NCBI GenBank assembly: GCA_965371785.1
Contig: CBDUZS010000005.1
Coordinates: 3,410 to 67,409 of the forward strand
Length of the DNA: 64,000 nucleotides
Source of the DNA: an uncultured bacterium
GTDB lineage: Bacteria > Fermentibacterota > Fermentibacteria > Fermentibacterales > JCC-6
Reading direction: 5' to 3'
The position numbers and the translations under genes are program-made. Each line of letters opens with the position of its first letter. The first letter of the stretch is position 1. The notes beneath the pieces were generated by a model. It did not search any database. It saw only the letters and a list, made by a program, of their open reading frames with translations, and was not told the DNA's origin. Positions 1 to 64,000 of the stretch are shown in pieces.

Positions 1-1667
1 ACGACTCCAGGGATGGAATCCATATTTCAGAGGCTGGTGGTTCGAAAGGGGTTGATATCTACATGTCCACGTCTTCCGCTGGCGGAGGTCTTCAGATGAC
101 CGTGGCGGGAGTCGTAAAATCGATGACGGGTGAAAGTGCCCAGCGGGCCGCACTCGGTGCCGGTGCTATCGTCATGGATGTTATCGCCTCCAACGATGGA
201 AGGCTTCCCCACCAGAAAGTTGCCGACATTCGACGCCTCAGACCGGATATGATCCTCCTGTCCGGGGGTATAGACGGCGGCACCCTTGACCATGTGATCG
301 AGCTTGCTGACGTGATCAGGGCAGCGGATCCCAAGCCCCGATTCGGTGTCGGTTACAAGCTGCCGATAATCTTTGCAGGCAACATCGACGCTCGGGAATC
401 CGTGGCCGAGGAACTGGGCGAGACGATGGAACTCAAGATAGTCGACAACCTCCGTCCCGTCCTCGAGAGGGAGAACCTCGGACCTGCAAGGGACACGATT
501 CATGAACTATTCATGGAGCATGTCATGGCTCAGGCTCCCGGTTATTCGAGACTGATGAGCTGGGCAGGGCATTACGTGGACGGGAAGTGGGAACAGGTTC
601 CGATAATGCCTACTCCCGGCGCGGTTGGCAGACTGATAGAGACCGTTGCCGAGAAAGAGAAAATCCACGTGATGGGTGTGGACATCGGTGGCGCTACAAC
701 CGACATCTTCAGCGTCTTTGACAGCGATGGCAAACCCGTGTTCAACCGAACCGTGTCCGCGAACCTCGGAATGAGCTACAGCGTCTGCAACGTTCTTGCA
801 TGTGCAGGCATGGACAACGTCATGAGATGGGTACCCTTCCATATCGATGAAGCCGATCTGAGGAACAGGATCAGGAACAAGATGATCCGGCCAACAACGA
901 TACCCCAGGAACTCGAAGAACTGGTGGTCGAGCAGGCAATTGCAAGGGAAGCCCTCAGACTCGCCTTGGTGCAGCACAGAGAGCTCGCGACCGGGCTGAA
1001 GGGTATCGCCCAGGAGCGATCGATAGGAGATGCCTTCGACCAGACCCTGACCGGCACAACACTCGTTGACATGATGGCTCTGGACCTGTTGATCGGTTCC
1101 GGCGGAGTGCTTTCCCATGCTTCTCGGAGATCACAGGCGGCTCACATGATGATCGACGCATTCCTTCCGGAAGGATTGACGATGCTCGCTGTCGATTCGA
1201 TCTTCATGATGCCTCAGCTGGGAGTTCTGTCAGAGGTCCTTCCCAGAGCTGCAAAAGAGGTTTTCGATAAGGATTGTCTGATAAAACTCGGAACCTGTAT
1301 CGCGCCTTCCGGACCTGCGAAGAAACACTCGGTTCTGGCCGTGATGAATCTTTTGATGCCTGACGGTACATCCCGAGAAGAGCAGATCGTTCCGGGTGAG
1401 CTGAGGGTTCTCGACCTGGGCGTCGGAGAAAAGGCAGCAGCCGTGATCAAGCCTTCGAAGGGTATTGACGTTGGCGCGGGTCCAGGCAGGGAATGGACGG
1501 GTGATCTCGAAGGAGGCGTTGTCGGGCTGGTTATAGACGGTCGTGGAAGACAGCCGTTCCTCCTTCCCGAAAACGATATCGAGAGAATCCGGAAACTCCA
1601 GGAGTGGTCGAATGCGATGGATGCGTATCCGGAACGTTACATGGCTCTCGGGGGAGGTGAACGCTGA
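1..1667 (+). CDS. GlmL/MutL-family ASKHA-fold ATPase-like protein (5' partial; frame is open from nt 3 to the window edge)
   Basis: There is no stop between nt 3 and the first ATG at 63, so the gene starts upstream of the window. Motifs 'SSAGGGLQM', 'ILLSGGIDGG' and 'GVDIGGATTDIF' resemble the methylaspartate-mutase accessory (GlmL/MutL) family, recognised by eye. Confidence 0.6.
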   Translation, partial: DSRDGIHISEAGGSKGVDIYMSTSSAGGGLQMTVAGVVKSMTGESAQRAALGAGAIVMDVIASNDGRLPHQKVADIRRLRPDMILLSGGIDGGTLDHVIELADVIRAADPKPRFGVGYKLPIIFAGNIDARESVAEELGETMELKIVDNLRPVLERENLGPARDTIHELFMEHVMAQAPGYSRLMSWAGHYVDGKWEQVPIMPTPGAVGRLIETVAEKEKIHVMGVDIGGATTDIFSVFDSDGKPVFNRTVSANLGMSYSVCNVLACAGMDNVMRWVPFHIDEADLRNRIRNKMIRPTTIPQELEELVVEQAIAREALRLALVQHRELATGLKGIAQERSIGDAFDQTLTGTTLVDMMALDLLIGSGGVLSHASRRSQAAHMMIDAFLPEGLTMLAVDSIFMMPQLGVLSEVLPRAAKEVFDKDCLIKLGTCIAPSGPAKKHSVLAVMNLLMPDGTSREEQIVPGELRVLDLGVGEKAAAVIKPSKGIDVGAGPGREWTGDLEGGVVGLVIDGRGRQPFLLPENDIERIRKLQEWSNAMDAYPERYMALGGGER

Positions 1668-2794
1668 TGGCATTTGCATATACGCCGGGGCTCAGAGTAG
1701 CCGATGTCACGATTATTCGCAAGGAGAGAAGGCTGCCCCTCAAGGGTGAAGTGCTGGTCAAGCTCGGTGATGAAGTCGGGGCGGGAACGGTGGTTGCAAG
1801 AACCGAACTCCCGGGTAACGTCAAGATGCTCAACATCGCCAACATGCTCGGCGGCCTTCCCCCGGAGGATGTTCCTGAACTGCTCTTCAAGAAGTCGGGG
1901 GATGCACTGGCAGAAAACGAACCGATCGGTCAGTCGAAAGGCTTTCTCGGTCTCTTCAAGAATACGGTTCGCTCCCCGATAGAGGGGATATTCGAGAGCT
2001 TCAACGAAATAACCGGACAGGCCGTTCTCCGTGAACCGCCCATCCCCGTGGAGATCGACGGATACGTTAAAGGCTCGGTCGTGGAAGTGCTCGAGGACGA
2101 GGGCGTCGTCATCGAAACACGATGTACTTTTGTCCAGGGCATTTTCGGAATCGGCGGTGAAACCCGCGGTGAACTTAAAGTAGTAGTCGATTCCGCCGAT
2201 CAGGAGCTGTCGGACGACCTCATTACGGAGGATTGTAAAGGAAAGGTCATTGTGGGAGGCTGCTACATTTCCCATTCCACTCTGAAGAAGGCCATTGCAG
2301 CGGGCATCGCAGCCGTTGTCGTTGGTGGTTTCGACGACAAGGATCTAAGGGACTTCCTGGGTTTTGACCTGGGCGTTGCCATCACGGGACATGAGAACAA
2401 GGGAATCACTCTTATTCTTACCGAGGGTTTCGGCAGGATGACGATGGCTCATGGAACATTCGACCTGTTGAAGACGAGAGAGGGCATGATGGCCAGTGTC
2501 AACGGCGCCACTCAGATACGTGCCGGAGTGATGAGGCCGGAGGTCGTGATTCCCGTCGGAGGCGATGTTCTCGGCGGCCTATCGAGTGACAGACAGGCCG
2601 GAGCAATGGACATCGGCTCACCGATCCGCTGCATCAGGGCTCCCTACTTCGGTATGCTCGGAATGGTCTCTTCACTGCCTGCCGAGCTCCAGGAAATCGA
2701 CTCCGAGTCCCACGTCAGAGTTCTGGAAGTCGAGTTCGAGGATGGCTCGAAAGCGATAATTCCGAGAGCCAACGTGGAACTGATAGAGAAGTAG
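1667..2794 (+). CDS. Hypothetical protein (375 aa), translationally coupled to the GlmL-like gene
   Basis: Long ORF. Its ATG overlaps the upstream stop (TGATG at 1665-1669). No family recognised. The N-terminal ~70 aa have a weak hybrid-barrel/lipoyl-like pattern. Confidence 0.6.
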   Translation: MAFAYTPGLRVADVTIIRKERRLPLKGEVLVKLGDEVGAGTVVARTELPGNVKMLNIANMLGGLPPEDVPELLFKKSGDALAENEPIGQSKGFLGLFKNTVRSPIEGIFESFNEITGQAVLREPPIPVEIDGYVKGSVVEVLEDEGVVIETRCTFVQGIFGIGGETRGELKVVVDSADQELSDDLITEDCKGKVIVGGCYISHSTLKKAIAAGIAAVVVGGFDDKDLRDFLGFDLGVAITGHENKGITLILTEGFGRMTMAHGTFDLLKTREGMMASVNGATQIRAGVMRPEVVIPVGGDVLGGLSSDRQAGAMDIGSPIRCIRAPYFGMLGMVSSLPAELQEIDSESHVRVLEVEFEDGSKAIIPRANVELIEK

Positions 2795-2805
2795 GTCGGA
2801 GCCGT

Positions 2806-2836
2806 TTGACAACGCAGACAGGTTTGAGGATATAAT
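2806..2836 (+). promoter_or_regulatory. Candidate sigma70-type promoter (TTGACA-19 nt-TATAAT)
   Basis: Perfect TTGACA at 2806-2811 and perfect TATAAT at 2831-2836, in the 110-nt gap upstream of the membrane operon. The spacer is 19 nt, longer than the optimum. It is not known whether this lineage uses sigma70 consensus promoters. Confidence 0.35.
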
Positions 2837-2840
2837 GATT

Positions 2841-2867
2841 GAAAGGCCCCCGCAGACGGGGCCTTTC
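2841..2867 (+). terminator. GC-rich stem-loop (10-bp stem gaaaggcccc/ggggcctttc, 7-nt loop); terminator of the upstream pair or a 5'-leader structure
   Basis: Perfect inverted repeat 2841-2850 / 2858-2867, followed by cctgcgtttct (weak U tract). It lies just downstream of the candidate -10 box. Confidence 0.4.
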
Positions 2868-2904
2868 CTGCGTTTCTGGCGCAATTGAAGGAAGGAAGGG
2901 ATAT

Positions 2905-4074
2905 ATGAACACCGTTCTGATACTGTTCCTGGTGCTCCTGCCCTTTACAGCCTCAGCACAACAGACGGGATCGGTTCCCGATCTCCCTGACGTTGTCGTT
3001 ACTTCTGCAGGAGACGTACCGAACGATGCCGGGGGGGAAATATCCTTCGAATGGGAAGTAGACAAAGGAGGGGCACTTCCCGATTCCCTTCTGATCTACC
3101 GCCGTGTAACCGGATCTGACCAGTTCGAGGTCGTCGGCTCCTACGCACCCCTTTCCGGGGATGGATCCGATGCAACTGCTGTGAATGGAATCGAGTACGA
3201 GTACGCTGTCGTACCTGTTCTGGACGGTTTCACCGCCGATCCATCATGGAGCGCACCGGTAATCGCCACGGCTCAGTGGATCAACAGCGGCCGGATTGGA
3301 GCCCTTATCATCCTCGTGATACTTTCTGCAGTCATTTTCTGGTTCATCGAAACAGGTAAACGGGGAAAAAAGCTCTACATCCGCGAAATAGGAGGACTGT
3401 CGGCTGTTGAAGACGCGGTCGGCCGCGCCACCGAAATGGGCCGACCCGTACTCTACATCCCCGGGATCATGGACATGGACGACATCCAGACGATAGCCAG
3501 CATGGTCATTCTGGGCAGAGTGGCCCGGAAAACAGCCGAATATGGCGCTCCGCTCATCGTCCCAACAGCACGTAGCATCGTAATGAGCGTTGCGCAGGAA
3601 GTCGTGAAGGAGGCATACCTCCAGGCGGGAAGACCTGACGCATTTCAGAAGGAGAATATCTCTTACATCACGGACGACCAGTTCGGGTATGCCGCGGGTG
3701 TCGACGGAATCATTGTCCGCCAGAAGCCTGCTGCGATCTTTCTGCTGGGCACGTTCTACGCTGAAAGCCTGATTCTTGCCGAGACCGGCAGGAGCGTAGG
3801 CGCCATTCAAATCGCAGGAACGGCAATGCCCAGCCAGATTCCGTTCTTCGTTGCAGCCTGCGATTACACGCTGATTGGAGAGGAACTGTTCGCCGCCAGT
3901 GCATACCTGGCGCGTGAACCAAAGCTCCTTGGCAGTCTGAAAGGCCAGGACACGGCAAAGCTCTTCTTCATGTGCGTCATCGTTCTGGGTGTGTTATCGG
4001 CAACAATTGGTCACCTGTGGGAGCCTGCGGGAGCGGTTGCAGAGTTACTCCGCAGGATCACTCATGTGGAATAG
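2905..4074 (+). CDS. Membrane protein of unknown function: signal peptide, Fn3-like ectodomain, TM helix, conserved ~200-aa domain, C-terminal TM helix
   Basis: ATG at 2905 is preceded by ggaaggaaggg. The N-terminus MNTVLILFLVLLPFTASAQQ looks like a signal peptide. Hydrophobic segments IGALIILVILSAVIFWFI and LFFMCVIVLGVLSATIG are present. The track ORF start at 2839 is rejected. Confidence 0.7.
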   Translation: MNTVLILFLVLLPFTASAQQTGSVPDLPDVVVTSAGDVPNDAGGEISFEWEVDKGGALPDSLLIYRRVTGSDQFEVVGSYAPLSGDGSDATAVNGIEYEYAVVPVLDGFTADPSWSAPVIATAQWINSGRIGALIILVILSAVIFWFIETGKRGKKLYIREIGGLSAVEDAVGRATEMGRPVLYIPGIMDMDDIQTIASMVILGRVARKTAEYGAPLIVPTARSIVMSVAQEVVKEAYLQAGRPDAFQKENISYITDDQFGYAAGVDGIIVRQKPAAIFLLGTFYAESLILAETGRSVGAIQIAGTAMPSQIPFFVAACDYTLIGEELFAASAYLAREPKLLGSLKGQDTAKLFFMCVIVLGVLSATIGHLWEPAGAVAELLRRITHVE

Positions 4075-4083
4075 GAGGCTGAA

Positions 4084-4707
4084 ATGAGACTGGCAATTCC
4101 ACTGGCAATCACGTTCGCTGCCGGCATCATCATGATCCTGCAGTTCTTCATTCCACACCACCCCTTCGGCAGCCTCGGTGAGTATCTGCAGGAATGGTTC
4201 TTCATCGTAGCGTCAGCAGCAATTTTCCTCGGAGCGATGAACCTGATGCACGTGCATTTTCGCAAGATCAGGCTGAAGCTTCTGAACTGGAAGTACAGCC
4301 CGGTAACGATCGTCGGCTTCCTGGCAATGTTAGTTACAGGGTTGATATTCGGAGTAACCGAAGGCAGGCCTTTCGACTACATGTTCCAGCGCATGGTCGT
4401 TCCGATGGGAGCGACGATGTTCAGCCTTCTGGCCTTCTTCGTAGCCTCAGCCGCCTTCAGGGCTTTCAGAGCATCGAACTGGCGGGCGACGCTGCTACTG
4501 GTATCGGCGTTCATCGTCATGCTGGGCAGGGTACCGATCGGCCACATGATCTGGAGCAGGATTCCTTACATCTCCGAATGGATAATGCAGTTCCCCAACC
4601 TTGCCGGTCAAAGGGCTGTCATGATCGGCGCGGCAATGGGAGTGGTAGCGACTTCGCTCAGGATGATCTTCGGTATCGAGCGAAGCTACCTCGGAGGTAC
4701 GGACTGA
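4084..4707 (+). CDS. Polytopic membrane protein of unknown function (about 6 TM)
   Basis: 207-aa hydrophobic ORF starting 9 nt after the previous stop, with ggaggc upstream. By eye it is a paralog of the 5561..6214 product (FFIPHHPFGSLGEYL vs FLYKDNPFYKFAEHL). Confidence 0.7.
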   Translation: MRLAIPLAITFAAGIIMILQFFIPHHPFGSLGEYLQEWFFIVASAAIFLGAMNLMHVHFRKIRLKLLNWKYSPVTIVGFLAMLVTGLIFGVTEGRPFDYMFQRMVVPMGATMFSLLAFFVASAAFRAFRASNWRATLLLVSAFIVMLGRVPIGHMIWSRIPYISEWIMQFPNLAGQRAVMIGAAMGVVATSLRMIFGIERSYLGGTD

Positions 4708-5564
4708 TGGCTGGATTCTTCGAAAAACTGGGGGGAACCGACAGGAGAGTGATATTCATTCTCATGGCTCTGGCCGTACTCGTTCCCCTGGTCCTCAAGG
4801 TCAGCTTCCCCATACCCGTGGGTGAGGGTCCAAGCAAAGACCTCTTTGATCACATAGCATCTCTTCCTGAGAACTCGAACGTATTAGTCAGTTTCGATTA
4901 CGACCCATCGACGATGCCCGAACTGCAGCCCATGGCTGTTGCACTTCTCCAGGACCTCTTCTCGCGAGATTTCAACGTCATTGGAATGGCACTCTGGCCG
5001 CAAGGGGCAAGCCTGGGACAGAACGCGCTGTCAGAGGTAGGAGACAGTCTCGGTATGGTTCAGTACGAGGACTGGGTCAATCTGGGTTACAAGACAGGCG
5101 GTATGATCCTTATCGCCCGACTGGGGACCGATCTCGTCTCCTCGTTCCCACAGGACAAGGATGGAACCCTATACGGTGATATACCGTTACTGAGGAACAT
5201 CTCGAAACTGTCCGACTTCGATCTGATCATCTCCCTTTCGGCGGGTGATCCGGGCATCCCGGCATGGGTGATGATGGCCGGTGACAGGTACGATGTACCG
5301 ATAGGAGGAGGGTGTACCGCGGTGAGTGCGCCGCAGTTCTACCCCTATCTCGGTGCCGGCCAGATGGTCGGGCTCCTTGGCGGGCTGAAAGGTGCAGCGG
5401 ACTACGAGACCATGATCAGGGAGGGAGTGGAGAACGCTCCACCCGGAACGGCCACACCGGGCATGGCTGCCCAGTCGATTGCCCACCTGGTGATCATGGT
5501 GTTCATCGTGATCGGCAACATTGCCTACTTCTCCGGCAAGAGGAGGAAGGGGGCTGTGGGATGA
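4707..5564 (+). CDS. Bitopic membrane protein of unknown function (N- and C-terminal TM helices flanking a ~220-aa domain)
   Basis: ATG at 4707 overlaps the upstream stop (TGATG). MAGFFEKLGGTDRRVIFILMALAVLVPLVL is an N-terminal TM helix. The central domain resembles that of the 2905..4074 product (GTAMPSQIPFF vs GCTAVSAPQFY). The track ORF start at 4194 overlaps the previous gene out of frame and is rejected. Confidence 0.7.
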   Translation: MAGFFEKLGGTDRRVIFILMALAVLVPLVLKVSFPIPVGEGPSKDLFDHIASLPENSNVLVSFDYDPSTMPELQPMAVALLQDLFSRDFNVIGMALWPQGASLGQNALSEVGDSLGMVQYEDWVNLGYKTGGMILIARLGTDLVSSFPQDKDGTLYGDIPLLRNISKLSDFDLIISLSAGDPGIPAWVMMAGDRYDVPIGGGCTAVSAPQFYPYLGAGQMVGLLGGLKGAADYETMIREGVENAPPGTATPGMAAQSIAHLVIMVFIVIGNIAYFSGKRRKGAVG

Positions 5565-6214
5565 GCTGGGATATTATCGGAATATGGCTGGGAGCTTTCC
5601 TGACGTTGAGCCTCTACAGCTTCCTCTACAAGGACAACCCATTCTACAAGTTCGCAGAACACCTGTTCGTGGGAATGAGTGCCGGGTACTGGGTTATCTA
5701 CAACATCTTCAACGTCCTGATCCCCAACTGGTGGAACAAGATGCTTCCTGTCGAAGGAGGGTTTGACCCGCTGTGGATCATTCCGGGAGTTTTCGCTTTG
5801 TTCATGCTGATGAGAATAGTGCCGAAACTTGCCGGGTATTCGAGATTGTCGCTTGCGATGATCGTTGGTACCGGTGCGGGAATAAACCTGGTCGGATTTC
5901 TGCAGACAAACGCCCTTGCACAGGTCGAAGGAACCATTATCCCTATCGGCGGTTCCAACCTAGTGGAGGTGTTCGGCAGCCTTGTAATCGTAGTGGGAGT
6001 GGTTTGCGGGCTTGCTTACTTCTTCTTCTCGAAGGCTCACACGGGAGTCCTGGGGGGAGCAGCCAACGTGGGAATTACCCTTCTGATGGTAGCATTCGGA
6101 GCGAGTTTTGGGTACACCGTAATGGCTCGTATCAGTCTACTGATAGGTCAGAGCCAGTTCCTCCTCTTCGAATGGCTTCCCACGATACCGCTTTTCAAGG
6201 GTCTGGCAGGCTGA
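5561..6214 (+). CDS. Polytopic membrane protein of unknown function (about 6 TM)
   Basis: ATG at 5561 overlaps the upstream stop (ATGA). The 217-aa product is hydrophobic. The track ORF start at 5312 is rejected. Confidence 0.7.
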   Translation: MSWDIIGIWLGAFLTLSLYSFLYKDNPFYKFAEHLFVGMSAGYWVIYNIFNVLIPNWWNKMLPVEGGFDPLWIIPGVFALFMLMRIVPKLAGYSRLSLAMIVGTGAGINLVGFLQTNALAQVEGTIIPIGGSNLVEVFGSLVIVVGVVCGLAYFFFSKAHTGVLGGAANVGITLLMVAFGASFGYTVMARISLLIGQSQFLLFEWLPTIPLFKGLAG

Positions 6215-6524
6215 AGATGCGCTCTGTATGGTGGAATACGACCGGCTTGACTTCACCTGGAGGTGGCCGTATTCTCAACGCGCAACACCTTCTAATAAAG
6301 GTGAGTTGTATATTTGAGCAGTACTTTATTGGTAAAGGAGTTCTAGTAAGAAGACCATTGGAGCCGTTCTTTTCCGGGGCAGAAGGGGGTGCGTACTAAC
6401 GCTTTGGGATTGGACTGCAAGTGTATTCAACTCTGTGTCCGAACGGGCAGGCTGGTAAGACCTGACCAGGTTTGCGAACCAGTTGTAAAGCCTGTTTCTG
6501 GACGGGAAAGAAAGGAGCTGTACG

Positions 6525-9269
6525 GTGCATAAAAGAGCAATGCCGATTTTACTCGCCCTGCTCATGTTCGTTGCCCTGTCAGCAATGGCCGGAACCACGG
6601 GAAAGATTGCCGGAAGGGTGCTAGACACCAGCGGTAATCCCCTGGTCGGAGCCACCGTTATGATCGTTGGAACGAGCTACGGCGCAATGACGGACGCGAA
6701 CGGTGAGTACTTCATCATCAACCTTCAGCCGGGAACTTACACACTGAAGGCCATGATGGTTGGAATGGGTGATGTAACCATGGAGGGGATTCAGGTCGTG
6801 ACAGACCTGACAACCCGGACCGATTTCCAGCTCAACATCGAGTCAGTAGGACACACCCTCATCACGGTCACAGACCAGAGGGGGATGATCCTCAGGGACG
6901 TCACCAGTTCGGTTCAGGTGATAAGCCGTGACGAGATCAGGACCATGCCCGTTGCCGGCATCGCAGACATAGTCAACCAGCAGGCAGGCGCAACCAGCCA
7001 GGGCAACCAGCTTCACATCAGAGGCGGTCGAGCCGGTGAGGTTGTCTACCTGGTCGACGGAGTCGCACAGATCGATCCCCGGTTCAACACGTTCGGAAGT
7101 GATATTCCAATGTCCGCCATCAGCGAGACTTCGATTATCACCGGCGGTTTCGGTGCCGAGTACGGCAACGCCCAGTCCGGTGTGATCAACATCATCACTC
7201 GCGAGGGGGGCTCGAACTACACGGGTTCGATCAGCTTCAACGGCAACAACTGGGAAGCGCTCGGCGCAGCCAGCGACTGGACCTGGAGCCATCCTGGTCC
7301 ATTCCGCGAGGCCAGGCTGAACGGTGAAGCCGCCATAGGCGGCCCCGAGCCGTTCACCAGCTATCTGCTTCCCGCCATCGGCCTCAACATCCCGGGTGAC
7401 ACCCGGCTCTTCATCTCCGCGGAATGGCTTCAGAATGGCGGAGGAGAAGATGGCAGATATTCCTACTGGTTTAACGGCTGGGAGGATATGACCTCGCTCA
7501 ACGTCAAGCTGACCTACAAACCCACTCCGAGAACGAAGCTCAACTTCACGGGTTACTTCATGGACAGAACGCGTGGCTTCGGAATCTGGCAGTGGCACAA
7601 ATTCGAGGATGTCTACATCGATGAAGATCCTCTGTCCCCGACTTACGGAGACACACTTGCCAATGGCGGGAGCATCCTCTACGGTCTTCCCACCAGGTTC
7701 AATACGAACTACAGCATCGGTTTCGCTCTGACACAGACCCTCAGCGATGCGACGTTCCTCGAGTTCAAACTCAACCAGTTCCAGGCTCGTTACGAGTATC
7801 GGATGCTGAACGATCCGGATAACCCGCTCTACGGCATCGATCCTCTGTACATGACCGAATATTTCGGAGAAGGATGGACGATTGAAGACTGGCTCGAATA
7901 CACTCCCAGCAGAACTCTCGACACCGATGGGTTCTACCGGGGCGGCGCCAGCCGATACGCCTGGAACGACTCGAGAAGCACAACCTCTACTCTAAGACTC
8001 GATATCACCAGCCAGGTGAACAACAACCATCAGGTCAAGGCCGGTATCGAGGGCAAGTACTTCGATGTCTTCAACTTCAACGTCGATACCGCTTCGGGTG
8101 GAAACATCTACATGGACAGGTACCGTGTATTCCCCAATGCGGGAGCGGTTTACCTCCAGGATAAGATGGAGTACCGGGGAATGATAGTTAACGCCGGGCT
8201 CAGATTCGACTACTTCGATTCCAACTTCGACAACTGGCCGGCCGACCCGACAAACCCCGTCGTTCCGGGAACCAGCCCGAGTGACCCCAACCACATCGTC
8301 AACCCGATCAGCGTTCCCATCAAGTACCACCTGAGCCCGCGCGTCGGCTTCTCGCATCCCATCACCGAACGTGACGTGCTCCACTTCACCTACGGTCACT
8401 ACTTCCAGACTCCGCAGTTCGATCGTCTGTTCGGCGGTGCCGACTTCGATCTCGCTGGCGCATTCCCCCAGGTCGGCAACCCTGACCTCGACCCCGAGGA
8501 GACGATCTCCTACGAAGTGGGTGTGAAGCACCAGTTCGACGATATCACAATGATCGACATCACCGGTTACTTCAAGGACATAACAGGCCTGGTCGACATG
8601 CAGAAGAACTTCTACACGGCAGTCGACGGCTACGATATGTTCATCAACGCCGACTACGGTAACGTTCGTGGCGCAGAGCTCTCCATCATGAGACGTCCCA
8701 GCAACTTCTGGTCCTTCAACGCCAACTACTCATACTCCGTGGCAAAGGGCAAGAGTTCCAGCGCGACACAGAACTACATCTACAACTGGGCGGGCTGGAT
8801 CATTCCCAAGAAGGAATCCTATCTCCATTGGGATCAGCGCCATTCAGTGAACGCGAACGTGGATTATCGAATTCCCAGGGGTGAGGGTCCCATGATAGGT
8901 GACTCCCATTTCCTCGAGGGTTTCGGTGCTCACGTGGAGTGGGCATTCGGCAGCGGTTTCCCCTACAGCTCCGCCAACCAGGGAACCGAAGCGCCCGAAA
9001 TCAACGACATGCGCTATCCGTTTACGATGAACACCACTATAAAGGTCAACAAGACCTTCTGGCTCGGCCCCGTATCGCTGGATATCTACTGCTGGGTCGA
9101 GAACCTGTTCAACAGGCATAACATCTTCGATATCAGGGATGAAGCCTGGTACGACGCAGATCAGGATGGTAACGGAGAGCCCGATCACGATCCGATGGGC
9201 CAGCTTGGTGACCCCAGTGCTTACACGAGACACAGACAGATCCGTTTCGGCATCGGTCTGGAGTGGTAA
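6525..9269 (+). CDS. TonB-dependent outer-membrane receptor with an N-terminal carboxypeptidase-regulatory-like domain
   Basis: GTG at 6525 lies 7 nt after aaaggag. Signal peptide is present. 'GKIAGRVLDTSGNPLVGATVMIVGTSYGAMTDANGEYFIINLQPGTYTL' is CarboxypepD_reg-like. The plug motif is 'QLHIRGGRAGEVVYLVDGV'. A long beta-barrel ends in an aromatic residue (...RFGIGLEW). Confidence 0.85.
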   Translation: MHKRAMPILLALLMFVALSAMAGTTGKIAGRVLDTSGNPLVGATVMIVGTSYGAMTDANGEYFIINLQPGTYTLKAMMVGMGDVTMEGIQVVTDLTTRTDFQLNIESVGHTLITVTDQRGMILRDVTSSVQVISRDEIRTMPVAGIADIVNQQAGATSQGNQLHIRGGRAGEVVYLVDGVAQIDPRFNTFGSDIPMSAISETSIITGGFGAEYGNAQSGVINIITREGGSNYTGSISFNGNNWEALGAASDWTWSHPGPFREARLNGEAAIGGPEPFTSYLLPAIGLNIPGDTRLFISAEWLQNGGGEDGRYSYWFNGWEDMTSLNVKLTYKPTPRTKLNFTGYFMDRTRGFGIWQWHKFEDVYIDEDPLSPTYGDTLANGGSILYGLPTRFNTNYSIGFALTQTLSDATFLEFKLNQFQARYEYRMLNDPDNPLYGIDPLYMTEYFGEGWTIEDWLEYTPSRTLDTDGFYRGGASRYAWNDSRSTTSTLRLDITSQVNNNHQVKAGIEGKYFDVFNFNVDTASGGNIYMDRYRVFPNAGAVYLQDKMEYRGMIVNAGLRFDYFDSNFDNWPADPTNPVVPGTSPSDPNHIVNPISVPIKYHLSPRVGFSHPITERDVLHFTYGHYFQTPQFDRLFGGADFDLAGAFPQVGNPDLDPEETISYEVGVKHQFDDITMIDITGYFKDITGLVDMQKNFYTAVDGYDMFINADYGNVRGAELSIMRRPSNFWSFNANYSYSVAKGKSSSATQNYIYNWAGWIIPKKESYLHWDQRHSVNANVDYRIPRGEGPMIGDSHFLEGFGAHVEWAFGSGFPYSSANQGTEAPEINDMRYPFTMNTTIKVNKTFWLGPVSLDIYCWVENLFNRHNIFDIRDEAWYDADQDGNGEPDHDPMGQLGDPSAYTRHRQIRFGIGLEW

Positions 9270-9291
9270 CGAGATAGCCTGACAGGCTTAT

Positions 9292-9317
9292 GATGGCTGC
9301 CCTTCGGGGCGGCCATC
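9292..9317 (+). terminator. Stable stem-loop with a UUCG tetraloop after the receptor gene (no U tract)
   Basis: gatggctgccc-ttcg-gggcggccatc forms an 11-bp stem with one G-U pair. It sits 23 nt after the stop at 9269. No T run follows, so it may be an RNA-stability or processing element rather than a terminator. Confidence 0.35.
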
Positions 9318-9348
9318 CGGGCCTGACATCAACAAGGAGAGTTTCTAT

Positions 9349-10191
9349 ATGCGCAAGTTCATACTTGCCTTGCTGGTGCTGGCTGCGCTCACGTGGGCTC
9401 AGGCACCGGATGAACCTGAACCGGTAGATACCGGGGATGCCGTCGAAGAGACGGAACAGGTCGAGGAACCTGCCGAGGTGGTTGAAGAGGAAGCTGTCGA
9501 AGCTCCCGTTTCGACAACTGAAGAAGTTGAGGGGGAAGAGGTCGAGCGCCAGCAAAGCGCCAGCATGGACCTCAAGGACCTCTTCATCTCCGGCGGACCA
9601 TTCATGTACCCCCTCCTCCTCTCCCTGCTCATAGGCATCGCCGTCACCGTCGAGAGGTTCATTACCTACGGCAAGGCCAAGGTAAATGTTGCCAGCTTCC
9701 TGGAGAAGGTGGGAGGCTTCATCCGCAAGGGTGACCTCAGGGGTGCTGAAGATCTCTGTGATCGGACACCCGGTCCGGTAGCTTCAATTCTCAGAGCAGG
9801 TCTTCTCAGGCGCGACAAGGGCCTCGAGGACGTCGAGAAGGGTATCGAAGCTGCAGGCGGAATAGAGATGGCTTTCCTCGAGAAGGGGATAGTCGTTCTC
9901 GCATCGGTATCGAGCATCGCTCCGATGCTTGGTTTCCTGGGCACGGTTTCTGGAATGATCAGGGCGTTCGGTGAGATTGCCGCCGCCAAGAACGTCGAAG
10001 CCAGCCTTGTCGCAGGTGGTATCCAGGAGGCTCTTATCACAACCGCCACCGGACTCATTATAGCAATCCCGATCCAGATGGCACACAACTACTTCATTGC
10101 CAGGATCGGCAAGTTCGTAATCGATATGGAGGAGGCCAGCATGTTCCTGATAGACCAGCTGGCCGAGATGGAGCATCTGAAGCAGCTTTAA
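9349..10191 (+). CDS. exbB: MotA/TolQ/ExbB-family proton channel with a signal peptide and an acidic N-terminal extension
   Basis: 'GGPFMYPLLLSLLIGIAVTVERF' and 'APMLGFLGTVSGMIRAFGEIA' are typical ExbB/TolQ motifs. ggagag is upstream of the ATG. Confidence 0.85.
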   Translation: MRKFILALLVLAALTWAQAPDEPEPVDTGDAVEETEQVEEPAEVVEEEAVEAPVSTTEEVEGEEVERQQSASMDLKDLFISGGPFMYPLLLSLLIGIAVTVERFITYGKAKVNVASFLEKVGGFIRKGDLRGAEDLCDRTPGPVASILRAGLLRRDKGLEDVEKGIEAAGGIEMAFLEKGIVVLASVSSIAPMLGFLGTVSGMIRAFGEIAAAKNVEASLVAGGIQEALITTATGLIIAIPIQMAHNYFIARIGKFVIDMEEASMFLIDQLAEMEHLKQL

Positions 10192-10201
10192 GAGGGAGAA
10201 T

Positions 10202-10951
10202 ATGCGGATACGTAACAAACCAAGGGCAAGCGGAGAGATCACTGATTCCTCCATGTCCGATATTGCGTTTCTTCTGCTGATATTCTTCCTGGTCACGACT
10301 ACCTTCGAAGTGCAGAAGGGCATCTCCTACAAGCTTCCCAAGAAGCCCGACGAGAGGGTCGAAGAAGTTGTGATCGACGAGTCTAACAGGCTGGTCATGA
10401 CGATAAAGCAGTGGGGGCTCCACGAGTACGTCGCCCTGATAGATCAGGCGCCGGAAAATGGACCACTGCAGAGAGCCCGCGCGGGAGAGGATGTCAGTCT
10501 CGAAGACACCGTGCTCACCAACGGGATCATGAAACTTGCAGCTGACAGGGCCGAAGCAATGGCCGTTGTCCGGAGCAGGCTTCTGAACAATCTCGAAGTT
10601 GCCAAGGGGGTTCCATCCGGAACCTTCTCCAGCCTGGAATCAGCCATTCAGGCAGAGAACCTGTTCACCCTGGTGCGTCCCGGAATCCTCCGGGAATCCC
10701 TGGGGGGCGATACACCGATGGAGAACGATCCGATCTTTGGAGAAGTCGCCTTTGGTGATACACTGGTTCTCGCCGACCAGCGGCAGGGCGATATCGCCTC
10801 TGTCGTTCGGGAGAGTGAGCTGGTCGTCATTCTCAAGTTCTTCCCTGACTGTGATTACGACGGCATGATCACCGCGCTCGACATGCTGAGGCGCAACGGT
10901 GTCAGCCGTACGGGAATCACCATCCAGGAGAGGCTTGGAGGTGGTGCCTGA
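10202..10951 (+). CDS. exbD: ExbD/TolR-family protein with a long (~170 aa) C-terminal extension
   Basis: The N-terminus 'ITDSSMSDIAFLLLIFFLVTTTF' is the ExbD/TolR anchor motif. At 249 aa it is about 100 aa longer than usual. Confidence 0.75.
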   Translation: MRIRNKPRASGEITDSSMSDIAFLLLIFFLVTTTFEVQKGISYKLPKKPDERVEEVVIDESNRLVMTIKQWGLHEYVALIDQAPENGPLQRARAGEDVSLEDTVLTNGIMKLAADRAEAMAVVRSRLLNNLEVAKGVPSGTFSSLESAIQAENLFTLVRPGILRESLGGDTPMENDPIFGEVAFGDTLVLADQRQGDIASVVRESELVVILKFFPDCDYDGMITALDMLRRNGVSRTGITIQERLGGGA

Positions 10952-11415
10952 TGAAACTGAGGAGGAGAATGGGAACAAGCGGTCACATCTTCACTGGAAC
11001 TATGGCCGATATCGTCTTCCTGCTCCTGGTCTTCTTCATGGCCACTACACTCTTCAAGGAGGACAGTGGCCTGAGGGTACGTTTCCCGCAGGCACACCCG
11101 GAAGTGATGAGTGAGCTCGGCAAACAGTTCCTCAGCGTGACCGTCTGGATCAAACAGATGGAACCGGGGAACGATGAAAGCGAGCTCATCGCCAGAATTG
11201 GCGATTTCGACCTTCCGATCCATCAGGTTCCAGAGCAGCTTCGGAGGCTCAGCGAGAAGTACTGGCGTGAGCAGAACAAACACGTGGACATAATAGTGTT
11301 GAACATCGATCAGAGGGTCCCGATGGGCTCTATGGTCGAGCTGTTCAATTCCATGCGTTTCGAAGAACTCTACAGCATTCAGTTCAATGCAGTCGAGTTC
11401 GGAATCCAGTTTTAG
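10951..11415 (+). CDS. exbD: ExbD/TolR-family biopolymer transport protein
   Basis: 'TGTMADIVFLLLVFFMATTLF' is present. The start overlaps the upstream stop (TGATG). Confidence 0.8.
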   Translation: MKLRRRMGTSGHIFTGTMADIVFLLLVFFMATTLFKEDSGLRVRFPQAHPEVMSELGKQFLSVTVWIKQMEPGNDESELIARIGDFDLPIHQVPEQLRRLSEKYWREQNKHVDIIVLNIDQRVPMGSMVELFNSMRFEELYSIQFNAVEFGIQF

Positions 11416-11428
11416 GAAAGGGGGAAGC

Positions 11429-12100
11429 ATGTCCACCAAAGCAGAGAACAAGCTGAGACAGATGTCTTCCCGGGGAACGGAATGGGGCATTGTCGCAGGG
11501 CTGACCATTCTGTTGGTCTTCTTCGAACTGGTTCCCGCCAGCGAGATCGGCCGTCTATCCACCCGCACCACTGACTCGGAGATGGAAGCGGTCGATGCTG
11601 ATATCGCCTTTGACGACGCTGTCGAGGAGCAGGAGGAAGAAGTACAGGAAGAACAGGAAGAGTTAGAGCAGGAGACGGAAGAACTGGTAGAGGAGCTCCA
11701 GACCGATGTGACCATTTCCCTGAGCGAGGATACCGAAGGGCTGTCAACGGTGGAAACCATTGCTCAGTCCGAGGAGCTTTCCTCAGGGCAGGCAGAGAGT
11801 ACGGGCCCCCCGAGGTTCATGCCCGTCGAGGTGGTTCCGGTATGCACGTACAGACCCACTCCGTCATATCCCGAGATGGCAGCTCAGGCTGGTGTCGAGG
11901 GTGTTGTCACGCTCTGGGTTTACGTGAAGACCGATGGCACCGTTGCGGACGTTCAGCTCTACAACTCCAGCGGTCTGAGTTCGCTTGACGACGCAGCCGT
12001 ATCGGCAGCATGGAACACGAGGTGGACCCCGGCACAGAACAACGGAATCTCCGTTGGCGTCTGGACCACTCTACAGTACGCTTTCACACTGACGGATTGA
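11429..12100 (+). CDS. tonB: TonB-family energy transducer (TM anchor, acidic linker, TonB_C domain)
   Basis: ATG at 11429 follows aagggggaag. The TM helix is WGIVAGLTILLVFFELV. The C-terminus 'YPEMAAQAGVEGVVTLWVYVKTDGTVADVQLYNSSGLSSLDDAAVSAAWNTRWTPA' is TonB_C-like. The linker is Glu-rich rather than Pro-rich. Confidence 0.8.
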   Translation: MSTKAENKLRQMSSRGTEWGIVAGLTILLVFFELVPASEIGRLSTRTTDSEMEAVDADIAFDDAVEEQEEEVQEEQEELEQETEELVEELQTDVTISLSEDTEGLSTVETIAQSEELSSGQAESTGPPRFMPVEVVPVCTYRPTPSYPEMAAQAGVEGVVTLWVYVKTDGTVADVQLYNSSGLSSLDDAAVSAAWNTRWTPAQNNGISVGVWTTLQYAFTLTD

Positions 12101-12203
12101 TGAAATGGACAGAGAGACAGAACTGACAAACATGAGGCACATATCAGGAGGAGGGGATCCTCCGGGTATGTGCTCAGAGGAAGAATTGGAGGTGAAGGAG
12201 GGT

Positions 12204-14438
12204 ATGAGGAACCTCACGCGAAGCAGATTCCTGGTCCCTGTCCTGCTGGTGGTATTTCTACTGGCGGGAACGGGCGTGGCCAGGGAACTGCGCGAACTCC
12301 CCATGCCGGAAGGCAACACTGACGCCAGACCACCCCTGGTCTGGGTACTTCACAATCTCAGTAACGTCTGGTGCGCCTTTCTCAACATTGGGGTTTACGG
12401 TGATCCGTGGGAGAACTACCCAAGAATGGAATGGCCCGGAGGAGAGGGAAGCAATTACCTCTGGATAGGTAACATATGGTCCTGCGTCTACGGACCCGTT
12501 ACACCGACTGGAACCGTGGCCAAGTACGCAAGCACTCCGGATTACTCAGCAGGCTGGGAACTCTGGCCTAGCGAGGGATGCCCGGTGGTCAAGCTGTCAC
12601 CCGGCTCCATTGCTCTCGAGCAGTCGGAATACGGATACGATGACTGGGAACCCACCCAGAACGACGATCCCTACGGGATGAAAATCTACGAGTATAACCT
12701 CGGCTGGGGCACGCCGGGATTCAACAACTTCATCGCAACCGATCACATCATCACCCATCACAGTGAGTTCGGCAATCCGGGAATACCTCTCGATGCCTTT
12801 TCCGTGTCCATAATGGGTGATTGCGATGTAGCCACTGCCGATGTGACAGATTGCCATCTGGATGACATGGTCTACTACGACGGCCATGCAATCTGGTGCA
12901 ACGACCCCGACGCCACCTTCGAATACGAGTTCGATGGAGGGGTCAAGGCATCGGAGCAGGATATCTACACCTATCAGCAGAACCCCGATAACCCGCTGCC
13001 GCCGGAAGACCCTCAGAACGTCTTCTACTACTACAACTACATGGGCAGCGACAACATCCTCGACAACGATGTCGATGGCAACGGAGTGAGTGATCACTTC
13101 ACCGTCATCTTCAAGATAGAGATAGCGTCTGGCGACACGATCTTCGCGGTCGAGCCTAACACCGGTCTCGAGCTCTTCGCCGACGGCGCACCACCCGACT
13201 GGTACGAGCACACAGTGGGCGATACCATCTACTGCGTGATTCCCAGAAACATGAGCAACATCTGGGATACCGATAACCCTGGAACCGGTGTCGACGACTC
13301 CGGTGAACCGGAGCTGGATCCCCCGGTTAACGGTTTCATCGCATGGCGTCTGCTCGATTTCTGGATAAAGAAGGTCGATGGAACCATTGAGCGCCCGATC
13401 GACGTTTACGGTGTGCCGATTGCCATGTCGCATTCCTGGTGGAACTGGGAGAGCGATCCTGGCAACGACATCGAGAAATACAACTACATGTGGGGAGAGA
13501 ACCCGGATCAGAGCGGAAGGCACAGTGGACCTGCCTACTACGTTGACTGGACAGGCAATCCTAACGCACCCAGCGCATTCGAGCCCGTCAACGCCGGCCC
13601 GTTCCCCATCGTGCACGACAACCCCATCGCCCTTGGATACCCTCAGTTCGACTACAGGTTCCTGATATCCGCAGGTCCTGTAGAACTTGCTGACGGTGAC
13701 AGCCTCCATTTCGTGGGCGGCTGGCTTGTAGGGCGCGGGCTTGCAGGGGCACGAGAAGTAGCGGACAACATGCTCGACGCCTACTACCGCGATGGCGGAT
13801 GGGGTGTTCCGCAACTGCCGCCGTCACCAATCCTCTTCTACCAGGCAGGCGATGGTTTCGTGCAGCTCGAGTGGGGCGCGAACGCAGAGAGTTACAACCC
13901 GTTCGGAGGCTACAACATCTACCGCTCGACCTTCGAGCCTTCGGGATGGACTCTCATGCGTACCGAAAGCTCCGGTACCAACAGCTGGACCGACACGTCG
14001 GTTCAGAACGGCTTCCCTTACTACTACGTCGTTACCGCTTACGATGAGGTCACGACCGTAGAGAGCACGAAGTCGAACTACAAACAGACACTCGAAGGCA
14101 CTCCCGTTCCGGTTGTCCCATCCTGGACCGTCGATTCGGGCTGGATGGACAACGTTTCCGTGGTGCCCAACCCGTACAGGGGCTCGGCAGCATGGGAAGT
14201 CACGTACTTCGACAAGATAGCCTTCATCAACCTGCCGGCAATGTGCGACATCGACATCTACACGCTTGCGGGAGATCTGGTTATTACACTGGAACACCGC
14301 AGCGCGTCAGGTGCGGTGGGCACGGCGTACTGGGATCTACTCAGTAGGAATACTCAGGAAGTCACTTCAGGTCTCTACATCTACCGTGTGGCGACTGAAA
14401 GTGATTTCGTGATCGGCAAATTTGCCATCATCAGATAG
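12204..14438 (+). CDS. Large secreted protein with an Fn3-like module and a T9SS-type C-terminal sorting domain
   Basis: ATG at 12204 follows gaaggagg. The signal peptide is MRNLTRSRFLVPVLLVVFLLAGTGVA. The Fn3-like segment is '...GFVQLEWGANAESYNPFGGYNIYRS...YYYVVTAYD'. The C-terminus is 'VVPNPYRG...IDIYTLAGDLV...GLYIYRVATESDFVIGKFAIIR'. Confidence 0.75.
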   Translation: MRNLTRSRFLVPVLLVVFLLAGTGVARELRELPMPEGNTDARPPLVWVLHNLSNVWCAFLNIGVYGDPWENYPRMEWPGGEGSNYLWIGNIWSCVYGPVTPTGTVAKYASTPDYSAGWELWPSEGCPVVKLSPGSIALEQSEYGYDDWEPTQNDDPYGMKIYEYNLGWGTPGFNNFIATDHIITHHSEFGNPGIPLDAFSVSIMGDCDVATADVTDCHLDDMVYYDGHAIWCNDPDATFEYEFDGGVKASEQDIYTYQQNPDNPLPPEDPQNVFYYYNYMGSDNILDNDVDGNGVSDHFTVIFKIEIASGDTIFAVEPNTGLELFADGAPPDWYEHTVGDTIYCVIPRNMSNIWDTDNPGTGVDDSGEPELDPPVNGFIAWRLLDFWIKKVDGTIERPIDVYGVPIAMSHSWWNWESDPGNDIEKYNYMWGENPDQSGRHSGPAYYVDWTGNPNAPSAFEPVNAGPFPIVHDNPIALGYPQFDYRFLISAGPVELADGDSLHFVGGWLVGRGLAGAREVADNMLDAYYRDGGWGVPQLPPSPILFYQAGDGFVQLEWGANAESYNPFGGYNIYRSTFEPSGWTLMRTESSGTNSWTDTSVQNGFPYYYVVTAYDEVTTVESTKSNYKQTLEGTPVPVVPSWTVDSGWMDNVSVVPNPYRGSAAWEVTYFDKIAFINLPAMCDIDIYTLAGDLVITLEHRSASGAVGTAYWDLLSRNTQEVTSGLYIYRVATESDFVIGKFAIIR

Positions 14439-14450
14439 GGAGGAGGGACC

Positions 14451-15434
14451 ATGAAACTAACAAGCGCAGTTCTTACAGTAGCGGTCGCCGTCTTCCTGCT
14501 GTTCCCTGCCTCTGTTGAGGCATCAGCCTATGCGAAGGTAGGAACCTCCGGTGCCCAGTTCCTGAAACTGGGAATGGGTACGCGCGGGGCAGGCATGGCA
14601 GGTGCGTTCATCGCGAGCGCAGACGACGCCAGTGCTGCATACTGGAATCCCGCCTGCCTGGTGAGGGTATCGGGAACCCAGGTGCAGTTCAGCGGGACCC
14701 AGTGGTTCGCCGACGTTCTGTACGGTGCAGCCAACGTGTCCCATCACGTACCGAATCTCGGTACGTTCGGGCTGCAGTTCGGTCTGCTCACTTCCGGTGA
14801 TATGGATGTAACAACCGTCGAGGAACCTCAGGGCACAGGTGAGACGTTCACATGCTCTGATATGGTCATCGGTATATCCTACGCCAGGAAGCTGACAGAT
14901 CGGTTCAGTGCCGGTCTCACGCTGAAATACGTCCGTGAGAGCTGGGATGACGTCAGTGCCGGAGGGCTTGCCGTCGACATCGGCACGCTCTACGACACGG
15001 GTTTCAGAACGCTTCGCATTGGCATGACCATTCAGCACTTCGGTGGTGAACTCACGCCGGATGGCGAATACACTACCTGGAACAGCGGCCAAGACTCAAC
15101 ACTTGCATACGAGTCTTACTCCATGCCGATGACCTTCAAACTGGGTCTTGCCATGGATGTAATCGACCGCGGGCCCAACTTTCTCACGGTGGAGGTCAAT
15201 GGTGTACACCCGGCCGACAACGTAGAGCAGGTCAACGTAGGGGCCGAGTACTGGTACAACAACATGGTAGCCGTCCGAGGAGGCTATCGGATCAATACGG
15301 ATGAAGAAGGTCTCACAGCCGGTGCGGGGTTCCGTATCCCTCTCGGTGACAAGACCATCACCCTTGACTACGCTTACGCCGACTGGAACAAGCTGGACAT
15401 GGTCCACAGAGCCAGTATCGGCATAGCGTTCTGA
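14451..15434 (+). CDS. PorV/PorQ-family outer-membrane beta-barrel protein
   Basis: Signal peptide is present. The family motif is 'GTSGAQFLKLGMGTRGAGMAGAFIASADDASAAYWNPACL'. The product shows an alternating beta-strand pattern and ends '...RASIGIAF'. Confidence 0.7.
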   Translation: MKLTSAVLTVAVAVFLLFPASVEASAYAKVGTSGAQFLKLGMGTRGAGMAGAFIASADDASAAYWNPACLVRVSGTQVQFSGTQWFADVLYGAANVSHHVPNLGTFGLQFGLLTSGDMDVTTVEEPQGTGETFTCSDMVIGISYARKLTDRFSAGLTLKYVRESWDDVSAGGLAVDIGTLYDTGFRTLRIGMTIQHFGGELTPDGEYTTWNSGQDSTLAYESYSMPMTFKLGLAMDVIDRGPNFLTVEVNGVHPADNVEQVNVGAEYWYNNMVAVRGGYRINTDEEGLTAGAGFRIPLGDKTITLDYAYADWNKLDMVHRASIGIAF

Positions 15435-15489
15435 GGAAACTGGAAAACCGGTCGGCGGGGGCTACCCCGCCCCGGTCGGAAGGAATCTG

Positions 15490-16665
15490 ATGGTTCTCAT
15501 GGCGACTTTGATGCTCAGCGGATTGACAGGTTTTCAGGTCTCCTGGACCATAGAGCCTGCAACCTTGCAGACCGACGGTCTGATCGACCTGGAGATCACC
15601 ATCGTAGATGGAGATCTGCTGTTCATCATGGATTCCGGGGAAGAGGCTGCATCCTACGAGGTTGTCGCTTCCCTGGATGACGGCAGCTTTGATCGTGCCA
15701 GTGGTACGATCACGAGATCCGATCTGCCCTTCGTGGAACATCTGTCACTCTCCAGCGATGAACCGGGTGACCACATGGTCTACCTCGTTTTCGGTGATCT
15801 GGAATCCGCGCGAAGGAGGAGATGGCAGGAGGAGATTGAGATTCCGCTGATCGATCAGCTGAGCTGGTCATCAGGGAGTATCCAGATCCCTTCCGTATCT
15901 CCCATTCGGTCAAAGGGTTCAATCGCGGTGCTCTGGGAAGTGTATTCACCCTCACAGATCAGTGATACAGGTTCTGTGAGGGCTGCCTACCTTCTCCATG
16001 ATCGCGGTAATCATCCGATGGGCGAGGGCTGGATGACCGAGGTTGCTTCGGAAAGTGACGGCCTGCTCTTCTCAGCCGAGCTGTCCCTTGACGGAGTCGA
16101 TGCCGGTGAGTTCGAGATCACAACCGCCGCTTTCCTGAGCGACGAAATGATAACCTCATCCCATCGCACCATCAGAGTGCTGCAGAACTGGGACGTCTGG
16201 GGTGAGAACCGGGACGACACCATCAGGCTGGTGAGACCTATTGCCACGAATGCCGAGTTGAATGAGATCGAGGACGCAGCCAACACTGGAGAGAGACTGA
16301 TCGTGATGTCGGATTTCTGGCTGAAACGCGATTATTCTCCTCTCGTTCGTGGTAACGAATTCCTCGAAGAGTACCTGAGGAGACTGGACTACATCTCTCT
16401 CTCCTTCTCGGTTCACAATATCAGTGGAATCGCCACCGATCAGGGCATGGTCTATGCCCTTCTCGGAGAACCTGATATCGTTGAGGACAGACCGATTGAA
16501 CTGTCGACCAGCCCATATCAGATCTGGACGTATTTCTCTCCTGCCGCAACGATTGTGTTCGTGGACAAGGGCGGGTATGGCCAGTACGAACTCAATACTC
16601 CCTGGGAGGATGTCACAAGTGCATACGAGCACATGGATATCTGGAGGGCATATGAGAGCTTCTAG
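15490..16665 (+). CDS. GWxTD-domain family protein (degenerate motif GIATD)
   Basis: The C-terminal 'GIATDQGMVYALLGEPDIVEDRP...YQIWTYFSPAATIVFVDKGGYGQYEL' parallels the GWxTD domain of the next gene. Confidence 0.6.
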   Translation: MVLMATLMLSGLTGFQVSWTIEPATLQTDGLIDLEITIVDGDLLFIMDSGEEAASYEVVASLDDGSFDRASGTITRSDLPFVEHLSLSSDEPGDHMVYLVFGDLESARRRRWQEEIEIPLIDQLSWSSGSIQIPSVSPIRSKGSIAVLWEVYSPSQISDTGSVRAAYLLHDRGNHPMGEGWMTEVASESDGLLFSAELSLDGVDAGEFEITTAAFLSDEMITSSHRTIRVLQNWDVWGENRDDTIRLVRPIATNAELNEIEDAANTGERLIVMSDFWLKRDYSPLVRGNEFLEEYLRRLDYISLSFSVHNISGIATDQGMVYALLGEPDIVEDRPIELSTSPYQIWTYFSPAATIVFVDKGGYGQYELNTPWEDVTSAYEHMDIWRAYESF

Positions 16666-17980
16666 ACAGCTTCTCCCGTTGCTGCTAATGACAGGTCTGG
16701 CCGCCGCTTCAGGGCTCGCTTCGATAAGCCAGGGTGATATCACCTTTGCAATCGACACGGCCGTGTTCTCCCTGGTGCCGGGATCTGATTCCCTTGTACT
16801 GGAAGTCTACCAGGAGATCGATGTGGAGCAGTTCGCGTTCGATGCCTCCGGACTCAGCCTGTTCACGACCGAAGCCTATCTGCTGGATACTTCGGGCGAC
16901 ACCACGGTGATCCAGAGATGGAACTCCGAGGTCGAATGGAGCAGGGGAAGATCGGTAGTGAATGGAACTCTCATACCTGTTTCCTCAGGGGAATACGTTC
17001 TCGTAGTCGTCGTATCCGACAGAGGAAATGGACGACAGGGCACCGTGGAGCGGGATATTCTGATAGATATCCCCGAAACGGTTAGTCAGATCGAGCTTGC
17101 CAGGTTCGTGATGCCGGCCAGTGATGAATCCTCGAACGTTCTGCGAAAGGGCGGAGTGATAGTCTATCCCGCCGCTGACAGCAGGTTCGTTCTCCCGGGG
17201 GAATCACTTGCATTCGTCTATCTCGAAATCTACAATGCAGGCGGCATGACTTACTCCCTGCAGAGCAGACTCGTCTCTCCCACCGGGGAGACGCTCTTCG
17301 CCAGACCCTGGAATTCATTCGAGATTCCTGACGGGATGTCAGTTGTCGGTATTCTCGACAGTCTTGATCTTTCCGCCGCAGCTGGAACCGGTCTTTACAG
17401 GATACGGGTATTCCTTGCTGCCGGTTCGGACACTCTTGTTGTCGAGAAACCGCTCATGATATCCCGGATGTCGGTTCAGGAGGAGATAGCTGCTGCACCG
17501 GTGGATTCTTCCGCCAGGTGCACCGAACAGCTTGCCCTTCTTCTTTCCGAAGGGGAACTGGATATCTTCGGGCATCTGGACGAAGCCGCGAGAAACAGGT
17601 TCTACGACGAGTACTGGAGTTCGAGCAGTTCTGAAAGGGTTGTGTTCGAATCGAGATGCCGTGAGAGCAACAGATTCTCATTCCTCGGCAGAGAGGGATG
17701 GCAAACCGACCGGGGGCGGGTGTACGTGAAGTACGGTGTTCCCGACGACAGAGAGATAGTACCGCTTACGAGTGGTCAGGTCCCGTACGAAATCTGGCGC
17801 TACTACTCTGGTGGTGGCGACGAGTTCGTATTCGTGGATACTGATGGAAGTGGTAGTTACCTTCAGGTCTACTCCACAGTTGATGGAGAGATCAGCTTTG
17901 ACAACTGGCAGGATTTCCTTTCTCCGATCGGTGGCTCCAGATCGGGAGCCTCATACGGTGGAGCGGGAGGGTACCTGTAA
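16652..17980 (+). CDS. GWxTD domain-containing protein
   Basis: ATG at 16652 overlaps the previous gene by 14 nt. The signal peptide is MRASRQLLPLLLMTGLAAASG. The C-terminus is 'GWQTDRGRVYVKYGVPDDREIVP...PYEIWRYYSGGGDEFVFVDTDGSGSYLQV'. Confidence 0.7.
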   Translation: MRASRQLLPLLLMTGLAAASGLASISQGDITFAIDTAVFSLVPGSDSLVLEVYQEIDVEQFAFDASGLSLFTTEAYLLDTSGDTTVIQRWNSEVEWSRGRSVVNGTLIPVSSGEYVLVVVVSDRGNGRQGTVERDILIDIPETVSQIELARFVMPASDESSNVLRKGGVIVYPAADSRFVLPGESLAFVYLEIYNAGGMTYSLQSRLVSPTGETLFARPWNSFEIPDGMSVVGILDSLDLSAAAGTGLYRIRVFLAAGSDTLVVEKPLMISRMSVQEEIAAAPVDSSARCTEQLALLLSEGELDIFGHLDEAARNRFYDEYWSSSSSERVVFESRCRESNRFSFLGREGWQTDRGRVYVKYGVPDDREIVPLTSGQVPYEIWRYYSGGGDEFVFVDTDGSGSYLQVYSTVDGEISFDNWQDFLSPIGGSRSGASYGGAGGYL

Positions 17981-18084
17981 TGGAAGTGAAGGGTGAAAGA
18001 TGTCCGGCGGTTCATCCGTCCCGGGCAAGAGAAGTATTCGATAGTCAGGTGACATGTTCACCATTGTGTCCGAGGAGGTTAAAT

Positions 18085-20523
18085 ATGAAAGGTTTCGCAG
18101 GATCGCGCCGAACGGCAGTAATTACCGTTCTGGCGGCGTTCCTGTTGCCAGCCATAGGCATTGGCGTGGCTAATGCGATCGAGCTCGGGGAAACTGTTAT
18201 GCTCAAGGTCCCCGATATGTCCGAGTTCCCGGAACCGATCGAAGAACACCAGTTCACCTGTCGCGGTGTAACTGAAAACGCCGTCTGGCTGGTACAGGAT
18301 TCCTGCTCCGTCGATGGAGCCGGTCTTGGAGTCCTTGATACGATAGTCTGGAACAACCTGATAGATCAGGCCGAACTCGATATCCTCATGGGTGAATTCG
18401 AGGGGTCGGGAGTCGACGTCTGGGAAGCCGTAACCGCCGGTTTCGGTGGTGTACCGGTTGACACCGACGGAGACCCCAAGGTCTGGATCACTCTGGCCAC
18501 TATCAGGGACGTCTACGTACAGGATCCGAAAGACCGTAATTTCATGGTCTGGGTCAACCCCGATGATGTGAACGGCAGTGGTCTGTTCAACGATCATGAC
18601 TGCATCTACATCAACATCCACACCATGACCCTCAACGCAACATCCATTCAGGTAGCCAAGGAGCTGCGAAGGATCGACATACCGAACGGACTCGGTATGC
18701 TGATCCGGACGGTCCTTGCTCCCACCGAGGAGTTGTGGCTTGTCAGAGGCCTGGGGGAGATAGCTCAGTACCTGAGCTACGGTGTAACCGTGACCGATCC
18801 CGGAGGACAGGGGATCGAGTACAACATGAACGAGTACGAGAAAACACCGTACGCCGATCTTCTCAATTATCAGGCGACTTCCTGGAAGTACGATTTCGCC
18901 GCAACCAGGGGGCAGGAATTCCTCTGGTTGATGTACCTGCGTCAGAGGCAGGGCGACGACATCATCTCGGATATCGCACAGGCCGACTCGCTTTACCTGG
19001 GAATGGACAACATCGCATTCGCGATTAACCCGTCCGCTCCCGACATCCAGGCTGATATCGTTCCGATCTACTTCGACTGGCTCGTGTGCAACCTGTACAG
19101 CAGCCTGAGAAGTACGTTCGCCGGCGGTATCTACACCTACGATTTCCTCGAGGGAAGCGATTTCCAGTTCGCGCACGTGGGCAATTCCGCAGCGTTCACG
19201 GGTAAGTTCACGAACTACCCGATGGGCATCTGGATTCCCGGCGCAACGCAAGGTCTGACCGCACCCATCTGGGCCGCTCAGTACGACTACTTCGAGGGAG
19301 ACTACAGTGCCTACACCAGCGTGAGCTTCAACGGCATGTTCTCGGATGGCAGCGGATCGGGCTCGGCGATCAACGGAGCATGGGAGGGAATCCTTGTCAC
19401 CATCGATTCCACTTCCATGGACATTGCCACCGTCGAGGAGATCACACTCGACAGCTGGTACAACGGCACCTTCACGCTGGCCAATAATGCCTCCTATCTG
19501 ATCGTCACGAACAACAACGATGGCGGAGCATCAGACCTGAGGTACATTCTTGCTCAGGACGTCGACGGTACTCCCAGCGTCATGCTGACGATGCATCAGG
19601 GACTTGTGAGCGAGCAGTACGTTACGCTCTACACAGCTCTCTACAACATTGCCACGATGAGGACAGAGGGTTTCGACTGGGTTGGTCCCATCTTCACTGC
19701 AACGATAGACGACTCCACGTCGGGCCTTGCCATGACCGCTTTTTCGGGCGACATATGGCAGCTCCGTTTCTCGGCATGGGAGAACGGCACTTACGATCTT
19801 ACCGTAGCCGGATACGACAGCGCCGGAACAAGCACCAGCGTCAGCAGAGAACTGGCAGTCGATCATGTGGTCGGTGAGCTGGGTCTCGGTCTGGAGATAA
19901 CCGGTGTCCGTCTTGATGTTCCTGGTGGCGCAGCAGCTCCCGGAAGCATGATCACACTCGCAGAGAGTGATCTGCTGGGTCTTGCGGTTGCCGCCCAGGT
20001 TCCGGTATCCGGGTGCAGAGGCGAGCTTACCGGTGTAATTGCCGGTCCTGTTACCGTAACACCGGTACAGGCAACGCTCTCTTTCGAAGCCGAAAACGGA
20101 CAGGCTGCGATCTACCGCTATTCCAACTCGGGATGGCAGCAGCTCGACAGCTACTATTCAGGTGGATACATCAGCGCACAGGTCAGCCAGGGGGGTGTCT
20201 ACGTTCTGGGCAACGGCCCGGGAGTATCCTCACCCGCAGTTCCCTCCCAGTTCCAGCTGGGCGGCAGCTTCCCCAATCCGTTCTATGCCGAGACCATGAT
20301 CAGCTTCGCGTTGCCCCTTACCGGGCACGTTAACCTGAGGGTCTACGACATGTCCGGACGCCTGGTCCGTACGCTCGTCGATGGCGACATGTCCGCCGCT
20401 AACCATGCAATCACCTGGGATGGCTGCGATCACAACGGTGATCTGGTCGGAGCTGGTGTCTACTTCTGCAGGCTCGAAGCCGCAGGACAGATCCAGACCC
20501 AGAAGATGCTCAGAGTAGAATAG
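18085..20523 (+). CDS. Large secreted protein with a T9SS-type C-terminal sorting domain (possible degenerate MA-clan peptidase-like core)
   Basis: ATG at 18085 follows gaggagg. The signal peptide is MKGFAGSRRTAVITVLAAFLLPAIGIGVANA. The C-terminus is 'FPNPFYAETMISFALPLTGHVNLRVYDMSGRLV...GVYFCRLEAAGQIQTQKMLRVE'. Confidence 0.75.
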   Translation: MKGFAGSRRTAVITVLAAFLLPAIGIGVANAIELGETVMLKVPDMSEFPEPIEEHQFTCRGVTENAVWLVQDSCSVDGAGLGVLDTIVWNNLIDQAELDILMGEFEGSGVDVWEAVTAGFGGVPVDTDGDPKVWITLATIRDVYVQDPKDRNFMVWVNPDDVNGSGLFNDHDCIYINIHTMTLNATSIQVAKELRRIDIPNGLGMLIRTVLAPTEELWLVRGLGEIAQYLSYGVTVTDPGGQGIEYNMNEYEKTPYADLLNYQATSWKYDFAATRGQEFLWLMYLRQRQGDDIISDIAQADSLYLGMDNIAFAINPSAPDIQADIVPIYFDWLVCNLYSSLRSTFAGGIYTYDFLEGSDFQFAHVGNSAAFTGKFTNYPMGIWIPGATQGLTAPIWAAQYDYFEGDYSAYTSVSFNGMFSDGSGSGSAINGAWEGILVTIDSTSMDIATVEEITLDSWYNGTFTLANNASYLIVTNNNDGGASDLRYILAQDVDGTPSVMLTMHQGLVSEQYVTLYTALYNIATMRTEGFDWVGPIFTATIDDSTSGLAMTAFSGDIWQLRFSAWENGTYDLTVAGYDSAGTSTSVSRELAVDHVVGELGLGLEITGVRLDVPGGAAAPGSMITLAESDLLGLAVAAQVPVSGCRGELTGVIAGPVTVTPVQATLSFEAENGQAAIYRYSNSGWQQLDSYYSGGYISAQVSQGGVYVLGNGPGVSSPAVPSQFQLGGSFPNPFYAETMISFALPLTGHVNLRVYDMSGRLVRTLVDGDMSAANHAITWDGCDHNGDLVGAGVYFCRLEAAGQIQTQKMLRVE

Positions 20524-20536
20524 GGAGGGGGGAGAA

Positions 20537-21661
20537 ATGAAAAGCATAAGAACAGCACTACTGGTTATCCTGTGCGGCTCCCTCGTTCTTCTGGGGTGTG
20601 GGGAAGATCTCCCGACACTGCCGTATCCGGATTATCCTGAGGGCTTTGTACAGCTGGGCTGGGACGCATATGCCGACAACGACTTCGTAACTGCCATGGA
20701 TTACTTCCAGCAGGCAATCGATTCCGATGTCGACTACGCGCCCGGTTTCCTTGGTGCCGGCTGGACGGCCATTTCAATGGATGACTACTGGAACGTCGCC
20801 GGAAATTACTTCTACATGGCTGCGCAACTGGACGGTGGCAGCTGCCCGCTCGCCGAAGTAGCCGAGACACAGATGCAGGACACGAACTGGACGGTATTCC
20901 AGTGCGTTGATCCTGTCCTGACGGCAGAAGACATGGCCGTCATAGAGGCTCTTGGCGAAACGTGGATCGACTGGCCCGATTCCGGTGATGTAACACTCAT
21001 CGATCCGGAGATCATCGGTCAGTACCTCTACGGATCTTTTCCGTTCAACGTCGAACCCTTTCCGCGATACGGAGACATCCCGTTCGAGTACAGGTTCCAG
21101 CCCACGGCAGATAACTGCATGGCCATGTTCTCTCTCGAGAACGGTTTCACCAACATACTCGAGTACGTCGACAGCATCACTGTTGAAGGCGGAGAGACCT
21201 GGGTCTACATCAACGTTCCACACACCGATGTAATCATAACCGGCGATCATTTCCACACATGGATCTCAGCCGATAACGTGCTGGCCTACGACTACGCGAC
21301 CTACACGGCCAGCGGCAGTGCCGGCCAGATCACATGGGATGCGCTTGCCGGCTGGGCTCTCCTGGAGGAGGTACGCGCCGAAAACGGTAACGCGATACTG
21401 GGGAATGCCGCCATCTGGGGGCTCTTCTCCAGCGTTGCAACGTACGACTTCGGTTCCGGTCTGTACTGGGCCGGTATCGAGGCCTTCAACGAAACCCAGC
21501 TGAAGGGAGTCGCTGCATCCGCCGCCTTCCTCGGACAGGCATTCAGGTTCGCCTGGTTCTCCTGTACCGATATGGGCTACGGTCTCGGGCTCGATCCCGA
21601 AGGCTCTACTTTCGTGTTCGATTTGATGCAGGTGATCGAATCGATGCTGACCGCACCCTAG
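20537..21661 (+). CDS. Lipoprotein of unknown function (TPR-like N-terminal segment)
   Basis: The lipobox is 'LVLLGC'. ggagggggg lies upstream of the ATG. It is the last gene of the same-strand cluster. Confidence 0.65.
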   Translation: MKSIRTALLVILCGSLVLLGCGEDLPTLPYPDYPEGFVQLGWDAYADNDFVTAMDYFQQAIDSDVDYAPGFLGAGWTAISMDDYWNVAGNYFYMAAQLDGGSCPLAEVAETQMQDTNWTVFQCVDPVLTAEDMAVIEALGETWIDWPDSGDVTLIDPEIIGQYLYGSFPFNVEPFPRYGDIPFEYRFQPTADNCMAMFSLENGFTNILEYVDSITVEGGETWVYINVPHTDVIITGDHFHTWISADNVLAYDYATYTASGSAGQITWDALAGWALLEEVRAENGNAILGNAAIWGLFSSVATYDFGSGLYWAGIEAFNETQLKGVAASAAFLGQAFRFAWFSCTDMGYGLGLDPEGSTFVFDLMQVIESMLTAP

Positions 21662-21680
21662 CGGAACATCAGTATCACAG

Positions 21681-21716
21681 GAACCCCCGGGGTGGACCCG
21701 GGGGTTCTTCTTTTCT
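21681..21716 (+). terminator. Rho-independent terminator
   Basis: Perfect 10-bp stem gaacccccgg/ccgggggttc (21681-21690 / 21698-21707) with a 7-nt loop, followed by ttcttttct. It lies between convergent genes. Confidence 0.7.
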
Positions 21717-21736
21717 CCTGCGGCAGGTGAAAGGTG

Positions 21737-22660
21737 TCAGTACTCGATGTCGGGCTCGTGTATGCTGAAGATGTCGTAGGAGCCCTCACCCGAGTGCCTG
21801 TCCGATGAGAAGGCAATCCATTCGTGCGAAGGATTCCATGAAGGGTAGATATCTATTCCCGGATCATCAGTGACCTGAACGAGTTCATCCGTATCGAAGT
21901 TATAGACCCAGATCTCGTAATTACCCGAGCGGTCCGATGAGAAGACGAACCAGTTCTGGTACGGTCCCCAGCTGGGATGGATATCGTCAGAAGAGCCGCT
22001 CTGCACCGCGTGAGGGTCGCTTCCATCGGGCCTGATCAGCCAGATATCGCTTGATTCCGCTATTCTGTACTGAAAGAGAATCCAGCTGCCGTCAGGCGAA
22101 TAGGAAGGTCGAAGGCAGTCCGCCGAAGGCTGGTAGAGAGGCGCTGGCTCGAAGTCCTCGTAAGCCGCTGTCCACAACCCCCAGGTTTCTCCGATCTCCG
22201 TGCAGAAGACAAGACTGTCCCCCACAGGATTCCATCCCGGATACATGTGCGGCAGGCTGTCGTAGAGAAGAACTTCGACCGCTGTTCCGTTACCTGGAAT
22301 GGTCCTGAGTTCCGAGCTTCCGTCTTCGCGGATGGCGGCGTAGGCGATCATTCCCATCGAGTCGCTCCAGCAGCCCCAGGGGCCCGTGAACTCGTTGAAG
22401 GAAGTGAAGGTTCTCATGGACGGAGTTCCGGTTCCAGCGAAACCGAAGATGCATGGTGAACCGTTGTTACCGAACGTAGTGAACAGCAGCACACTGCCGA
22501 GGGGGGACCAGGCAAGGGCTGTGTCCGGGTAAGCGCCCGAACCTCCCCAGAGCGCTGCCGTATCCGGCCAGGGGCCTACCTCCTCAGGGTTGTCGCAGCT
22601 GCCGAGCAGCAAACTAGAGACCAGTAGCAGCAATACGTACAGCCTTGGCTTCATTTCCAC
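21737..22660 (-). CDS. TolB-like PD40/WD40 beta-propeller repeat lipoprotein
   Basis: The lipobox is 'LLLGSC'. PD40-type repeats include 'YSPDGSWILFQ', 'PSWGPYQNWFVFSSDRSGNYEIWV' and 'PSWNPSHEWIAFSSDR'. Confidence 0.75.
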   Translation of the reverse strand: MEMKPRLYVLLLLVSSLLLGSCDNPEEVGPWPDTAALWGGSGAYPDTALAWSPLGSVLLFTTFGNNGSPCIFGFAGTGTPSMRTFTSFNEFTGPWGCWSDSMGMIAYAAIREDGSSELRTIPGNGTAVEVLLYDSLPHMYPGWNPVGDSLVFCTEIGETWGLWTAAYEDFEPAPLYQPSADCLRPSYSPDGSWILFQYRIAESSDIWLIRPDGSDPHAVQSGSSDDIHPSWGPYQNWFVFSSDRSGNYEIWVYNFDTDELVQVTDDPGIDIYPSWNPSHEWIAFSSDRHSGEGSYDIFSIHEPDIEY

Positions 22661-22717
22661 TCTCCTTGCGATTTCTCACGATTTGCCCTGCATGAATTGA
22701 ATACCTGAAGCAGTGCG

Positions 22718-24046
22718 TCAGGTTCCAGCTTCCGGTCTTTCTCTGGACGGACCGGCAAGGATTGCAGCTCCGAGAGTCAGAAGTCGTTCCACCAGGTTCT
22801 CGTAACCGCGTTCGATCTGGTGCACGTTTCTGATGAGGCTTGTTCCATTCGCGCAGAGGGCGGCAGTGAGCAATGCCATACCTGCCCTGATATCGGGGCT
22901 GGATACTTCGGTTCCCTGAAGTGCCGAAGGACCGGATACGACAACCCTGTGCGGATCGCATTGTATGATACTTGCGCCCATGGCAACGAGTTTGTCGACG
23001 AAGAAGAGCCTGCTCTCGAACATCTTCTCGAAGATAAGACTGGTTCCCTCGGCCTGTGTTGCCACAACGACTGCGGTGCTGGTCAGATCGGGTGAGAAGC
23101 CTGGCCAGGGAGAATCGTAGATGGTCGGGATCGATCCACCCCTGTCCGGTTGGACGTGAAGCGACGTACCGCCGTCGACTTCTACATCCCCGCCGTCACG
23201 GGTGATCGCAACCCCCAGTTTCGAAAGACCGTTCATTATCGGTTCGATAACGTTTGCGGGAACACCGTTAATCCTGACTCTTCCACCGCAGACGGCTGCC
23301 AGGCCGATGAAACTGCCAGTCTCGATATGATCGGCTACGATTGTGTGCGATGCTGCTCCCAGCAGTTCCCCCTTGCCGCGTACGATGATACGATTGGTTC
23401 CGCCTCCCTCGATGTCAGCACCCATCGCGATGAGCAGCGTGACCAGATCCTGTACATTGGGCTCGCAGGCGGCATTGTAGATAACCGTGTCACCGCGGGC
23501 CACTGCAGCAGCCATCAGTGCGTTCTCGGTGGCTGTTACCGAAGGCTCGTCGAGAAGAATGCTGCATCCGGAGAGATGCGGGGCTCTGAATTCTAGAAGT
23601 CCATTCGACAGGTCCACGGTTGCTCCCATTTGCTCGAGAGCGAGAAAGTGCGTGTCAAGTCTCCGTCGTCCGATGACGTCGCCGCCGGGCGGAGGGAGCG
23701 AAATCCTGCCCGTTCTCGCGAGAAGCGGACCGGCAAGGAGAATCGAAGCCCTGATGGTCCTGCACATATCCTTATCGAGCTTGAGAGGGTCGACCTCGGC
23801 AGCGGTAATACTGACGCAACCCCTGCCATGGTGTTCGACGGTTGCTCCCACCGTTTCGAGCAATGTCAGCATGGCTCTGACATCACGTATTGCAGGCAGG
23901 TTACTCAGCTTGACGGTTCTGTCCGTCAGGAGAGTTGCTGCTAGAATGGGAAGCGCAGCATTCTTACTGCCTGCAGGTGTCAGTTGACCCGATAGTGGTC
24001 TGCCTCCTTCGACCAGGTAGCAGTCCCGGGGAATCGGTCTCGTCAT
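22718..24046 (-). CDS. murA: UDP-N-acetylglucosamine 1-carboxyvinyltransferase
   Basis: 'GGRPLSGQLTPAGSKNAALPILAATLL' and full-length EPSP-synthase-fold similarity typical of MurA (442 aa). Confidence 0.9.
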   Translation of the reverse strand: MTRPIPRDCYLVEGGRPLSGQLTPAGSKNAALPILAATLLTDRTVKLSNLPAIRDVRAMLTLLETVGATVEHHGRGCVSITAAEVDPLKLDKDMCRTIRASILLAGPLLARTGRISLPPPGGDVIGRRRLDTHFLALEQMGATVDLSNGLLEFRAPHLSGCSILLDEPSVTATENALMAAAVARGDTVIYNAACEPNVQDLVTLLIAMGADIEGGGTNRIIVRGKGELLGAASHTIVADHIETGSFIGLAAVCGGRVRINGVPANVIEPIMNGLSKLGVAITRDGGDVEVDGGTSLHVQPDRGGSIPTIYDSPWPGFSPDLTSTAVVVATQAEGTSLIFEKMFESRLFFVDKLVAMGASIIQCDPHRVVVSGPSALQGTEVSSPDIRAGMALLTAALCANGTSLIRNVHQIERGYENLVERLLTLGAAILAGPSRERPEAGT

Positions 24047-24840
24047 CCCTGTCTCCTCTTACCGCTCTTCTTGAGAAGCGTATGGTACAGGTCAGGATGT
24101 TCTTCGGGGATCCATGACTGCCTGAGGAGCCATTTGACGTAGTCCCCATCCTGCGCAACCACATCCTCGACCAGGCTTCCCCTGTACTTGCCGAAGGAGA
24201 AAGTAACAACATCGATGGGAGAGCGAACGAATGATGCGAGCTCGGACCAGTTGGTGCATCCCTGCAGTCCTCCTGACAGGGCTGACTCGAGCAGTGCTCT
24301 TACCAGGCTGGTGTCGAAGAGTGCCCTGTGTGCGTCGCCCCCGATATCGCTGTCCAGATCGAATCTGTACCTGAGAACCTGCAGAGCATGTGAGGGTATC
24401 TCAGGCCAGACATGCCTTGCGAGACGGAGAGTATCAATCTCCATCTCAGCGGAGAAGCGATTGAAGACATCCGGCATCTGACGTTTCAGAATCGTGAGGT
24501 CGTAAGGCAGGTTGTGTGCGCTGATGTAGTCCGCCCGACATGCCAGAGAGGAAATGATTTCCTCGAGGTCGGGAAGAGGAGGAGCATCCTTTAACATTCC
24601 GTTGGTGATGTGATGCACGGCAGATGCTTCGGGCGGAATCTGAGATGATGGTCTGACCAGTGCAGAGAAATCGGTCGAATTCTCACTGACTCTGGTGAAT
24701 CCATCATACCGCGTTAGAATGATGGCTATTTCACAGATTTCAGCTGATTCCGGATCGATTCCGGTAGTTTCGGTATCAACGAAGAGAATTGTAGTCTGTT
24801 CGTCGTTTTCTGATGAAAAGAGATCTGGTTCAGGTATCAT
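24043..24840 (-). CDS. DEDDh 3'-5' exonuclease (DNA pol III epsilon-like) with a C-terminal DUF3820-like domain
   Basis: Exo motifs 'ILFVDTETTGI', 'HNLPYDLTIL' and 'HRALFDT' are present. The C-terminus is 'FSFGKYRGSLVEDVVAQDGDYVKWLL'. The stop overlaps the murA start (ATGA). Confidence 0.8.
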   Translation of the reverse strand: MIPEPDLFSSENDEQTTILFVDTETTGIDPESAEICEIAIILTRYDGFTRVSENSTDFSALVRPSSQIPPEASAVHHITNGMLKDAPPLPDLEEIISSLACRADYISAHNLPYDLTILKRQMPDVFNRFSAEMEIDTLRLARHVWPEIPSHALQVLRYRFDLDSDIGGDAHRALFDTSLVRALLESALSGGLQGCTNWSELASFVRSPIDVVTFSFGKYRGSLVEDVVAQDGDYVKWLLRQSWIPEEHPDLYHTLLKKSGKRRQG

Positions 24841-24985
24841 GTTTGCTAATCTAATCCCGGTTTCACCGCATGCAAACCCACTTTTTTTGACAATCGTAGG
24901 GGGAATTTGTTAACGTATTGAAAAGAAAGCTGTTTCTGGAATATGAAGTCGGAGATGAACTCTCTGAAATGACTGGAGGATGGAA

Positions 24986-26656
24986 ATGAAGAAGATCACG
25001 ATCAGCCTGGTACTCGCTTTCCTCATGCTGCCGGCGTGCGGCGTAGAATCGGGAGGTCCTCCTGCCGATGCGTTTATGGTCATGCCGGATGATGCAATGA
25101 TGGCGTTTGCCATTGTCGATCCCATTGCACTCATATCCAACGTAGATGGATACATCGAGGAAGGAATGCCTGCTCTAGGGTCATGTTTCATTGAGAATAC
25201 TCTGTGCAGTCAGCTTTCCGTTGATGACCTCGAGGCTCTGATGATGCAGTGGGGGCTCGATCCGAACGGAACCATTCTCTTCTTCATGCAAGCCATGGCT
25301 CCAGCAACGATGGGTTTTGCCGCGAATACGGTTGACTCCGAGGCCTTCTTCACACACATGTCTGACCTGGGGCTTACCTTCACCGATGCAGACCCCCTTG
25401 ATAACATCGATGTGAAAAGCACGACTATTCCAACGGGGAACCTGTACTTTGCAGAACATCGCAGCGTTCTTCTGGCTGCCGGTTCACGGGGTATCCTGTC
25501 CTCCATGATAGAGCGGCTTGATTCGGGAGCGAACCCCTCGGGCGTCCAGGAGTTAGCGCCTGGAACACTCTGGAGCAGTATGGAACTCTCCGTCATGGGC
25601 CCCATGGCTGCTGCCCAGCTGGCAATGGCACGCCCACAGATCATTGCCGAAATGACCGCGGAGGGTCCTGATAACGAAATGGGTGTCAGGATGATCGGTC
25701 TCTACTTCGATGCGATCTCGGTTTTCCTCAACCAGACGGAAACCGTAGAGACCTCCCTGGTATTCGGTCCCGGGGACATCGAGGGTATGGCGTACATCAC
25801 ATTTACACCCGGTTCCGACCTGGCGGCTCTCATAAGCTCACCCGTGGAAGTAGTCGATCTTACAGGTCTCATTCCAGCAGGCGATGTCGCCATGGTAAGG
25901 GTATCGGTTCCCCCGGAGCTGACAAAAGCGATTCTGAGTGCCCTTTCCGATGCCACGGGTGTTGACTTCCCGGAGGAGTCGCTCACCTTTTATGCCGATT
26001 ACAGCAGAAACTCGGCCATGTCGATAATGCTGGACGACGCTGGTTCGTTCATGCATCTTGTTGCGGTGTATCAGCTCCCCGAAGGTGCCGGTCTCGAAGA
26101 GGTCAGGTCCTTTTACGAGTTACAGCTCGATTTTACGACCGGCATCATGGGTGAATCCGCTGGAATGGTCGATTTTGAGCTCGTCGACACAGTGTACAAT
26201 GACCGGACCTACCTTCTGTTCGACATGAACCTTGATTTCTCGAGTATGGAGATCGAGGGAGCAGACATCCCCGAAACAGGTTTTCCTGAGGATATGTCCT
26301 TTACAACCTGGATCACCGTTGACGGGGAACTCCTCTTCATCGAGATGGCTGATCAGCCAATCGTTCTTGATGAGATTCTCTCGGGCACACTCGAACGCCC
26401 GACAGCCGATTCTGCCCCCGTCTTCGCAGACGCAGGCTCCGCAGACTTCGTTATGGCGTTCAACCTCAATGCGTACATCAGGATGATCATGGTGTTTGCC
26501 GGTGAAGAGATCGATATCTCTACACTGCCTGAGACTCCCGTATGGCTGAACTGCTGGGCAATCATCGATGCTGACGAGGCAATGATCATCAAGCACGGAA
26601 GCGTCTCCGGTGCGGATCTGGTGTCACTGATCGGCAGCTTTGCGATGATGTTCTGA
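24986..26656 (+). CDS. Lipoprotein of unknown function (556 aa)
   Basis: ATG at 24986 lies 6 nt after GGAGG (24975-24979). The lipobox is 'LMLPAC'. No family recognised. Confidence 0.6.
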   Translation: MKKITISLVLAFLMLPACGVESGGPPADAFMVMPDDAMMAFAIVDPIALISNVDGYIEEGMPALGSCFIENTLCSQLSVDDLEALMMQWGLDPNGTILFFMQAMAPATMGFAANTVDSEAFFTHMSDLGLTFTDADPLDNIDVKSTTIPTGNLYFAEHRSVLLAAGSRGILSSMIERLDSGANPSGVQELAPGTLWSSMELSVMGPMAAAQLAMARPQIIAEMTAEGPDNEMGVRMIGLYFDAISVFLNQTETVETSLVFGPGDIEGMAYITFTPGSDLAALISSPVEVVDLTGLIPAGDVAMVRVSVPPELTKAILSALSDATGVDFPEESLTFYADYSRNSAMSIMLDDAGSFMHLVAVYQLPEGAGLEEVRSFYELQLDFTTGIMGESAGMVDFELVDTVYNDRTYLLFDMNLDFSSMEIEGADIPETGFPEDMSFTTWITVDGELLFIEMADQPIVLDEILSGTLERPTADSAPVFADAGSADFVMAFNLNAYIRMIMVFAGEEIDISTLPETPVWLNCWAIIDADEAMIIKHGSVSGADLVSLIGSFAMMF

Positions 26657-26701
26657 TCCTGCAATCGTTGAAGCCGGGACGGGTTTTAGCCCCTGGAGTG
26701 G

Positions 26702-27274
26702 CTACTCCGGGGGCTTTCCGTTGTACACAGCCTGAGCTGCTTCGAGGCCACTGCGGATGCACATAAGCACGCAATCTGCAGCCCTGTGAGCCATGAGAGA
26801 AGCTTCTTCCTCGAGATTTTTCCGAATCGGTTCAAGGACGAAGTCTGCAAGATCTTCACCCTCCGGAGCCGGGCCCACCCCTAATCTCAATCGCTTGAAT
26901 TCCTGAGTGGCCAGGCGCTCGATAACGTCGCGGAGTCCGTTGTGTCCCCCATCCGAACCGCACGCCCGCAGCCTGAGGGCTCCAAGAGGCAGGTTTGTAT
27001 CATCACATACCACGAGCAGTTCACTGTCCGAGTAGCCTCTCAGTTCGAGGAACGACCTTACGGCAGAACCACTGCGGTTCATGAACGATTCCGGCTTGAT
27101 GAGGTCCAGATCCTGTTCAAGCAAGGCAGCACTGAACAGACCGGCATTCGAAAAGGAAACGCCGGCTTCCCGGGCGAGGATATCCGCAACCCAGAAACCG
27201 GCGTTGTGTCTTGTCATACGGTACTTCGCGCCGGGATTTCCGAGACATGCAACAAGCCTTATCCCGCCGTCCAA
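26702..27274 (-). CDS. pth: Peptidyl-tRNA hydrolase
   Basis: 'LVACLGNPGAKYRMTRHNAGFWVAD' and 'GGHNGLRD' are present. Confidence 0.9.
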   Translation of the reverse strand: MDGGIRLVACLGNPGAKYRMTRHNAGFWVADILAREAGVSFSNAGLFSAALLEQDLDLIKPESFMNRSGSAVRSFLELRGYSDSELLVVCDDTNLPLGALRLRACGSDGGHNGLRDVIERLATQEFKRLRLGVGPAPEGEDLADFVLEPIRKNLEEEASLMAHRAADCVLMCIRSGLEAAQAVYNGKPPE

Positions 27275-27279
27275 ATCTG

Positions 27280-27948
27280 TTACCGCTCCTCGCTTTCAGA
27301 GGGCTTTTCGTCAGTTTCTTCGGTTGATTCCTCATCCGCCAGGGCTTCTTCACCCTCGAGAAGTTCTTCTTCCTCTTCGGGTGTCTCGACCACAAGAACC
27401 GTGGGAGCAACGACCGTAGCGACGACAAGCTCATCCTGCAAGCTGGTAGTGATTCCGTCGGGGAAAACGATATCCGAGATATGAAGTGAGTCTCCGATAC
27501 TCAGAGAACCGACGTCCACGTTGATCGCCTGCGGGATGTCCTTGGCTTTTACAGTGATCAATAACTCGTGCAGTATGTGCTCGAGTACTCCTCCCTCGAC
27601 AACGCCCACCGGCGTGTTCTCGGTATGAACATGGACCATGACGCTTACAATCTGATCTGCGGAAACCCTCAGGAAATCGATGTGAAGCGGCTTATCCGAA
27701 ATAGGGTCCCATTGAATATCCTTCACAATGACGGCAGTTTTCTTGCCATCGTCATAGACCAGATCAAAAAGACCGGATGCAATCGAGTAACCGAACTTTG
27801 TCATGTACTCATACTCATCGAGTTCGATTTGCAGGTAATCAGCGCTTTTCCCGTAGACAACTCCCGGGACCTTCCCCGTTCGGCGCAGTCTCCGGGCTTT
27901 TCTCGAACCTGAAGTTGATCGGTGTTTTACATTTAGTTCTACTGACAT
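27280..27948 (-). CDS. rplY: 50S ribosomal protein L25 / general stress protein Ctc
   Basis: 'RSTSGSRKARRLRRTGKVPGVVYGK', a long Ctc-type form with an acidic C-terminal tail. Confidence 0.85.
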   Translation of the reverse strand: MSVELNVKHRSTSGSRKARRLRRTGKVPGVVYGKSADYLQIELDEYEYMTKFGYSIASGLFDLVYDDGKKTAVIVKDIQWDPISDKPLHIDFLRVSADQIVSVMVHVHTENTPVGVVEGGVLEHILHELLITVKAKDIPQAINVDVGSLSIGDSLHISDIVFPDGITTSLQDELVVATVVAPTVLVVETPEEEEELLEGEEALADEESTEETDEKPSESEER

Positions 27949-27970
27949 TTACTACGTCCTTTCCTGGTTC

Positions 27971-28046
27971 TGGCTGGGGCGGGAGGATTCGAACCTCCAA
28001 ATGCAGGAACCAAAATCCTGTGTCTTACCAGTTTGACTACGCCCCA
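27971..28046 (-). tRNA. tRNA-Gln (anticodon UUG), CCA encoded
   Basis: The reverse complement reads UGGGGCG-UA-...-CAGGA-UUUUGGU-UCCUG-CAUUU-GGAGG-UUCGAAU-CCUCC-CGCCCCA-G-CCA. That gives a 7-bp acceptor, 5-bp anticodon and T stems, and a T-loop UUCGAAU, 76 nt in total. Confidence 0.9.
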
Positions 28047-28912
28047 TCACAGGATGTCGATCTGCTCACGAAAGATCTGACCCCGATTGGCGGATTCGCC
28101 GAGAACTCGCAGGCTTCCCTCTCCGAACGGAAGAGTACGTACAAGGCCGGTCCGGAGCCGGAAAGCCCCCAGCTATCGAAAGAATCGTCTAGCTGACCGG
28201 CAATGTCTGCGATATCCGGGTAGCTCTCGCAAAGCACTGGCAGGAAGTCATTCCACAAATCCAGCGGGAAAGGTTTACCCTCGTGCCAGGTTCTCACCGA
28301 GCCTGAACAATGCTCTTTTCGGGTATCTTCTGTCAAGGAAAGTACGGTGTTGTCCCACTGGCTGTAAGCCCATGGTGTGGAAATAGAAATAGGCGGATGT
28401 AGTATCACTGCCCAGAAAGGGGGGCAGGAGATGCGCTTTGTCCTCTCTCCCCTTCCCTCTACGAGCGCTGCTCCTCTCTCCAGAAAGAAAGGGACATCAC
28501 TTCCCAGTTTCACAGCGAGGGGCGGCAGCTCGATCTCAGGGAGTTCCAACAGACTGGCAAGACCTTTGAGAACTGCAGCTGCATCGCTGCTCCCGCCGCC
28601 CAGCCCGGCAGCTGAGGGGATGTTCTTCTCGAGGTCAATGCTGACATCCTGTTCTGCTGCGGCTGCTTCGATGAAAACCTGCGCAGCTCTCCAGGCCAGA
28701 TTCCGGGAATCTGCTGGAATCGAATCACCGGAGACGCTGAGATCTATGCGTCCGGTTCCAGGACGTACGTGAATCCCGATCCTGTCGGACAGCGAGATGG
28801 AGTGGAAAATGCTCGATATATCGTGGAAACCGTCGCTCCTCTTGCCCAGTATCCTGAGTCCCAGGTTGAGTTTCGCATTTGCTTCGACAGTGATGTGCCT
28901 GGCCCGCATCAT
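28037..28912 (-). CDS. ispE: 4-(cytidine 5'-diphospho)-2-C-methyl-D-erythritol kinase
   Basis: 'KLNLGLRILGKRSDGFHDISSIF' and the GHMP-kinase motif 'PSAAGLGGGSSDAAAVL' are present. The 3' end overlaps the tRNA-Gln 5' end by 10 nt. Confidence 0.85.
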   Translation of the reverse strand: MMRARHITVEANAKLNLGLRILGKRSDGFHDISSIFHSISLSDRIGIHVRPGTGRIDLSVSGDSIPADSRNLAWRAAQVFIEAAAAEQDVSIDLEKNIPSAAGLGGGSSDAAAVLKGLASLLELPEIELPPLAVKLGSDVPFFLERGAALVEGRGERTKRISCPPFWAVILHPPISISTPWAYSQWDNTVLSLTEDTRKEHCSGSVRTWHEGKPFPLDLWNDFLPVLCESYPDIADIAGQLDDSFDSWGLSGSGPALYVLFRSEREACEFSANPPIGVRSFVSRSTSCDGA

Positions 28913-29850
28913 CCTGTTCCCGGGAAGAACCTGAGCACGAATGCAACGCAGACAAGCCAGAGAATAACGTTGAGGAGCAGCGGGCGATCCTTCAAGAGCA
29001 TCCTGTCCGGACTGCCTCCCTGGCCCTTCTGATGGATCAGATAGAGGTATCTGAAAATGCCGTAAGCAACGAATGGTATGGTTATCCAGAGCCTGTCGGA
29101 AACCTGGCTCAGCGTTCTCTCGCTGACGGTGTAGATCGAATAGGCCATAAGGCTCACGGCGGTAGCGATTCCGATCATCTCGTCCAGGAGATGTGGAGAA
29201 TACTCATCAAGAGATCTTCTGTGTCCGCTGGCATCCTCTCCCAGAGAGACGACTTCGGATCGTCTCTTCGAGAATGCAAGAAATACTGCAAGGAAGAACG
29301 TGCAGACGATCAGCCATGGTGAAATGGTAACGCTGTACCCGGCATCCGATGCCACCGCTACGCCGGCGAGGGCTCTCAGAACAAAGCCCATTGCAATGAG
29401 CAGACAATCCAGGATGACTACATGTTTTAGCCTTAGGGTGTATGCGATCTGCATTACGAAGTAGGCTGCGGCGACTACGGCGAAGTTCCTGCTCAGGAGT
29501 GCTGCAGTGCTCAGGACAACAACGACCAGGATACTCGCCGCAAGACCAGCCGTTCTGATGCCCAGCCGTCCCGAGGCAATCGGTCTGTTTCTCTTCTCGG
29601 GATGAAGCCTGTCCCTGTTTCGGTCTACTATATCGTTGAACAGATAGACGGATCCTGCAAGCAGGCAGAATCCCAGTGTCGCAGCAGCGGTCACGGCAAA
29701 TGCATGCCAGGTCCAGATGCGGCCGAAGAGGAAAGCGGCAAAGACGAAGAGGTTCTTGGTCCAGGATCTGATTCTGAGTTCAGCAATAATAAGTGCAAGT
29801 GCTTTCATGCAGTCTATAATAGTCTTCTGCATCTTCAGGGAAAAGCTCAC
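28909..29850 (-). CDS. UbiA-family prenyltransferase, decaprenyl-phosphate phosphoribosyltransferase-like
   Basis: 'NDIVDRNRDRLHPEKRNRPIASG' closely resembles the Asp-rich motif of polyprenyl-phosphate 5-phosphoribosyltransferases. About 8 TM helices. The stop overlaps the ispE start. The true start may be an internal Met (29832 or 29808). Confidence 0.7.
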   Translation of the reverse strand: MSFSLKMQKTIIDCMKALALIIAELRIRSWTKNLFVFAAFLFGRIWTWHAFAVTAAATLGFCLLAGSVYLFNDIVDRNRDRLHPEKRNRPIASGRLGIRTAGLAASILVVVVLSTAALLSRNFAVVAAAYFVMQIAYTLRLKHVVILDCLLIAMGFVLRALAGVAVASDAGYSVTISPWLIVCTFFLAVFLAFSKRRSEVVSLGEDASGHRRSLDEYSPHLLDEMIGIATAVSLMAYSIYTVSERTLSQVSDRLWITIPFVAYGIFRYLYLIHQKGQGGSPDRMLLKDRPLLLNVILWLVCVAFVLRFFPGTG

Positions 29851-29916
29851 ACCTCGTAGCTTTCTCCATTGTCATTCAACTATATTATCCCTTCCGGTGC
29901 AAAGGGGTACAAATCG

Positions 29917-31980
29917 ATGAGACTCTGTTCGGCCGTTCTGCTAGGAATCGCTGTATCTATTTGTGCAGCAACCGAGTATGACGTAGAACGCCTTGACTAT
30001 TCAAACCATGGCAGCGTTAATTCGAACCTGGATGATCCTCTCCGCCTGAGGGTAACCGACCCCCTCACGGGTTCTGCCGTAGAGGGTGTCATGGTTACAT
30101 TCAAGATGCTCGACAACAACGGCAGCCTCCTGCCCCTTCCCGGCTTCATCTACGCGCCTCTGAGTGAATCAGATGAACCAGGTCATATAACCGAACTCGC
30201 TGTTTATACGAATGCAGATGGTATCGCCGGGGTTGACCTGGAACTCGGTTCAAGAATGGGAGAGATCAATGTAGATGCGGTTGTGCTGCTTCCCGACGGG
30301 CACATCGTCGAAGTGGAGTATGCGGTAGTCGCTATCGATCTCAAGAACATTATCTTCCAGATTGTAGGCGGACTGGCTGTTTTCCTCTTCGGTATGCGGT
30401 TGATGTCACAGGGGCTTCAGAACGTTGCGGGAAACAGGATGCGGAGCATCCTCGAGAAGCTGACCAGTAACCGCTTCATGGGAGTGATAGCCGGCGCGCT
30501 CGTAACCGCAGCAATACAGAGTTCCAGCGCAACGACGGTTATAACGGTGAGCTTTGTCAACAGTGCTCTTATGACCCTGCAGCAGGCAGTAGGGGTCGTT
30601 CTGGGTGCGAACATCGGAACCACCATCACCGGCCAGTTGATCGCCTTTAAAATAACGAGTTATGCCTATCCAATGATAGCCGTTGGTTTCATCCTGGTAG
30701 CCTTCTCGAAGAGACGGAAGCGTCAGCTCTGGGGGCAGGTGATAATCGGTCTGGGATTGCTCTTTCTGGGAATGAATGCCATGTCCGGAATCCTCCAGCC
30801 TCTGAGGACTTCGGCGCCGGTTCGGGATTTCTTCATGACTTTCAGTGATTCACCCATACTCGCGATACTCGCTGGAACGATTGTAACGGTCCTGGTTCAG
30901 AGTTCCAGCGCAACCGTCGGCCTGACAATGACACTTGCCGGCGCTGGTCTTATCTCGCTGCAGGGAGCCGTCTACATCGTCCTGGGTGACAACATCGGAA
31001 CGACGATAACAGCCCAGCTGGCCGCCATTGGCAGCAACAGGGCTGCAAGACGTACTGCGATGGCGCATACACTCTTCAACGTTATAGGTGCATTTTACTT
31101 TGCTCTTCTATTGTATAACCAGAACGGATTTTTCCTTCGGCTGGTGAGAAGCCTTACGGGCGACCCCATGAGACAGGTGGCAAACGCACATTCGATATTC
31201 AATATCTTCAACTGTCTCGTGTTCATTCCACTGGTTCCCCTCCTCACGAAACTGTGTACTCTGCTGATTCCCGGAACCGATTCCGAAAGGGAGGATAGTG
31301 TAGCAATCCAGCTGGATGAGAGACTTCTCGAAAGCCCGGTTCTGGCAATCGATGCCATCGAGCGGGAGGTCGTGAAGATGGCCCGGTATGCCGGTAAGGC
31401 CGTCAAACTTGCATCCGCTTGCTTTCTCCAGGATACTCAGACCGGTGACCGGATCATGCTCATGGAGGACAACGTTGATCTGATGCAGAGGGATATCACC
31501 ATTTACGCTTCAAAACTTTTTCAGCAGAATCTGAGCAGTGAGCTGTCCCTGAAACTCCCGGTACTCCTTCATACCATAAACGACCTCGAGAGAGTATCCG
31601 ATCATGCAGTCAACATGGTCGAGGCCTCGGAGAGAATACAGAACAAGGTCCTTGAACCTGATGGTCCACTCTCACTTGCAGCTATACAGGCATCGGAGAT
31701 AGTTGCGAAGATGATCGATGCCATCGTAATCTCTCTCGAGAAGTCGGACAGGCAGGCCGCCGAGAGAGCACTGATGCTCGAAGGAGAGCTCAACCAGCTC
31801 GAAGTTCAGGCAAGGAGCAGCTATGGGGAGTCACTCACCAGATTCGGTCTCTCCGATATGAACGGTCTGGCTCTGCTCGATTTCATCGATTACTGCGAGA
31901 GAATCGGCGATCACCTGACGAACGTTGCCCAGTCCCTGCTTGGAGGGGGCGTATGGCAGGGTCAGGATGATATCCACTAG
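29917..31980 (+). CDS. Na+/phosphate cotransporter family (NptA-like) protein with PhoU-like C-terminal repeats and an extra N-terminal ~140-aa secreted domain
   Basis: 'GGLAVFLFGMRLMSQGLQNVAGNRMRSILEKLTSNRFMGVIAGALVTAAIQSSSATTV' and the second repeat 'VQSSSATVGLTM' are present. The C-terminus is PhoU-like helical. The N-terminal signal MRLCSAVLLGIAVSICAA is followed by a beta-rich segment. Confidence 0.85.
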   Translation: MRLCSAVLLGIAVSICAATEYDVERLDYSNHGSVNSNLDDPLRLRVTDPLTGSAVEGVMVTFKMLDNNGSLLPLPGFIYAPLSESDEPGHITELAVYTNADGIAGVDLELGSRMGEINVDAVVLLPDGHIVEVEYAVVAIDLKNIIFQIVGGLAVFLFGMRLMSQGLQNVAGNRMRSILEKLTSNRFMGVIAGALVTAAIQSSSATTVITVSFVNSALMTLQQAVGVVLGANIGTTITGQLIAFKITSYAYPMIAVGFILVAFSKRRKRQLWGQVIIGLGLLFLGMNAMSGILQPLRTSAPVRDFFMTFSDSPILAILAGTIVTVLVQSSSATVGLTMTLAGAGLISLQGAVYIVLGDNIGTTITAQLAAIGSNRAARRTAMAHTLFNVIGAFYFALLLYNQNGFFLRLVRSLTGDPMRQVANAHSIFNIFNCLVFIPLVPLLTKLCTLLIPGTDSEREDSVAIQLDERLLESPVLAIDAIEREVVKMARYAGKAVKLASACFLQDTQTGDRIMLMEDNVDLMQRDITIYASKLFQQNLSSELSLKLPVLLHTINDLERVSDHAVNMVEASERIQNKVLEPDGPLSLAAIQASEIVAKMIDAIVISLEKSDRQAAERALMLEGELNQLEVQARSSYGESLTRFGLSDMNGLALLDFIDYCERIGDHLTNVAQSLLGGGVWQGQDDIH

Positions 31981-32024
31981 AGTTTTCCGCTCCCTGCCCT
32001 GATCCAACTCCTTTGGAGAGAGAA

Positions 32025-32267
32025 ATGCATGAGTCAGAGATATTAGTTTCCCTGGACAGAATTGAAGAGGGTATCGCAGTCATTCTCACGAGGGAATCCT
32101 ACCGCTGGCTCCTTCCAGTCGAACAGCTTCCCGAAGGAACCACGGAAGGGGATGTCCTGAGAGTACGCTTCAATATAGATCCGGAGGAGACCGCAGCTAC
32201 AGCTTCACGCATCGGTGATCTTCAGCATCGCCTGCTGGACAGAACCGGAGAACAAGATGGAGACTGA
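32025..32267 (+). CDS. DUF3006-family small protein
   Basis: 'ILVSLDRIEEGIAVILTRESYRWLLPVEQLPEGTTEGDVLRV'. ATG at 32025 follows ggagagagaa. The track start at 32013 is a TTG. Confidence 0.6.
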   Translation: MHESEILVSLDRIEEGIAVILTRESYRWLLPVEQLPEGTTEGDVLRVRFNIDPEETAATASRIGDLQHRLLDRTGEQDGD

Positions 32268-32940
32268 CCCGGGCATCCTGGTGCTCGTTGCTACCCCCAT
32301 AGGAAACCTGGGAGATCTTTCCCCCAGAGCCTCGCGTATCCTGCAGGATGCCGATGCCGTTCTGGCTGAAGACACCAGGCGAACCCGGAAGCTGCTCGAT
32401 AATCCCAGGAAACTTTTGAGCTACAACGACCACAATGCTGCTGGCCGACTTCCCGAAATGGGCAAACTCCTGATGCAGGGGAAAACGGTGGCAGTTGTAT
32501 CCGATGCCGGGACACCGGGAATATCCGACCCGGCTTATCGCGCAGTTCGAAAAGCACTTGAAGTAGGTGCAATCGTCACTGTGATACCTGGTCCAACTGC
32601 TGTGATTGCAGCTCTGGTAGGCTCCGGCCTTCCGGTTGACAGGTTCTGTTTCGAAGGCTTTCTGCCAAGGAAGAAGGGAGCGCGGCGGAAGAGGCTGGAA
32701 GAGGCAGGGCGTTATCCTGGAACGCTGATCTTTTTCATAGGGCCGCATCACCTTTCCCGTTACCTGTTTGAAATGTACGAAGTGCTCGGTGACAGACCTG
32801 CATGTGTTGCCAGAGAACTTACGAAGCTTCATGAGGAGTACGTCAGGGGAGCCCTCGGGGAGCTCGCAACGATATATTCCGAGTGTTCCGTCCGTGGAGA
32901 GATAACGCTTCTCGTCGGAGGAACACGTACGGTTGATTGA
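32257..32940 (+). CDS. rsmI: 16S rRNA (cytidine1402-2'-O)-methyltransferase
   Basis: 'GILVLVATPIGNLGDLSPRASRILQDADAVLAEDTRRTRKLL' is the RsmI tetrapyrrole-methylase-fold signature. ATG at 32257. Confidence 0.85.
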   Translation: METDPGILVLVATPIGNLGDLSPRASRILQDADAVLAEDTRRTRKLLDNPRKLLSYNDHNAAGRLPEMGKLLMQGKTVAVVSDAGTPGISDPAYRAVRKALEVGAIVTVIPGPTAVIAALVGSGLPVDRFCFEGFLPRKKGARRKRLEEAGRYPGTLIFFIGPHHLSRYLFEMYEVLGDRPACVARELTKLHEEYVRGALGELATIYSECSVRGEITLLVGGTRTVD

Positions 32941-32992
32941 CTTATATGCGATGGATTCCTATTTTTCATAGCCATTTGCAGTTGGAGGTTAC

Positions 32993-33610
32993 TTGGGTCT
33001 CGACAGTATCAGGAAGGCTGGCAGACAGCTCCTTGAACCGCTGGTGAAGTTGCTGGCCAGACTGGGTGTGAGTCCAGCTGCGGTAACCGTTTCAGGGCTT
33101 GTTATGGCCGGTATTGCTGCAGGATTCATCTGGAATGGGCTTTACTGGCAGGGAGCCCTGCTTCTCTATCTGGGAAGTATCCTGGATGCGGTGGATGGCG
33201 GTCTGGCAAGAGAACTGGGCCGTGAATCCAGAGCGGGAGCAGTCCTGGATTCGACGCTGGACCGAATAGGTGAGCTGTTCGTGCTGGCTGCGATTCTTAC
33301 GGGAACTGCCGGCACGGAGCACAAAGTTCTTCTGTATCTCGTTCCCGCTGCCCTGGGTGGCTCGTTCATGGTCAGCTATGTACGGGCGAGGGCGGAAGGT
33401 GTTGGAATCGATTGCTCGGTTGGCGTGTTTACGCGAACCGAGAGGCTTGTCCTCATTATTACGGGTCTCGTGCTGGCGGGAGTACTCGCCGCAGGAAGTT
33501 CTGTTCTGGTCTGGATGCTGGCAGTGGTGTCCGGAGGAACCTGGCTGACGTTTGCTCAGAGACTCTGGGTTGTTACAAGAAATGGACGCAACTCGCGTCC
33601 GGAGTCGTAG
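32993..33610 (+). CDS. CDP-alcohol phosphatidyltransferase (likely phosphatidylinositol-phosphate synthase type)
   Basis: The complete motif D-x2-D-G-x2-A-R-x8-G-x3-D-x3-D is in 'LDAVDGGLARELGRESRAGAVLDSTLDRIGE'. About 6 TM helices. TTG start follows ggagg. It lies immediately upstream of inositol-1-phosphate synthase. Confidence 0.75.
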   Translation: MGLDSIRKAGRQLLEPLVKLLARLGVSPAAVTVSGLVMAGIAAGFIWNGLYWQGALLLYLGSILDAVDGGLARELGRESRAGAVLDSTLDRIGELFVLAAILTGTAGTEHKVLLYLVPAALGGSFMVSYVRARAEGVGIDCSVGVFTRTERLVLIITGLVLAGVLAAGSSVLVWMLAVVSGGTWLTFAQRLWVVTRNGRNSRPES

Positions 33611-33632
33611 ATCCCCTCAGGGGAGGATATGA

Positions 33633-34739
33633 ATGTCTAAGAAGATCAGAGTAGCTATTATCGGAGTTGGCAATTGCGCCAGCAGCCTCGTGCAGGGTGT
33701 CGAGTACTACAGGAAAGCGTCTTCAACAGATAGAGTACCAGGACTCATGCACGTGAATCTCGGTGGTTACCACGTTAAAGATGTCGAATTCTCATCTTCA
33801 TTCGACATCAACATTACGAAAGTCGGGAAGGATCTCAGCGAAGCTATCTTCGCCGATCCGAACTGCACGATCAAACTCTGTGATGTTCCAAATCTTTCCG
33901 TGCCGGTTCACAGAGGCATGACGCACGACGGCATAGGTAAATACCTCAAACCGATCATCAAGAAGGCTCCCGGATCTACTGCGGACATAGTAGGGATCCT
34001 GAAGGAAACGAAGACCGATGTAGTCGTGAATTATCTCCCGGTCGGCTCGGAAGAGGCAACCAAATGGTACGTCGAGCAGATTCTCGAGGCTGGATGCGCG
34101 TTTGTCAATGCAATCCCGGTCTTCATCGCCTCCGAACATTACTGGCAGAAACGCTTCCGCGACAAGGGACTGCCGGTTCTCGGCGATGACATCAAGAGCC
34201 AGGTCGGCGCAACAATTCTCCACAGGGTCATGACACGGCTCTTCGAGGACAGAGGAGTGAAACTCGATAGAACCTACCAGCTCAACGTCGGCGGCAACAC
34301 GGATTTCCTTAACATGCTCGAGCGTGAGCGTCTTGAATCCAAGAAGATATCCAAGACGAATGCCGTCACTTCCCAGATCCCCGGCGGTATAGAACCGAGG
34401 AATGTACACATTGGCCCCAGTGATTACATCGAATGGCTGGATGATCGCAAGTGGTGCTACATACGCATGGAGGGAACCAGCTTCGGAGATGTTCCTCTGA
34501 ACATCGAAGCAAAGCTCGAAGTCTGGGACAGCCCCAACTCCGCCGGTGTGATAATCGATGCGGTAAGGTGCGCGAAACTTGCATTGGACAACGGTCTTTC
34601 CGGCGCGATCGAAGCGCCTTCCTCCTATTTCTTCAAGTCTCCTCCGGTCCAGCATTACGACGATCAGTGTCGAATCATGACCGAGGAGTACATCGGCAAG
34701 TATGCAAAGACCGGAACCAGGAACTCAGAGAAGAAGTAA
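33633..34739 (+). CDS. myo-inositol-1-phosphate synthase
   Basis: '[22 protein letters not shown]' and '[21 protein letters not shown]...[25 protein letters not shown]' are typical of prokaryotic MIPS. Confidence 0.85.
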
Positions 34740-35391
34740 CGGAAACGGCATATCCGGTTTCTTTATTACCCTCGAGGGAGTCGAAGGAGCCGGCAAGTCG
34801 ACCCGTTGCCACAATCTTGTTCTGACACTGAGAAACGAAGGGTACGACGTCGTCCATACTCGCGAACCCGGCGGTCCCCCGATTGCCGAGAGGATTCGTG
34901 AGCTCCTCCTCGATACCGAACACGTTGTCGCGCCTCTTGTTGAACTCATGCTCTACCTTGCTGCGAGAGCGGCAAACGTGCACTCCGTAATAATGCCGGC
35001 TCTCGAATCGGGCAAACTCGTAGTCTGTGAAAGGTTCTCCGATGCAACGGTCGCCTACCAGGTCTGGGGTCGCGGGTTGCCTGAAGCCGCAGTCAGAAAA
35101 GCCATCGACCTGGCAACTGACGGGCTGGTTCCGGATCTTACCGTGCTGCTTGATCTCGATCCCGAGGAAGGTTTTCGGCGGCTCGATCAACAGCAGAGAA
35201 CTCTGGATAGAATCGAAACCGAGAAGCTGGATTTCCACCGGAGAGTCAGGCAGGGGTACCTGGAACTATCGAAGACTGAGCCGCGTTTCTACACAATCGA
35301 CGCATCATTGCCTGAGAATCAACAGGACCGGCTCTTGCTAGAGCATGTCATCCGCCTTTTAAAAGACAACGAAGGCGGGAAGGAAGGCTGA
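34702..35391 (+). CDS. tmk: dTMP (thymidylate) kinase
   Basis: The P-loop is '[14 protein letters not shown]', and 'TREPGG' is present. The only in-frame canonical start is ATG at 34702, which overlaps the MIPS gene by 38 nt. Confidence 0.85.
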
Positions 35392-35396
35392 ACTAA

Positions 35397-36866
35397 ATGA
35401 GAAGATTCATTCCCGGATGGGTTATGGTAATGGCTGCAACCGCTCTGCTGGTTGCAACCGGTTTCACTGTTCTGCCTTCAGCACGTGCAGAAAGCGCAGC
35501 ATCCAGGGCTTCTGCGCTCGAACTGTTCCTCGATGTCTACAGTATGACCAGAGCAACGTACGTAGATAAACTCGAGTCACAGGCTCTTATCGAGGCCGCA
35601 CTGAGCGGGATGCTGGACTCCCTTGACCCCAACAGCATGCTGCTCACCCCCGCAGAGTACGAGAACCTCAGGATTCAACTCGAGGGTTCCTTCGAGGGTG
35701 TGGGTATTACTCTCGGGACAAGGGATGACTGGCTTACAGTGGTCTCGCCAATCGAGGAGACTCCTGCCCACCGCGCCGGGATGAAGGCCGGAGACAGAAT
35801 AGTCGAAATCGATGGTGATACGACCGAAGGCATGTCGACGGACGAAGCGGTATCACGGATCAGAGGCCCGGATGGGACGATTGTCGATCTGACAATCGTC
35901 AGACCGGGTATGGCAGACTCTATCCTCTTCAGCATCACTCGGGGAGTAATCGATTTTCCTTCGGTATCTACAGGCTTCATGGTGAATGACAATACGGGCT
36001 ATGTGAGGTTGTCGCGGTTCTCGGAGGAATCGGCCCGGGATCTTCTCAGAGTCATCCGGGAACTCGAGGAAGAGGGTGCCGAAAACCTTATTTTCGATCT
36101 CAGAGGGAATTCGGGAGGGCTCTTCAACCCATCCATAGACGTAGCGGATATTTTTCTCCCATCCGCGTCCGAGGTCGTCATGACAAGGGGACAGGCAGTG
36201 GGAGAGAGAACTTACTATTGCAGTCGCGGCGTACTTTTCCGCGGAAACACCGTAGTCCTGATAGATGGAGGCAGTGCAAGCTCCTCCGAGATAGTGGCAG
36301 GTGCCCTTCAGGATCACGGCGCGGCAACGATCATAGGCACGAGGTCCTTTGGTAAGGGTTCCGTTCAGTCACTCTCCGATCTCGGTACGTATCCGGGTCT
36401 CGGGCAGTACGGTGTAAAGCTGACCACTGCAAGGTACTACACGCCTTCTGGTAGAAGCATCGACAGAACTCTCAGAGATGATTTCTTCGAAATCGACGCA
36501 CTCGAGGACTGGGGTATCGAACCTGATATAACAGTTGAGCCCAACGAGTTCGACGGCAGACTCATGGCCGATCTTGAGATGGGCTCCTGGTTCTTCAAAT
36601 TTGCGGTCGAATACACCTTGGAATACAGTGTGTCCGAGGACTTCTGGCCCGATGAAGAAGTTGTACAGTCGTTCAGAGAATACCTTGATCGATCTTCCTT
36701 CGAATGGAACGAAGAAGAATTCGAACAGAGTCTCGATTACATTGAACGTGCACTTCTCCGGGAGATAGCTCTGAGGGAATGGGATATGGATTCCTATTAC
36801 AGAGCCCTGATTCCGCACGATCAGTACGTACAGCAAGCTCTTGAGTTCCTGAGCGAACGGGGATGA
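35397..36866 (+). CDS. S41-family C-terminal processing peptidase with a PDZ domain
   Basis: The PDZ motif is 'SPIEETPAHRAGMKAGDRIVEIDG'. S41 motifs are 'LIFDLRGNSGGL' and 'GGSASSSEIVAGALQDHGAATIIGTRSFGKGSVQ'. Confidence 0.85.
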   Translation: MRRFIPGWVMVMAATALLVATGFTVLPSARAESAASRASALELFLDVYSMTRATYVDKLESQALIEAALSGMLDSLDPNSMLLTPAEYENLRIQLEGSFEGVGITLGTRDDWLTVVSPIEETPAHRAGMKAGDRIVEIDGDTTEGMSTDEAVSRIRGPDGTIVDLTIVRPGMADSILFSITRGVIDFPSVSTGFMVNDNTGYVRLSRFSEESARDLLRVIRELEEEGAENLIFDLRGNSGGLFNPSIDVADIFLPSASEVVMTRGQAVGERTYYCSRGVLFRGNTVVLIDGGSASSSEIVAGALQDHGAATIIGTRSFGKGSVQSLSDLGTYPGLGQYGVKLTTARYYTPSGRSIDRTLRDDFFEIDALEDWGIEPDITVEPNEFDGRLMADLEMGSWFFKFAVEYTLEYSVSEDFWPDEEVVQSFREYLDRSSFEWNEEEFEQSLDYIERALLREIALREWDMDSYYRALIPHDQYVQQALEFLSERG

Positions 36867-36872
36867 GATTCC

Positions 36873-38270
36873 GTGAAGATAAGGTTCGGTACTTCCGGCT
36901 GGCGAGGTGTAATAGCTCGAGAATTCACCTGGGACAGGGTTCAGATTCTCGTTGATGCGATTTCCGTGTGGCTCCAGAGAAGAGATCAGAGATCGATAGT
37001 CATAGGCGGAGACACCCGTTTCCTCTCTCCCGAGCTTGCTCGAAGCACTGCCTCACGGATGGCCGGATACGGCTTCAGGGTCTACCTTGCCGATCGTCCG
37101 GTTCCCACCCCTGTTCTCTCCCACGCCCTCCGGAGTCTTGGCGCCGGGGGTATCATCAATTTCACCGCAAGTCACAACCCGCCTGTCTACAACGGAATCA
37201 AGTTCTCTCCAGATCATGGGGGACCTGCGTCGGATGACGTTACTTCCGCAATCGAAAATCTGATCGAATCGGGATCGAAACCGGGCACTGGCACCGGCTC
37301 CGTTGAAGAGCATGATTTCATTGTACCGTACCTGGAGGAGATTGATAAATTCCTCGACGCATCGGTTTTTCGAGACAGTGATCTCCGGCTTGTATACGAT
37401 GCGTTCTCCGGAACCGGTTCGGGCGTACTGGACAGGAAACTGATCCAGCTCGGAGCATCTGTAAGGGTGATCAACGGTGTGCGGGATCCTCTCTTTGCCG
37501 GAAAGCAACACCCCGAGCCGAATGAGAGCGGGCTCGAGGAACTGGCGGCTTCCGTTGTCAGAAGCGGAGCGTCGCTGGGACTTGGAACAGACGGTGACGC
37601 AGACAGGTTCGGTCTTGTCGACGAAAGAGGGAAGTACGTATCACCACATGACTTCTTTCCATTACTTCTTGATTACCTTGTCTCTTCGCGGGGGTGGGGT
37701 GGAACCGTGGCCAGATCAATCACCACGAGCAGCATGCTGGACAGGGTTGCCTCCGCACTTGGAATTCCGGTCGAGGTAACACCCGTAGGTTTCAAATATC
37801 TTGGTGCTTTCATGATGGAACGGGATGTCGTTCTCGCCTGTGAAGAGAGCGGCGGCATGTCCATTCTCGGACATGTTCCGGAGAAGGACGGGGTGCTTGC
37901 CTGCCTGCTTGCGGCGGAGATGATCTGTGCCCGGGGGAAGAGCATTTCAGAACAGATAGAAGCGCTCTGGTGCAGGTACGGGCGTCTGTTCAACGAACGG
38001 ATAGATATCCCGCTCAGCCCCCCTACGTGTGAGTCAGTGCAAAGGGTGTTCTTCTCTTCTGCTCCGGAGGAGATTGCCGGGCGGCCGGTAACGGGAATCG
38101 ATCGAAAAGACGGTTCGAAAATCCTGTTAGAGGATGACACCTACGTTCTGATCCGACTGAGCGGTACGGAGCCTCTCGCAAGGATCTACGTACAGGCGGA
38201 TTCTCCCGAATTGATCCCGGAGCTGGTCGAGGGCGTAAAGTCGCTCATCCGAGAAGGAACACTCGCTTGA
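36873..38270 (+). CDS. Phosphoglucomutase/phosphomannomutase-family enzyme
   Basis: 'RFGTSGWRG', the active-site loop 'TASHNPPVYNGIKF' and the Mg-binding 'GTDGDADRFGLVDE' are present. GTG start. Confidence 0.85.
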   Translation: MKIRFGTSGWRGVIAREFTWDRVQILVDAISVWLQRRDQRSIVIGGDTRFLSPELARSTASRMAGYGFRVYLADRPVPTPVLSHALRSLGAGGIINFTASHNPPVYNGIKFSPDHGGPASDDVTSAIENLIESGSKPGTGTGSVEEHDFIVPYLEEIDKFLDASVFRDSDLRLVYDAFSGTGSGVLDRKLIQLGASVRVINGVRDPLFAGKQHPEPNESGLEELAASVVRSGASLGLGTDGDADRFGLVDERGKYVSPHDFFPLLLDYLVSSRGWGGTVARSITTSSMLDRVASALGIPVEVTPVGFKYLGAFMMERDVVLACEESGGMSILGHVPEKDGVLACLLAAEMICARGKSISEQIEALWCRYGRLFNERIDIPLSPPTCESVQRVFFSSAPEEIAGRPVTGIDRKDGSKILLEDDTYVLIRLSGTEPLARIYVQADSPELIPELVEGVKSLIREGTLA

Positions 38271-38743
38271 AATTCAATACAAGCACACTCTCTCTCGATC
38301 TGGGTTCGATCCGTAGCGGAAGCTGCACTGAGAGCTACAGTATACCGCTCGACGAAATCGAATGGAATCTGCCGGACCTGGAGCCAGCCGGTTCTACTGG
38401 AATACTGGAGCTCTCGGTCACATGCCGTGAGGGCACATGGATCTGCAGCGGTTTCTTTTCCGTCGAGTTCGTTACACCATGTGCGCGGTGCCTCGAGAAA
38501 ACGTTCTTCACTGTTGATGCGGAAGTGTACAAAATTTACACCTGGGACGAACAACTTGCTGATGACCTGGACACGGAGCTTATCACGAGTTCAGACGGAA
38601 CCGTGAGCATACTTGACGCCGTACGTGAAGCTGTAATACTTTCCGTGCCCGGTAGGTCGTTATGCCGCGAGGATTGTAGCGGTTTATGTCCTACATGTGG
38701 AGTTAATCTTAATGTTACTAGTTGTGAGCACTCTGGCTCCTGA
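38267..38743 (+). CDS. YceD/DUF177 family (large-subunit rRNA accumulation) protein
   Basis: Cys pairs 'CARCLE' and 'CSGLCPTCGVNLN' are present, and the position directly upstream of rpmF is conserved. TTG start overlaps the upstream stop, so the start is uncertain. Confidence 0.7.
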   Translation: MKFNTSTLSLDLGSIRSGSCTESYSIPLDEIEWNLPDLEPAGSTGILELSVTCREGTWICSGFFSVEFVTPCARCLEKTFFTVDAEVYKIYTWDEQLADDLDTELITSSDGTVSILDAVREAVILSVPGRSLCREDCSGLCPTCGVNLNVTSCEHSGS

Positions 38744-38776
38744 AGCTGCGGGAGCCTTTTTGAAAGAGAGAATAAC

Positions 38777-38959
38777 ATGCCGGTTCCGAAGAGAAGACAT
38801 TCCTCCTCGAGGAGAGACAAGCGCAGAGCAAACTGGAAGCTTGAAGTAGCTTCGACGAGCAACTGTCCACAGTGCGGTGAACCCAGGCTTCCACACAGGG
38901 TATGCAAGCACTGCGGATTCTATGCCGGTCGTCAGGTTATCGAGCCCGAGGTCGAATAG
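38777..38959 (+). CDS. rpmF: 50S ribosomal protein L32
   Basis: '[22 protein letters not shown]...[20 protein letters not shown]'. Confidence 0.9.
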
Positions 38960-39050
38960 CACTTTGTTTACACGCGCCGGCTTCGAGATCGTACCCGGCG
39001 TTGTGATTCTCAGAATGTAATCCACCACTTTCTCTGAACGGGAGATATTC

Positions 39051-40091
39051 TTGGGAGAGAAGATCAGAGTCGCACTGGATGCCATGGGCGGTGATCACGG
39101 TCCATCCGTTGTGGTCGAAGGGGCCGTTCTCTTCTTCCGGGAGTGTTCAAGGCAGCAGAAATGCGATGTTGAAATCACGATCGTCGGTGACAAGAATGTG
39201 CTCGCCAGAAGACTGACGAAGACCGGAGGCGCGAGGCTACCCATCACGATTCATCACGCTTCCGAAGTGATTGCAATGAGTGATCATCCGACGGAGTCTC
39301 TCAAACAGAAGCCTGACAGCTCGATTGCGGTAATGGCAAGTCTCCAGAAGGAGGGGCTGGTGCAGACTATGGTCAGCCCCGGCAACACCGGTGCGATGAT
39401 GGCCGCAAGTCTGTTCGCTCTCGGGAGAATCCCCGGTGTACATCGTCCCGCAATCGCTGGTACGTTTCCTTCGCAGGGTAATCCCACCGTCGTTCTGGAC
39501 GTTGGTGCAAACGTCAATTGCAGACCCGAACAGCTTCTGCAGTTCGCTCTCATGGGCAGTGCATACTCCTCAGGTGTTTTCGGGATAGAGAACCCGAGAG
39601 TTGCACTGCTCAACGTAGGTTCCGAGAGAACAAAGGGCACCCAGACGGATCAGGAAGCCTATACTCTCATCGAGAGAACGAACCTCAATTTCACCGGCAA
39701 CATAGAGGGAGACGGCATTCTCAAGGGGGAAGCAGACGTTGTCGTATGCGACGGGTTCGTAGGCAACGTTCTCCTGAAGGTCACCGAGTCGATTGCAGAA
39801 CTCATCGGTGGTTCTCTGTACCTGGATATGAAGCGATACTGGGCTTCCAGAGCAGGATACCTTCTCATGCGGCACTCGTTTGCCAAACTCTGGAAGAAAC
39901 TGGATTCCGCTGAGTACGGCGGAGCACCTTTGCTCGGCCTCAACGGAGTCTCAATCGTTGCACACGGAAGTTCGAATGCGAAAGCTATAAAGAATGCTGT
40001 GCTGGCATCCTGTGATTTCTACCGGAGCGGAGTAAACGACCGTATCCGGGATGAACTCGAGGATACTGAATCCCGAGGGGAGAACAGGTGA
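39051..40091 (+). CDS. plsX: Phosphate acyltransferase PlsX
   Basis: 'IRVALDAMGGDHGP', 'PGNTGAMMA' and 'GFVGNVLLK' are present. TTG start. Confidence 0.9.
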   Translation: MGEKIRVALDAMGGDHGPSVVVEGAVLFFRECSRQQKCDVEITIVGDKNVLARRLTKTGGARLPITIHHASEVIAMSDHPTESLKQKPDSSIAVMASLQKEGLVQTMVSPGNTGAMMAASLFALGRIPGVHRPAIAGTFPSQGNPTVVLDVGANVNCRPEQLLQFALMGSAYSSGVFGIENPRVALLNVGSERTKGTQTDQEAYTLIERTNLNFTGNIEGDGILKGEADVVVCDGFVGNVLLKVTESIAELIGGSLYLDMKRYWASRAGYLLMRHSFAKLWKKLDSAEYGGAPLLGLNGVSIVAHGSSNAKAIKNAVLASCDFYRSGVNDRIRDELEDTESRGENR

Positions 40092-41083
40092 AAAGAAAGT
40101 CTTACATCGTTGGAACCGGACATTTCGCTCCCGAAAAGGTCCTTACAAATGCAGATCTCGAGAAGATTGTCGATACGACCGACGAATGGATCACGACGAG
40201 AACCGGTATCAAGGAAAGACGGATTGTCGATGATGATACGGCAACATCGGATCTCTGCCTGGAGGCTACGAAAAGAGCGATAGAGGATGCAGGCTGGGAG
40301 AAGGAGGATGTTCAGGGGATAATCATCGGAACGGTTACTCCGGACTACGTGTTTCCAGCAACCGCAGCTCTCGTTGCGGACAGACTGGGAATAAAGGGAA
40401 TACCGGCCTACGATTTCGAAGCCGGCTGCTCAGGCTTCATCTACGGTCTCATCCAGGCAAAAGCATTCATCGAATCGGGAATGATGGATCGCATGATCGT
40501 GATCGGCTCGGATTGTCTTACCAGGATAACCAACTGGACGGACAGGACCACCTGTGTGCTCTTCGGTGACGGCGCGGGAGCGGCAGCGATAAGCAGTGAA
40601 GGACCCGGCGGTCTGCTCGGTGGCTGGCACTGGGGAGCCGACGGTTCCGTCGGGCACCTTCTGGAGATGCCTGCGGGAGGGTCCAGGAACCCGCCCTCTC
40701 ACGAAACAGTCGATCGTATTCAGCATACCATCTGGATGAAGGGCGGAGAGATATTCAAGTATGCAGTGAGAGCGATGCGGGATTCGTGCTATCGTGCCCT
40801 AGAGAGTGACGGAACCCCCATCGAAGAAGTTGATCTCCTGATCTCGCACCAGGCGAACCTGCGGATAATCAACGCAACCGCAAGAGCTCTCAAGCTTAAA
40901 CCCGAGCAGGTTTACGTGAACATTCACAAATACGGTAACACATCTGCTGCTTCGATTCCGATGGCTCTGGACGAAGCTCTCAGAGAGGGAAGGATTACCG
41001 TTCCCAACACGGTTGTTCTCGCAGCATTCGGGGCAGGGCTGACCTGGGCCGGCGTAATAGTCAAGTGGGAAGAACAGGGGTGA
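40088..41083 (+). CDS. fabH: 3-oxoacyl-ACP synthase III
   Basis: '[15 protein letters not shown]', the active-site '[10 protein letters not shown]', and 'SHQANLRII...GNTSAASIP' are present. Confidence 0.9.
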
Positions 41084-41084
41084 C

Positions 41085-41807
41085 ATGATGAAAACGGCAG
41101 TGGTCACCGGTGCGGCACGCGGGATCGGTTTCGAAATTTCGAAAAAGCTTATCGATTCCGGGTGGATCGTTGCTGGCTGTGACATCCTGGAGGAGCAGCT
41201 CCAGCGCGCAGCGGACAACCTCGGTGATTCCTTCAAACCTTTCGTACTCGACATTACCGATGCGGGTGCGGTAAGGGAATTCGCTACTCGAGTCGACAGT
41301 GAACTCGCTCCCGTGACCGGGCTCGTGAACAACGCGGGAATCACGCGTGACGCATTCCTTATGAGGATGGACGACTCCGACTGGGACAGGGTCATGGACG
41401 TGAACCTCAAGGGTGCCTATCTGATGACCAAAGCTCTCATAAGGGGAATGATGAAGATCAGGAAGGGTTCGATCGTCAACATCTCCTCCGTCGTTGCCCT
41501 TCTGGGAGTTGCAGGTCAGGCGAACTACGCCGCCAGCAAGGCAGGACTTCATGGACTTACAAGATCCATGACCAGAGAGCTTGCACCGCGTAACATTCGC
41601 GTCAACGTAATCGCGCCGGGTTTCATCGAGACGGACATGACCCGTGAATTGCCGGACGATGTCAGAGCTGACTACAGCTCCAGGATACCGATGAAGCGGA
41701 TGGGGCTGCCCGATGAAATAGCCGAAGCAGTCGCCTTCCTGTTAAGCGACGCATCTTCATATATTACCGGCGTAGTTCTCCCTGTAGACGGTGGTCTAAC
41801 AACCTGA
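41085..41807 (+). CDS. fabG: 3-oxoacyl-ACP reductase (SDR)
   Basis: '[11 protein letters not shown]' and '[40 protein letters not shown]' are present. Confidence 0.9.
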
Positions 41808-41820
41808 GAAAGGAAACAGC

Positions 41821-42060
41821 ATGTCACTAGAGAACCGTGTTACCGAAATCATTGTCAACAAACTCGGTGTCAAACCTGAAGAGGTAGTACTCAAGGCCGA
41901 TTTTCAGACCGATCTGGGTGCGGATTCACTCGATCTGGTAGAACTCATGATGGATTTCGAGGATTCGTTCAATCTGAAGATATCAGACGAGGAAGCAGGT
42001 AATCTTAAGACTGTCGGAGCCGTTGTTACTTTCCTCGACGAGAAAGGCATTAAGGCCTGA
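41821..42060 (+). CDS. acpP: Acyl carrier protein
   Basis: The phosphopantetheine site is 'LGADSLDLVELMMDFED'. 79 aa. Confidence 0.9.
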   Translation: MSLENRVTEIIVNKLGVKPEEVVLKADFQTDLGADSLDLVELMMDFEDSFNLKISDEEAGNLKTVGAVVTFLDEKGIKA

Positions 42061-42153
42061 CAGGATATTCAGGTTCATCCATGGGCGCTGCAACCCGGGA
42101 ATGCCGGGAAGTGGTGCTGTATTCACATGAGTATTGAAAGGTAGAGGACAAAA

Positions 42154-43395
42154 GTGGCATACCGACGTGCGGTTATCACCGGGATGGGGGCAATCACCCC
42201 ACTTGGCAACACTGCTCCAGTGTGCTGGGACAATGCCTTGAACGGACGAAGCGGAATCCGGCGGCTAACGCTGCTCGATCCGGCTCTGTTCACGAGCAAG
42301 ATATCCGGTGAGGTCAGGGATTACGATGCGAGTGATCATTTCGACCGCAAACTGCTGAGGAAACTCGACAGGAACACACAGTTTGCCATCATCTCATCCA
42401 GGGAAGCCTACAACGGCTCGGGTATCGGAGACTCGGGTATCGACCCGACCCGCCTGGGCGTGATAATCGGTTCCGGGATAGGGGGCATCCACACACTCGA
42501 GAGCGAGCATATCGTCGCTCTGGAGAGGGGACCTGGCAGGATAAGTCCTTTCTTCTGCCCGAAGATGATCAGTAATATGGCTGCGGGAATGGTAGCCATC
42601 GACCTTTGCGCGAAGGGGATCAACTACGCCACGATAACGGCCTGCGCAACAAGCGGGCATGCTGTGGCAGGTGCTTTCGATGCCATCAGGCTCGGAAGGG
42701 CGGATGCGATTCTCGCCGGTGGCACGGAAGCTCCGATTACCCTTCTCGGCCTGGGCGGATTCTGCGCTATGAAGGCTCTCTCGACAAGAAATGACGACCC
42801 GGAACATGCCTCCCGACCATTCGACCGTGACCGTGATGGTTTCATAATCGCCGAAGGTGCCGTTGTGCTTCTGATCGAGGAGTACGAGCATGCAAGAGCA
42901 CGGGGCGCCGAGATATTCGCCGAGGTCGTGGGTTGTGGCCTGACCTGCGATGCCTTCCACATGACAGCTCCCGCGGAGGGAGCAGAAGGCGCTGCAAGAG
43001 CCATGAAGCTTGCCTGCGTCGAGGCTTGTGTGCGCCCGGATCAGATCGATTACATAAACGCACACGGAACCTCGACTAAACTCAACGACATAAACGAAAC
43101 GATGGCGATCAAAACGGCACTCGGAGAGGATGCGGCAAGAAAAGTGCTGGTATCCTCCACGAAGTCTGTTACCGGGCATTTACTCGGCGCTGCCGGGGCA
43201 GCCGAAGTCATGTTCACCGCTCTTGCGCTGAAGAACGGCATCGTTCCTCCGACTGCTACTCTCGAGAATCCCGATGAAGGTTGTGATCTCGACTACGTAC
43301 CCGGGCAGGCCAGGAAAGCGGACATACAGTTCGCTCTGAGCAACTCGCTTGGTTTCGGTGGGCACAACGTGACTATCGCACTCAGGAAAGTCTAG
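42154..43395 (+). CDS. fabF: 3-oxoacyl-ACP synthase II
   Basis: 'RRAVITGMGAITPLGN', the active-site 'TACATSGHA', 'NAHGTSTKLND' and 'SNSLGFGGHNVTIAL' are present. GTG start. Confidence 0.9.
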   Translation: MAYRRAVITGMGAITPLGNTAPVCWDNALNGRSGIRRLTLLDPALFTSKISGEVRDYDASDHFDRKLLRKLDRNTQFAIISSREAYNGSGIGDSGIDPTRLGVIIGSGIGGIHTLESEHIVALERGPGRISPFFCPKMISNMAAGMVAIDLCAKGINYATITACATSGHAVAGAFDAIRLGRADAILAGGTEAPITLLGLGGFCAMKALSTRNDDPEHASRPFDRDRDGFIIAEGAVVLLIEEYEHARARGAEIFAEVVGCGLTCDAFHMTAPAEGAEGAARAMKLACVEACVRPDQIDYINAHGTSTKLNDINETMAIKTALGEDAARKVLVSSTKSVTGHLLGAAGAAEVMFTALALKNGIVPPTATLENPDEGCDLDYVPGQARKADIQFALSNSLGFGGHNVTIALRKV

Positions 43396-43432
43396 CGTTT
43401 CTTCGTCTGAACGGAGAAAGAATCGCGGTGAT

Positions 43433-44113
43433 CTGGAGAGGGTTCTCGGATACCGTTTCAAGAACCGTGAACTCCTGGAGGAAGCGCTTACTCACAGATC
43501 TCTCAGAGGATCTGCCGGTGAGAACACCGTATGCGATTACGAACGTCTGGAATTCCTCGGTGACGCAGTTATCGAGATGATAACCAGGGAACACCTGCTG
43601 GACTGCTTCCCTGCAGAATCCGAAGGCCAGTTGACCAGAAGGAAGATCCGGTTGGTCTGTTCAGATAACCTTGCTTCGATTGGCACCGGACTTGATCTGG
43701 GTGAACTTATCCGGCTCGGTGATGGAGTGACCGAATGCCCGACGTCAGTGATCTCAGACGTAGTAGAAGCATTGATAGGAGCTATATACATCGATGGCGG
43801 ATTGCAGTCCGCCAGGGATGCCATGTTGAGAACGGTCCTTCAGCCCCCTCTGCTCGATAACGGGTGCCAGGGTGATCCCAAGAGCATGCTGCAGGAACTG
43901 CTTCAGGCTAGAGGACAGTGTACTCCCGACTACCGGATCGTATCCGAGTCGGGTCCGGATCACAAACCCCTGTTCGTATGCAGGGCGGTCAGCGAAAACG
44001 TACTGCTCGGAGAGGGGTCTGGCCGTACAAAACGACAGGCTCAACAGTCGGCGGCGACCGATGCTCTCATGAGACTTGAAGGTGAGGAGACCGATGGATT
44101 ATCAGCTTTCTGA
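43433..44113 (+). CDS. rnc: Ribonuclease III (start codon unresolved; CTG at 43433 used provisionally)
   Basis: The frame is open from 43373. It encodes 'LERVLGYRFKNRELLEEALTHRS...ERLEFLGDAVIEMI' (RNase III signature) and a C-terminal dsRBD. The first ATG/GTG/TTG in frame is ATG 43577, which lies after the catalytic signature. Confidence 0.75.
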   Translation: MERVLGYRFKNRELLEEALTHRSLRGSAGENTVCDYERLEFLGDAVIEMITREHLLDCFPAESEGQLTRRKIRLVCSDNLASIGTGLDLGELIRLGDGVTECPTSVISDVVEALIGAIYIDGGLQSARDAMLRTVLQPPLLDNGCQGDPKSMLQELLQARGQCTPDYRIVSESGPDHKPLFVCRAVSENVLLGEGSGRTKRQAQQSAATDALMRLEGEETDGLSAF

Positions 44114-45251
44114 GGATCAACTGGCTATCAGAGAGATCTGTGCCGATATAGCAGAGAAGCACATCAGACCCATACGTGCGAAGCTGGACGAAGAGAACCG
44201 CTTTCCTACCGAGATAATGAAGGTCATGGCTGCCAGTGACCTTTTCACAATCTACATCCCTGAAGCGTATGGTGGAACGGAATTGGGTGCTGTTTCCCTC
44301 TGCATTGCCACCGAGGAACTCAGCAAAGCCTGCGGGGGAATTGCAGTGTGCTTTGCCGCTAATGCCCTGGGTTCCATGCCCATTCTACTGTCCGGATCAG
44401 AAGCTCAGAAAGAGAAGTACCTTCCACAGCTTGCGTCAGGAGAGAAGTACGCTGCGTTTGCACTCACCGAACCAGATGCCGGCAGCGATGCGGGAGCCAT
44501 AAAGACGAAGGCTGTCAAGGATGGTGACAGCTACATTCTCAACGGGACGAAGCAATGGATCACCAATGGCGGAGAAGCCAAGATATACACGGTGATCGCC
44601 ATGACCGATCCGACCAGGGGAGCAAGGGGAGCCTCGGCGTTCATAGTCGAGGATGGTACTCCCGGATTCAGCTACGGTAAGAAGGAAGACAAGATGGGGA
44701 TAAGGGCTTCCGCGACTCGAGAGCTCATCTTCGAGGACTGCAGGATACCCTCAGAGAATCTGATCTCCAGGGAAGGCTATGGTTTTCTGGTTGCGATGAA
44801 GACACTGGACTACTCGAGACCAGGTGTAGCCGCCCAGGCAGTCGGCATCGCTCAGGGAGCACTCGACGAAGCGATGAAGTATTCATCGGAGAGACGACAG
44901 TTCGGAGCCAGGATCGACTCGTTCCAGGGAATACAGTTCATGCTTGCCGATATGGCCACTTCCATCGAAGCTGCCAGAGCGCTCACCTACAGTGTGGCCA
45001 GGATGATCGACAGCGGGGCAAAAAAATTCGACAAGGAATCCGCGATGGCCAAGGTCTTTGCCAGCGATGTGGCCATGAAGGTCACAACGGATGCTGTTCA
45101 GATCCTCGGAGGATACGGCTACATGAAGGAATACCCGGTCGAGAAGATGATGCGGGATGCGAAGATCACTCAGATCTACGAGGGGACCAATCAGATACAG
45201 CGGAGTGTAATCGCAACGGCTCTCATCAAGGAAACGGCCTCCCGGAGGTAG
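44094..45251 (+). CDS. Acyl-CoA dehydrogenase (short-chain/butyryl-CoA dehydrogenase-like)
   Basis: 'FALTEPDAGSDAGAIKTKAVKDGDSYILNGTKQWITNGGEA' and 'QIYEGTNQIQRSVIA' are present. ATG at 44094 follows gaggag and overlaps the rnc 3' end by 20 nt. Confidence 0.85.
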   Translation: MDYQLSEDQLAIREICADIAEKHIRPIRAKLDEENRFPTEIMKVMAASDLFTIYIPEAYGGTELGAVSLCIATEELSKACGGIAVCFAANALGSMPILLSGSEAQKEKYLPQLASGEKYAAFALTEPDAGSDAGAIKTKAVKDGDSYILNGTKQWITNGGEAKIYTVIAMTDPTRGARGASAFIVEDGTPGFSYGKKEDKMGIRASATRELIFEDCRIPSENLISREGYGFLVAMKTLDYSRPGVAAQAVGIAQGALDEAMKYSSERRQFGARIDSFQGIQFMLADMATSIEAARALTYSVARMIDSGAKKFDKESAMAKVFASDVAMKVTTDAVQILGGYGYMKEYPVEKMMRDAKITQIYEGTNQIQRSVIATALIKETASRR

Positions 45252-45257
45252 GATGAA

Positions 45258-46043
45258 ATGCGGTTCGTAGTAGCGGTCAAGCAGGTTCCCGATACTTCGG
45301 ATGTCAGGATCGACGAGGAACGCGGCACGATGATCCGGGATGGGGTTCCTTCCATCCTCAATCCCTTCGATGCTTACGCTCTCGAGGAAGCTCTTCGCTG
45401 GCGAGACGAACTCGGGGGAACGGTCATCGTACTGAGTATGGGTCCGCCACAGGCAGAGGCCGTTCTACGCGAAGCGGTATCCATGGGTGCAGACGAGGCA
45501 GTTCTTCTTTCCGACAGCGCGTTTGCCGGTGCCGACACCTGGGCAACCAGCCATACGATTGCTGCTGCCGTAAGAAAACTCGGTGGAGTGGACATCGTTT
45601 TCACCGGGAAGCAGGCCATCGACGGTGACACCGCCCAGACTGGTCCGGGCATTGCAGCAACACTTGACTGGCCTCAGATAACATTCGTGGGGAAAGTAAG
45701 AGAGATATCCACCGATACAATCGTTGCGGAAAGGTATGTCGAGGGTGGTATCGAGGTCGTCAAGGCATCCCTGCCGGTTGTCGTTACAGTTCTCAAGGAT
45801 GCAAATACTCCGAGATTGCCCTCGCTCAGAGGGAAGATGAAGGCAAGAAAGCTGACGATCATTCCGTTGACCAGAATCGACCTCGAACTCGAGGAGGATT
45901 GTGTCGGCCTCGAAGGATCACCGACAAGGGTTGTCAGCATTGCGACTCCGGAGGCCAAGATCGGCGGCGAGATCCACAGGGGGGAGCCTGAAGAGCTGGC
46001 GGCAATCATCGCCGACTACCTCCTGGGAGAGGAGCACGACTGA
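45258..46043 (+). CDS. etfB: Electron transfer flavoprotein, beta subunit
   Basis: 'VAVKQVPDTSDVRIDEERGTMIRDGVPSILNPFDAYALEEAL' and 'GKQAIDGDTAQTGPGIA' are present. Confidence 0.9.
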   Translation: MRFVVAVKQVPDTSDVRIDEERGTMIRDGVPSILNPFDAYALEEALRWRDELGGTVIVLSMGPPQAEAVLREAVSMGADEAVLLSDSAFAGADTWATSHTIAAAVRKLGGVDIVFTGKQAIDGDTAQTGPGIAATLDWPQITFVGKVREISTDTIVAERYVEGGIEVVKASLPVVVTVLKDANTPRLPSLRGKMKARKLTIIPLTRIDLELEEDCVGLEGSPTRVVSIATPEAKIGGEIHRGEPEELAAIIADYLLGEEHD

Positions 46044-47239
46044 TGTCTGCGTCCATCAGCGTCAGAACCGAGGTCTGTACCGGATGTGGTTTATGCGTGC
46101 CTGCCTGTCCTTTCGGTTCGATAGCGATGGTCGACGGGTTGGCAGTGATTGACGAGACCTGTACACTCTGCGGGGCATGTGAGTCCTCCTGCCCCTACGA
46201 AGCAATTGTCCTGCGGAAAACTGATGCCGTGAAAGCCGATACAGATGCCTTTTCGGGCGTACTGGTCATTGCAGAACAGCGTGACGGAGCAGTGGATCAC
46301 AGCACCCTGGAGCTTCTGGGAGAGGGCAGCAGACTTGCCGCAGCAGAGGGAACAGGGGTCTCGGTCGTCCTGCTGACTGGTGATACGGGTGACTGGCCCG
46401 AGGTTTTGATCCATCAGGGAGCTGACACCGTGTACGTTGCTGAAGATCCAGGACTGGCTCATTACAGGACGGAACCTTCTACTCGGCTTATCTCCGCCCT
46501 GATACTCGAGATGAAACCCTCCGTCGTTCTTGCCTCGGCAACTACGACCGGGCGCGATCTGATGCCAAGAATCGCAAGCAACCTCTGTACGGGACTCACG
46601 GCAGATTGCACCGTTCTCGAACTTGACGAGGAAAGCGGTCTGCTTCTCCAGACAAGACCTGCGTTCGGCGGTAACATCATGGCTACGATTGTCTGTGAGA
46701 GAACCAGGCCTCAGATGGCTACCGTGAGACCGAGAGTGATGAAGGCACTGGAGCTTGATTCTTCGAGAACCGGCAAGATCGTACGGCTTCCGATCCAGCA
46801 GAAAGATATCGAGAGCAGAACGGAAATAGTCGAATTCATACCACTCGATGAAGGTGAAGTGGATATCACCGAGGCCGAAGCAATCGTATCCGGCGGCAGA
46901 GGTCTGAAGGAACCCGGTAACTTCGCCTTGATGGCGGAACTGGCCGAGCTCCTCGGGGGCAGCGTTGGCGCCAGCAGGGCTGCAATCGATGCCGGTTGGA
47001 TTTCCTACCCCCACCAGGTTGGACAGACTGGAAAGACGGTTCAGCCCAGAATCTATATCGCCTGCGGTATTTCCGGTGCCGTTCAGCACAGGGTGGGAAT
47101 GCAGTCTTCCGACAGAATCGTTGCAGTGAACCGTGATGAATCCGCGCCGATCTTTGATTTCTGTGATCTCGGCTGCGTAGGTGACCTCTTCGAAGTAATA
47201 CCAGCACTCATCAGGGAGATAAAGCGCAGAAGGTCCTGA
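46043..47239 (+). CDS. etfA: Electron transfer flavoprotein, alpha subunit, with an N-terminal 2x[4Fe-4S] ferredoxin-like domain
   Basis: 'CTGCGLCVPACPFGSI' and 'CTLCGACESSCPYEAI' are followed by 'RPAFGGNIMATIVC' and 'GISGAVQHRVGMQSSDRIVAVNRD'. The start overlaps the etfB stop (TGATG). Confidence 0.9.
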   Translation: MSASISVRTEVCTGCGLCVPACPFGSIAMVDGLAVIDETCTLCGACESSCPYEAIVLRKTDAVKADTDAFSGVLVIAEQRDGAVDHSTLELLGEGSRLAAAEGTGVSVVLLTGDTGDWPEVLIHQGADTVYVAEDPGLAHYRTEPSTRLISALILEMKPSVVLASATTTGRDLMPRIASNLCTGLTADCTVLELDEESGLLLQTRPAFGGNIMATIVCERTRPQMATVRPRVMKALELDSSRTGKIVRLPIQQKDIESRTEIVEFIPLDEGEVDITEAEAIVSGGRGLKEPGNFALMAELAELLGGSVGASRAAIDAGWISYPHQVGQTGKTVQPRIYIACGISGAVQHRVGMQSSDRIVAVNRDESAPIFDFCDLGCVGDLFEVIPALIREIKRRRS

Positions 47240-47266
47240 TCCCTCTGCCTGCCCGAAGGAGACCCA

Positions 47267-48226
47267 TTGTACGAGGCAATCGGGGTACTGCACGTGCATA
47301 CGCTCCACTCGGATGGAACGGGAACACCGGCCGAGATCTCTTCTGCCGCTTCAGATGCCGGTCTTTCATTCGTCGGTATCAACGACCACCGCACTCTTTT
47401 CCTCAGAGATCATGGTCTCAGCGGATTGCAGGAGGGTGTGTTCTTCCTTACCGGCGCCGAGCTGGAGGATGACAGAAGACAGAATCATTTACTGGTTTAC
47501 GGTATCGACAGGCTTCCACCGACGGGAAACACCCTCGACCAGCTGGCGGACGTGAGAAGGCAGGGGGGTATAGCGATTGCGGCTCATCCTTTTGAGAGGG
47601 GGGGGCTGCTTCCCGGAGCAGGAACCTTCAGGTGGACGTACGGAGCGCAGAAGGCTCTCTCGGGCATAGAAATCTGGAATTACATGTCCGCCTGGAAGAG
47701 GAGAATCACTCCGTTCAGTGTTCCATCCAGGCTGAAGGATCCGGACCGTTATACCCTGCACCCCGACCGCGATGCAATGGGCCTGTGGTTCGAAACCGGC
47801 GGATGCGCTGTTGCCTGCCCTGACGCTCATGCGATAAGACCCGGGCTCGGCAGGCTGTCCGTGACGATATTCCCGTACTCCATGCTCTTCCGGAGGTTGA
47901 GGACACATCTGCTGCTGGAAAGTGAGCCGGAATGGAGCGATACGTCCCGCACCGAGAAGCAAATCCTGTCAGCCCTTGCAGACGGGCGCTGCTTCGCAAG
48001 TAACTTCATTCGCGGGGATGCGTCGGATTTCAGGGCTTCGAGAACTTCGGATGGCGTGCGCCTGGAACTCCCGATGAGTGGAGAGGTATCTGTCTATACT
48101 GCAGGTGTTGAACGTCACGAAGGTGAAATGGAAGCAGGAGAGCATTATATCGAATCTGTGACGTTTCCGGTGATTGTTACCGTCGAGAGGGATGGAGGAA
48201 CATGGATCGTCTGTGGCTTGCGCTGA
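47267..48226 (+). CDS. PHP-domain metallo-phosphoesterase family protein
   Basis: 'GVLHVHTLHSDGTGTPAEISSAASDAGLSFVGINDH' is the PHP motif H-x-H...SDG...DH. TTG start. Confidence 0.7.
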   Translation: MYEAIGVLHVHTLHSDGTGTPAEISSAASDAGLSFVGINDHRTLFLRDHGLSGLQEGVFFLTGAELEDDRRQNHLLVYGIDRLPPTGNTLDQLADVRRQGGIAIAAHPFERGGLLPGAGTFRWTYGAQKALSGIEIWNYMSAWKRRITPFSVPSRLKDPDRYTLHPDRDAMGLWFETGGCAVACPDAHAIRPGLGRLSVTIFPYSMLFRRLRTHLLLESEPEWSDTSRTEKQILSALADGRCFASNFIRGDASDFRASRTSDGVRLELPMSGEVSVYTAGVERHEGEMEAGEHYIESVTFPVIVTVERDGGTWIVCGLR

Positions 48227-48684
48227 CCGCTTCCATACTGATTCTTGCACCTTCAGCAGGCTCCACGCCTCTCGATACAGCCTATGATTTTCTCTACGCG
48301 GTCGAATTCGGTGACGGTGCTGCCATGCTGGGTACTTTCACCGAATCCCTGAGCCTGCAGATAAGCGCTCGGATAGAGCAGATGAGACAGCTGGCTCTCG
48401 CCGATCAATCCATTGCTGCCCGAACGATCCGCAGATTTGGTGGAACCATGACCATGTACGATCTCGAGAACCTGTCCCCGGATGAACTTCTCGGGAGAGT
48501 ACTGGAAGGAATTCATCTGAGTCTTCCTGAGAATGTCGACGAAGAGTACCTGACGATGTCCGGGAGGAATGCCGAAGTTACTCTCTCATGGATCGACGGC
48601 GGATCGGTTTCCTTCACCATGGTGTGGGAAGACAGCGGCTGGAGGATATCCGACACTGACCTCCTCTCGATGCTGTTCTATTAA
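48202..48684 (+). CDS. Secreted hypothetical protein
   Basis: Signal-like N-terminus MDRLWLALTASILILAPSAGS. It overlaps the previous gene by 25 nt. No family recognised. Confidence 0.5.
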   Translation: MDRLWLALTASILILAPSAGSTPLDTAYDFLYAVEFGDGAAMLGTFTESLSLQISARIEQMRQLALADQSIAARTIRRFGGTMTMYDLENLSPDELLGRVLEGIHLSLPENVDEEYLTMSGRNAEVTLSWIDGGSVSFTMVWEDSGWRISDTDLLSMLFY

Positions 48685-48781
48685 TTCTCTTCACGCGATG
48701 CGATGGGGAGATTGACAGAACAGTCCGTATAGCGTAGACTGCACGCTGGGTATTTTTTGACACATACTTTGGGGGTAATCA

Positions 48782-49135
48782 ATGCTCAGGATAGTATCTG
48801 CAACGATAATCGTTGGCCTTCTCGTCCTCGCCTGCGGTGGCGGAGCCGGAAGCCCCGAGGCTGCCGTAAAAGGCTTCTTCGACGCCATGAAGGATGGAGA
48901 CATCGACAAAGCCATTACATACCTTCCCGATGGTGAGGTCGACGACGATACAAAGGCTGGTCTCGAGATGGCAGCTGCATTCATCAACATGATGGAGATA
49001 GAGATCGTCGGCAGCGAGGTCGATGGCGACGAAGCCGTCGTTACGGTCAAGATGACTATTATGGGCGAGGAGACAGAGGAAGACCTTCCTCTGATTCTCG
49101 AGGGCGGAAGCTGGAAGCTTTCAGAAGGTTTCTAG
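48782..49135 (+). CDS. Small lipoprotein, DUF4878-like
   Basis: The lipobox is 'LVLACGG', followed by 'SPEAAVKGFFDAMKDGDIDKA' and the C-terminal 'GGSWKLSEGF'. Confidence 0.6.
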   Translation: MLRIVSATIIVGLLVLACGGGAGSPEAAVKGFFDAMKDGDIDKAITYLPDGEVDDDTKAGLEMAAAFINMMEIEIVGSEVDGDEAVVTVKMTIMGEETEEDLPLILEGGSWKLSEGF

Positions 49136-49156
49136 ATCCGGCTTGAAATGATATTG

Positions 49157-49182
49157 GAAGCCCCGGTTTCTGCCGGGGCTTC
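49157..49182. terminator. Stem-loop between convergent genes (10-bp perfect stem gaagccccgg/ccggggcttc, 6-nt loop)
   Basis: Inverted repeat 49157-49166 / 49173-49182, with weak T content on both sides. Possible bidirectional terminator. Confidence 0.5.
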
Positions 49183-49201
49183 TTCGTGGCTGAGATTCGG
49201 A

Positions 49202-49618
49202 TCAGATTTCCTTATCGGAAGACGGCAGCATCGACGCCTCCCAGTCATCCTCTCTCAACAGAACGAGAACAGCGGAGTTTGGTACTACGAAGTACTTCTT
49301 TCCCTCCAGGTTTATCTCGTATGCGGAGTTTTTCACGTACAGGATGAAATCGCCCTTGGCAGCCTGCAGCGGGAAGTAGCGTTGTTCCTCTCTTGTAGTC
49401 TGTTTCCAGGGCTCACTGTCCGCATTGAAAGTGCCGGGGACCGGATAACCCGGACCGACCGCTTCAACCCAGCCGTTGGATATCTTCTTTCCGTCAATTG
49501 CTGAGTCGGGGAGGTATAAACCGGAATGAGTTCTCTCGGAGGGAGAGAGGGGGGACACCAGGAGCCTGTCGCCCGTTACTATCAGTCTTTTCTTACCTAC
49601 GTACTTGGAGTCATCCAT
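49202..49618 (-). CDS. GroES/Cpn10-fold co-chaperonin-like protein with an internal insertion
   Basis: 'KKRLIVTGDRLLVSP...THSGLYLPDSA...GWVEAVGPG...PLQAAKGDFILY...GKKYFVVPNSAVLVLL' follows the GroES pattern. The start is set to ATG 49618 because the track's upstream extension runs into the tRNA-Ser gene. Confidence 0.6.
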   Translation of the reverse strand: MDDSKYVGKKRLIVTGDRLLVSPLSPSERTHSGLYLPDSAIDGKKISNGWVEAVGPGYPVPGTFNADSEPWKQTTREEQRYFPLQAAKGDFILYVKNSAYEINLEGKKYFVVPNSAVLVLLREDDWEASMLPSSDKEI

Positions 49619-49652
49619 CCTTTTCCCCGAGTCGAGTGGAGTATAAGAAATA

Positions 49653-49737
49653 TGGCGGAGGACCGGGGACTCGAACCCCGAAGGGCATGGCCCGGCGGAT
49701 TTCAAATCCGCTGCCTTACCAATTAGACTAGTCCTCC
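49653..49737 (-). tRNA. tRNA-Ser (anticodon UGA), class II with a long variable arm, CCA encoded
   Basis: The reverse complement reads GGAGGAC...GCGGA-UUUGAAA-UCCGC-CGGGCCAUGCCCUU-CGGGG-UUCGAGU-CCCCG-GUCCUCC-G-CCA. Confidence 0.85.
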
Positions 49738-49795
49738 GCAGGGGTCAGATTTATACTAATAGCTTGAAAAACGGTCAAACAGAGGGAGGCGTTAC

Positions 49796-50326
49796 TTGGC
49801 AACCGAAGTGGAGCTCAAGTTCCCCGTGGATGGGTTTCAGGAAATAACCTTGCGTCTCCGTGAACTCTGCTCTATTCCAGGCGAAGCGACTCCGGAGGAG
49901 AATTTAGTCTTCGACACACCGAACCGTCTTCTCGGGAAGAGAAACGTACTCCTCCGTCTCAGACTGACCGCCGGTCATACCATCCTCACCGTGAAGGGAC
50001 CCGTCAGGGATTCCGCCATGAAGGTCAGAAGCGAGTTCGAGACCCGGCTGTCCAGCAGCCTTGATGAGGCACGACAGATTTTCGAAACCCTGGGTTACGA
50101 AGTGGTTGCCAGCTATGAGAAGATCAGACAGGTGTCACGGCTGGGTAACGTCACGGTCTGCCTGGACGAACTATGGTTCGGCTCCTTCGTCGAGCTGGAG
50201 GCTTCGACCGAGGAAGATCTTGCCGATGCAGCGCTCAAGTTGGGTTTCGATCCGTCTCACGGCTTGTCGCGGAGTTATCTGAATCTCGAGGCCGAGGCTC
50301 GAATCGCTGAAAGCATCGGGGAATGA
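49796..50326 (+). CDS. CYTH-domain protein (class IV adenylate cyclase / triphosphatase family)
   Basis: 'EVELKFPV', 'LRLRLTAGHTILTVKGP' and 'RSEFETRL' are present. TTG start. Confidence 0.7.
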   Translation: MATEVELKFPVDGFQEITLRLRELCSIPGEATPEENLVFDTPNRLLGKRNVLLRLRLTAGHTILTVKGPVRDSAMKVRSEFETRLSSSLDEARQIFETLGYEVVASYEKIRQVSRLGNVTVCLDELWFGSFVELEASTEEDLADAALKLGFDPSHGLSRSYLNLEAEARIAESIGE

Positions 50327-51108
50327 ACCTGATCGTACTGACTGCCCTGCTGGCATCTATCCCGGTTATCAATGTCGAAACGTTGCAGCAACCGGAAAGC
50401 CAGCCCGATGAAGAGACCGAAGTCGAGGAGCCTTCTCAGGCCCCGGATTCATTCCTGGACCCGTACAGGAAACCGGATGACGGAAAAGGTTTATGCGGCT
50501 GCTTCCAGTCGGTTTTCTGGGATGTATTCGAAATACCGTTCAGAATCGTTGGCTCCGTCGATATAGGCTACAACTCTGATCCGTGGAAGTTTGCGGGTGT
50601 AAGAGCATCGCGTGGTGCGGGAAACCCCATCGCGATCGATCTCGAAGCCGGGATGAGCCGCACAGGCAAAGAAAGAGGCTGGGAAGCTTCTGGAACGTTC
50701 AGGTTCCCCTCCCCCATGTCTCTGGATTTTCTTTACCATGATGTTCGGCCGGGTGAGGACCGAAAGGAATTCGCACTGTTCTACGCCGGTGTCCCCATCC
50801 AGCTTCTCTTCGATTCTCCACTATCCATCGAGACCGGAGGAGGGCTCCTTCTCGGGTGGGAAGATGACCGGGACGTACTCAGCGGAGGTTACGTCCAGCT
50901 AAGGGGAAGATTGTACTACTTCGGAGGAGGTTCCCTGGCAGCGGATTACAGGCTTGCCTGGTTGAACGGGCGCCCCTTGCACAGGGGTTCGGGCAGGCTC
51001 TACTGGTGCGAGGCTCCATTCTCTCTCTGGGCTGGATACACTGTTTTGCGAAATTGTCAGGGAGAAGTACTCCATGGTCCGGGGGCTGGTCTTGGTGTTT
51101 TCTTCTGA
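50323..51108 (+). CDS. Secreted hypothetical protein, possible outer-membrane beta-barrel
   Basis: N-terminal signal and an acidic linker are present. The C-terminal half has alternating strands and ends in '...GAGLGVFF'. Confidence 0.5.
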   Translation: MNLIVLTALLASIPVINVETLQQPESQPDEETEVEEPSQAPDSFLDPYRKPDDGKGLCGCFQSVFWDVFEIPFRIVGSVDIGYNSDPWKFAGVRASRGAGNPIAIDLEAGMSRTGKERGWEASGTFRFPSPMSLDFLYHDVRPGEDRKEFALFYAGVPIQLLFDSPLSIETGGGLLLGWEDDRDVLSGGYVQLRGRLYYFGGGSLAADYRLAWLNGRPLHRGSGRLYWCEAPFSLWAGYTVLRNCQGEVLHGPGAGLGVFF

Positions 51109-52672
51109 CCTGAACCGGCGCTTTACCGCAGCCGCAGCAGTACTGCTCTTCCTTGTCGTATCCGTTGTGCTGATGCCGAGCGGTTTCTGGGTTATCGACG
51201 AGGCTGGCAGGTATCTCCAGACCGTGTCCCTCTCCCGCTCCATCGAGCTGCCTCCCGAGATAGGTTACCCCGGTGCCTTTCTCCTGGGAGATTCCGCAGG
51301 AGAACTTCGCCCGCTGCCTTACCATTATGGGTACATGAGTGGCGGGAGGCTCTTCTCACAGTACAGCCCCCTCATGGCATTCATAACGCTGCCCCTTTTC
51401 CTGCTTGTGGGAAGACCGGGCATGTTCTTCCTCCCAGTTGTGGGTGCAGCCGTGCTGTGGATCATGCTGTCGAAGGTTGCGAGGAGAAGTGGATTTTCCG
51501 CATGGTCTGCAGCCCTGCTTCCTGCTGCCTGTACACCTCTTCTCTTCTACGGTTCAACGATCTGGTCTCACAATGCCGCCATTGCCCTGGGTCTCGGAGC
51601 ATGGATTGCTTCGGGGAACGGCAGGACGACTTGCAGTCTTCTGCTGGCTCTCGGCGCTTCGCTTCTTCGAGTGGAAATGCTTGTTCTCTTCCCGTTTCTT
51701 CTGATGAGAGGGGGAAAGAACGGTCTGACCAGGAGGCTTGTACTGTCAGCATTGTGCATGGCTGTCTTCATTGCTGCTTCTCGGCTACTCACCGGGGAAT
51801 GGATTGGTTCCCATCTGCTGGCAAGCGGTTCGGAGCAGGATCTGTACGGTCATGCCTCGATGAGCCTGCTCGGTGCGAAGCTGTTCGTTTTCTCGAGAAG
51901 CCTGCTCTTCGTTCTTCCCGGTGTATCTCCCGGCCTGAACGTTGCTGCGGGTACAACGTTATGGCTTCTCTGGTTTCTTTCGTTCAGGAAGGGAAAGCCA
52001 GGTAGAATCGCCTTCTTCCTCGGGTTGGCGATCTGCGTTGCGGCAATATGGTCGGCTGTCAGCCGGGACTTCAGACTGCTCGATCTCTTCACTATGAAAC
52101 ATCCGCTATTGGTGTTTCCTGCTCTCTGGCTGGTAAAGCCCCGCGAATGGAAGGTTCCATCCGCAATGATCCTCATTCTTCTGCTTGCTGCCGGGCCAAT
52201 GCACGTGGAAGATCTTGCATGGGGGATCCGCCTGCTGATGCTTCCCCTCTTCATGCTCGTCCTTCGTGCCGAACCGATGAGAGGAAGGATGCCGGGGGTG
52301 CTTCTCGCGGGGTCACTCTGCATCGTTCTCGCAATGGGATCTCTCTGGACCAAGAGACAGCGTTCGGAAGAACTGGTCAATCTCACCGAAGCAGCGGGCA
52401 GTGCTGTGATCTGCACATCATGGCTTCTTCCCGGCGAGTTTGCAGAGCTGCAGGCTGAAGGCATTCCCGTGGTCATGGCTGACAGATCGGGGGATTTTCT
52501 TCTGGCACTCGATCTCATGTCAGGTCTTGATCCGGTTGTTGTCTGTCTCGAAAGGGATATTGCGACCACGCTGACCGTTCTGTCCGGTGCCGGGTACGAG
52601 CCGGGGATCAGGGGCGTAATCAGTTTCGATCCTTTGCTCGGGGCTGCGGTCGTGAACCCACAGGCTCGCTGA
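51074..52672 (+). CDS. Polytopic membrane protein (about 12 TM), possibly GT-C-like, with a C-terminal soluble domain
   Basis: Many hydrophobic helices. An acidic 'IDE' motif sits in the first loop (FWVIDEAGRY). No firm family call, and the start is uncertain. Confidence 0.5.
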   Translation: MVRGLVLVFSSDLNRRFTAAAAVLLFLVVSVVLMPSGFWVIDEAGRYLQTVSLSRSIELPPEIGYPGAFLLGDSAGELRPLPYHYGYMSGGRLFSQYSPLMAFITLPLFLLVGRPGMFFLPVVGAAVLWIMLSKVARRSGFSAWSAALLPAACTPLLFYGSTIWSHNAAIALGLGAWIASGNGRTTCSLLLALGASLLRVEMLVLFPFLLMRGGKNGLTRRLVLSALCMAVFIAASRLLTGEWIGSHLLASGSEQDLYGHASMSLLGAKLFVFSRSLLFVLPGVSPGLNVAAGTTLWLLWFLSFRKGKPGRIAFFLGLAICVAAIWSAVSRDFRLLDLFTMKHPLLVFPALWLVKPREWKVPSAMILILLLAAGPMHVEDLAWGIRLLMLPLFMLVLRAEPMRGRMPGVLLAGSLCIVLAMGSLWTKRQRSEELVNLTEAAGSAVICTSWLLPGEFAELQAEGIPVVMADRSGDFLLALDLMSGLDPVVVCLERDIATTLTVLSGAGYEPGIRGVISFDPLLGAAVVNPQAR

Positions 52673-52762
52673 ACACTTGACAGATGCTCCAGGCAATTAC
52701 ATACCTCGGTTCCCGATTGAGGACATTCTATAGGAAATTACTGGCTGTTAAGGAGTTGAATA

Positions 52763-53329
52763 GTGACCGATCATAACATCATCGAGAGAAAACTGAAGAC
52801 GGATATCCACTTCAAGAACGCGCTGCGCAAGGATCTCGTCGAAAGTGTGCAGCAGCTGCATTCATGGCAGGAAAAGATCCATTCCCTGAACAACATCCGT
52901 AAGACGAAGAAACTTCAGCAAACCGTAAGAAGGTATGCCGATTTCGTCGAGGATCTTCGTGCATTCCTCTCACCGCTGCTGGATGAGCTGGAGTCCAGGA
53001 TCACTACCGAAATGGAGTTCAGCGATGATGAGATTCAACAGTTCACGGACGAGGTGAAAGAGGAGACCGCGCTGGCAGCAAAGGCCAGGGACGCTTTCAC
53101 ACGTGCGAAAGAGGCGCTCGGAGATGTTGAAGAGAAGAAAAAGATAGACAGGGAAGAGCTCGATAAGCTGAAACATGATTACAGCGCTGCGTTCAAGGCG
53201 TTCAGACTGGAGAAACACAAACTCATCGAGGCCGAAGAGGAACTCCAGAGCGAGCTTGTCGACAAGGAAATATTCAAGCTCGAACTCAAGAGAATCCTCG
53301 TAGAGCGGCACTTCATCTCCGAGATATAG
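52763..53329 (+). CDS. Coiled-coil protein of unknown function (K/E-rich)
   Basis: 188 aa with heptad-like K/E/L composition. GTG start follows aaggag. Confidence 0.5.
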   Translation: MTDHNIIERKLKTDIHFKNALRKDLVESVQQLHSWQEKIHSLNNIRKTKKLQQTVRRYADFVEDLRAFLSPLLDELESRITTEMEFSDDEIQQFTDEVKEETALAAKARDAFTRAKEALGDVEEKKKIDREELDKLKHDYSAAFKAFRLEKHKLIEAEEELQSELVDKEIFKLELKRILVERHFISEI

Positions 53330-53331
53330 CC

Positions 53332-54222
53332 TTGCAGATCTTCCCGGTCAGGCTCATTAGGAGAAGACTGCTCGTCACCCTGGCAGCCTGTCTTCTGTGC
53401 TCCATCCCGTTCATCTGGTATGACAGGGGCCTGTTTGTCATTCCGGTCATCTGGCTGTCCGGTGCAGTCTACTACACGTTCATTTTCCTTCCCAGATACA
53501 ATCGCAGGCGGCGAATCGCCTCCGTCCCCATGGACGAGAAGAGCCGGAGTATCCTCGAAAAAAGGGTTTCCTACTACCACGACCTGCCTGCGGAGGATAA
53601 GATAAGGTACGAAGCCGATATCAGAATCTTTATTGCCGAGAACAGGATTACGGGAATTGACGGTGTGGAGATCACCAGAGAGATCTCTCTGCTGGTTGCG
53701 GCTACCGCAATACGGCTGGTGTTCAGAAGACCTGAGTGGGAATACCGTGATTTCGGAGAGATACTGATCTATCCGGGTGGCTTCAGAATCGACGGTTCCT
53801 ATTCCACCGATTTGCGGCACAACGAGAATGCTGCAGCCGGAATGGTTCACTCCGATGGAGGAGTAATACTGTCACTGCCGCACCTGCTCCGGAGCTTCGA
53901 TCACAAGGATGACGGCTTCAATGTGGGATACCACGAATTCGCTCACGTACTCGATGGATATCGTCCGGACGGAGTTCCGTCGGAACTCGATCTCGGCTCC
54001 TACAGGCCCTGGGTGGAGGTCATGCAGAAGGAATTCGAGAAAGTGCATCGACACCGGTCAGTGCTCAGGGATTATGCCGGGACGAATCCAGCCGAGTTCT
54101 TCGCCGTTTCCGTCGAGACCTTCTTCGAGAAGCCGCACAAACTCAGGGAAAAGGCTCCCGATCTCTACGAACAGCTCGAAACGTTCTTCAATCAGGATCC
54201 TGATTCGGGTCGAGCGGGTTAA
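53332..54222 (+). CDS. Membrane-anchored zinc peptidase, M90 (MtfA-like) family
   Basis: Two N-terminal TM helices are present. 'GYHEFAHVLDG' (HExxH) and 'NPAEFFAVSVETFFEKP' are typical of the MtfA family. TTG start lies 2 nt after the previous stop. Confidence 0.7.
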   Translation: MQIFPVRLIRRRLLVTLAACLLCSIPFIWYDRGLFVIPVIWLSGAVYYTFIFLPRYNRRRRIASVPMDEKSRSILEKRVSYYHDLPAEDKIRYEADIRIFIAENRITGIDGVEITREISLLVAATAIRLVFRRPEWEYRDFGEILIYPGGFRIDGSYSTDLRHNENAAAGMVHSDGGVILSLPHLLRSFDHKDDGFNVGYHEFAHVLDGYRPDGVPSELDLGSYRPWVEVMQKEFEKVHRHRSVLRDYAGTNPAEFFAVSVETFFEKPHKLREKAPDLYEQLETFFNQDPDSGRAG

Positions 54223-54806
54223 CTCTTTCCCGAGGATCCCGGTTTCGTGACAGGGATTCCATCGCGACATAGAGGACAATCTTCGACACTCCAGCTCTTT
54301 GCGTCAACCGTAAGAAGAGCCCGGTAGGGAACGTCAAGCTCCAGAGTTCCCTTCGTCCTGTCGACTAGAAGCCCGACCATGAGTACGGTCGATTCGTGAG
54401 TGCTCAGGGCGGTTATCGATTCCCGTATGCTGCCGCCGGTGGTTACTACATCCTCCACGAGGAGAACTCTCGAGTTTTCGACGAGGCTCTGAAAACCCGA
54501 TCTCAGCGACATTATGCCCTCGGCATTCCGCTGAAGAAACGCGAAAGGTTTTCCCAGCTTGCAGGCTGCAGCAAAACCGAAGACTATTGCACCGAAGGCT
54601 GGAGCACAGACAACATCGATTTCCTCAGCGATGTCTTCCACCGAATCGGCCAGCATCGAGCCGAGTTCCATTACCAGATCCGGGTGCTGCACGATTCTGA
54701 TCTTCTCGAAGTATCTGCTTCCATGTCTTCCCGATGTGTATCTGAAATGCCCTTCCAGAAGAGCATCGCAGGATTTGAGTATGCCACGCACTCTCGAATC
54801 GTCCAT
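54219..54806 (-). CDS. pyrE: Orotate phosphoribosyltransferase
   Basis: The PRPP-binding motif is 'VLLVEDVVTTGGSIRESI'. The N-terminus is 'LLEGHFRYTSGRHGSRYF'. Confidence 0.85.
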   Translation of the reverse strand: MDDSRVRGILKSCDALLEGHFRYTSGRHGSRYFEKIRIVQHPDLVMELGSMLADSVEDIAEEIDVVCAPAFGAIVFGFAAACKLGKPFAFLQRNAEGIMSLRSGFQSLVENSRVLLVEDVVTTGGSIRESITALSTHESTVLMVGLLVDRTKGTLELDVPYRALLTVDAKSWSVEDCPLCRDGIPVTKPGSSGKS

Positions 54807-54897
54807 TATCCGTCCTCTCGAACATGAAATGTATACGAACTCGGTTCTCGGAGGGAAGCATAATCAGAGGGATTCGAAGTGAGGAGTGTTGGTTTTC

Positions 54898-56199
54898 TCA
54901 GGGGCTGAAACTGAATGGATACTGGACTGTCAGGGCTCCTTCGTTCGAGTCGACGGAGCCGAATCTCCAGGTCTCGATTGCCCTCGCTAGCTCGAGCTCG
55001 AAGGCTGGATTGTAGGTGTTGGACTGCAGGATCCTGACATCTGAAACCCTGCCGCTGGGCTGAATGATCATTTCGATTTCGATGGTGCCGGAGAGAAGAG
55101 GATCGGTTCGGAGATGCTTGTTGTAGATGAAGGTGACTGAACTCCTCTTCTCCATGAGAACCTCCATTATCTCACCCGAAGAACGGGAGCTGAAAGACGC
55201 TCCATCGGACGACACCTGTGTAGTGGCGGAGGTGATATCTGTAAAGACCATCACGTGCTGAGTACCTGCATCGGCAGTGAGTGGAACCCCTGAATCCACC
55301 TGACCGCTGGTTGCGCTAACCGATCCGGCGATGCCCGTATCCTGGTTGAGAGAGCTCAGGGAGCCTGAATTGGCAAGAGAAGCCATGTCGATTCCGCCTG
55401 CGGTCAGCATTGCTATGAGATCCTCTGTTGATGTGGGAACCTCGGTTGAGGCAATGTACGGTTGAATCGTACTCGATGATGTATCGGGAACAGCATGATC
55501 CGGAGGATGGAATGTCTGAGTACCGCCTGTACCTGTTTCAGCAGTACTGCCTGCAGAGGAGTCGAAAAGATCAGGATTCGTGAGTTCGGTCGTTCCGGTG
55601 AGAGAAGTGTCCGAAGCGGTAACAGCCGATGCTCCACTGTTCTCTGCAAGCGCAACGGCAGTTCCCGTCTGAATCTCCAGGAGCCCTAACGACATCTCGT
55701 GATGAAAGCCCGGTTCTGCCATGAGGGTGAACACCTCTGGTTCGAAACCTACCGCGTAGACGGCAATGTTGTAGTCGGTGCCGCCCATCAGACCGTCAAC
55801 CAGCATGGGCGTTACACCCAGCAGCACATCGTCGAGAGTCACGAATGCACCGGGTGGATCACTCTGGACGAGTGCTGTTGCCATGCTCTCCAGTCTGACG
55901 GAACTCAGCAGTTCGCGAAGCCTGGGATTGGCGCTCGGGCTGAAATCGTAGTACGTGTCCAGCTTCAGCAGTTCGAAGTAAGCGTTTCTGGCGTCGTCCA
56001 GCTGCCCCATTGCGTAGTAGGCCGAGCCGAGCCGGTCGTATGCTCTGAGTTGCTCGTCGTACGAGAGCACGCTGCTGGCGATGAGCTCTTCCAGGGAGAT
56101 GATCGTTCCGGGGATGTCACCCATCATATAGAGTTCTATCGCTTCATCGACAGTGGCTGCCCCTGTCAATGAAGCGGCAAGCAGCAGAGAAACGATCAT
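54898..56199 (-). CDS. Secreted TPR - PEGA - Ser/Thr-rich linker - TonB_C domain protein
   Basis: ATG at 56199 gives the signal peptide MIVSLLLAASLTGAATV. The TPR-like segment is 'YDRLGSAYYAMGQLDDARNAYFELLKLD'. The PEGA segment is 'PPGAFVTLDDVLLGVTPM...'. The C-terminus 'GTIEIEMIIQPSGRVSDVRILQSNTYNPAFELELARAIETWRF' is TonB_C-like. Confidence 0.65.
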   Translation of the reverse strand: MIVSLLLAASLTGAATVDEAIELYMMGDIPGTIISLEELIASSVLSYDEQLRAYDRLGSAYYAMGQLDDARNAYFELLKLDTYYDFSPSANPRLRELLSSVRLESMATALVQSDPPGAFVTLDDVLLGVTPMLVDGLMGGTDYNIAVYAVGFEPEVFTLMAEPGFHHEMSLGLLEIQTGTAVALAENSGASAVTASDTSLTGTTELTNPDLFDSSAGSTAETGTGGTQTFHPPDHAVPDTSSSTIQPYIASTEVPTSTEDLIAMLTAGGIDMASLANSGSLSSLNQDTGIAGSVSATSGQVDSGVPLTADAGTQHVMVFTDITSATTQVSSDGASFSSRSSGEIMEVLMEKRSSVTFIYNKHLRTDPLLSGTIEIEMIIQPSGRVSDVRILQSNTYNPAFELELARAIETWRFGSVDSNEGALTVQYPFSFSP

Positions 56200-56422
56200 T
56201 ATTCGGATACACCCCCTCAGCGGGACAATGAACCAAGCCTGCTCGAACGTCAACGAGCAAAGATCGATACCTGCCTGTTGTCCCGATAAACTGTCCTGAT
56301 CGAAGTGGCGGCCTGCAGAGAACTGCTTCCCGATTGCATCCGGGAACAACGAGGTTGACGGCAGCTATACTCGGTTGGCATCCCGGTGTTGTTACCGAGG
56401 ACTCCATGGAGGGGCGAAAGAG

Positions 56423-56995
56423 ATGAGATTCGTTACGAGAATGAAGACAGGTTTCGTTGTTCTTGCAGTCGTTACGGGAGTGAGCGTTCTCGCGGGGTGC
56501 TGGAATCCCGTAAATCCAACTTACAGTCCCCCCTCTGGTCCTGCGTACTACTCGTTCTGTGACAGCGCCTGGAAGGTGATCAAGAATCTCGAATACGCAT
56601 ACCAGGCAAAGGATATTGAACACTACACGGCATGCTTCAGAGAGGATTTCGAGTTCCACCTTCTCGAAGTGGACTGGGCCAACTACTGGGGTGGTCCCGA
56701 GGAAGATACATGGTGGGGGCTCGACGTCGAGGAGGAGTTCCACATCGCCATGTTCGATTTCGTGGACGATATCGAACTCGAGCTTTCCGGTATTGCCGAA
56801 TGGCCCTGGAGCCCCGATTCCACAGGTCAGTCCTGGGAGCTCCCGAGAACGTTCACTCTCAAGGTCTACTACACGGTTCAAGGCTCGCCCTGGACTGGTT
56901 CCCAGGCATCTGGAACGGCTCTTTTCATTTGCAGAACGGACACTTCGACCGGTGAGTGGTACATCTGGCAGTGGTTCGACCAATCCGAGACATGA
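56423..56995 (+). CDS. Lipoprotein, NTF2/SnoaL-like fold (tandem paralog 1)
   Basis: The lipobox is 'VLAGC'. 'AWKVIKNLEYAYQAKDIEHYTACFREDFEFHL' is NTF2-like. It is the paralog of 57117..57680. Confidence 0.65.
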   Translation: MRFVTRMKTGFVVLAVVTGVSVLAGCWNPVNPTYSPPSGPAYYSFCDSAWKVIKNLEYAYQAKDIEHYTACFREDFEFHLLEVDWANYWGGPEEDTWWGLDVEEEFHIAMFDFVDDIELELSGIAEWPWSPDSTGQSWELPRTFTLKVYYTVQGSPWTGSQASGTALFICRTDTSTGEWYIWQWFDQSET

Positions 56996-57116
56996 CGGGA
57001 CCGTAACAACAGCTGATTGCATCAGGAACAATTAGCTTGACCTGGAGTTATATAGCAGTGATTATCCCGATATTGTTACAATGAACTTCATGGAGGATTA
57101 CCGACAGGTGAGAATA

Positions 57117-57680
57117 ATGAAAAGAATGAAGACAGGCCCCATCGTTTTTGCAGTTGTTGCCGGCGTGAGTGTTCTTGCTGGATGCTGGAATCCCGTCGAT
57201 CCAGATCCCGGCGGCGGCAGTGGTTTTCAGTACTACACGTTCTGCGACAGTGCGTGGAAAGTGCTCAAGAATCTCGAATACTCATACCTGTCACGGGATA
57301 TCGATCACTACATGGCATGTTTCAGAGAGGATTTCGAGTTCCATCTTCTCGAAGTCGACTGGGCAGACTACGATGGTGACGGCATAATCGATCAGTACTG
57401 GGGACACGACCTGGAGGAATCCTTCTCGATTGCCATGTTCGATTTCGTGGACGACATCGATCTCAGCCTTTTAGGTACTGCCGAATGGCCCTGGAGCGGT
57501 GACTCCACAGGTCAGTCGTGGGAGCTGCAGAGAACGTTCTCCCTCAAGGTCTACTACACGATTCCAGGTTCACCCTACGATGGCTCCCAGGCATCTGGAA
57601 CGGCTCTTTTCATCTGCAGAACGGACACTTCGACCGGTGAGTGGTACATCTGGCAGTGGTACGACCAATCGGAGACGTAA
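57117..57680 (+). CDS. Lipoprotein, NTF2/SnoaL-like fold (tandem paralog 2)
   Basis: The lipobox is 'VLAGC'. 'AWKVLKNLEYSYLSRDIDHYMACFREDFEFHL' is present. The start could instead be 57126 or 57081. Confidence 0.65.
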   Translation: MKRMKTGPIVFAVVAGVSVLAGCWNPVDPDPGGGSGFQYYTFCDSAWKVLKNLEYSYLSRDIDHYMACFREDFEFHLLEVDWADYDGDGIIDQYWGHDLEESFSIAMFDFVDDIDLSLLGTAEWPWSGDSTGQSWELQRTFSLKVYYTIPGSPYDGSQASGTALFICRTDTSTGEWYIWQWYDQSET

Positions 57681-57717
57681 ACCACCCTTCTGAATCCATA
57701 TCTGCACGAGCCATGAA

Positions 57718-59595
57718 ATGAAGACTAACATTGCACTGACAACCCTGATTCTGTTTCTCTTCTCTGGTGTCAGCTCTTCTGATCTCGAAATACACGAAAT
57801 CCGGCACTGGGTATTCTTCGCGGATAGAGGTCTGGAGGTTGATGAAAGGCTTGCTCAGAGGGAGGCCTTCCTGGTTGCTGGTCCCTCATGGGAACGACGG
57901 GTTCGAGCCGGTCTCACGGGTGTGGACGAATACGACCTCTACCCATGGAAGGGTTACGTTGCCGCGGTCTGTGAGATTGCCGGGTCCATCAGGGCCGAGT
58001 CGAGATACCTGAATGCGGTAAGCGTCGCGGCATCCCCCGAGCAGCTTGAACGAATACTGCAGCTGTCTTTCGTTGATCGCATAACCCCGGTTGGTGCCAG
58101 AACATGGGTGCCCGTAATCGAAACACCGCTTGCCATGGGTGCGGGATTATCCGCATCACAGCTGGCTCAGATCGGGCTCGACAGTCTTCACTCGCGGGGG
58201 TGGACGGGAACGGGAGTGATAATCGGTGTCCTGGATTCCGGCTTCAACCTCGATCATCCGGCTTTTGCCGGTATCAACGTTCTTGATCAGTACGATTTCC
58301 TGATGAATGATCCCGATACTTCCCAGCAGCCCGGGGATTACCCTGGTCAGTCCGATCATGGAACGAAGGTCCTCTCCATTATCGGTGGGCTGGAAGAGAA
58401 CACTTTCAGCGGAGGGGCAACGGGAGCTTCCTTCATTCTCGCAAAGACCGAGGACATTTCAGACGAGTACCCGGAAGAAGAGGATCTCTGGGTTCTGGGT
58501 CTCGAATGGGTCGAGGAAGGCGGCGCTCTTCTGGTTTCCAGTTCACTTGCCTACATCGACTGGTACACCTGGGAAGATCTCGATGGCAACACCGCTGTGA
58601 CAACCATTGCAGCAGATCTTGCTGCATCCAGAGGAATGATGGTCTTCAACGCAATTGGAAACAATGGCCCGGGGGAGGGAACACTGATGGCTCCGGCCGA
58701 TGGTGATTCCGTCTTTGCCGTCGGGGGAGTCGATGCATCCGGGTTCGTTGCCCCGTTCTCCTCGAGAGGCCCGACATTCGATGGCAGGATAAAGCCCGAT
58801 GGTTGTGCCAGGGGACTGTACGCGGTGTTTGTTTCGTCATCGGGAACAGGGTATTCCTCCGGAAACGGCACGTCGTTTGCAACACCCCTCATGTCCTCTG
58901 TGGCTGCCGTTCTTGCAGATGCCCATCCGGAATGGAGTATTGCCGAAGTCGCCTCCGCGATAAAGGCAACCGCATCAAGGGAGTCGAATCCCGATAACTC
59001 TTACGGATGGGGAATCGCGGATGCTTATGCTGCGCTCACCTACAGATCGGTAACCGGCAGCGTCAGGTGGAGCCATACGGGTGAGTACATAGCCGGATAT
59101 CCTCTTACGATTCAGATAGCAGGCAACACACCAGAAGTGATCGAGACGAACGCGGATGGATGGTTCGCCCTTGATCCCGGAGTTCTCGGTGAGTACACGG
59201 TTACAGATGGCGGCGGTTCGGGGATCGTGATCCCGGTAACAGGTTTACTCGATTCCCCCGGGGTCGAGATCGAACTGTTCGTCGATCCGCTGCAATCACT
59301 GCTGGAACCGTCGATCTACCCGAATCCATCTACAGAGGGTATTTACCTTGGCTTCGATGTCATGGCAGGACCGGCAGATGCGGTTATGAGCATCTACACT
59401 TTAACGGGTGACCTCATTCACAGTGAGCAACGTATGAATCTACAGACAGGTATTTACCGGGCTCCCCTGCCCGGGGAAGCCTTCTACTGGTCGGGAACCG
59501 AATCCTCGGGTGACAATGCCGCATCAGGCACCTATTTCGTGCGCCTGACGATCGGGAATGACGTGTTCGTCAGCAAGTTCTCTCTCATTCGCTGA
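57718..59595 (+). CDS. S8 (subtilisin-like) serine peptidase with a T9SS-type C-terminal sorting domain
   Basis: The catalytic triad contexts are 'GVIIGVLDSGFNLDHPAF' (D), 'SDHGTKVLSIIGG' (H) and 'GNGTSFATPLMSSVAAVL' (S). The C-terminus is 'YPNPSTEGIYLGF...MSIYTLTGDLI...GTYFVRLTIGNDVFVSKFSLIR'. Confidence 0.85.
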   Translation: MKTNIALTTLILFLFSGVSSSDLEIHEIRHWVFFADRGLEVDERLAQREAFLVAGPSWERRVRAGLTGVDEYDLYPWKGYVAAVCEIAGSIRAESRYLNAVSVAASPEQLERILQLSFVDRITPVGARTWVPVIETPLAMGAGLSASQLAQIGLDSLHSRGWTGTGVIIGVLDSGFNLDHPAFAGINVLDQYDFLMNDPDTSQQPGDYPGQSDHGTKVLSIIGGLEENTFSGGATGASFILAKTEDISDEYPEEEDLWVLGLEWVEEGGALLVSSSLAYIDWYTWEDLDGNTAVTTIAADLAASRGMMVFNAIGNNGPGEGTLMAPADGDSVFAVGGVDASGFVAPFSSRGPTFDGRIKPDGCARGLYAVFVSSSGTGYSSGNGTSFATPLMSSVAAVLADAHPEWSIAEVASAIKATASRESNPDNSYGWGIADAYAALTYRSVTGSVRWSHTGEYIAGYPLTIQIAGNTPEVIETNADGWFALDPGVLGEYTVTDGGGSGIVIPVTGLLDSPGVEIELFVDPLQSLLEPSIYPNPSTEGIYLGFDVMAGPADAVMSIYTLTGDLIHSEQRMNLQTGIYRAPLPGEAFYWSGTESSGDNAASGTYFVRLTIGNDVFVSKFSLIR

Positions 59596-59634
59596 TCGGT
59601 TCGACAGGGCACCCGGTAGAGAAAGGTTGCAGCG

Positions 59635-60123
59635 ATGCTACTCAGAATATTGCTCCTTGCGGCAGTAGTGACCGTACTCGCGGTTGCAGGCGTGATAGAC
59701 CTGAGCGGTCTCCCGTGGGGGGACCCCGACTTTCGCGCAAGCGGCAGTATCGTTCTTCTCTACATGCTCTGGTCCGTTACCGAAACCCGAACCTCATCCG
59801 ATGCCCTCAGCCTTCCCCGGCTGGGGCTCTACACAGTTCTTATCGTGAGTGCGGTTGACAGCCTGCTTCTGAGACTGACGATCTTTCATGGTCTCATTGC
59901 GATAAGGTATGCGGGATCTGCCGTATTCGCAGTCGGCAGCATTCTGCGCTTCATCGCCTTCAGAAGGCGTTCAGTGAATCTCCTGAGGATCGGCCGGATG
60001 ATGCAGCTGACAGGTCTGCCCTCAGGTTTCGGATCAGTAGCAGGGCTTGTAATCGGTCTTCTTCCGGGCTCGTTCTCGGCCTTGAAGGAGGAACTTCCCG
60101 AGACTGAGAGCCTCGAGGAGTGA
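59635..60123 (+). CDS. Small membrane protein of unknown function (about 4 TM)
   Basis: Hydrophobic 162-aa ORF. The stop overlaps the dtd start. Confidence 0.5.
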   Translation: MLLRILLLAAVVTVLAVAGVIDLSGLPWGDPDFRASGSIVLLYMLWSVTETRTSSDALSLPRLGLYTVLIVSAVDSLLLRLTIFHGLIAIRYAGSAVFAVGSILRFIAFRRRSVNLLRIGRMMQLTGLPSGFGSVAGLVIGLLPGSFSALKEELPETESLEE

Positions 60124-60578
60124 AAGCCCTCCTGCAGAGGGTCTCGAGAGCCTCGGTCTCGGTTAATGGAAACCGTATCGGTAGTATAGACGCAGGAATT
60201 CTCGCCCTGATCGGTTTTGGCCGGAGCGATTCCGAGGATGATCTCAGATGGATGGCCAGGAAGATCCGTGAACTGAGGATTTTTCCGGACGGGAGTGGAA
60301 ACATGAACCTCTCCCTTGTTGACACGCGGGGAAAGCTGCTCATTGTGAGCCAGTTCACCCTCCATGCCGACACGCGAAAGGGCAGAAGACCGAGTTTCTT
60401 GAGAGCTGCCGACCCGGAGAAGGCAGGACTGCTCTACATGCTTTTCGTCGAGCTGTGTTCACAGGGAGGAGTGATTGTCGAGCAGGGCAGCTTCGGTGAA
60501 ATGATGGAAGTTGAACTCGTGAACGACGGACCTGTGACTCTGATGATCGATTCACCTTCGGAAAGGAACAGGAATTGA
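60120..60578 (+). CDS. dtd: D-aminoacyl-tRNA deacylase
   Basis: 'MKALLQRVSRASVSV', 'SQFTLHADTRKGRRPSF' and 'GPVTLMIDS' are present. GTG start. Confidence 0.9.
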   Translation: MKALLQRVSRASVSVNGNRIGSIDAGILALIGFGRSDSEDDLRWMARKIRELRIFPDGSGNMNLSLVDTRGKLLIVSQFTLHADTRKGRRPSFLRAADPEKAGLLYMLFVELCSQGGVIVEQGSFGEMMEVELVNDGPVTLMIDSPSERNRN

Positions 60579-61186
60579 GTTCCTGGTGGTATCCCATCGA
60601 TGTACCTCTGGTTCTCGCCAGCAGGTCTCCCAGGCGGAAGGCTATTCTAGAGCTGGTCAGGATTCCTTTCGAGCAGATACCAAGCGGAATCGAGGAGGAA
60701 TTTCTGTCAGGTGATCCGAGCGAAGTCGTCGAGCACTGGGCAAGGATGAAGGCAGAGGATGTCTCGGCAGAGCATCCCTGCAACCCTGTTCTCGGGGCTG
60801 ATACGATGGTTGCTCTGGACAACAGGCTTCTTGGAAAACCAGAGTCTTCCCGCGAAGCTGTCTCCATGCTAAAGGCCCTTTCGGGCAAATGGCACAGGGT
60901 GTTCGGCGGGGTTGCGCTCGAATGGAGAGAAGAGGGGATCTGCTTCAGCTTTTCAGAATACACACGCGTTAAATTCCGTAGCCTCACCGACTCCGAGATA
61001 GAAGCCTACGTCGAAACAGGTGAGCCTTTTGACAAAGCCGGTGCGTACGGAATCCAGGGCTTTGGCAGCATTCTGGTCGAGAAAGTGGATGGCTGCTACT
61101 TCAATGTAATGGGCCTTCCCATCGCAGGATTCGTTGAAACTTTCAGGAACAGGCTCATTGATGCAGGTCTTGCACATGCTTGGTGA
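60575..61186 (+). CDS. maf: Maf-family nucleoside triphosphate pyrophosphatase
   Basis: 'LVLASRSPRRKAILE', 'GADTMVALDNRLLGKP' and 'DKAGAYGIQG' are present. Confidence 0.85.
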   Translation: MSSWWYPIDVPLVLASRSPRRKAILELVRIPFEQIPSGIEEEFLSGDPSEVVEHWARMKAEDVSAEHPCNPVLGADTMVALDNRLLGKPESSREAVSMLKALSGKWHRVFGGVALEWREEGICFSFSEYTRVKFRSLTDSEIEAYVETGEPFDKAGAYGIQGFGSILVEKVDGCYFNVMGLPIAGFVETFRNRLIDAGLAHAW

Positions 61187-61209
61187 AGGTGTGCTTCAGG
61201 AGGTGGAAC

Positions 61210-61551
61210 ATGGACAGGATAGTCGGCTCGTGCGGCATAGTCTGCACTGAGTGTCCGGCGTACATCGCTCTGCGTACTGATGATCAGGCACTTCGAGAGA
61301 GCACTTCAAAGGAATGGTCGGCTCAGTTCGGTGCGGAGATTCCGCCCTCGGAGATCAATTGCGATGGCTGTCATGCATCCGATGGTGTTCAGATCAGTCA
61401 TTGCAGCGAGTGCGAGATCAGGAGCTGCAGCCAGCAGACCCATGGGGTAGAGAACTGCGGCCTCTGTAGCGATTATCCCTGTGAGAGAATCGCCAAGTTC
61501 TTCGAATTCGTTCCCGGCGCAAAGGCGATACTCGATGGAATCAATGCGTAG
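61210..61551 (+). CDS. DUF3795-family Cys-rich protein
   Basis: ATG at 61210 follows aggagg. The Cys pattern is 'CGIVCTECPAY ... CDGC ... CSECEIRSC ... CGLCSDYPCE'. Confidence 0.65.
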   Translation: MDRIVGSCGIVCTECPAYIALRTDDQALRESTSKEWSAQFGAEIPPSEINCDGCHASDGVQISHCSECEIRSCSQQTHGVENCGLCSDYPCERIAKFFEFVPGAKAILDGINA

Positions 61552-61569
61552 AAGTACCGGATAGCAAGA

Positions 61570-61597
61570 GGGCCGCCTTTCCAGGCGGCCCCTTTTC
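61570..61597 (+). terminator. Rho-independent terminator
   Basis: gggccgcc-tttcca-ggcggccc (8-bp stem) is followed by cttttc. It lies between convergent genes. Confidence 0.65.
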
Positions 61598-61611
61598 AGC
61601 GATTCAATCCG

Positions 61612-62613
61612 TCAGCGAATCACCGTGCAGCGCTCTGTGATGATATCACCACTGCTCGTTTCGAGGCGGACGAAGTAGACACCCGTCTCATTGATGACAG
61701 TGCTTGAGACTCCTCCTGCAGCGAATTCGTCTACCGTTCTGCCGGAGAGGTCGAACACCCTTACCGTTCCCGTTACTCCATCGGGAAGAACCGATGAGAT
61801 GCTCAGGAATCCGGTTGTCGGGTTCGGCCCAGCCGTAAGAGCTGCCCCGCCAATCGTAAGACCGGCAGTATCGTAGATGCCCGTGTTCGTGTCGGGAAGG
61901 TCTACGAAGTGAGCGTTCATCACTTCCCTGTTGCCCGCCGACGTCTGAACGAACGTAACGACGTCCAGGTTGTCGAAAGTGTGCTCGGTGGGATTCAGTG
62001 TGTACGGTCTTTCGACGATGATCGTCTCGGGGTACGGTCCTGAGAAGCTGATCGAATACCCCGTCGATCCTGCGGGCCAGGCTCTTGGTTCCCAGGCCAT
62101 CGTCTGACCGGCGTAGTAACCGTAACCTGAACTGGCAACATCTCCGCTCTCGACAATAGCGGAAAAGAGTCTCAGTGAAGATACGCCGAGAGCCTGTTCT
62201 GCCGTGAGAGTGTAGGTCGCGGTTCCACCGGAAGCGTTACCGGAGAAGGAGACCACTATTTCAAGGTAACTGGGCGTTGCAACCCTGTTGTTGATGTTTC
62301 CCTGGACGACGCTCTGGCTCCAGCCCAAAGATTGCAGAAGCCCATCGATCTGGAATGTAGGAGTTGCGGTCCAGCCGTAGAAGGAATGCCGTCCTGCATT
62401 GAACGGGTTCGATGCCGGTCCGTTGTAGAAAAGGATCATTGGCGCTATATCGCCTGATGCGATATAGCCGTTAACCATGCTCTTGACAGCGCCCGCGCTG
62501 CTTGCACAGGCTGATCAACCGGTTTGGGTGAACTCTTCGAAGAGCACCACGCGCTCGGCGGCCATTGCAGCAGCAGCGATCACGAGAAGAGCAACAATCG
62601 TGAATCTGCCCAT
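61612..62613 (-). CDS. Candidate selenoprotein: secreted thioredoxin-fold (UxxC) protein with a T9SS-type C-terminal sorting domain; in-frame TGA at 62515-62517
   Basis: ATG 62613 opens a 32-codon signal-peptide segment, followed by TGA and then, in the same frame, the 288-aa track ORF. TGA aligns with the first Cys of CGPC in the paralog at 62808..63815. Together that is 333 codons versus 335 in the paralog. A pseudogene alternative is not excluded. Confidence 0.6.
62444..62468 (-). other. Perfect 10-bp RNA hairpin inside the coding region (GCUAUAUCGC-AUCAG-GCGAUAUAGC)
   Basis: Perfect inverted repeat 62444-62453 / 62459-62468 encoding G-Y-I-A-S-G-D-I-A. The homologous stretch of the Cys paralog (GHLAAGDLA) is not palindromic at the DNA level. 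Confidence 0.5.
62475..62509 (-). promoter_or_regulatory. Candidate bacterial SECIS-like stem-loop downstream of the in-frame UGA
   Basis: In the mRNA, nt +9..+43 relative to the U of UGA fold as follows. The lower helix is CUGUGC/GCAUGG (two G-U pairs), followed by an internal loop. The upper helix is (G)CAGCG/CGCUG(U), capped by a CGGG loop that starts about 20 nt after the UGA. Confidence 0.4.
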
Positions 62614-62807
62614 ATCACTTCCTCTCACAGAAGAAGGCCATGATATATCCAGACGGGTTTCTGGAAACATACACGAGAATAATGAGATTACATGTGAGGG
62701 GCGTCAATACCCACTTGAATAGTATGGTATTTCCAGAAACGCGGAAACGTCGGACCGGGGCTGTTCGAAGCAGCCTCATGGTTTGCAAATATCAGCCAGG
62801 GCAGTGC

Positions 62808-63815
62808 TTAGCGCAGTACTGTCACCGATTCGGTTACGTGCGCTCCCGTGTCCGTTACGAGCCTTACGAAGTAGATGCCCGCCTCGTCGACATCGAAGCT
62901 GTTCTGTTCCCCTGCAGGAGCTGAACCGATGATTCGCCCCGAGATGTCGTAAACAGACAGTGTGCCCTGAACGCCATCGGGAAGAAGAGGTGTCACGCTG
63001 ATTGCGCCGTTACACGGGTTCGGGCCCGTCAGGAGCATAGGTTCGGCAAATGCCGGATCGTCACCCCCGATGCCCGTTACGAGATCCATGAACTTGGCCC
63101 AGTGAGCGTTCATGACTTCCTTGCTCGAAGGACCAATCTGCTGAACGAAAGTAGTCAGATAAAGCTCATCGTTCACCCATGCAGTGATATCGTAGTCGAA
63201 CTCGAAGTAGAGCGTATCGGGATATGGGCCGGTGAATTCGACCAGTTCACCGTATGGAAGTGTCGCAAGATTATCCCTGAAAGCCTGCTCGAATACCGAT
63301 CCTGACCAGTAGCCGGCTCCGGGTACGTTGTTTTCGACTATTACCGAGAAAATTCTCATGTTCGCCTGGTTCTGCAGGTCCTGCTCTGCTATTAGCCTGA
63401 CACCGATTGTACCGGTCTGGTCATCCCCGTTCCTGACGACGTGAATTGCAAGGTACGTTGGAACGGCAGCCCTCGTGTTGAACGCGTTCTGAAGCGTGTA
63501 GGCACTGGGAGTAAGAACCCCATCCATCTTGAACGTTGGGACGGAGCTGACGCCATATACCGCTTTCCTCGCATTCTGTTCGGTGGGATTTGCCAGGTAG
63601 ATCGGATCGTTGCTTGCCGGCCAGTTGACATGAACACGCATTGTGGCAAGATCACCCGCGGCAAGATGACCGTTGACGAAAGAATTGACCTGTGTTTCCA
63701 CGTTCCAGCAAGGACCGCAGCCGGAGTTCGTGAAGTCTTCGAAGAGTACAACCCTGTCAGCCGCGAAGACACAGGTGAAGAGAAGACAGACCGTTAAAGG
63801 AAGTGCATATTTCAT
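62808..63815 (-). CDS. Secreted thioredoxin-fold (CGPC) protein with a T9SS-type C-terminal sorting domain; Cys paralog of the selenoprotein candidate
   Basis: The signal peptide is MKYALPLTVCLLFTCVFA. 'RVVLFEDFTNSGCGPCW' is present. The C-terminus is 'GPNPCNGAISV...LSVYDISGRII...GIYFVRLVTDTGAHVTESVTVLR'. Confidence 0.8.
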   Translation of the reverse strand: MKYALPLTVCLLFTCVFAADRVVLFEDFTNSGCGPCWNVETQVNSFVNGHLAAGDLATMRVHVNWPASNDPIYLANPTEQNARKAVYGVSSVPTFKMDGVLTPSAYTLQNAFNTRAAVPTYLAIHVVRNGDDQTGTIGVRLIAEQDLQNQANMRIFSVIVENNVPGAGYWSGSVFEQAFRDNLATLPYGELVEFTGPYPDTLYFEFDYDITAWVNDELYLTTFVQQIGPSSKEVMNAHWAKFMDLVTGIGGDDPAFAEPMLLTGPNPCNGAISVTPLLPDGVQGTLSVYDISGRIIGSAPAGEQNSFDVDEAGIYFVRLVTDTGAHVTESVTVLR

Positions 63816-64000
63816 TACGTATCCTTTCGTGTTCGAAAAACACCATAGCCTGAAATACCGTATACAGTATGTAGGAAACTGGTCGTCTGGACAATGGATA
63901 CTGGATCAGCTCCTGCATCGATCTCGGAAAGCTGTTGAGTTAGAGCGTGTACAGCATGCGATAAAACCATTTACAGACTTCATAGCAGTGTAGACAAACC

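Follow-up and report, generated by a model that had tools for sequence, protein, structure and literature searches.

The 64-kb stretch of DNA analysed here (the window) carries, on its minus strand, two neighbouring genes for related proteins, one of which is interrupted by an in-frame TGA. This gene, which we call the U gene, opens with the ATG at 62613-62611, meets the TGA at 62517-62515, its codon 33, and continues in the same frame to a stop at 61614-61612, with 333 codons in total including U. In the adjacent paralog, the first Cys of a CGPC motif stands where the U gene has the TGA, both motifs occupying codons 33-36, and the TGT at 62508-62506 (Cys36) completes a U-S-A-C motif. The ORF listed here, 61612..62478, begins at the internal Met46 of the U gene. 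All these coordinates reproduce those of an earlier note on this DNA, which had proposed a secreted UxxC selenoprotein. We consider it very likely that the gene 62613..61612 encodes one 333-residue protein, with UGA codon 33 read as selenocysteine (Sec) to form a U-x-x-C motif in a thioredoxin-like domain. The features of the locus are the following:

62808 to 63815, minus strand: Cys paralog of 335 aa, with CGPC at 63719-63708 (TGC-GGT-CCT-TGC) and the same three-domain architecture
62679 to 62707, minus strand: tentative promoter-like sequence TTGACG-17-CATTAT, in the spacer that separates the two genes
62557 to 62613, minus strand: start codon ATG and predicted signal peptide MGRFTIVALLVIAAAAMAA, codons 1-19; orthologs start alike
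62518 to 62556, minus strand: conserved mature N-terminus ERVVLFEEFTQTG, codons 20-32, predicted strand beta-1 of the thioredoxin fold, directly before the redox motif
62269 to 62556, minus strand: predicted thioredoxin-like (Omp28-like) domain, residues ~20-115, from the P0040 model (see below) and invariant columns
62506 to 62517, minus strand: redox motif U-S-A-C, proposed Sec33 to Cys36, placed by the TGA/Cys column and the Cys ortholog model
62491 to 62511, minus strand: alternative hairpin GCCUGUGC-AAGCA-GCGCGGGC, nt 7-27, mutually exclusive with the nt 16-33 hairpin
62485 to 62502, minus strand: proposed SECIS hairpin, nt 16-33 from the U of UGA in the family register, supported by covariation
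61903 to 62265, minus strand: predicted all-beta middle domain (Ig-like sandwich), residues ~117-237, from the P0040 model strands 117-237 and the full-length HBP35 match
61615 to 61827, minus strand: predicted type A C-terminal sorting domain of the type IX secretion system (T9SS), residues ~263-333, from TIGR04183
61612 to 61614, minus strand: true stop of the U gene, TGA, from the frame read
61563 to 61592, minus strand: GC-rich hairpin GGGGCCGCC-UGGAAA-GGCGGCCC(C) after the stop, with a weak U tract, a possible terminator by direct reading

The paralog and the U gene lie 194 nt apart, and promoter-like sites in the region are no more numerous than in shuffles. The sequence GAGAGGAAG lies 5-13 nt upstream of the start ATG; a second in-frame ATG, at 62670, has no support from the orthologs, which begin with M/V-x-K/R and then have a hydrophobic core that ends in A-x-A. 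The signal peptide was called by eye, from a positively charged N-terminus, a hydrophobic core and an AMA/AE junction. The hairpin after the stop was not called by the consensus scan. Similarity between the U gene product and its paralog, noticed at the outset on both sides of the TGA, amounts to 39% identity over the full length, N-termini included. Moreover, the pairing of a U gene with a CxPC paralog recurs at four family loci (L002, L066, L070 and L112).

The structural reading uses an AlphaFold2 model (pLDDT 86) of P0040, a Cys ortholog 52% identical to the window protein, and not of the window protein itself. In this model, a strand at residues 22-28 is followed by C33xxC36 at the N-terminus of a helix spanning residues 33-50, and Pro85, which lies in TPTF and is invariant across the family, occupies the expected cis-Pro loop. 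The model thus predicts the features of a thioredoxin fold: a beta-alpha-beta core, helix 1 with a CxxC at its N-terminal end, and the cis-Pro loop. Pfam matches to Omp28 and Thioredoxin_4 are weak and under threshold. At the other end, the sorting domain passes TIGR04183 with 34.8 bits (cut-off 23) and falls just under threshold for Pfam PF18962 (25.1 against 27); the model places a beta-sandwich at residues 258-331. In addition, the window holds a PorV-family protein (221 bits against 90), GWxTD proteins and other sorting-domain proteins.

The fate of the TGA in related genes was followed in a family set of 98 distinct N-termini, drawn from metagenomes and Fermentibacterota MAGs, with the residue at the Sec column left unconstrained. 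This column holds TGA in 90 sequences and TGC or TGT in the remaining eight, among them the adjacent paralog and the P0040 clade, with no other codon, and the Cys at +3 is present in 98/98. The pattern lies far beyond chance, and the Cys homologs fit the Sec/Cys pairing that the earlier note had read from the paralog alone. Similarly, TGA is found in 34 of 35 copies from species-representative Fermentibacterota MAGs.

A single in-frame stop beside an intact paralog has the look of a fresh pseudogene, and the U gene could be taken for a decaying copy of the upstream CGPC gene that has picked up a nonsense mutation. However, the identical TGA is kept in 90 distinct sequences, diverged orthologs and paralogs that reach down to about 40% protein identity, and tandem arrays of two or three U copies occur. 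The ORFs downstream of the TGA are intact over ~300 codons, with frameshift or decay past it in isolated orthologous cases only (the second copy in L068/L073; L042). Upstream, in the 14 codons that precede the TGA, a comparison of 14 sequences gave codon differences that are synonymous in 546 cases and non-synonymous in 241, and the base differences in these codons number 148, 161 and 698 at codon positions 1, 2 and 3. Since the sequence on both sides is intact and under purifying selection, the TGA is not an isolated nonsense mutation, the outcome that the earlier note had named as fatal to its reading, and a pseudogene is extremely unlikely. One miscalled base would also suffice to turn a real TGC or TGT into a TGA, yet an independent assembly (L112), 99.89% identical over 10,120 bp with 11 differences, carries the identical TGA, which recurs in dozens of further assemblies that come from different projects. 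The probability of a sequencing or assembly error is next to negligible.

Of 93 database homologs, 88 stand in the public gene calls as ~288-aa proteins covering at most about 86% of the query, and the few that are full-length carry CxxC. In the window, gene callers pick the ATG at codon 46, which could mean that the UGA ends a 32-residue leader and that a separate cytoplasmic protein without a signal peptide is made from Met46 or nearby. Under selenium limitation, termination at the UGA would be expected anyway, and HBP35 of Porphyromonas gingivalis sets a precedent with its 29- and 27-kDa internally initiated cytoplasmic forms (PMC2907840). Against such a pair of products, the codon-46 column is a start codon (ATG, GTG or TTG) in only 27 of the 90 TGA forms, in keeping with the initial doubt about an internal start. 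The supposed leader is homologous to the N-termini of full-length Cys proteins, and completes the predicted thioredoxin fold by supplying strand beta-1 together with the CxxC. Moreover, a protein begun at Met46 would keep its T9SS C-terminal domain but lack the signal peptide, and such a protein has no way into the periplasm. We regard the production of two separate products as highly improbable, and favour a single protein read through the UGA.

Nearly all U forms carry a hairpin after the TGA, with a stem at nt 16-22 and 27-33 and a loop at nt 23-26. In the window it consists of GCAGCG (62501-62496), the loop CGGG (62495-62492) and CGCUGU (62491-62486); across the family the stem has 6-8 bp, and GGUC forms the loop in 43 of 60 U forms. 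Pairing is kept in 92.7% of cells, with both-sided changes in five of the seven pairs, a result matched by 0 of 500 shuffles, and slid controls gave 17-67%. Because the hairpin lies inside coding sequence, part of its conservation reflects the peptide; some compensations, for example from SSWSAV to NSWSTV or GDWSVV, cost an amino-acid change. The earlier note had asked for a conserved RNA structure past the TGA in orthologs, and this covarying hairpin supplies it. We propose the nt 16-33 hairpin as a candidate SECIS element, with SelB as its predicted ligand. After the Cys codon of the paralog, no hairpin was found (fold z = +1.36).

Like the SECIS of E. coli fdhF, the family hairpin sits directly 3' of the UGA and within coding sequence, its upper stem starts from about nt 15-16, as in fdhF, and its GGUC apical loop falls at nt 23-26, compared with nt 22-25 in fdhF. 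Unlike the fdhF element, it has no evident bulged U, its stem sequence is unrelated, and its loop departs from GGUC in the window's clade (CGGG or CGGC) and in other clades (AGGU, AGGC or UGG). In the window's clade, the alternative nt 7-27 hairpin is the minimum-free-energy fold in isolation and is more stable than the nt 16-33 hairpin. It is not conserved across the family, and would probably lie largely inside the ribosome when the UGA occupies the A site. Folding of single sequences gives modest z-scores (-0.04 to -2.3), and the genuine fdhF SECIS reaches z = -0.67 in the same fold test. Given this low value for fdhF, and the preference for the nt 7-27 hairpin in the window's clade, single-sequence folding was dropped as a criterion.

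The earlier note had tied its reading to the presence of Sec machinery in the genome, and such genes were found in the lineage. Genes selA, selB and selD are present in Fermentibacterota on contigs that carry family genes, whereas the 64-kb window has none by tblastn with E. coli SelA, SelB and SelD or by comparison of ~30 ORFs with NCBIfam. At three loci (L015, L108 and L114), a U-form family gene lies directly beside selD-selA-selB, and selD at these loci itself contains an in-frame TGA, where E. coli SelD has Cys17; L015 and L108 carry yedF as well. In one sublineage the island runs in the order yedF, Se/S-carrier, an unknown 164-aa protein, the U gene, selD, selA and selB. Elsewhere, a 2.07-Mb contig, contig_12235 of ERZ25039527, carries selA-selB plus a family gene, selA-selB lies on a contig of 2,522,402 bp, equal in size to chromosome OY970370.1 with its three tandem U genes, and contig_9307 holds selD together with the family locus L083.

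These data also bear on the possibility that the UGA is read without Sec, through near-cognate insertion of Cys or Trp or through a lineage-wide code in which UGA is sense. Insertion of Cys would make a functional CxxC, and ARAGORN and Rfam found no tRNA-Sec in the ~1 Mb searched, namely the window and 114 loci. However, TGA serves as an ordinary stop in the window and is the most frequent one, ending 21 of 40 long ORFs, the U gene included, and family members have an in-frame TGA at the redox Cys column only, where the covarying fdhF-like hairpin follows it. In addition, the lineage conserves selA, selB and selD, which sometimes adjoin a family gene, and SelD itself has a classic in-frame TGA. 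We judge non-Sec decoding very unlikely, and retain Sec insertion as the probable reading of codon 33. The stop tally comes from a scan of codon usage that looked for more TGA-interrupted genes in the window, and only this tally was used; the scan itself was not discriminating, as antisense frames scored well too, and yielded no additional candidates.

The closest known structure is HBP35 (P. gingivalis, PDB 5Y1A), the best PDB match to the P0040 model over its full length (E = 4.4e-12, TM 0.58/0.61). HBP35 has the same three-part layout, namely an N-terminal thioredoxin-like domain with the redox motif xCxxC, an all-beta domain in the middle and, at the C-terminus, a T9SS domain. This likeness is one of structure, with sequence identity of ~12% and no detectable sequence similarity to HBP35; a sequence search of the PDB matched the C-terminal domain only. 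HBP35 is a T9SS cargo found at the cell surface (PMC2907840, PMC3120885), and its thioredoxin activity, measured as insulin reduction, needs both motif cysteines and is lost in a C48S/C51S mutant (PMC2907840). Unlike the U protein, HBP35 has Cys in place of Sec and comes from Bacteroidota, not Fermentibacterota. HBP35 also has a hemin-binding role.

A second set of relatives is found in the Omp28 superfamily, whose curated selenoprotein branch, NCBIfam NF045500 ('Omp28-related selenoprotein'), has a homologous domain. The paralog matches NF045500 over residues 19-247 with E = 4e-6 (26.4 bits), and 20 wider relatives score 26-73 bits against a cut-off of 200; the U protein, searched with U replaced by C, gave no match to this model at E <= 0.01. 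The U protein matches the Omp28 models weakly, scoring 16 on NF033782 (cut-off 150) and 17.9 on PF11551 (cut-off 34.9). As these scores are far under the curated cut-offs, the U family is not a member of NF045500, NF033782 or PF11551. Assignment to Thioredoxin_4 was likewise rejected on score.

The earlier note had called a secreted selenoprotein of this type unusual. DsbA and DsbG homologs are exported proteins. Moreover, thioredoxin-fold selenoproteins with UxxC, CxxU or TxxU motifs are known among thioredoxins, DsbA-like and DsbG-like proteins and a thiol:disulfide interchange protein (Zhang et al. 2006, PMC1794560). With these and NF045500 already on record, the proposal of a secreted UxxC selenoprotein is supported, but its rarity was overstated. 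The U protein would be of a kind already known, a thioredoxin-fold UxxC selenoprotein akin to NF045500, in a family that falls under the NF045500 cut-off. As in the families of that survey, the proposed Sec replaces a redox Cys in a CxxC-type motif, Sec and Cys homologs form pairs, and the hosts are anaerobes; the surveyed families differ in having no T9SS sorting domain, no Omp28/HBP35-like architecture and no tandem Sec paralogs, and Fermentibacterota are absent from the survey (PMC1794560). In the open-access literature we found no link between Omp28 and selenoproteins, and the literature searched held nothing relevant on Fermentibacter with selenocysteine or on a selenoprotein with type IX secretion.

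From these data and the domain content, we propose the following course for the U protein. While the ribosome is on the UGA, the hairpin 16-33 nt past it would act as a bacterial SECIS and recruit SelB with Sec-tRNA(Sec). The signal peptide would then direct the protein across the inner membrane, and the C-terminal sorting domain would lead it through the type IX secretion system across the outer membrane. The structural match to HBP35 suggests a cell-surface or released thiol/selenol-disulfide oxidoreductase. In this enzyme the U-x-x-C would sit at the N-terminus of helix alpha-1 of the Omp28/HBP35-like domain, with Sec in the role of attacking nucleophile and Cys36 in that of resolving residue.

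Because a U gene lies within the yedF-to-selB island and genomes keep two or three tandem Sec paralogs, it is tempting to speculate that the U family is the outward-facing part of a system for acquiring and handling selenium, or sulfur and selenium, although we regard this role as unlikely. In this scenario, a selenol at the cell surface could trap or reduce selenium or polysulfide species outside the cell for uptake, with heme, as in HBP35, as another possible target, and the U protein would be the first selenoprotein shown to use type IX secretion and sit on the bacterial surface.

As annotated in public gene calls, nearly the whole family is shortened, with 88 of 93 entries lacking the signal peptide and active site, and looks like cytoplasmic 'T9SS sorting domain proteins' without a catalytic motif; reading the Sec codon restores a complete predicted secreted oxidoreductase. 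The Sec trait (selA, selB, the selenoprotein SelD and yedF) can now be added to the record of the uncultured phylum Fermentibacterota. If secretion is borne out, the type IX system would place a selenoprotein on the outside of the cell, which raises the matter of its reductant and target in sulfidic, anoxic habitats. Finally, the short GGUC hairpin and its many natural compensatory variants form a data set for the rules of SelB-SECIS recognition outside Proteobacteria.

Re-reading the sequence confirms that an in-frame TGA lies at the redox cysteine column, and the coordinates that the earlier note had assigned to the candidate selenoprotein gene (the U gene), its TGA and the adjacent paralog are all correct; the sequence reads:

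62613, minus strand: ATG start of the U gene, opening MGRFTIVALLVIAAAAMAAERVVLFEEFTQTG
62517-62515, minus strand: in-frame TGA, codon 33, read from the sequence
63719-63708, minus strand: CGPC motif, codons 33-36 of the upstream paralog (62808..63815)

After codon 33 the frame goes on as SACASSAGAVKSMVNGY..., unbroken up to the TGA at 61614-61612, and the 288-aa ORF of the ORF track starts at the internal Met46. The U protein is 39% identical to the CGPC paralog from the signal peptide through the C-terminus.

Using the protein with U replaced by C as query, we found 93 homologs. Since 88 of these are called at ~288 aa and cover at most about 86% of the query, their called starts fall after the TGA; the five full-length homologs, four orthologs and one of the paralog type, have CxxC at that site. 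We retrieved the DNA of 74 loci from metagenomes and 26 loci from species-representative genomes, the latter all Fermentibacterota MAGs (Fermentibacteria, Aegiribacteria, Sabulitectum and Hyd24-12), and read upstream of every copy. With the residue at the critical column left unconstrained, 98 distinct N-termini comprise 90 with TGA (U forms), seven with TGC and one with TGT (Cys forms), and all 98 have Cys at +3. Homologs with Cys or TGA at the same column, which the earlier note had proposed as a check, are thus both present. The same TGA occurs in an independent assembly 99.89% identical to the window, and many genomes have two or three tandem U copies (e.g. L004, L006, L080, L082 and L086).

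The 14 codons preceding the TGA are the best-conserved protein stretch, with changes mostly at third positions (148, 161 and 698 base differences at codon positions 1, 2 and 3; of the codon differences, 546 are synonymous and 241 non-synonymous). The stretch is therefore translated in the same frame as the protein body. Only 27 of the 90 U forms have a possible start codon where the window has its internal Met. A reassigned genetic code is excluded because TGA is the commonest ordinary stop in the window, ending 21 of 40 long ORFs, the U gene among them.

Some copies look damaged. At L042:189-230 a second in-frame TGA replaces a conserved Trp codon (UGG to UGA), which also turns the GGUC loop of the hairpin described below into GAUC; a pseudogene or a sequencing error is the likely explanation. 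The second of the tandem copies in the assemblies of Sabulitectum silens / LQAI-LQAJ looks frameshifted or truncated (L068:about 3540-3700; L073:about 3540; L100:10591), with a downstream ORF of only 43-162 codons.

The earlier note had also looked to an RNA structure 3' of the TGA, and a conserved, covarying SECIS-like hairpin is predicted there. Counting the U of UGA as nt 1, a hairpin of 6-8 bp spans nt 16-33 in nearly all U forms. Its loop, at nt 23-26, reads GGUC in 43 of 60 sequences; it is CGGG or CGGC in the window's clade, and AGGU or AGGC (one nucleotide shifted) or UGG in others. Across 55 distinct sequences 92.7% of cells are paired and five of seven pairs show both-sided changes, values reached by none of 500 shuffles, while slid-register controls give only 17-67% pairing. 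Several compensatory changes alter the peptide (SSWSAV to NSWSTV, SGWSAA or GDWSVV), so both the RNA and the protein are under selection. In the K-12 genome, the fdhF element of E. coli shows the identical GGUC loop one nucleotide nearer the UGA, at nt 22-25. In the window's clade a competing hairpin at nt 7-27 is more stable when folded in isolation; it lacks family-wide conservation and would lie largely within the ribosome when the UGA is in the A site. Single-sequence fold z-scores were weak, and we gave them no weight because the genuine fdhF SECIS itself scores just -0.67 in the same test. The CGPC paralog showed no hairpin after its Cys codon in the folding test. As a separate observation, Cys-form orthologs of the FGDFSTITCGPC clade have a strong 9-bp hairpin, GUGCUUAYC-CUCA-GGUAAGUGC, which begins 17 nt past the Cys codon, has a loop without G, is absent from the other Cys forms L022 and L030, and may be either a SECIS relic or an element with another role:

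L037:3107-3128, L039:3077-3098 and L096 about nt 8866-8890: hairpin of the FGDFSTITCGPC-clade Cys forms

The sel genes, a further check in the earlier note, were found in the lineage and not in the window: the 64 kb hold no sel gene and no tRNA-Sec, and the ~1 Mb of fetched sequence yielded no tRNA-Sec either, whereas selA, selB and selD occur on Fermentibacterota contigs with genes of the family. A tblastn search of all fetched DNA with E. coli SelA, SelB and SelD matched L015, where yedF is followed by a U-form gene and then selD, selA and selB. L108 and the Sabulitectum MAG locus L114 have this island too:

L015:1335-6996, L108:5966-13257 and L114:311-5951: selenium island, in the order yedF (TIGR03527), Se/S-carrier gene (PF11823; L108), unassigned 163-164-aa protein, U-form gene, selD, selA, selB

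In L015 the island genes, where complete, score above the NCBIfam cut-offs, and selD itself contains an in-frame TGA where E. coli has Cys17; the context in the island SelD is ..CAG-U-AGK, followed by a hairpin with loop GGC. The L108 island, with its additional Se/S-carrier gene, sits between rnfB and selA. The order rnfCDGEAB-selA-selB is conserved elsewhere in the phylum: in Aegiribacteria MLS_C, on a 2,067,562-bp contig that also has the family gene P0083, and on a 2,522,402-bp contig matching in length the chromosome OY970370.1, where three U genes lie in tandem. Contig_9307 holds both selD and the family locus L083. On the 2.52-Mb contig (L104:6044-7122) rnfD is called at only 248 aa after a 330-nt gap, versus 373-376 aa in L105 and L109, and may reflect a frameshift or in-frame stop in a long-read assembly. 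Many genomes have a tRNA-Ser(GGA) gene, 91-93 nt long, a short way upstream of the family locus, and in the window's strain the tRNA gene falls directly past the window end at 64000; this is ordinary synteny and not a tRNA-Sec:

L112:2142-2234 and L002:149-241, also in L017, L018, L058, L063, L064 and L066: tRNA-Ser(GGA) gene

Taken together, TGA conservation, coding constraint, the hairpin and sel genes in the lineage support the selenoprotein reading of the earlier note, and this comparative evidence argues strongly for Sec decoding at codon 33. The hairpin at nt 16-33 would recruit SelB and Sec-tRNA(Sec).

As for the protein, its T9SS type A sorting domain passes TIGR04183 in the family scan, which also gave weak, sub-threshold matches to Omp28 and Thioredoxin_4. 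An AlphaFold2 model of the Cys ortholog P0040 (52% identical; pLDDT 86) predicts a thioredoxin fold containing the invariant Pro85, in which helix 33-50 directly follows strand 22-28 and has CxxC in its first turn, then a beta-sandwich (117-237) and the C-terminal sorting domain. Among solved structures, P. gingivalis HBP35 matches best (5Y1A; E = 4.4e-12, TM 0.58/0.61); it is a T9SS cargo laid out in the same three parts, and its thioredoxin activity is abolished by C48S/C51S mutation (PMC2907840). From the domain content and HBP35 we infer that the signal peptide and C-terminal domain would bring the protein to the cell surface or medium, where U33 could attack substrate disulfides or other electrophilic S/Se species and C36 would resolve the selenosulfide.

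A T9SS is plausible in the window's organism, given that a PorV-family protein, GWxTD proteins and several sorting-domain proteins are encoded in the same window:

12105-20520, plus strand: T9SS-related cluster, with a 777-aa protein having a PorU/PorZ-like C-terminal region and an 847-aa sorting-domain protein
14451-15431, plus strand: PorV/PorQ-family protein (221 bits) of this cluster
15490-17977, plus strand: two GWxTD-domain proteins of this cluster

Elsewhere in the window, two tandem paralogous small proteins of ~200 aa each (56375-56995 and 57081-57680, plus strand), 81% identical to each other in DNA, have lipoprotein-like N-termini (..LAGCWNPV..) and adjoin an S8 peptidase whose C-terminus is of T9SS type (57718-59595).

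The earlier suggestion that a secreted selenoprotein of this kind would be unusual was somewhat overstated, as UxxC selenoproteins with a thioredoxin fold are already known, among them DsbA-like and DsbG-like ones (PMC1794560); the T9SS sorting domain is what stands out, along with tandem Sec paralogs, occasional sel-gene linkage and systematic database mis-annotation. NCBI already has a curated model, NF045500 'Omp28-related selenoprotein', to which the CGPC paralog has a weak sub-threshold match. The U family, like 20 wider relatives tested, scores far under its cut-off and is therefore a family of its own, apparently specific to Fermentibacterota, and we found no description of it in the searchable open literature.

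Two other proteins deserve mention. A distant Omp28-like T9SS protein from another lineage (L111:2854-3894; Pfam Omp28 plus sorting domain) has an in-frame TGA after the signal peptide, in the motif GGGG-U-PQG with no Cys at +3; this may represent either another type of Sec motif or an error within a G-rich run. In the window, a TonB-dependent receptor (6525-9266, plus strand) weakly matches the NCBIfam models 'CU motif-type' and 'PCPU motif-type', and its membership is rejected at 26-28 bits against cut-offs of 700-800; if the U in these names stands for selenocysteine, the models would represent further curated outer-membrane selenoproteins.
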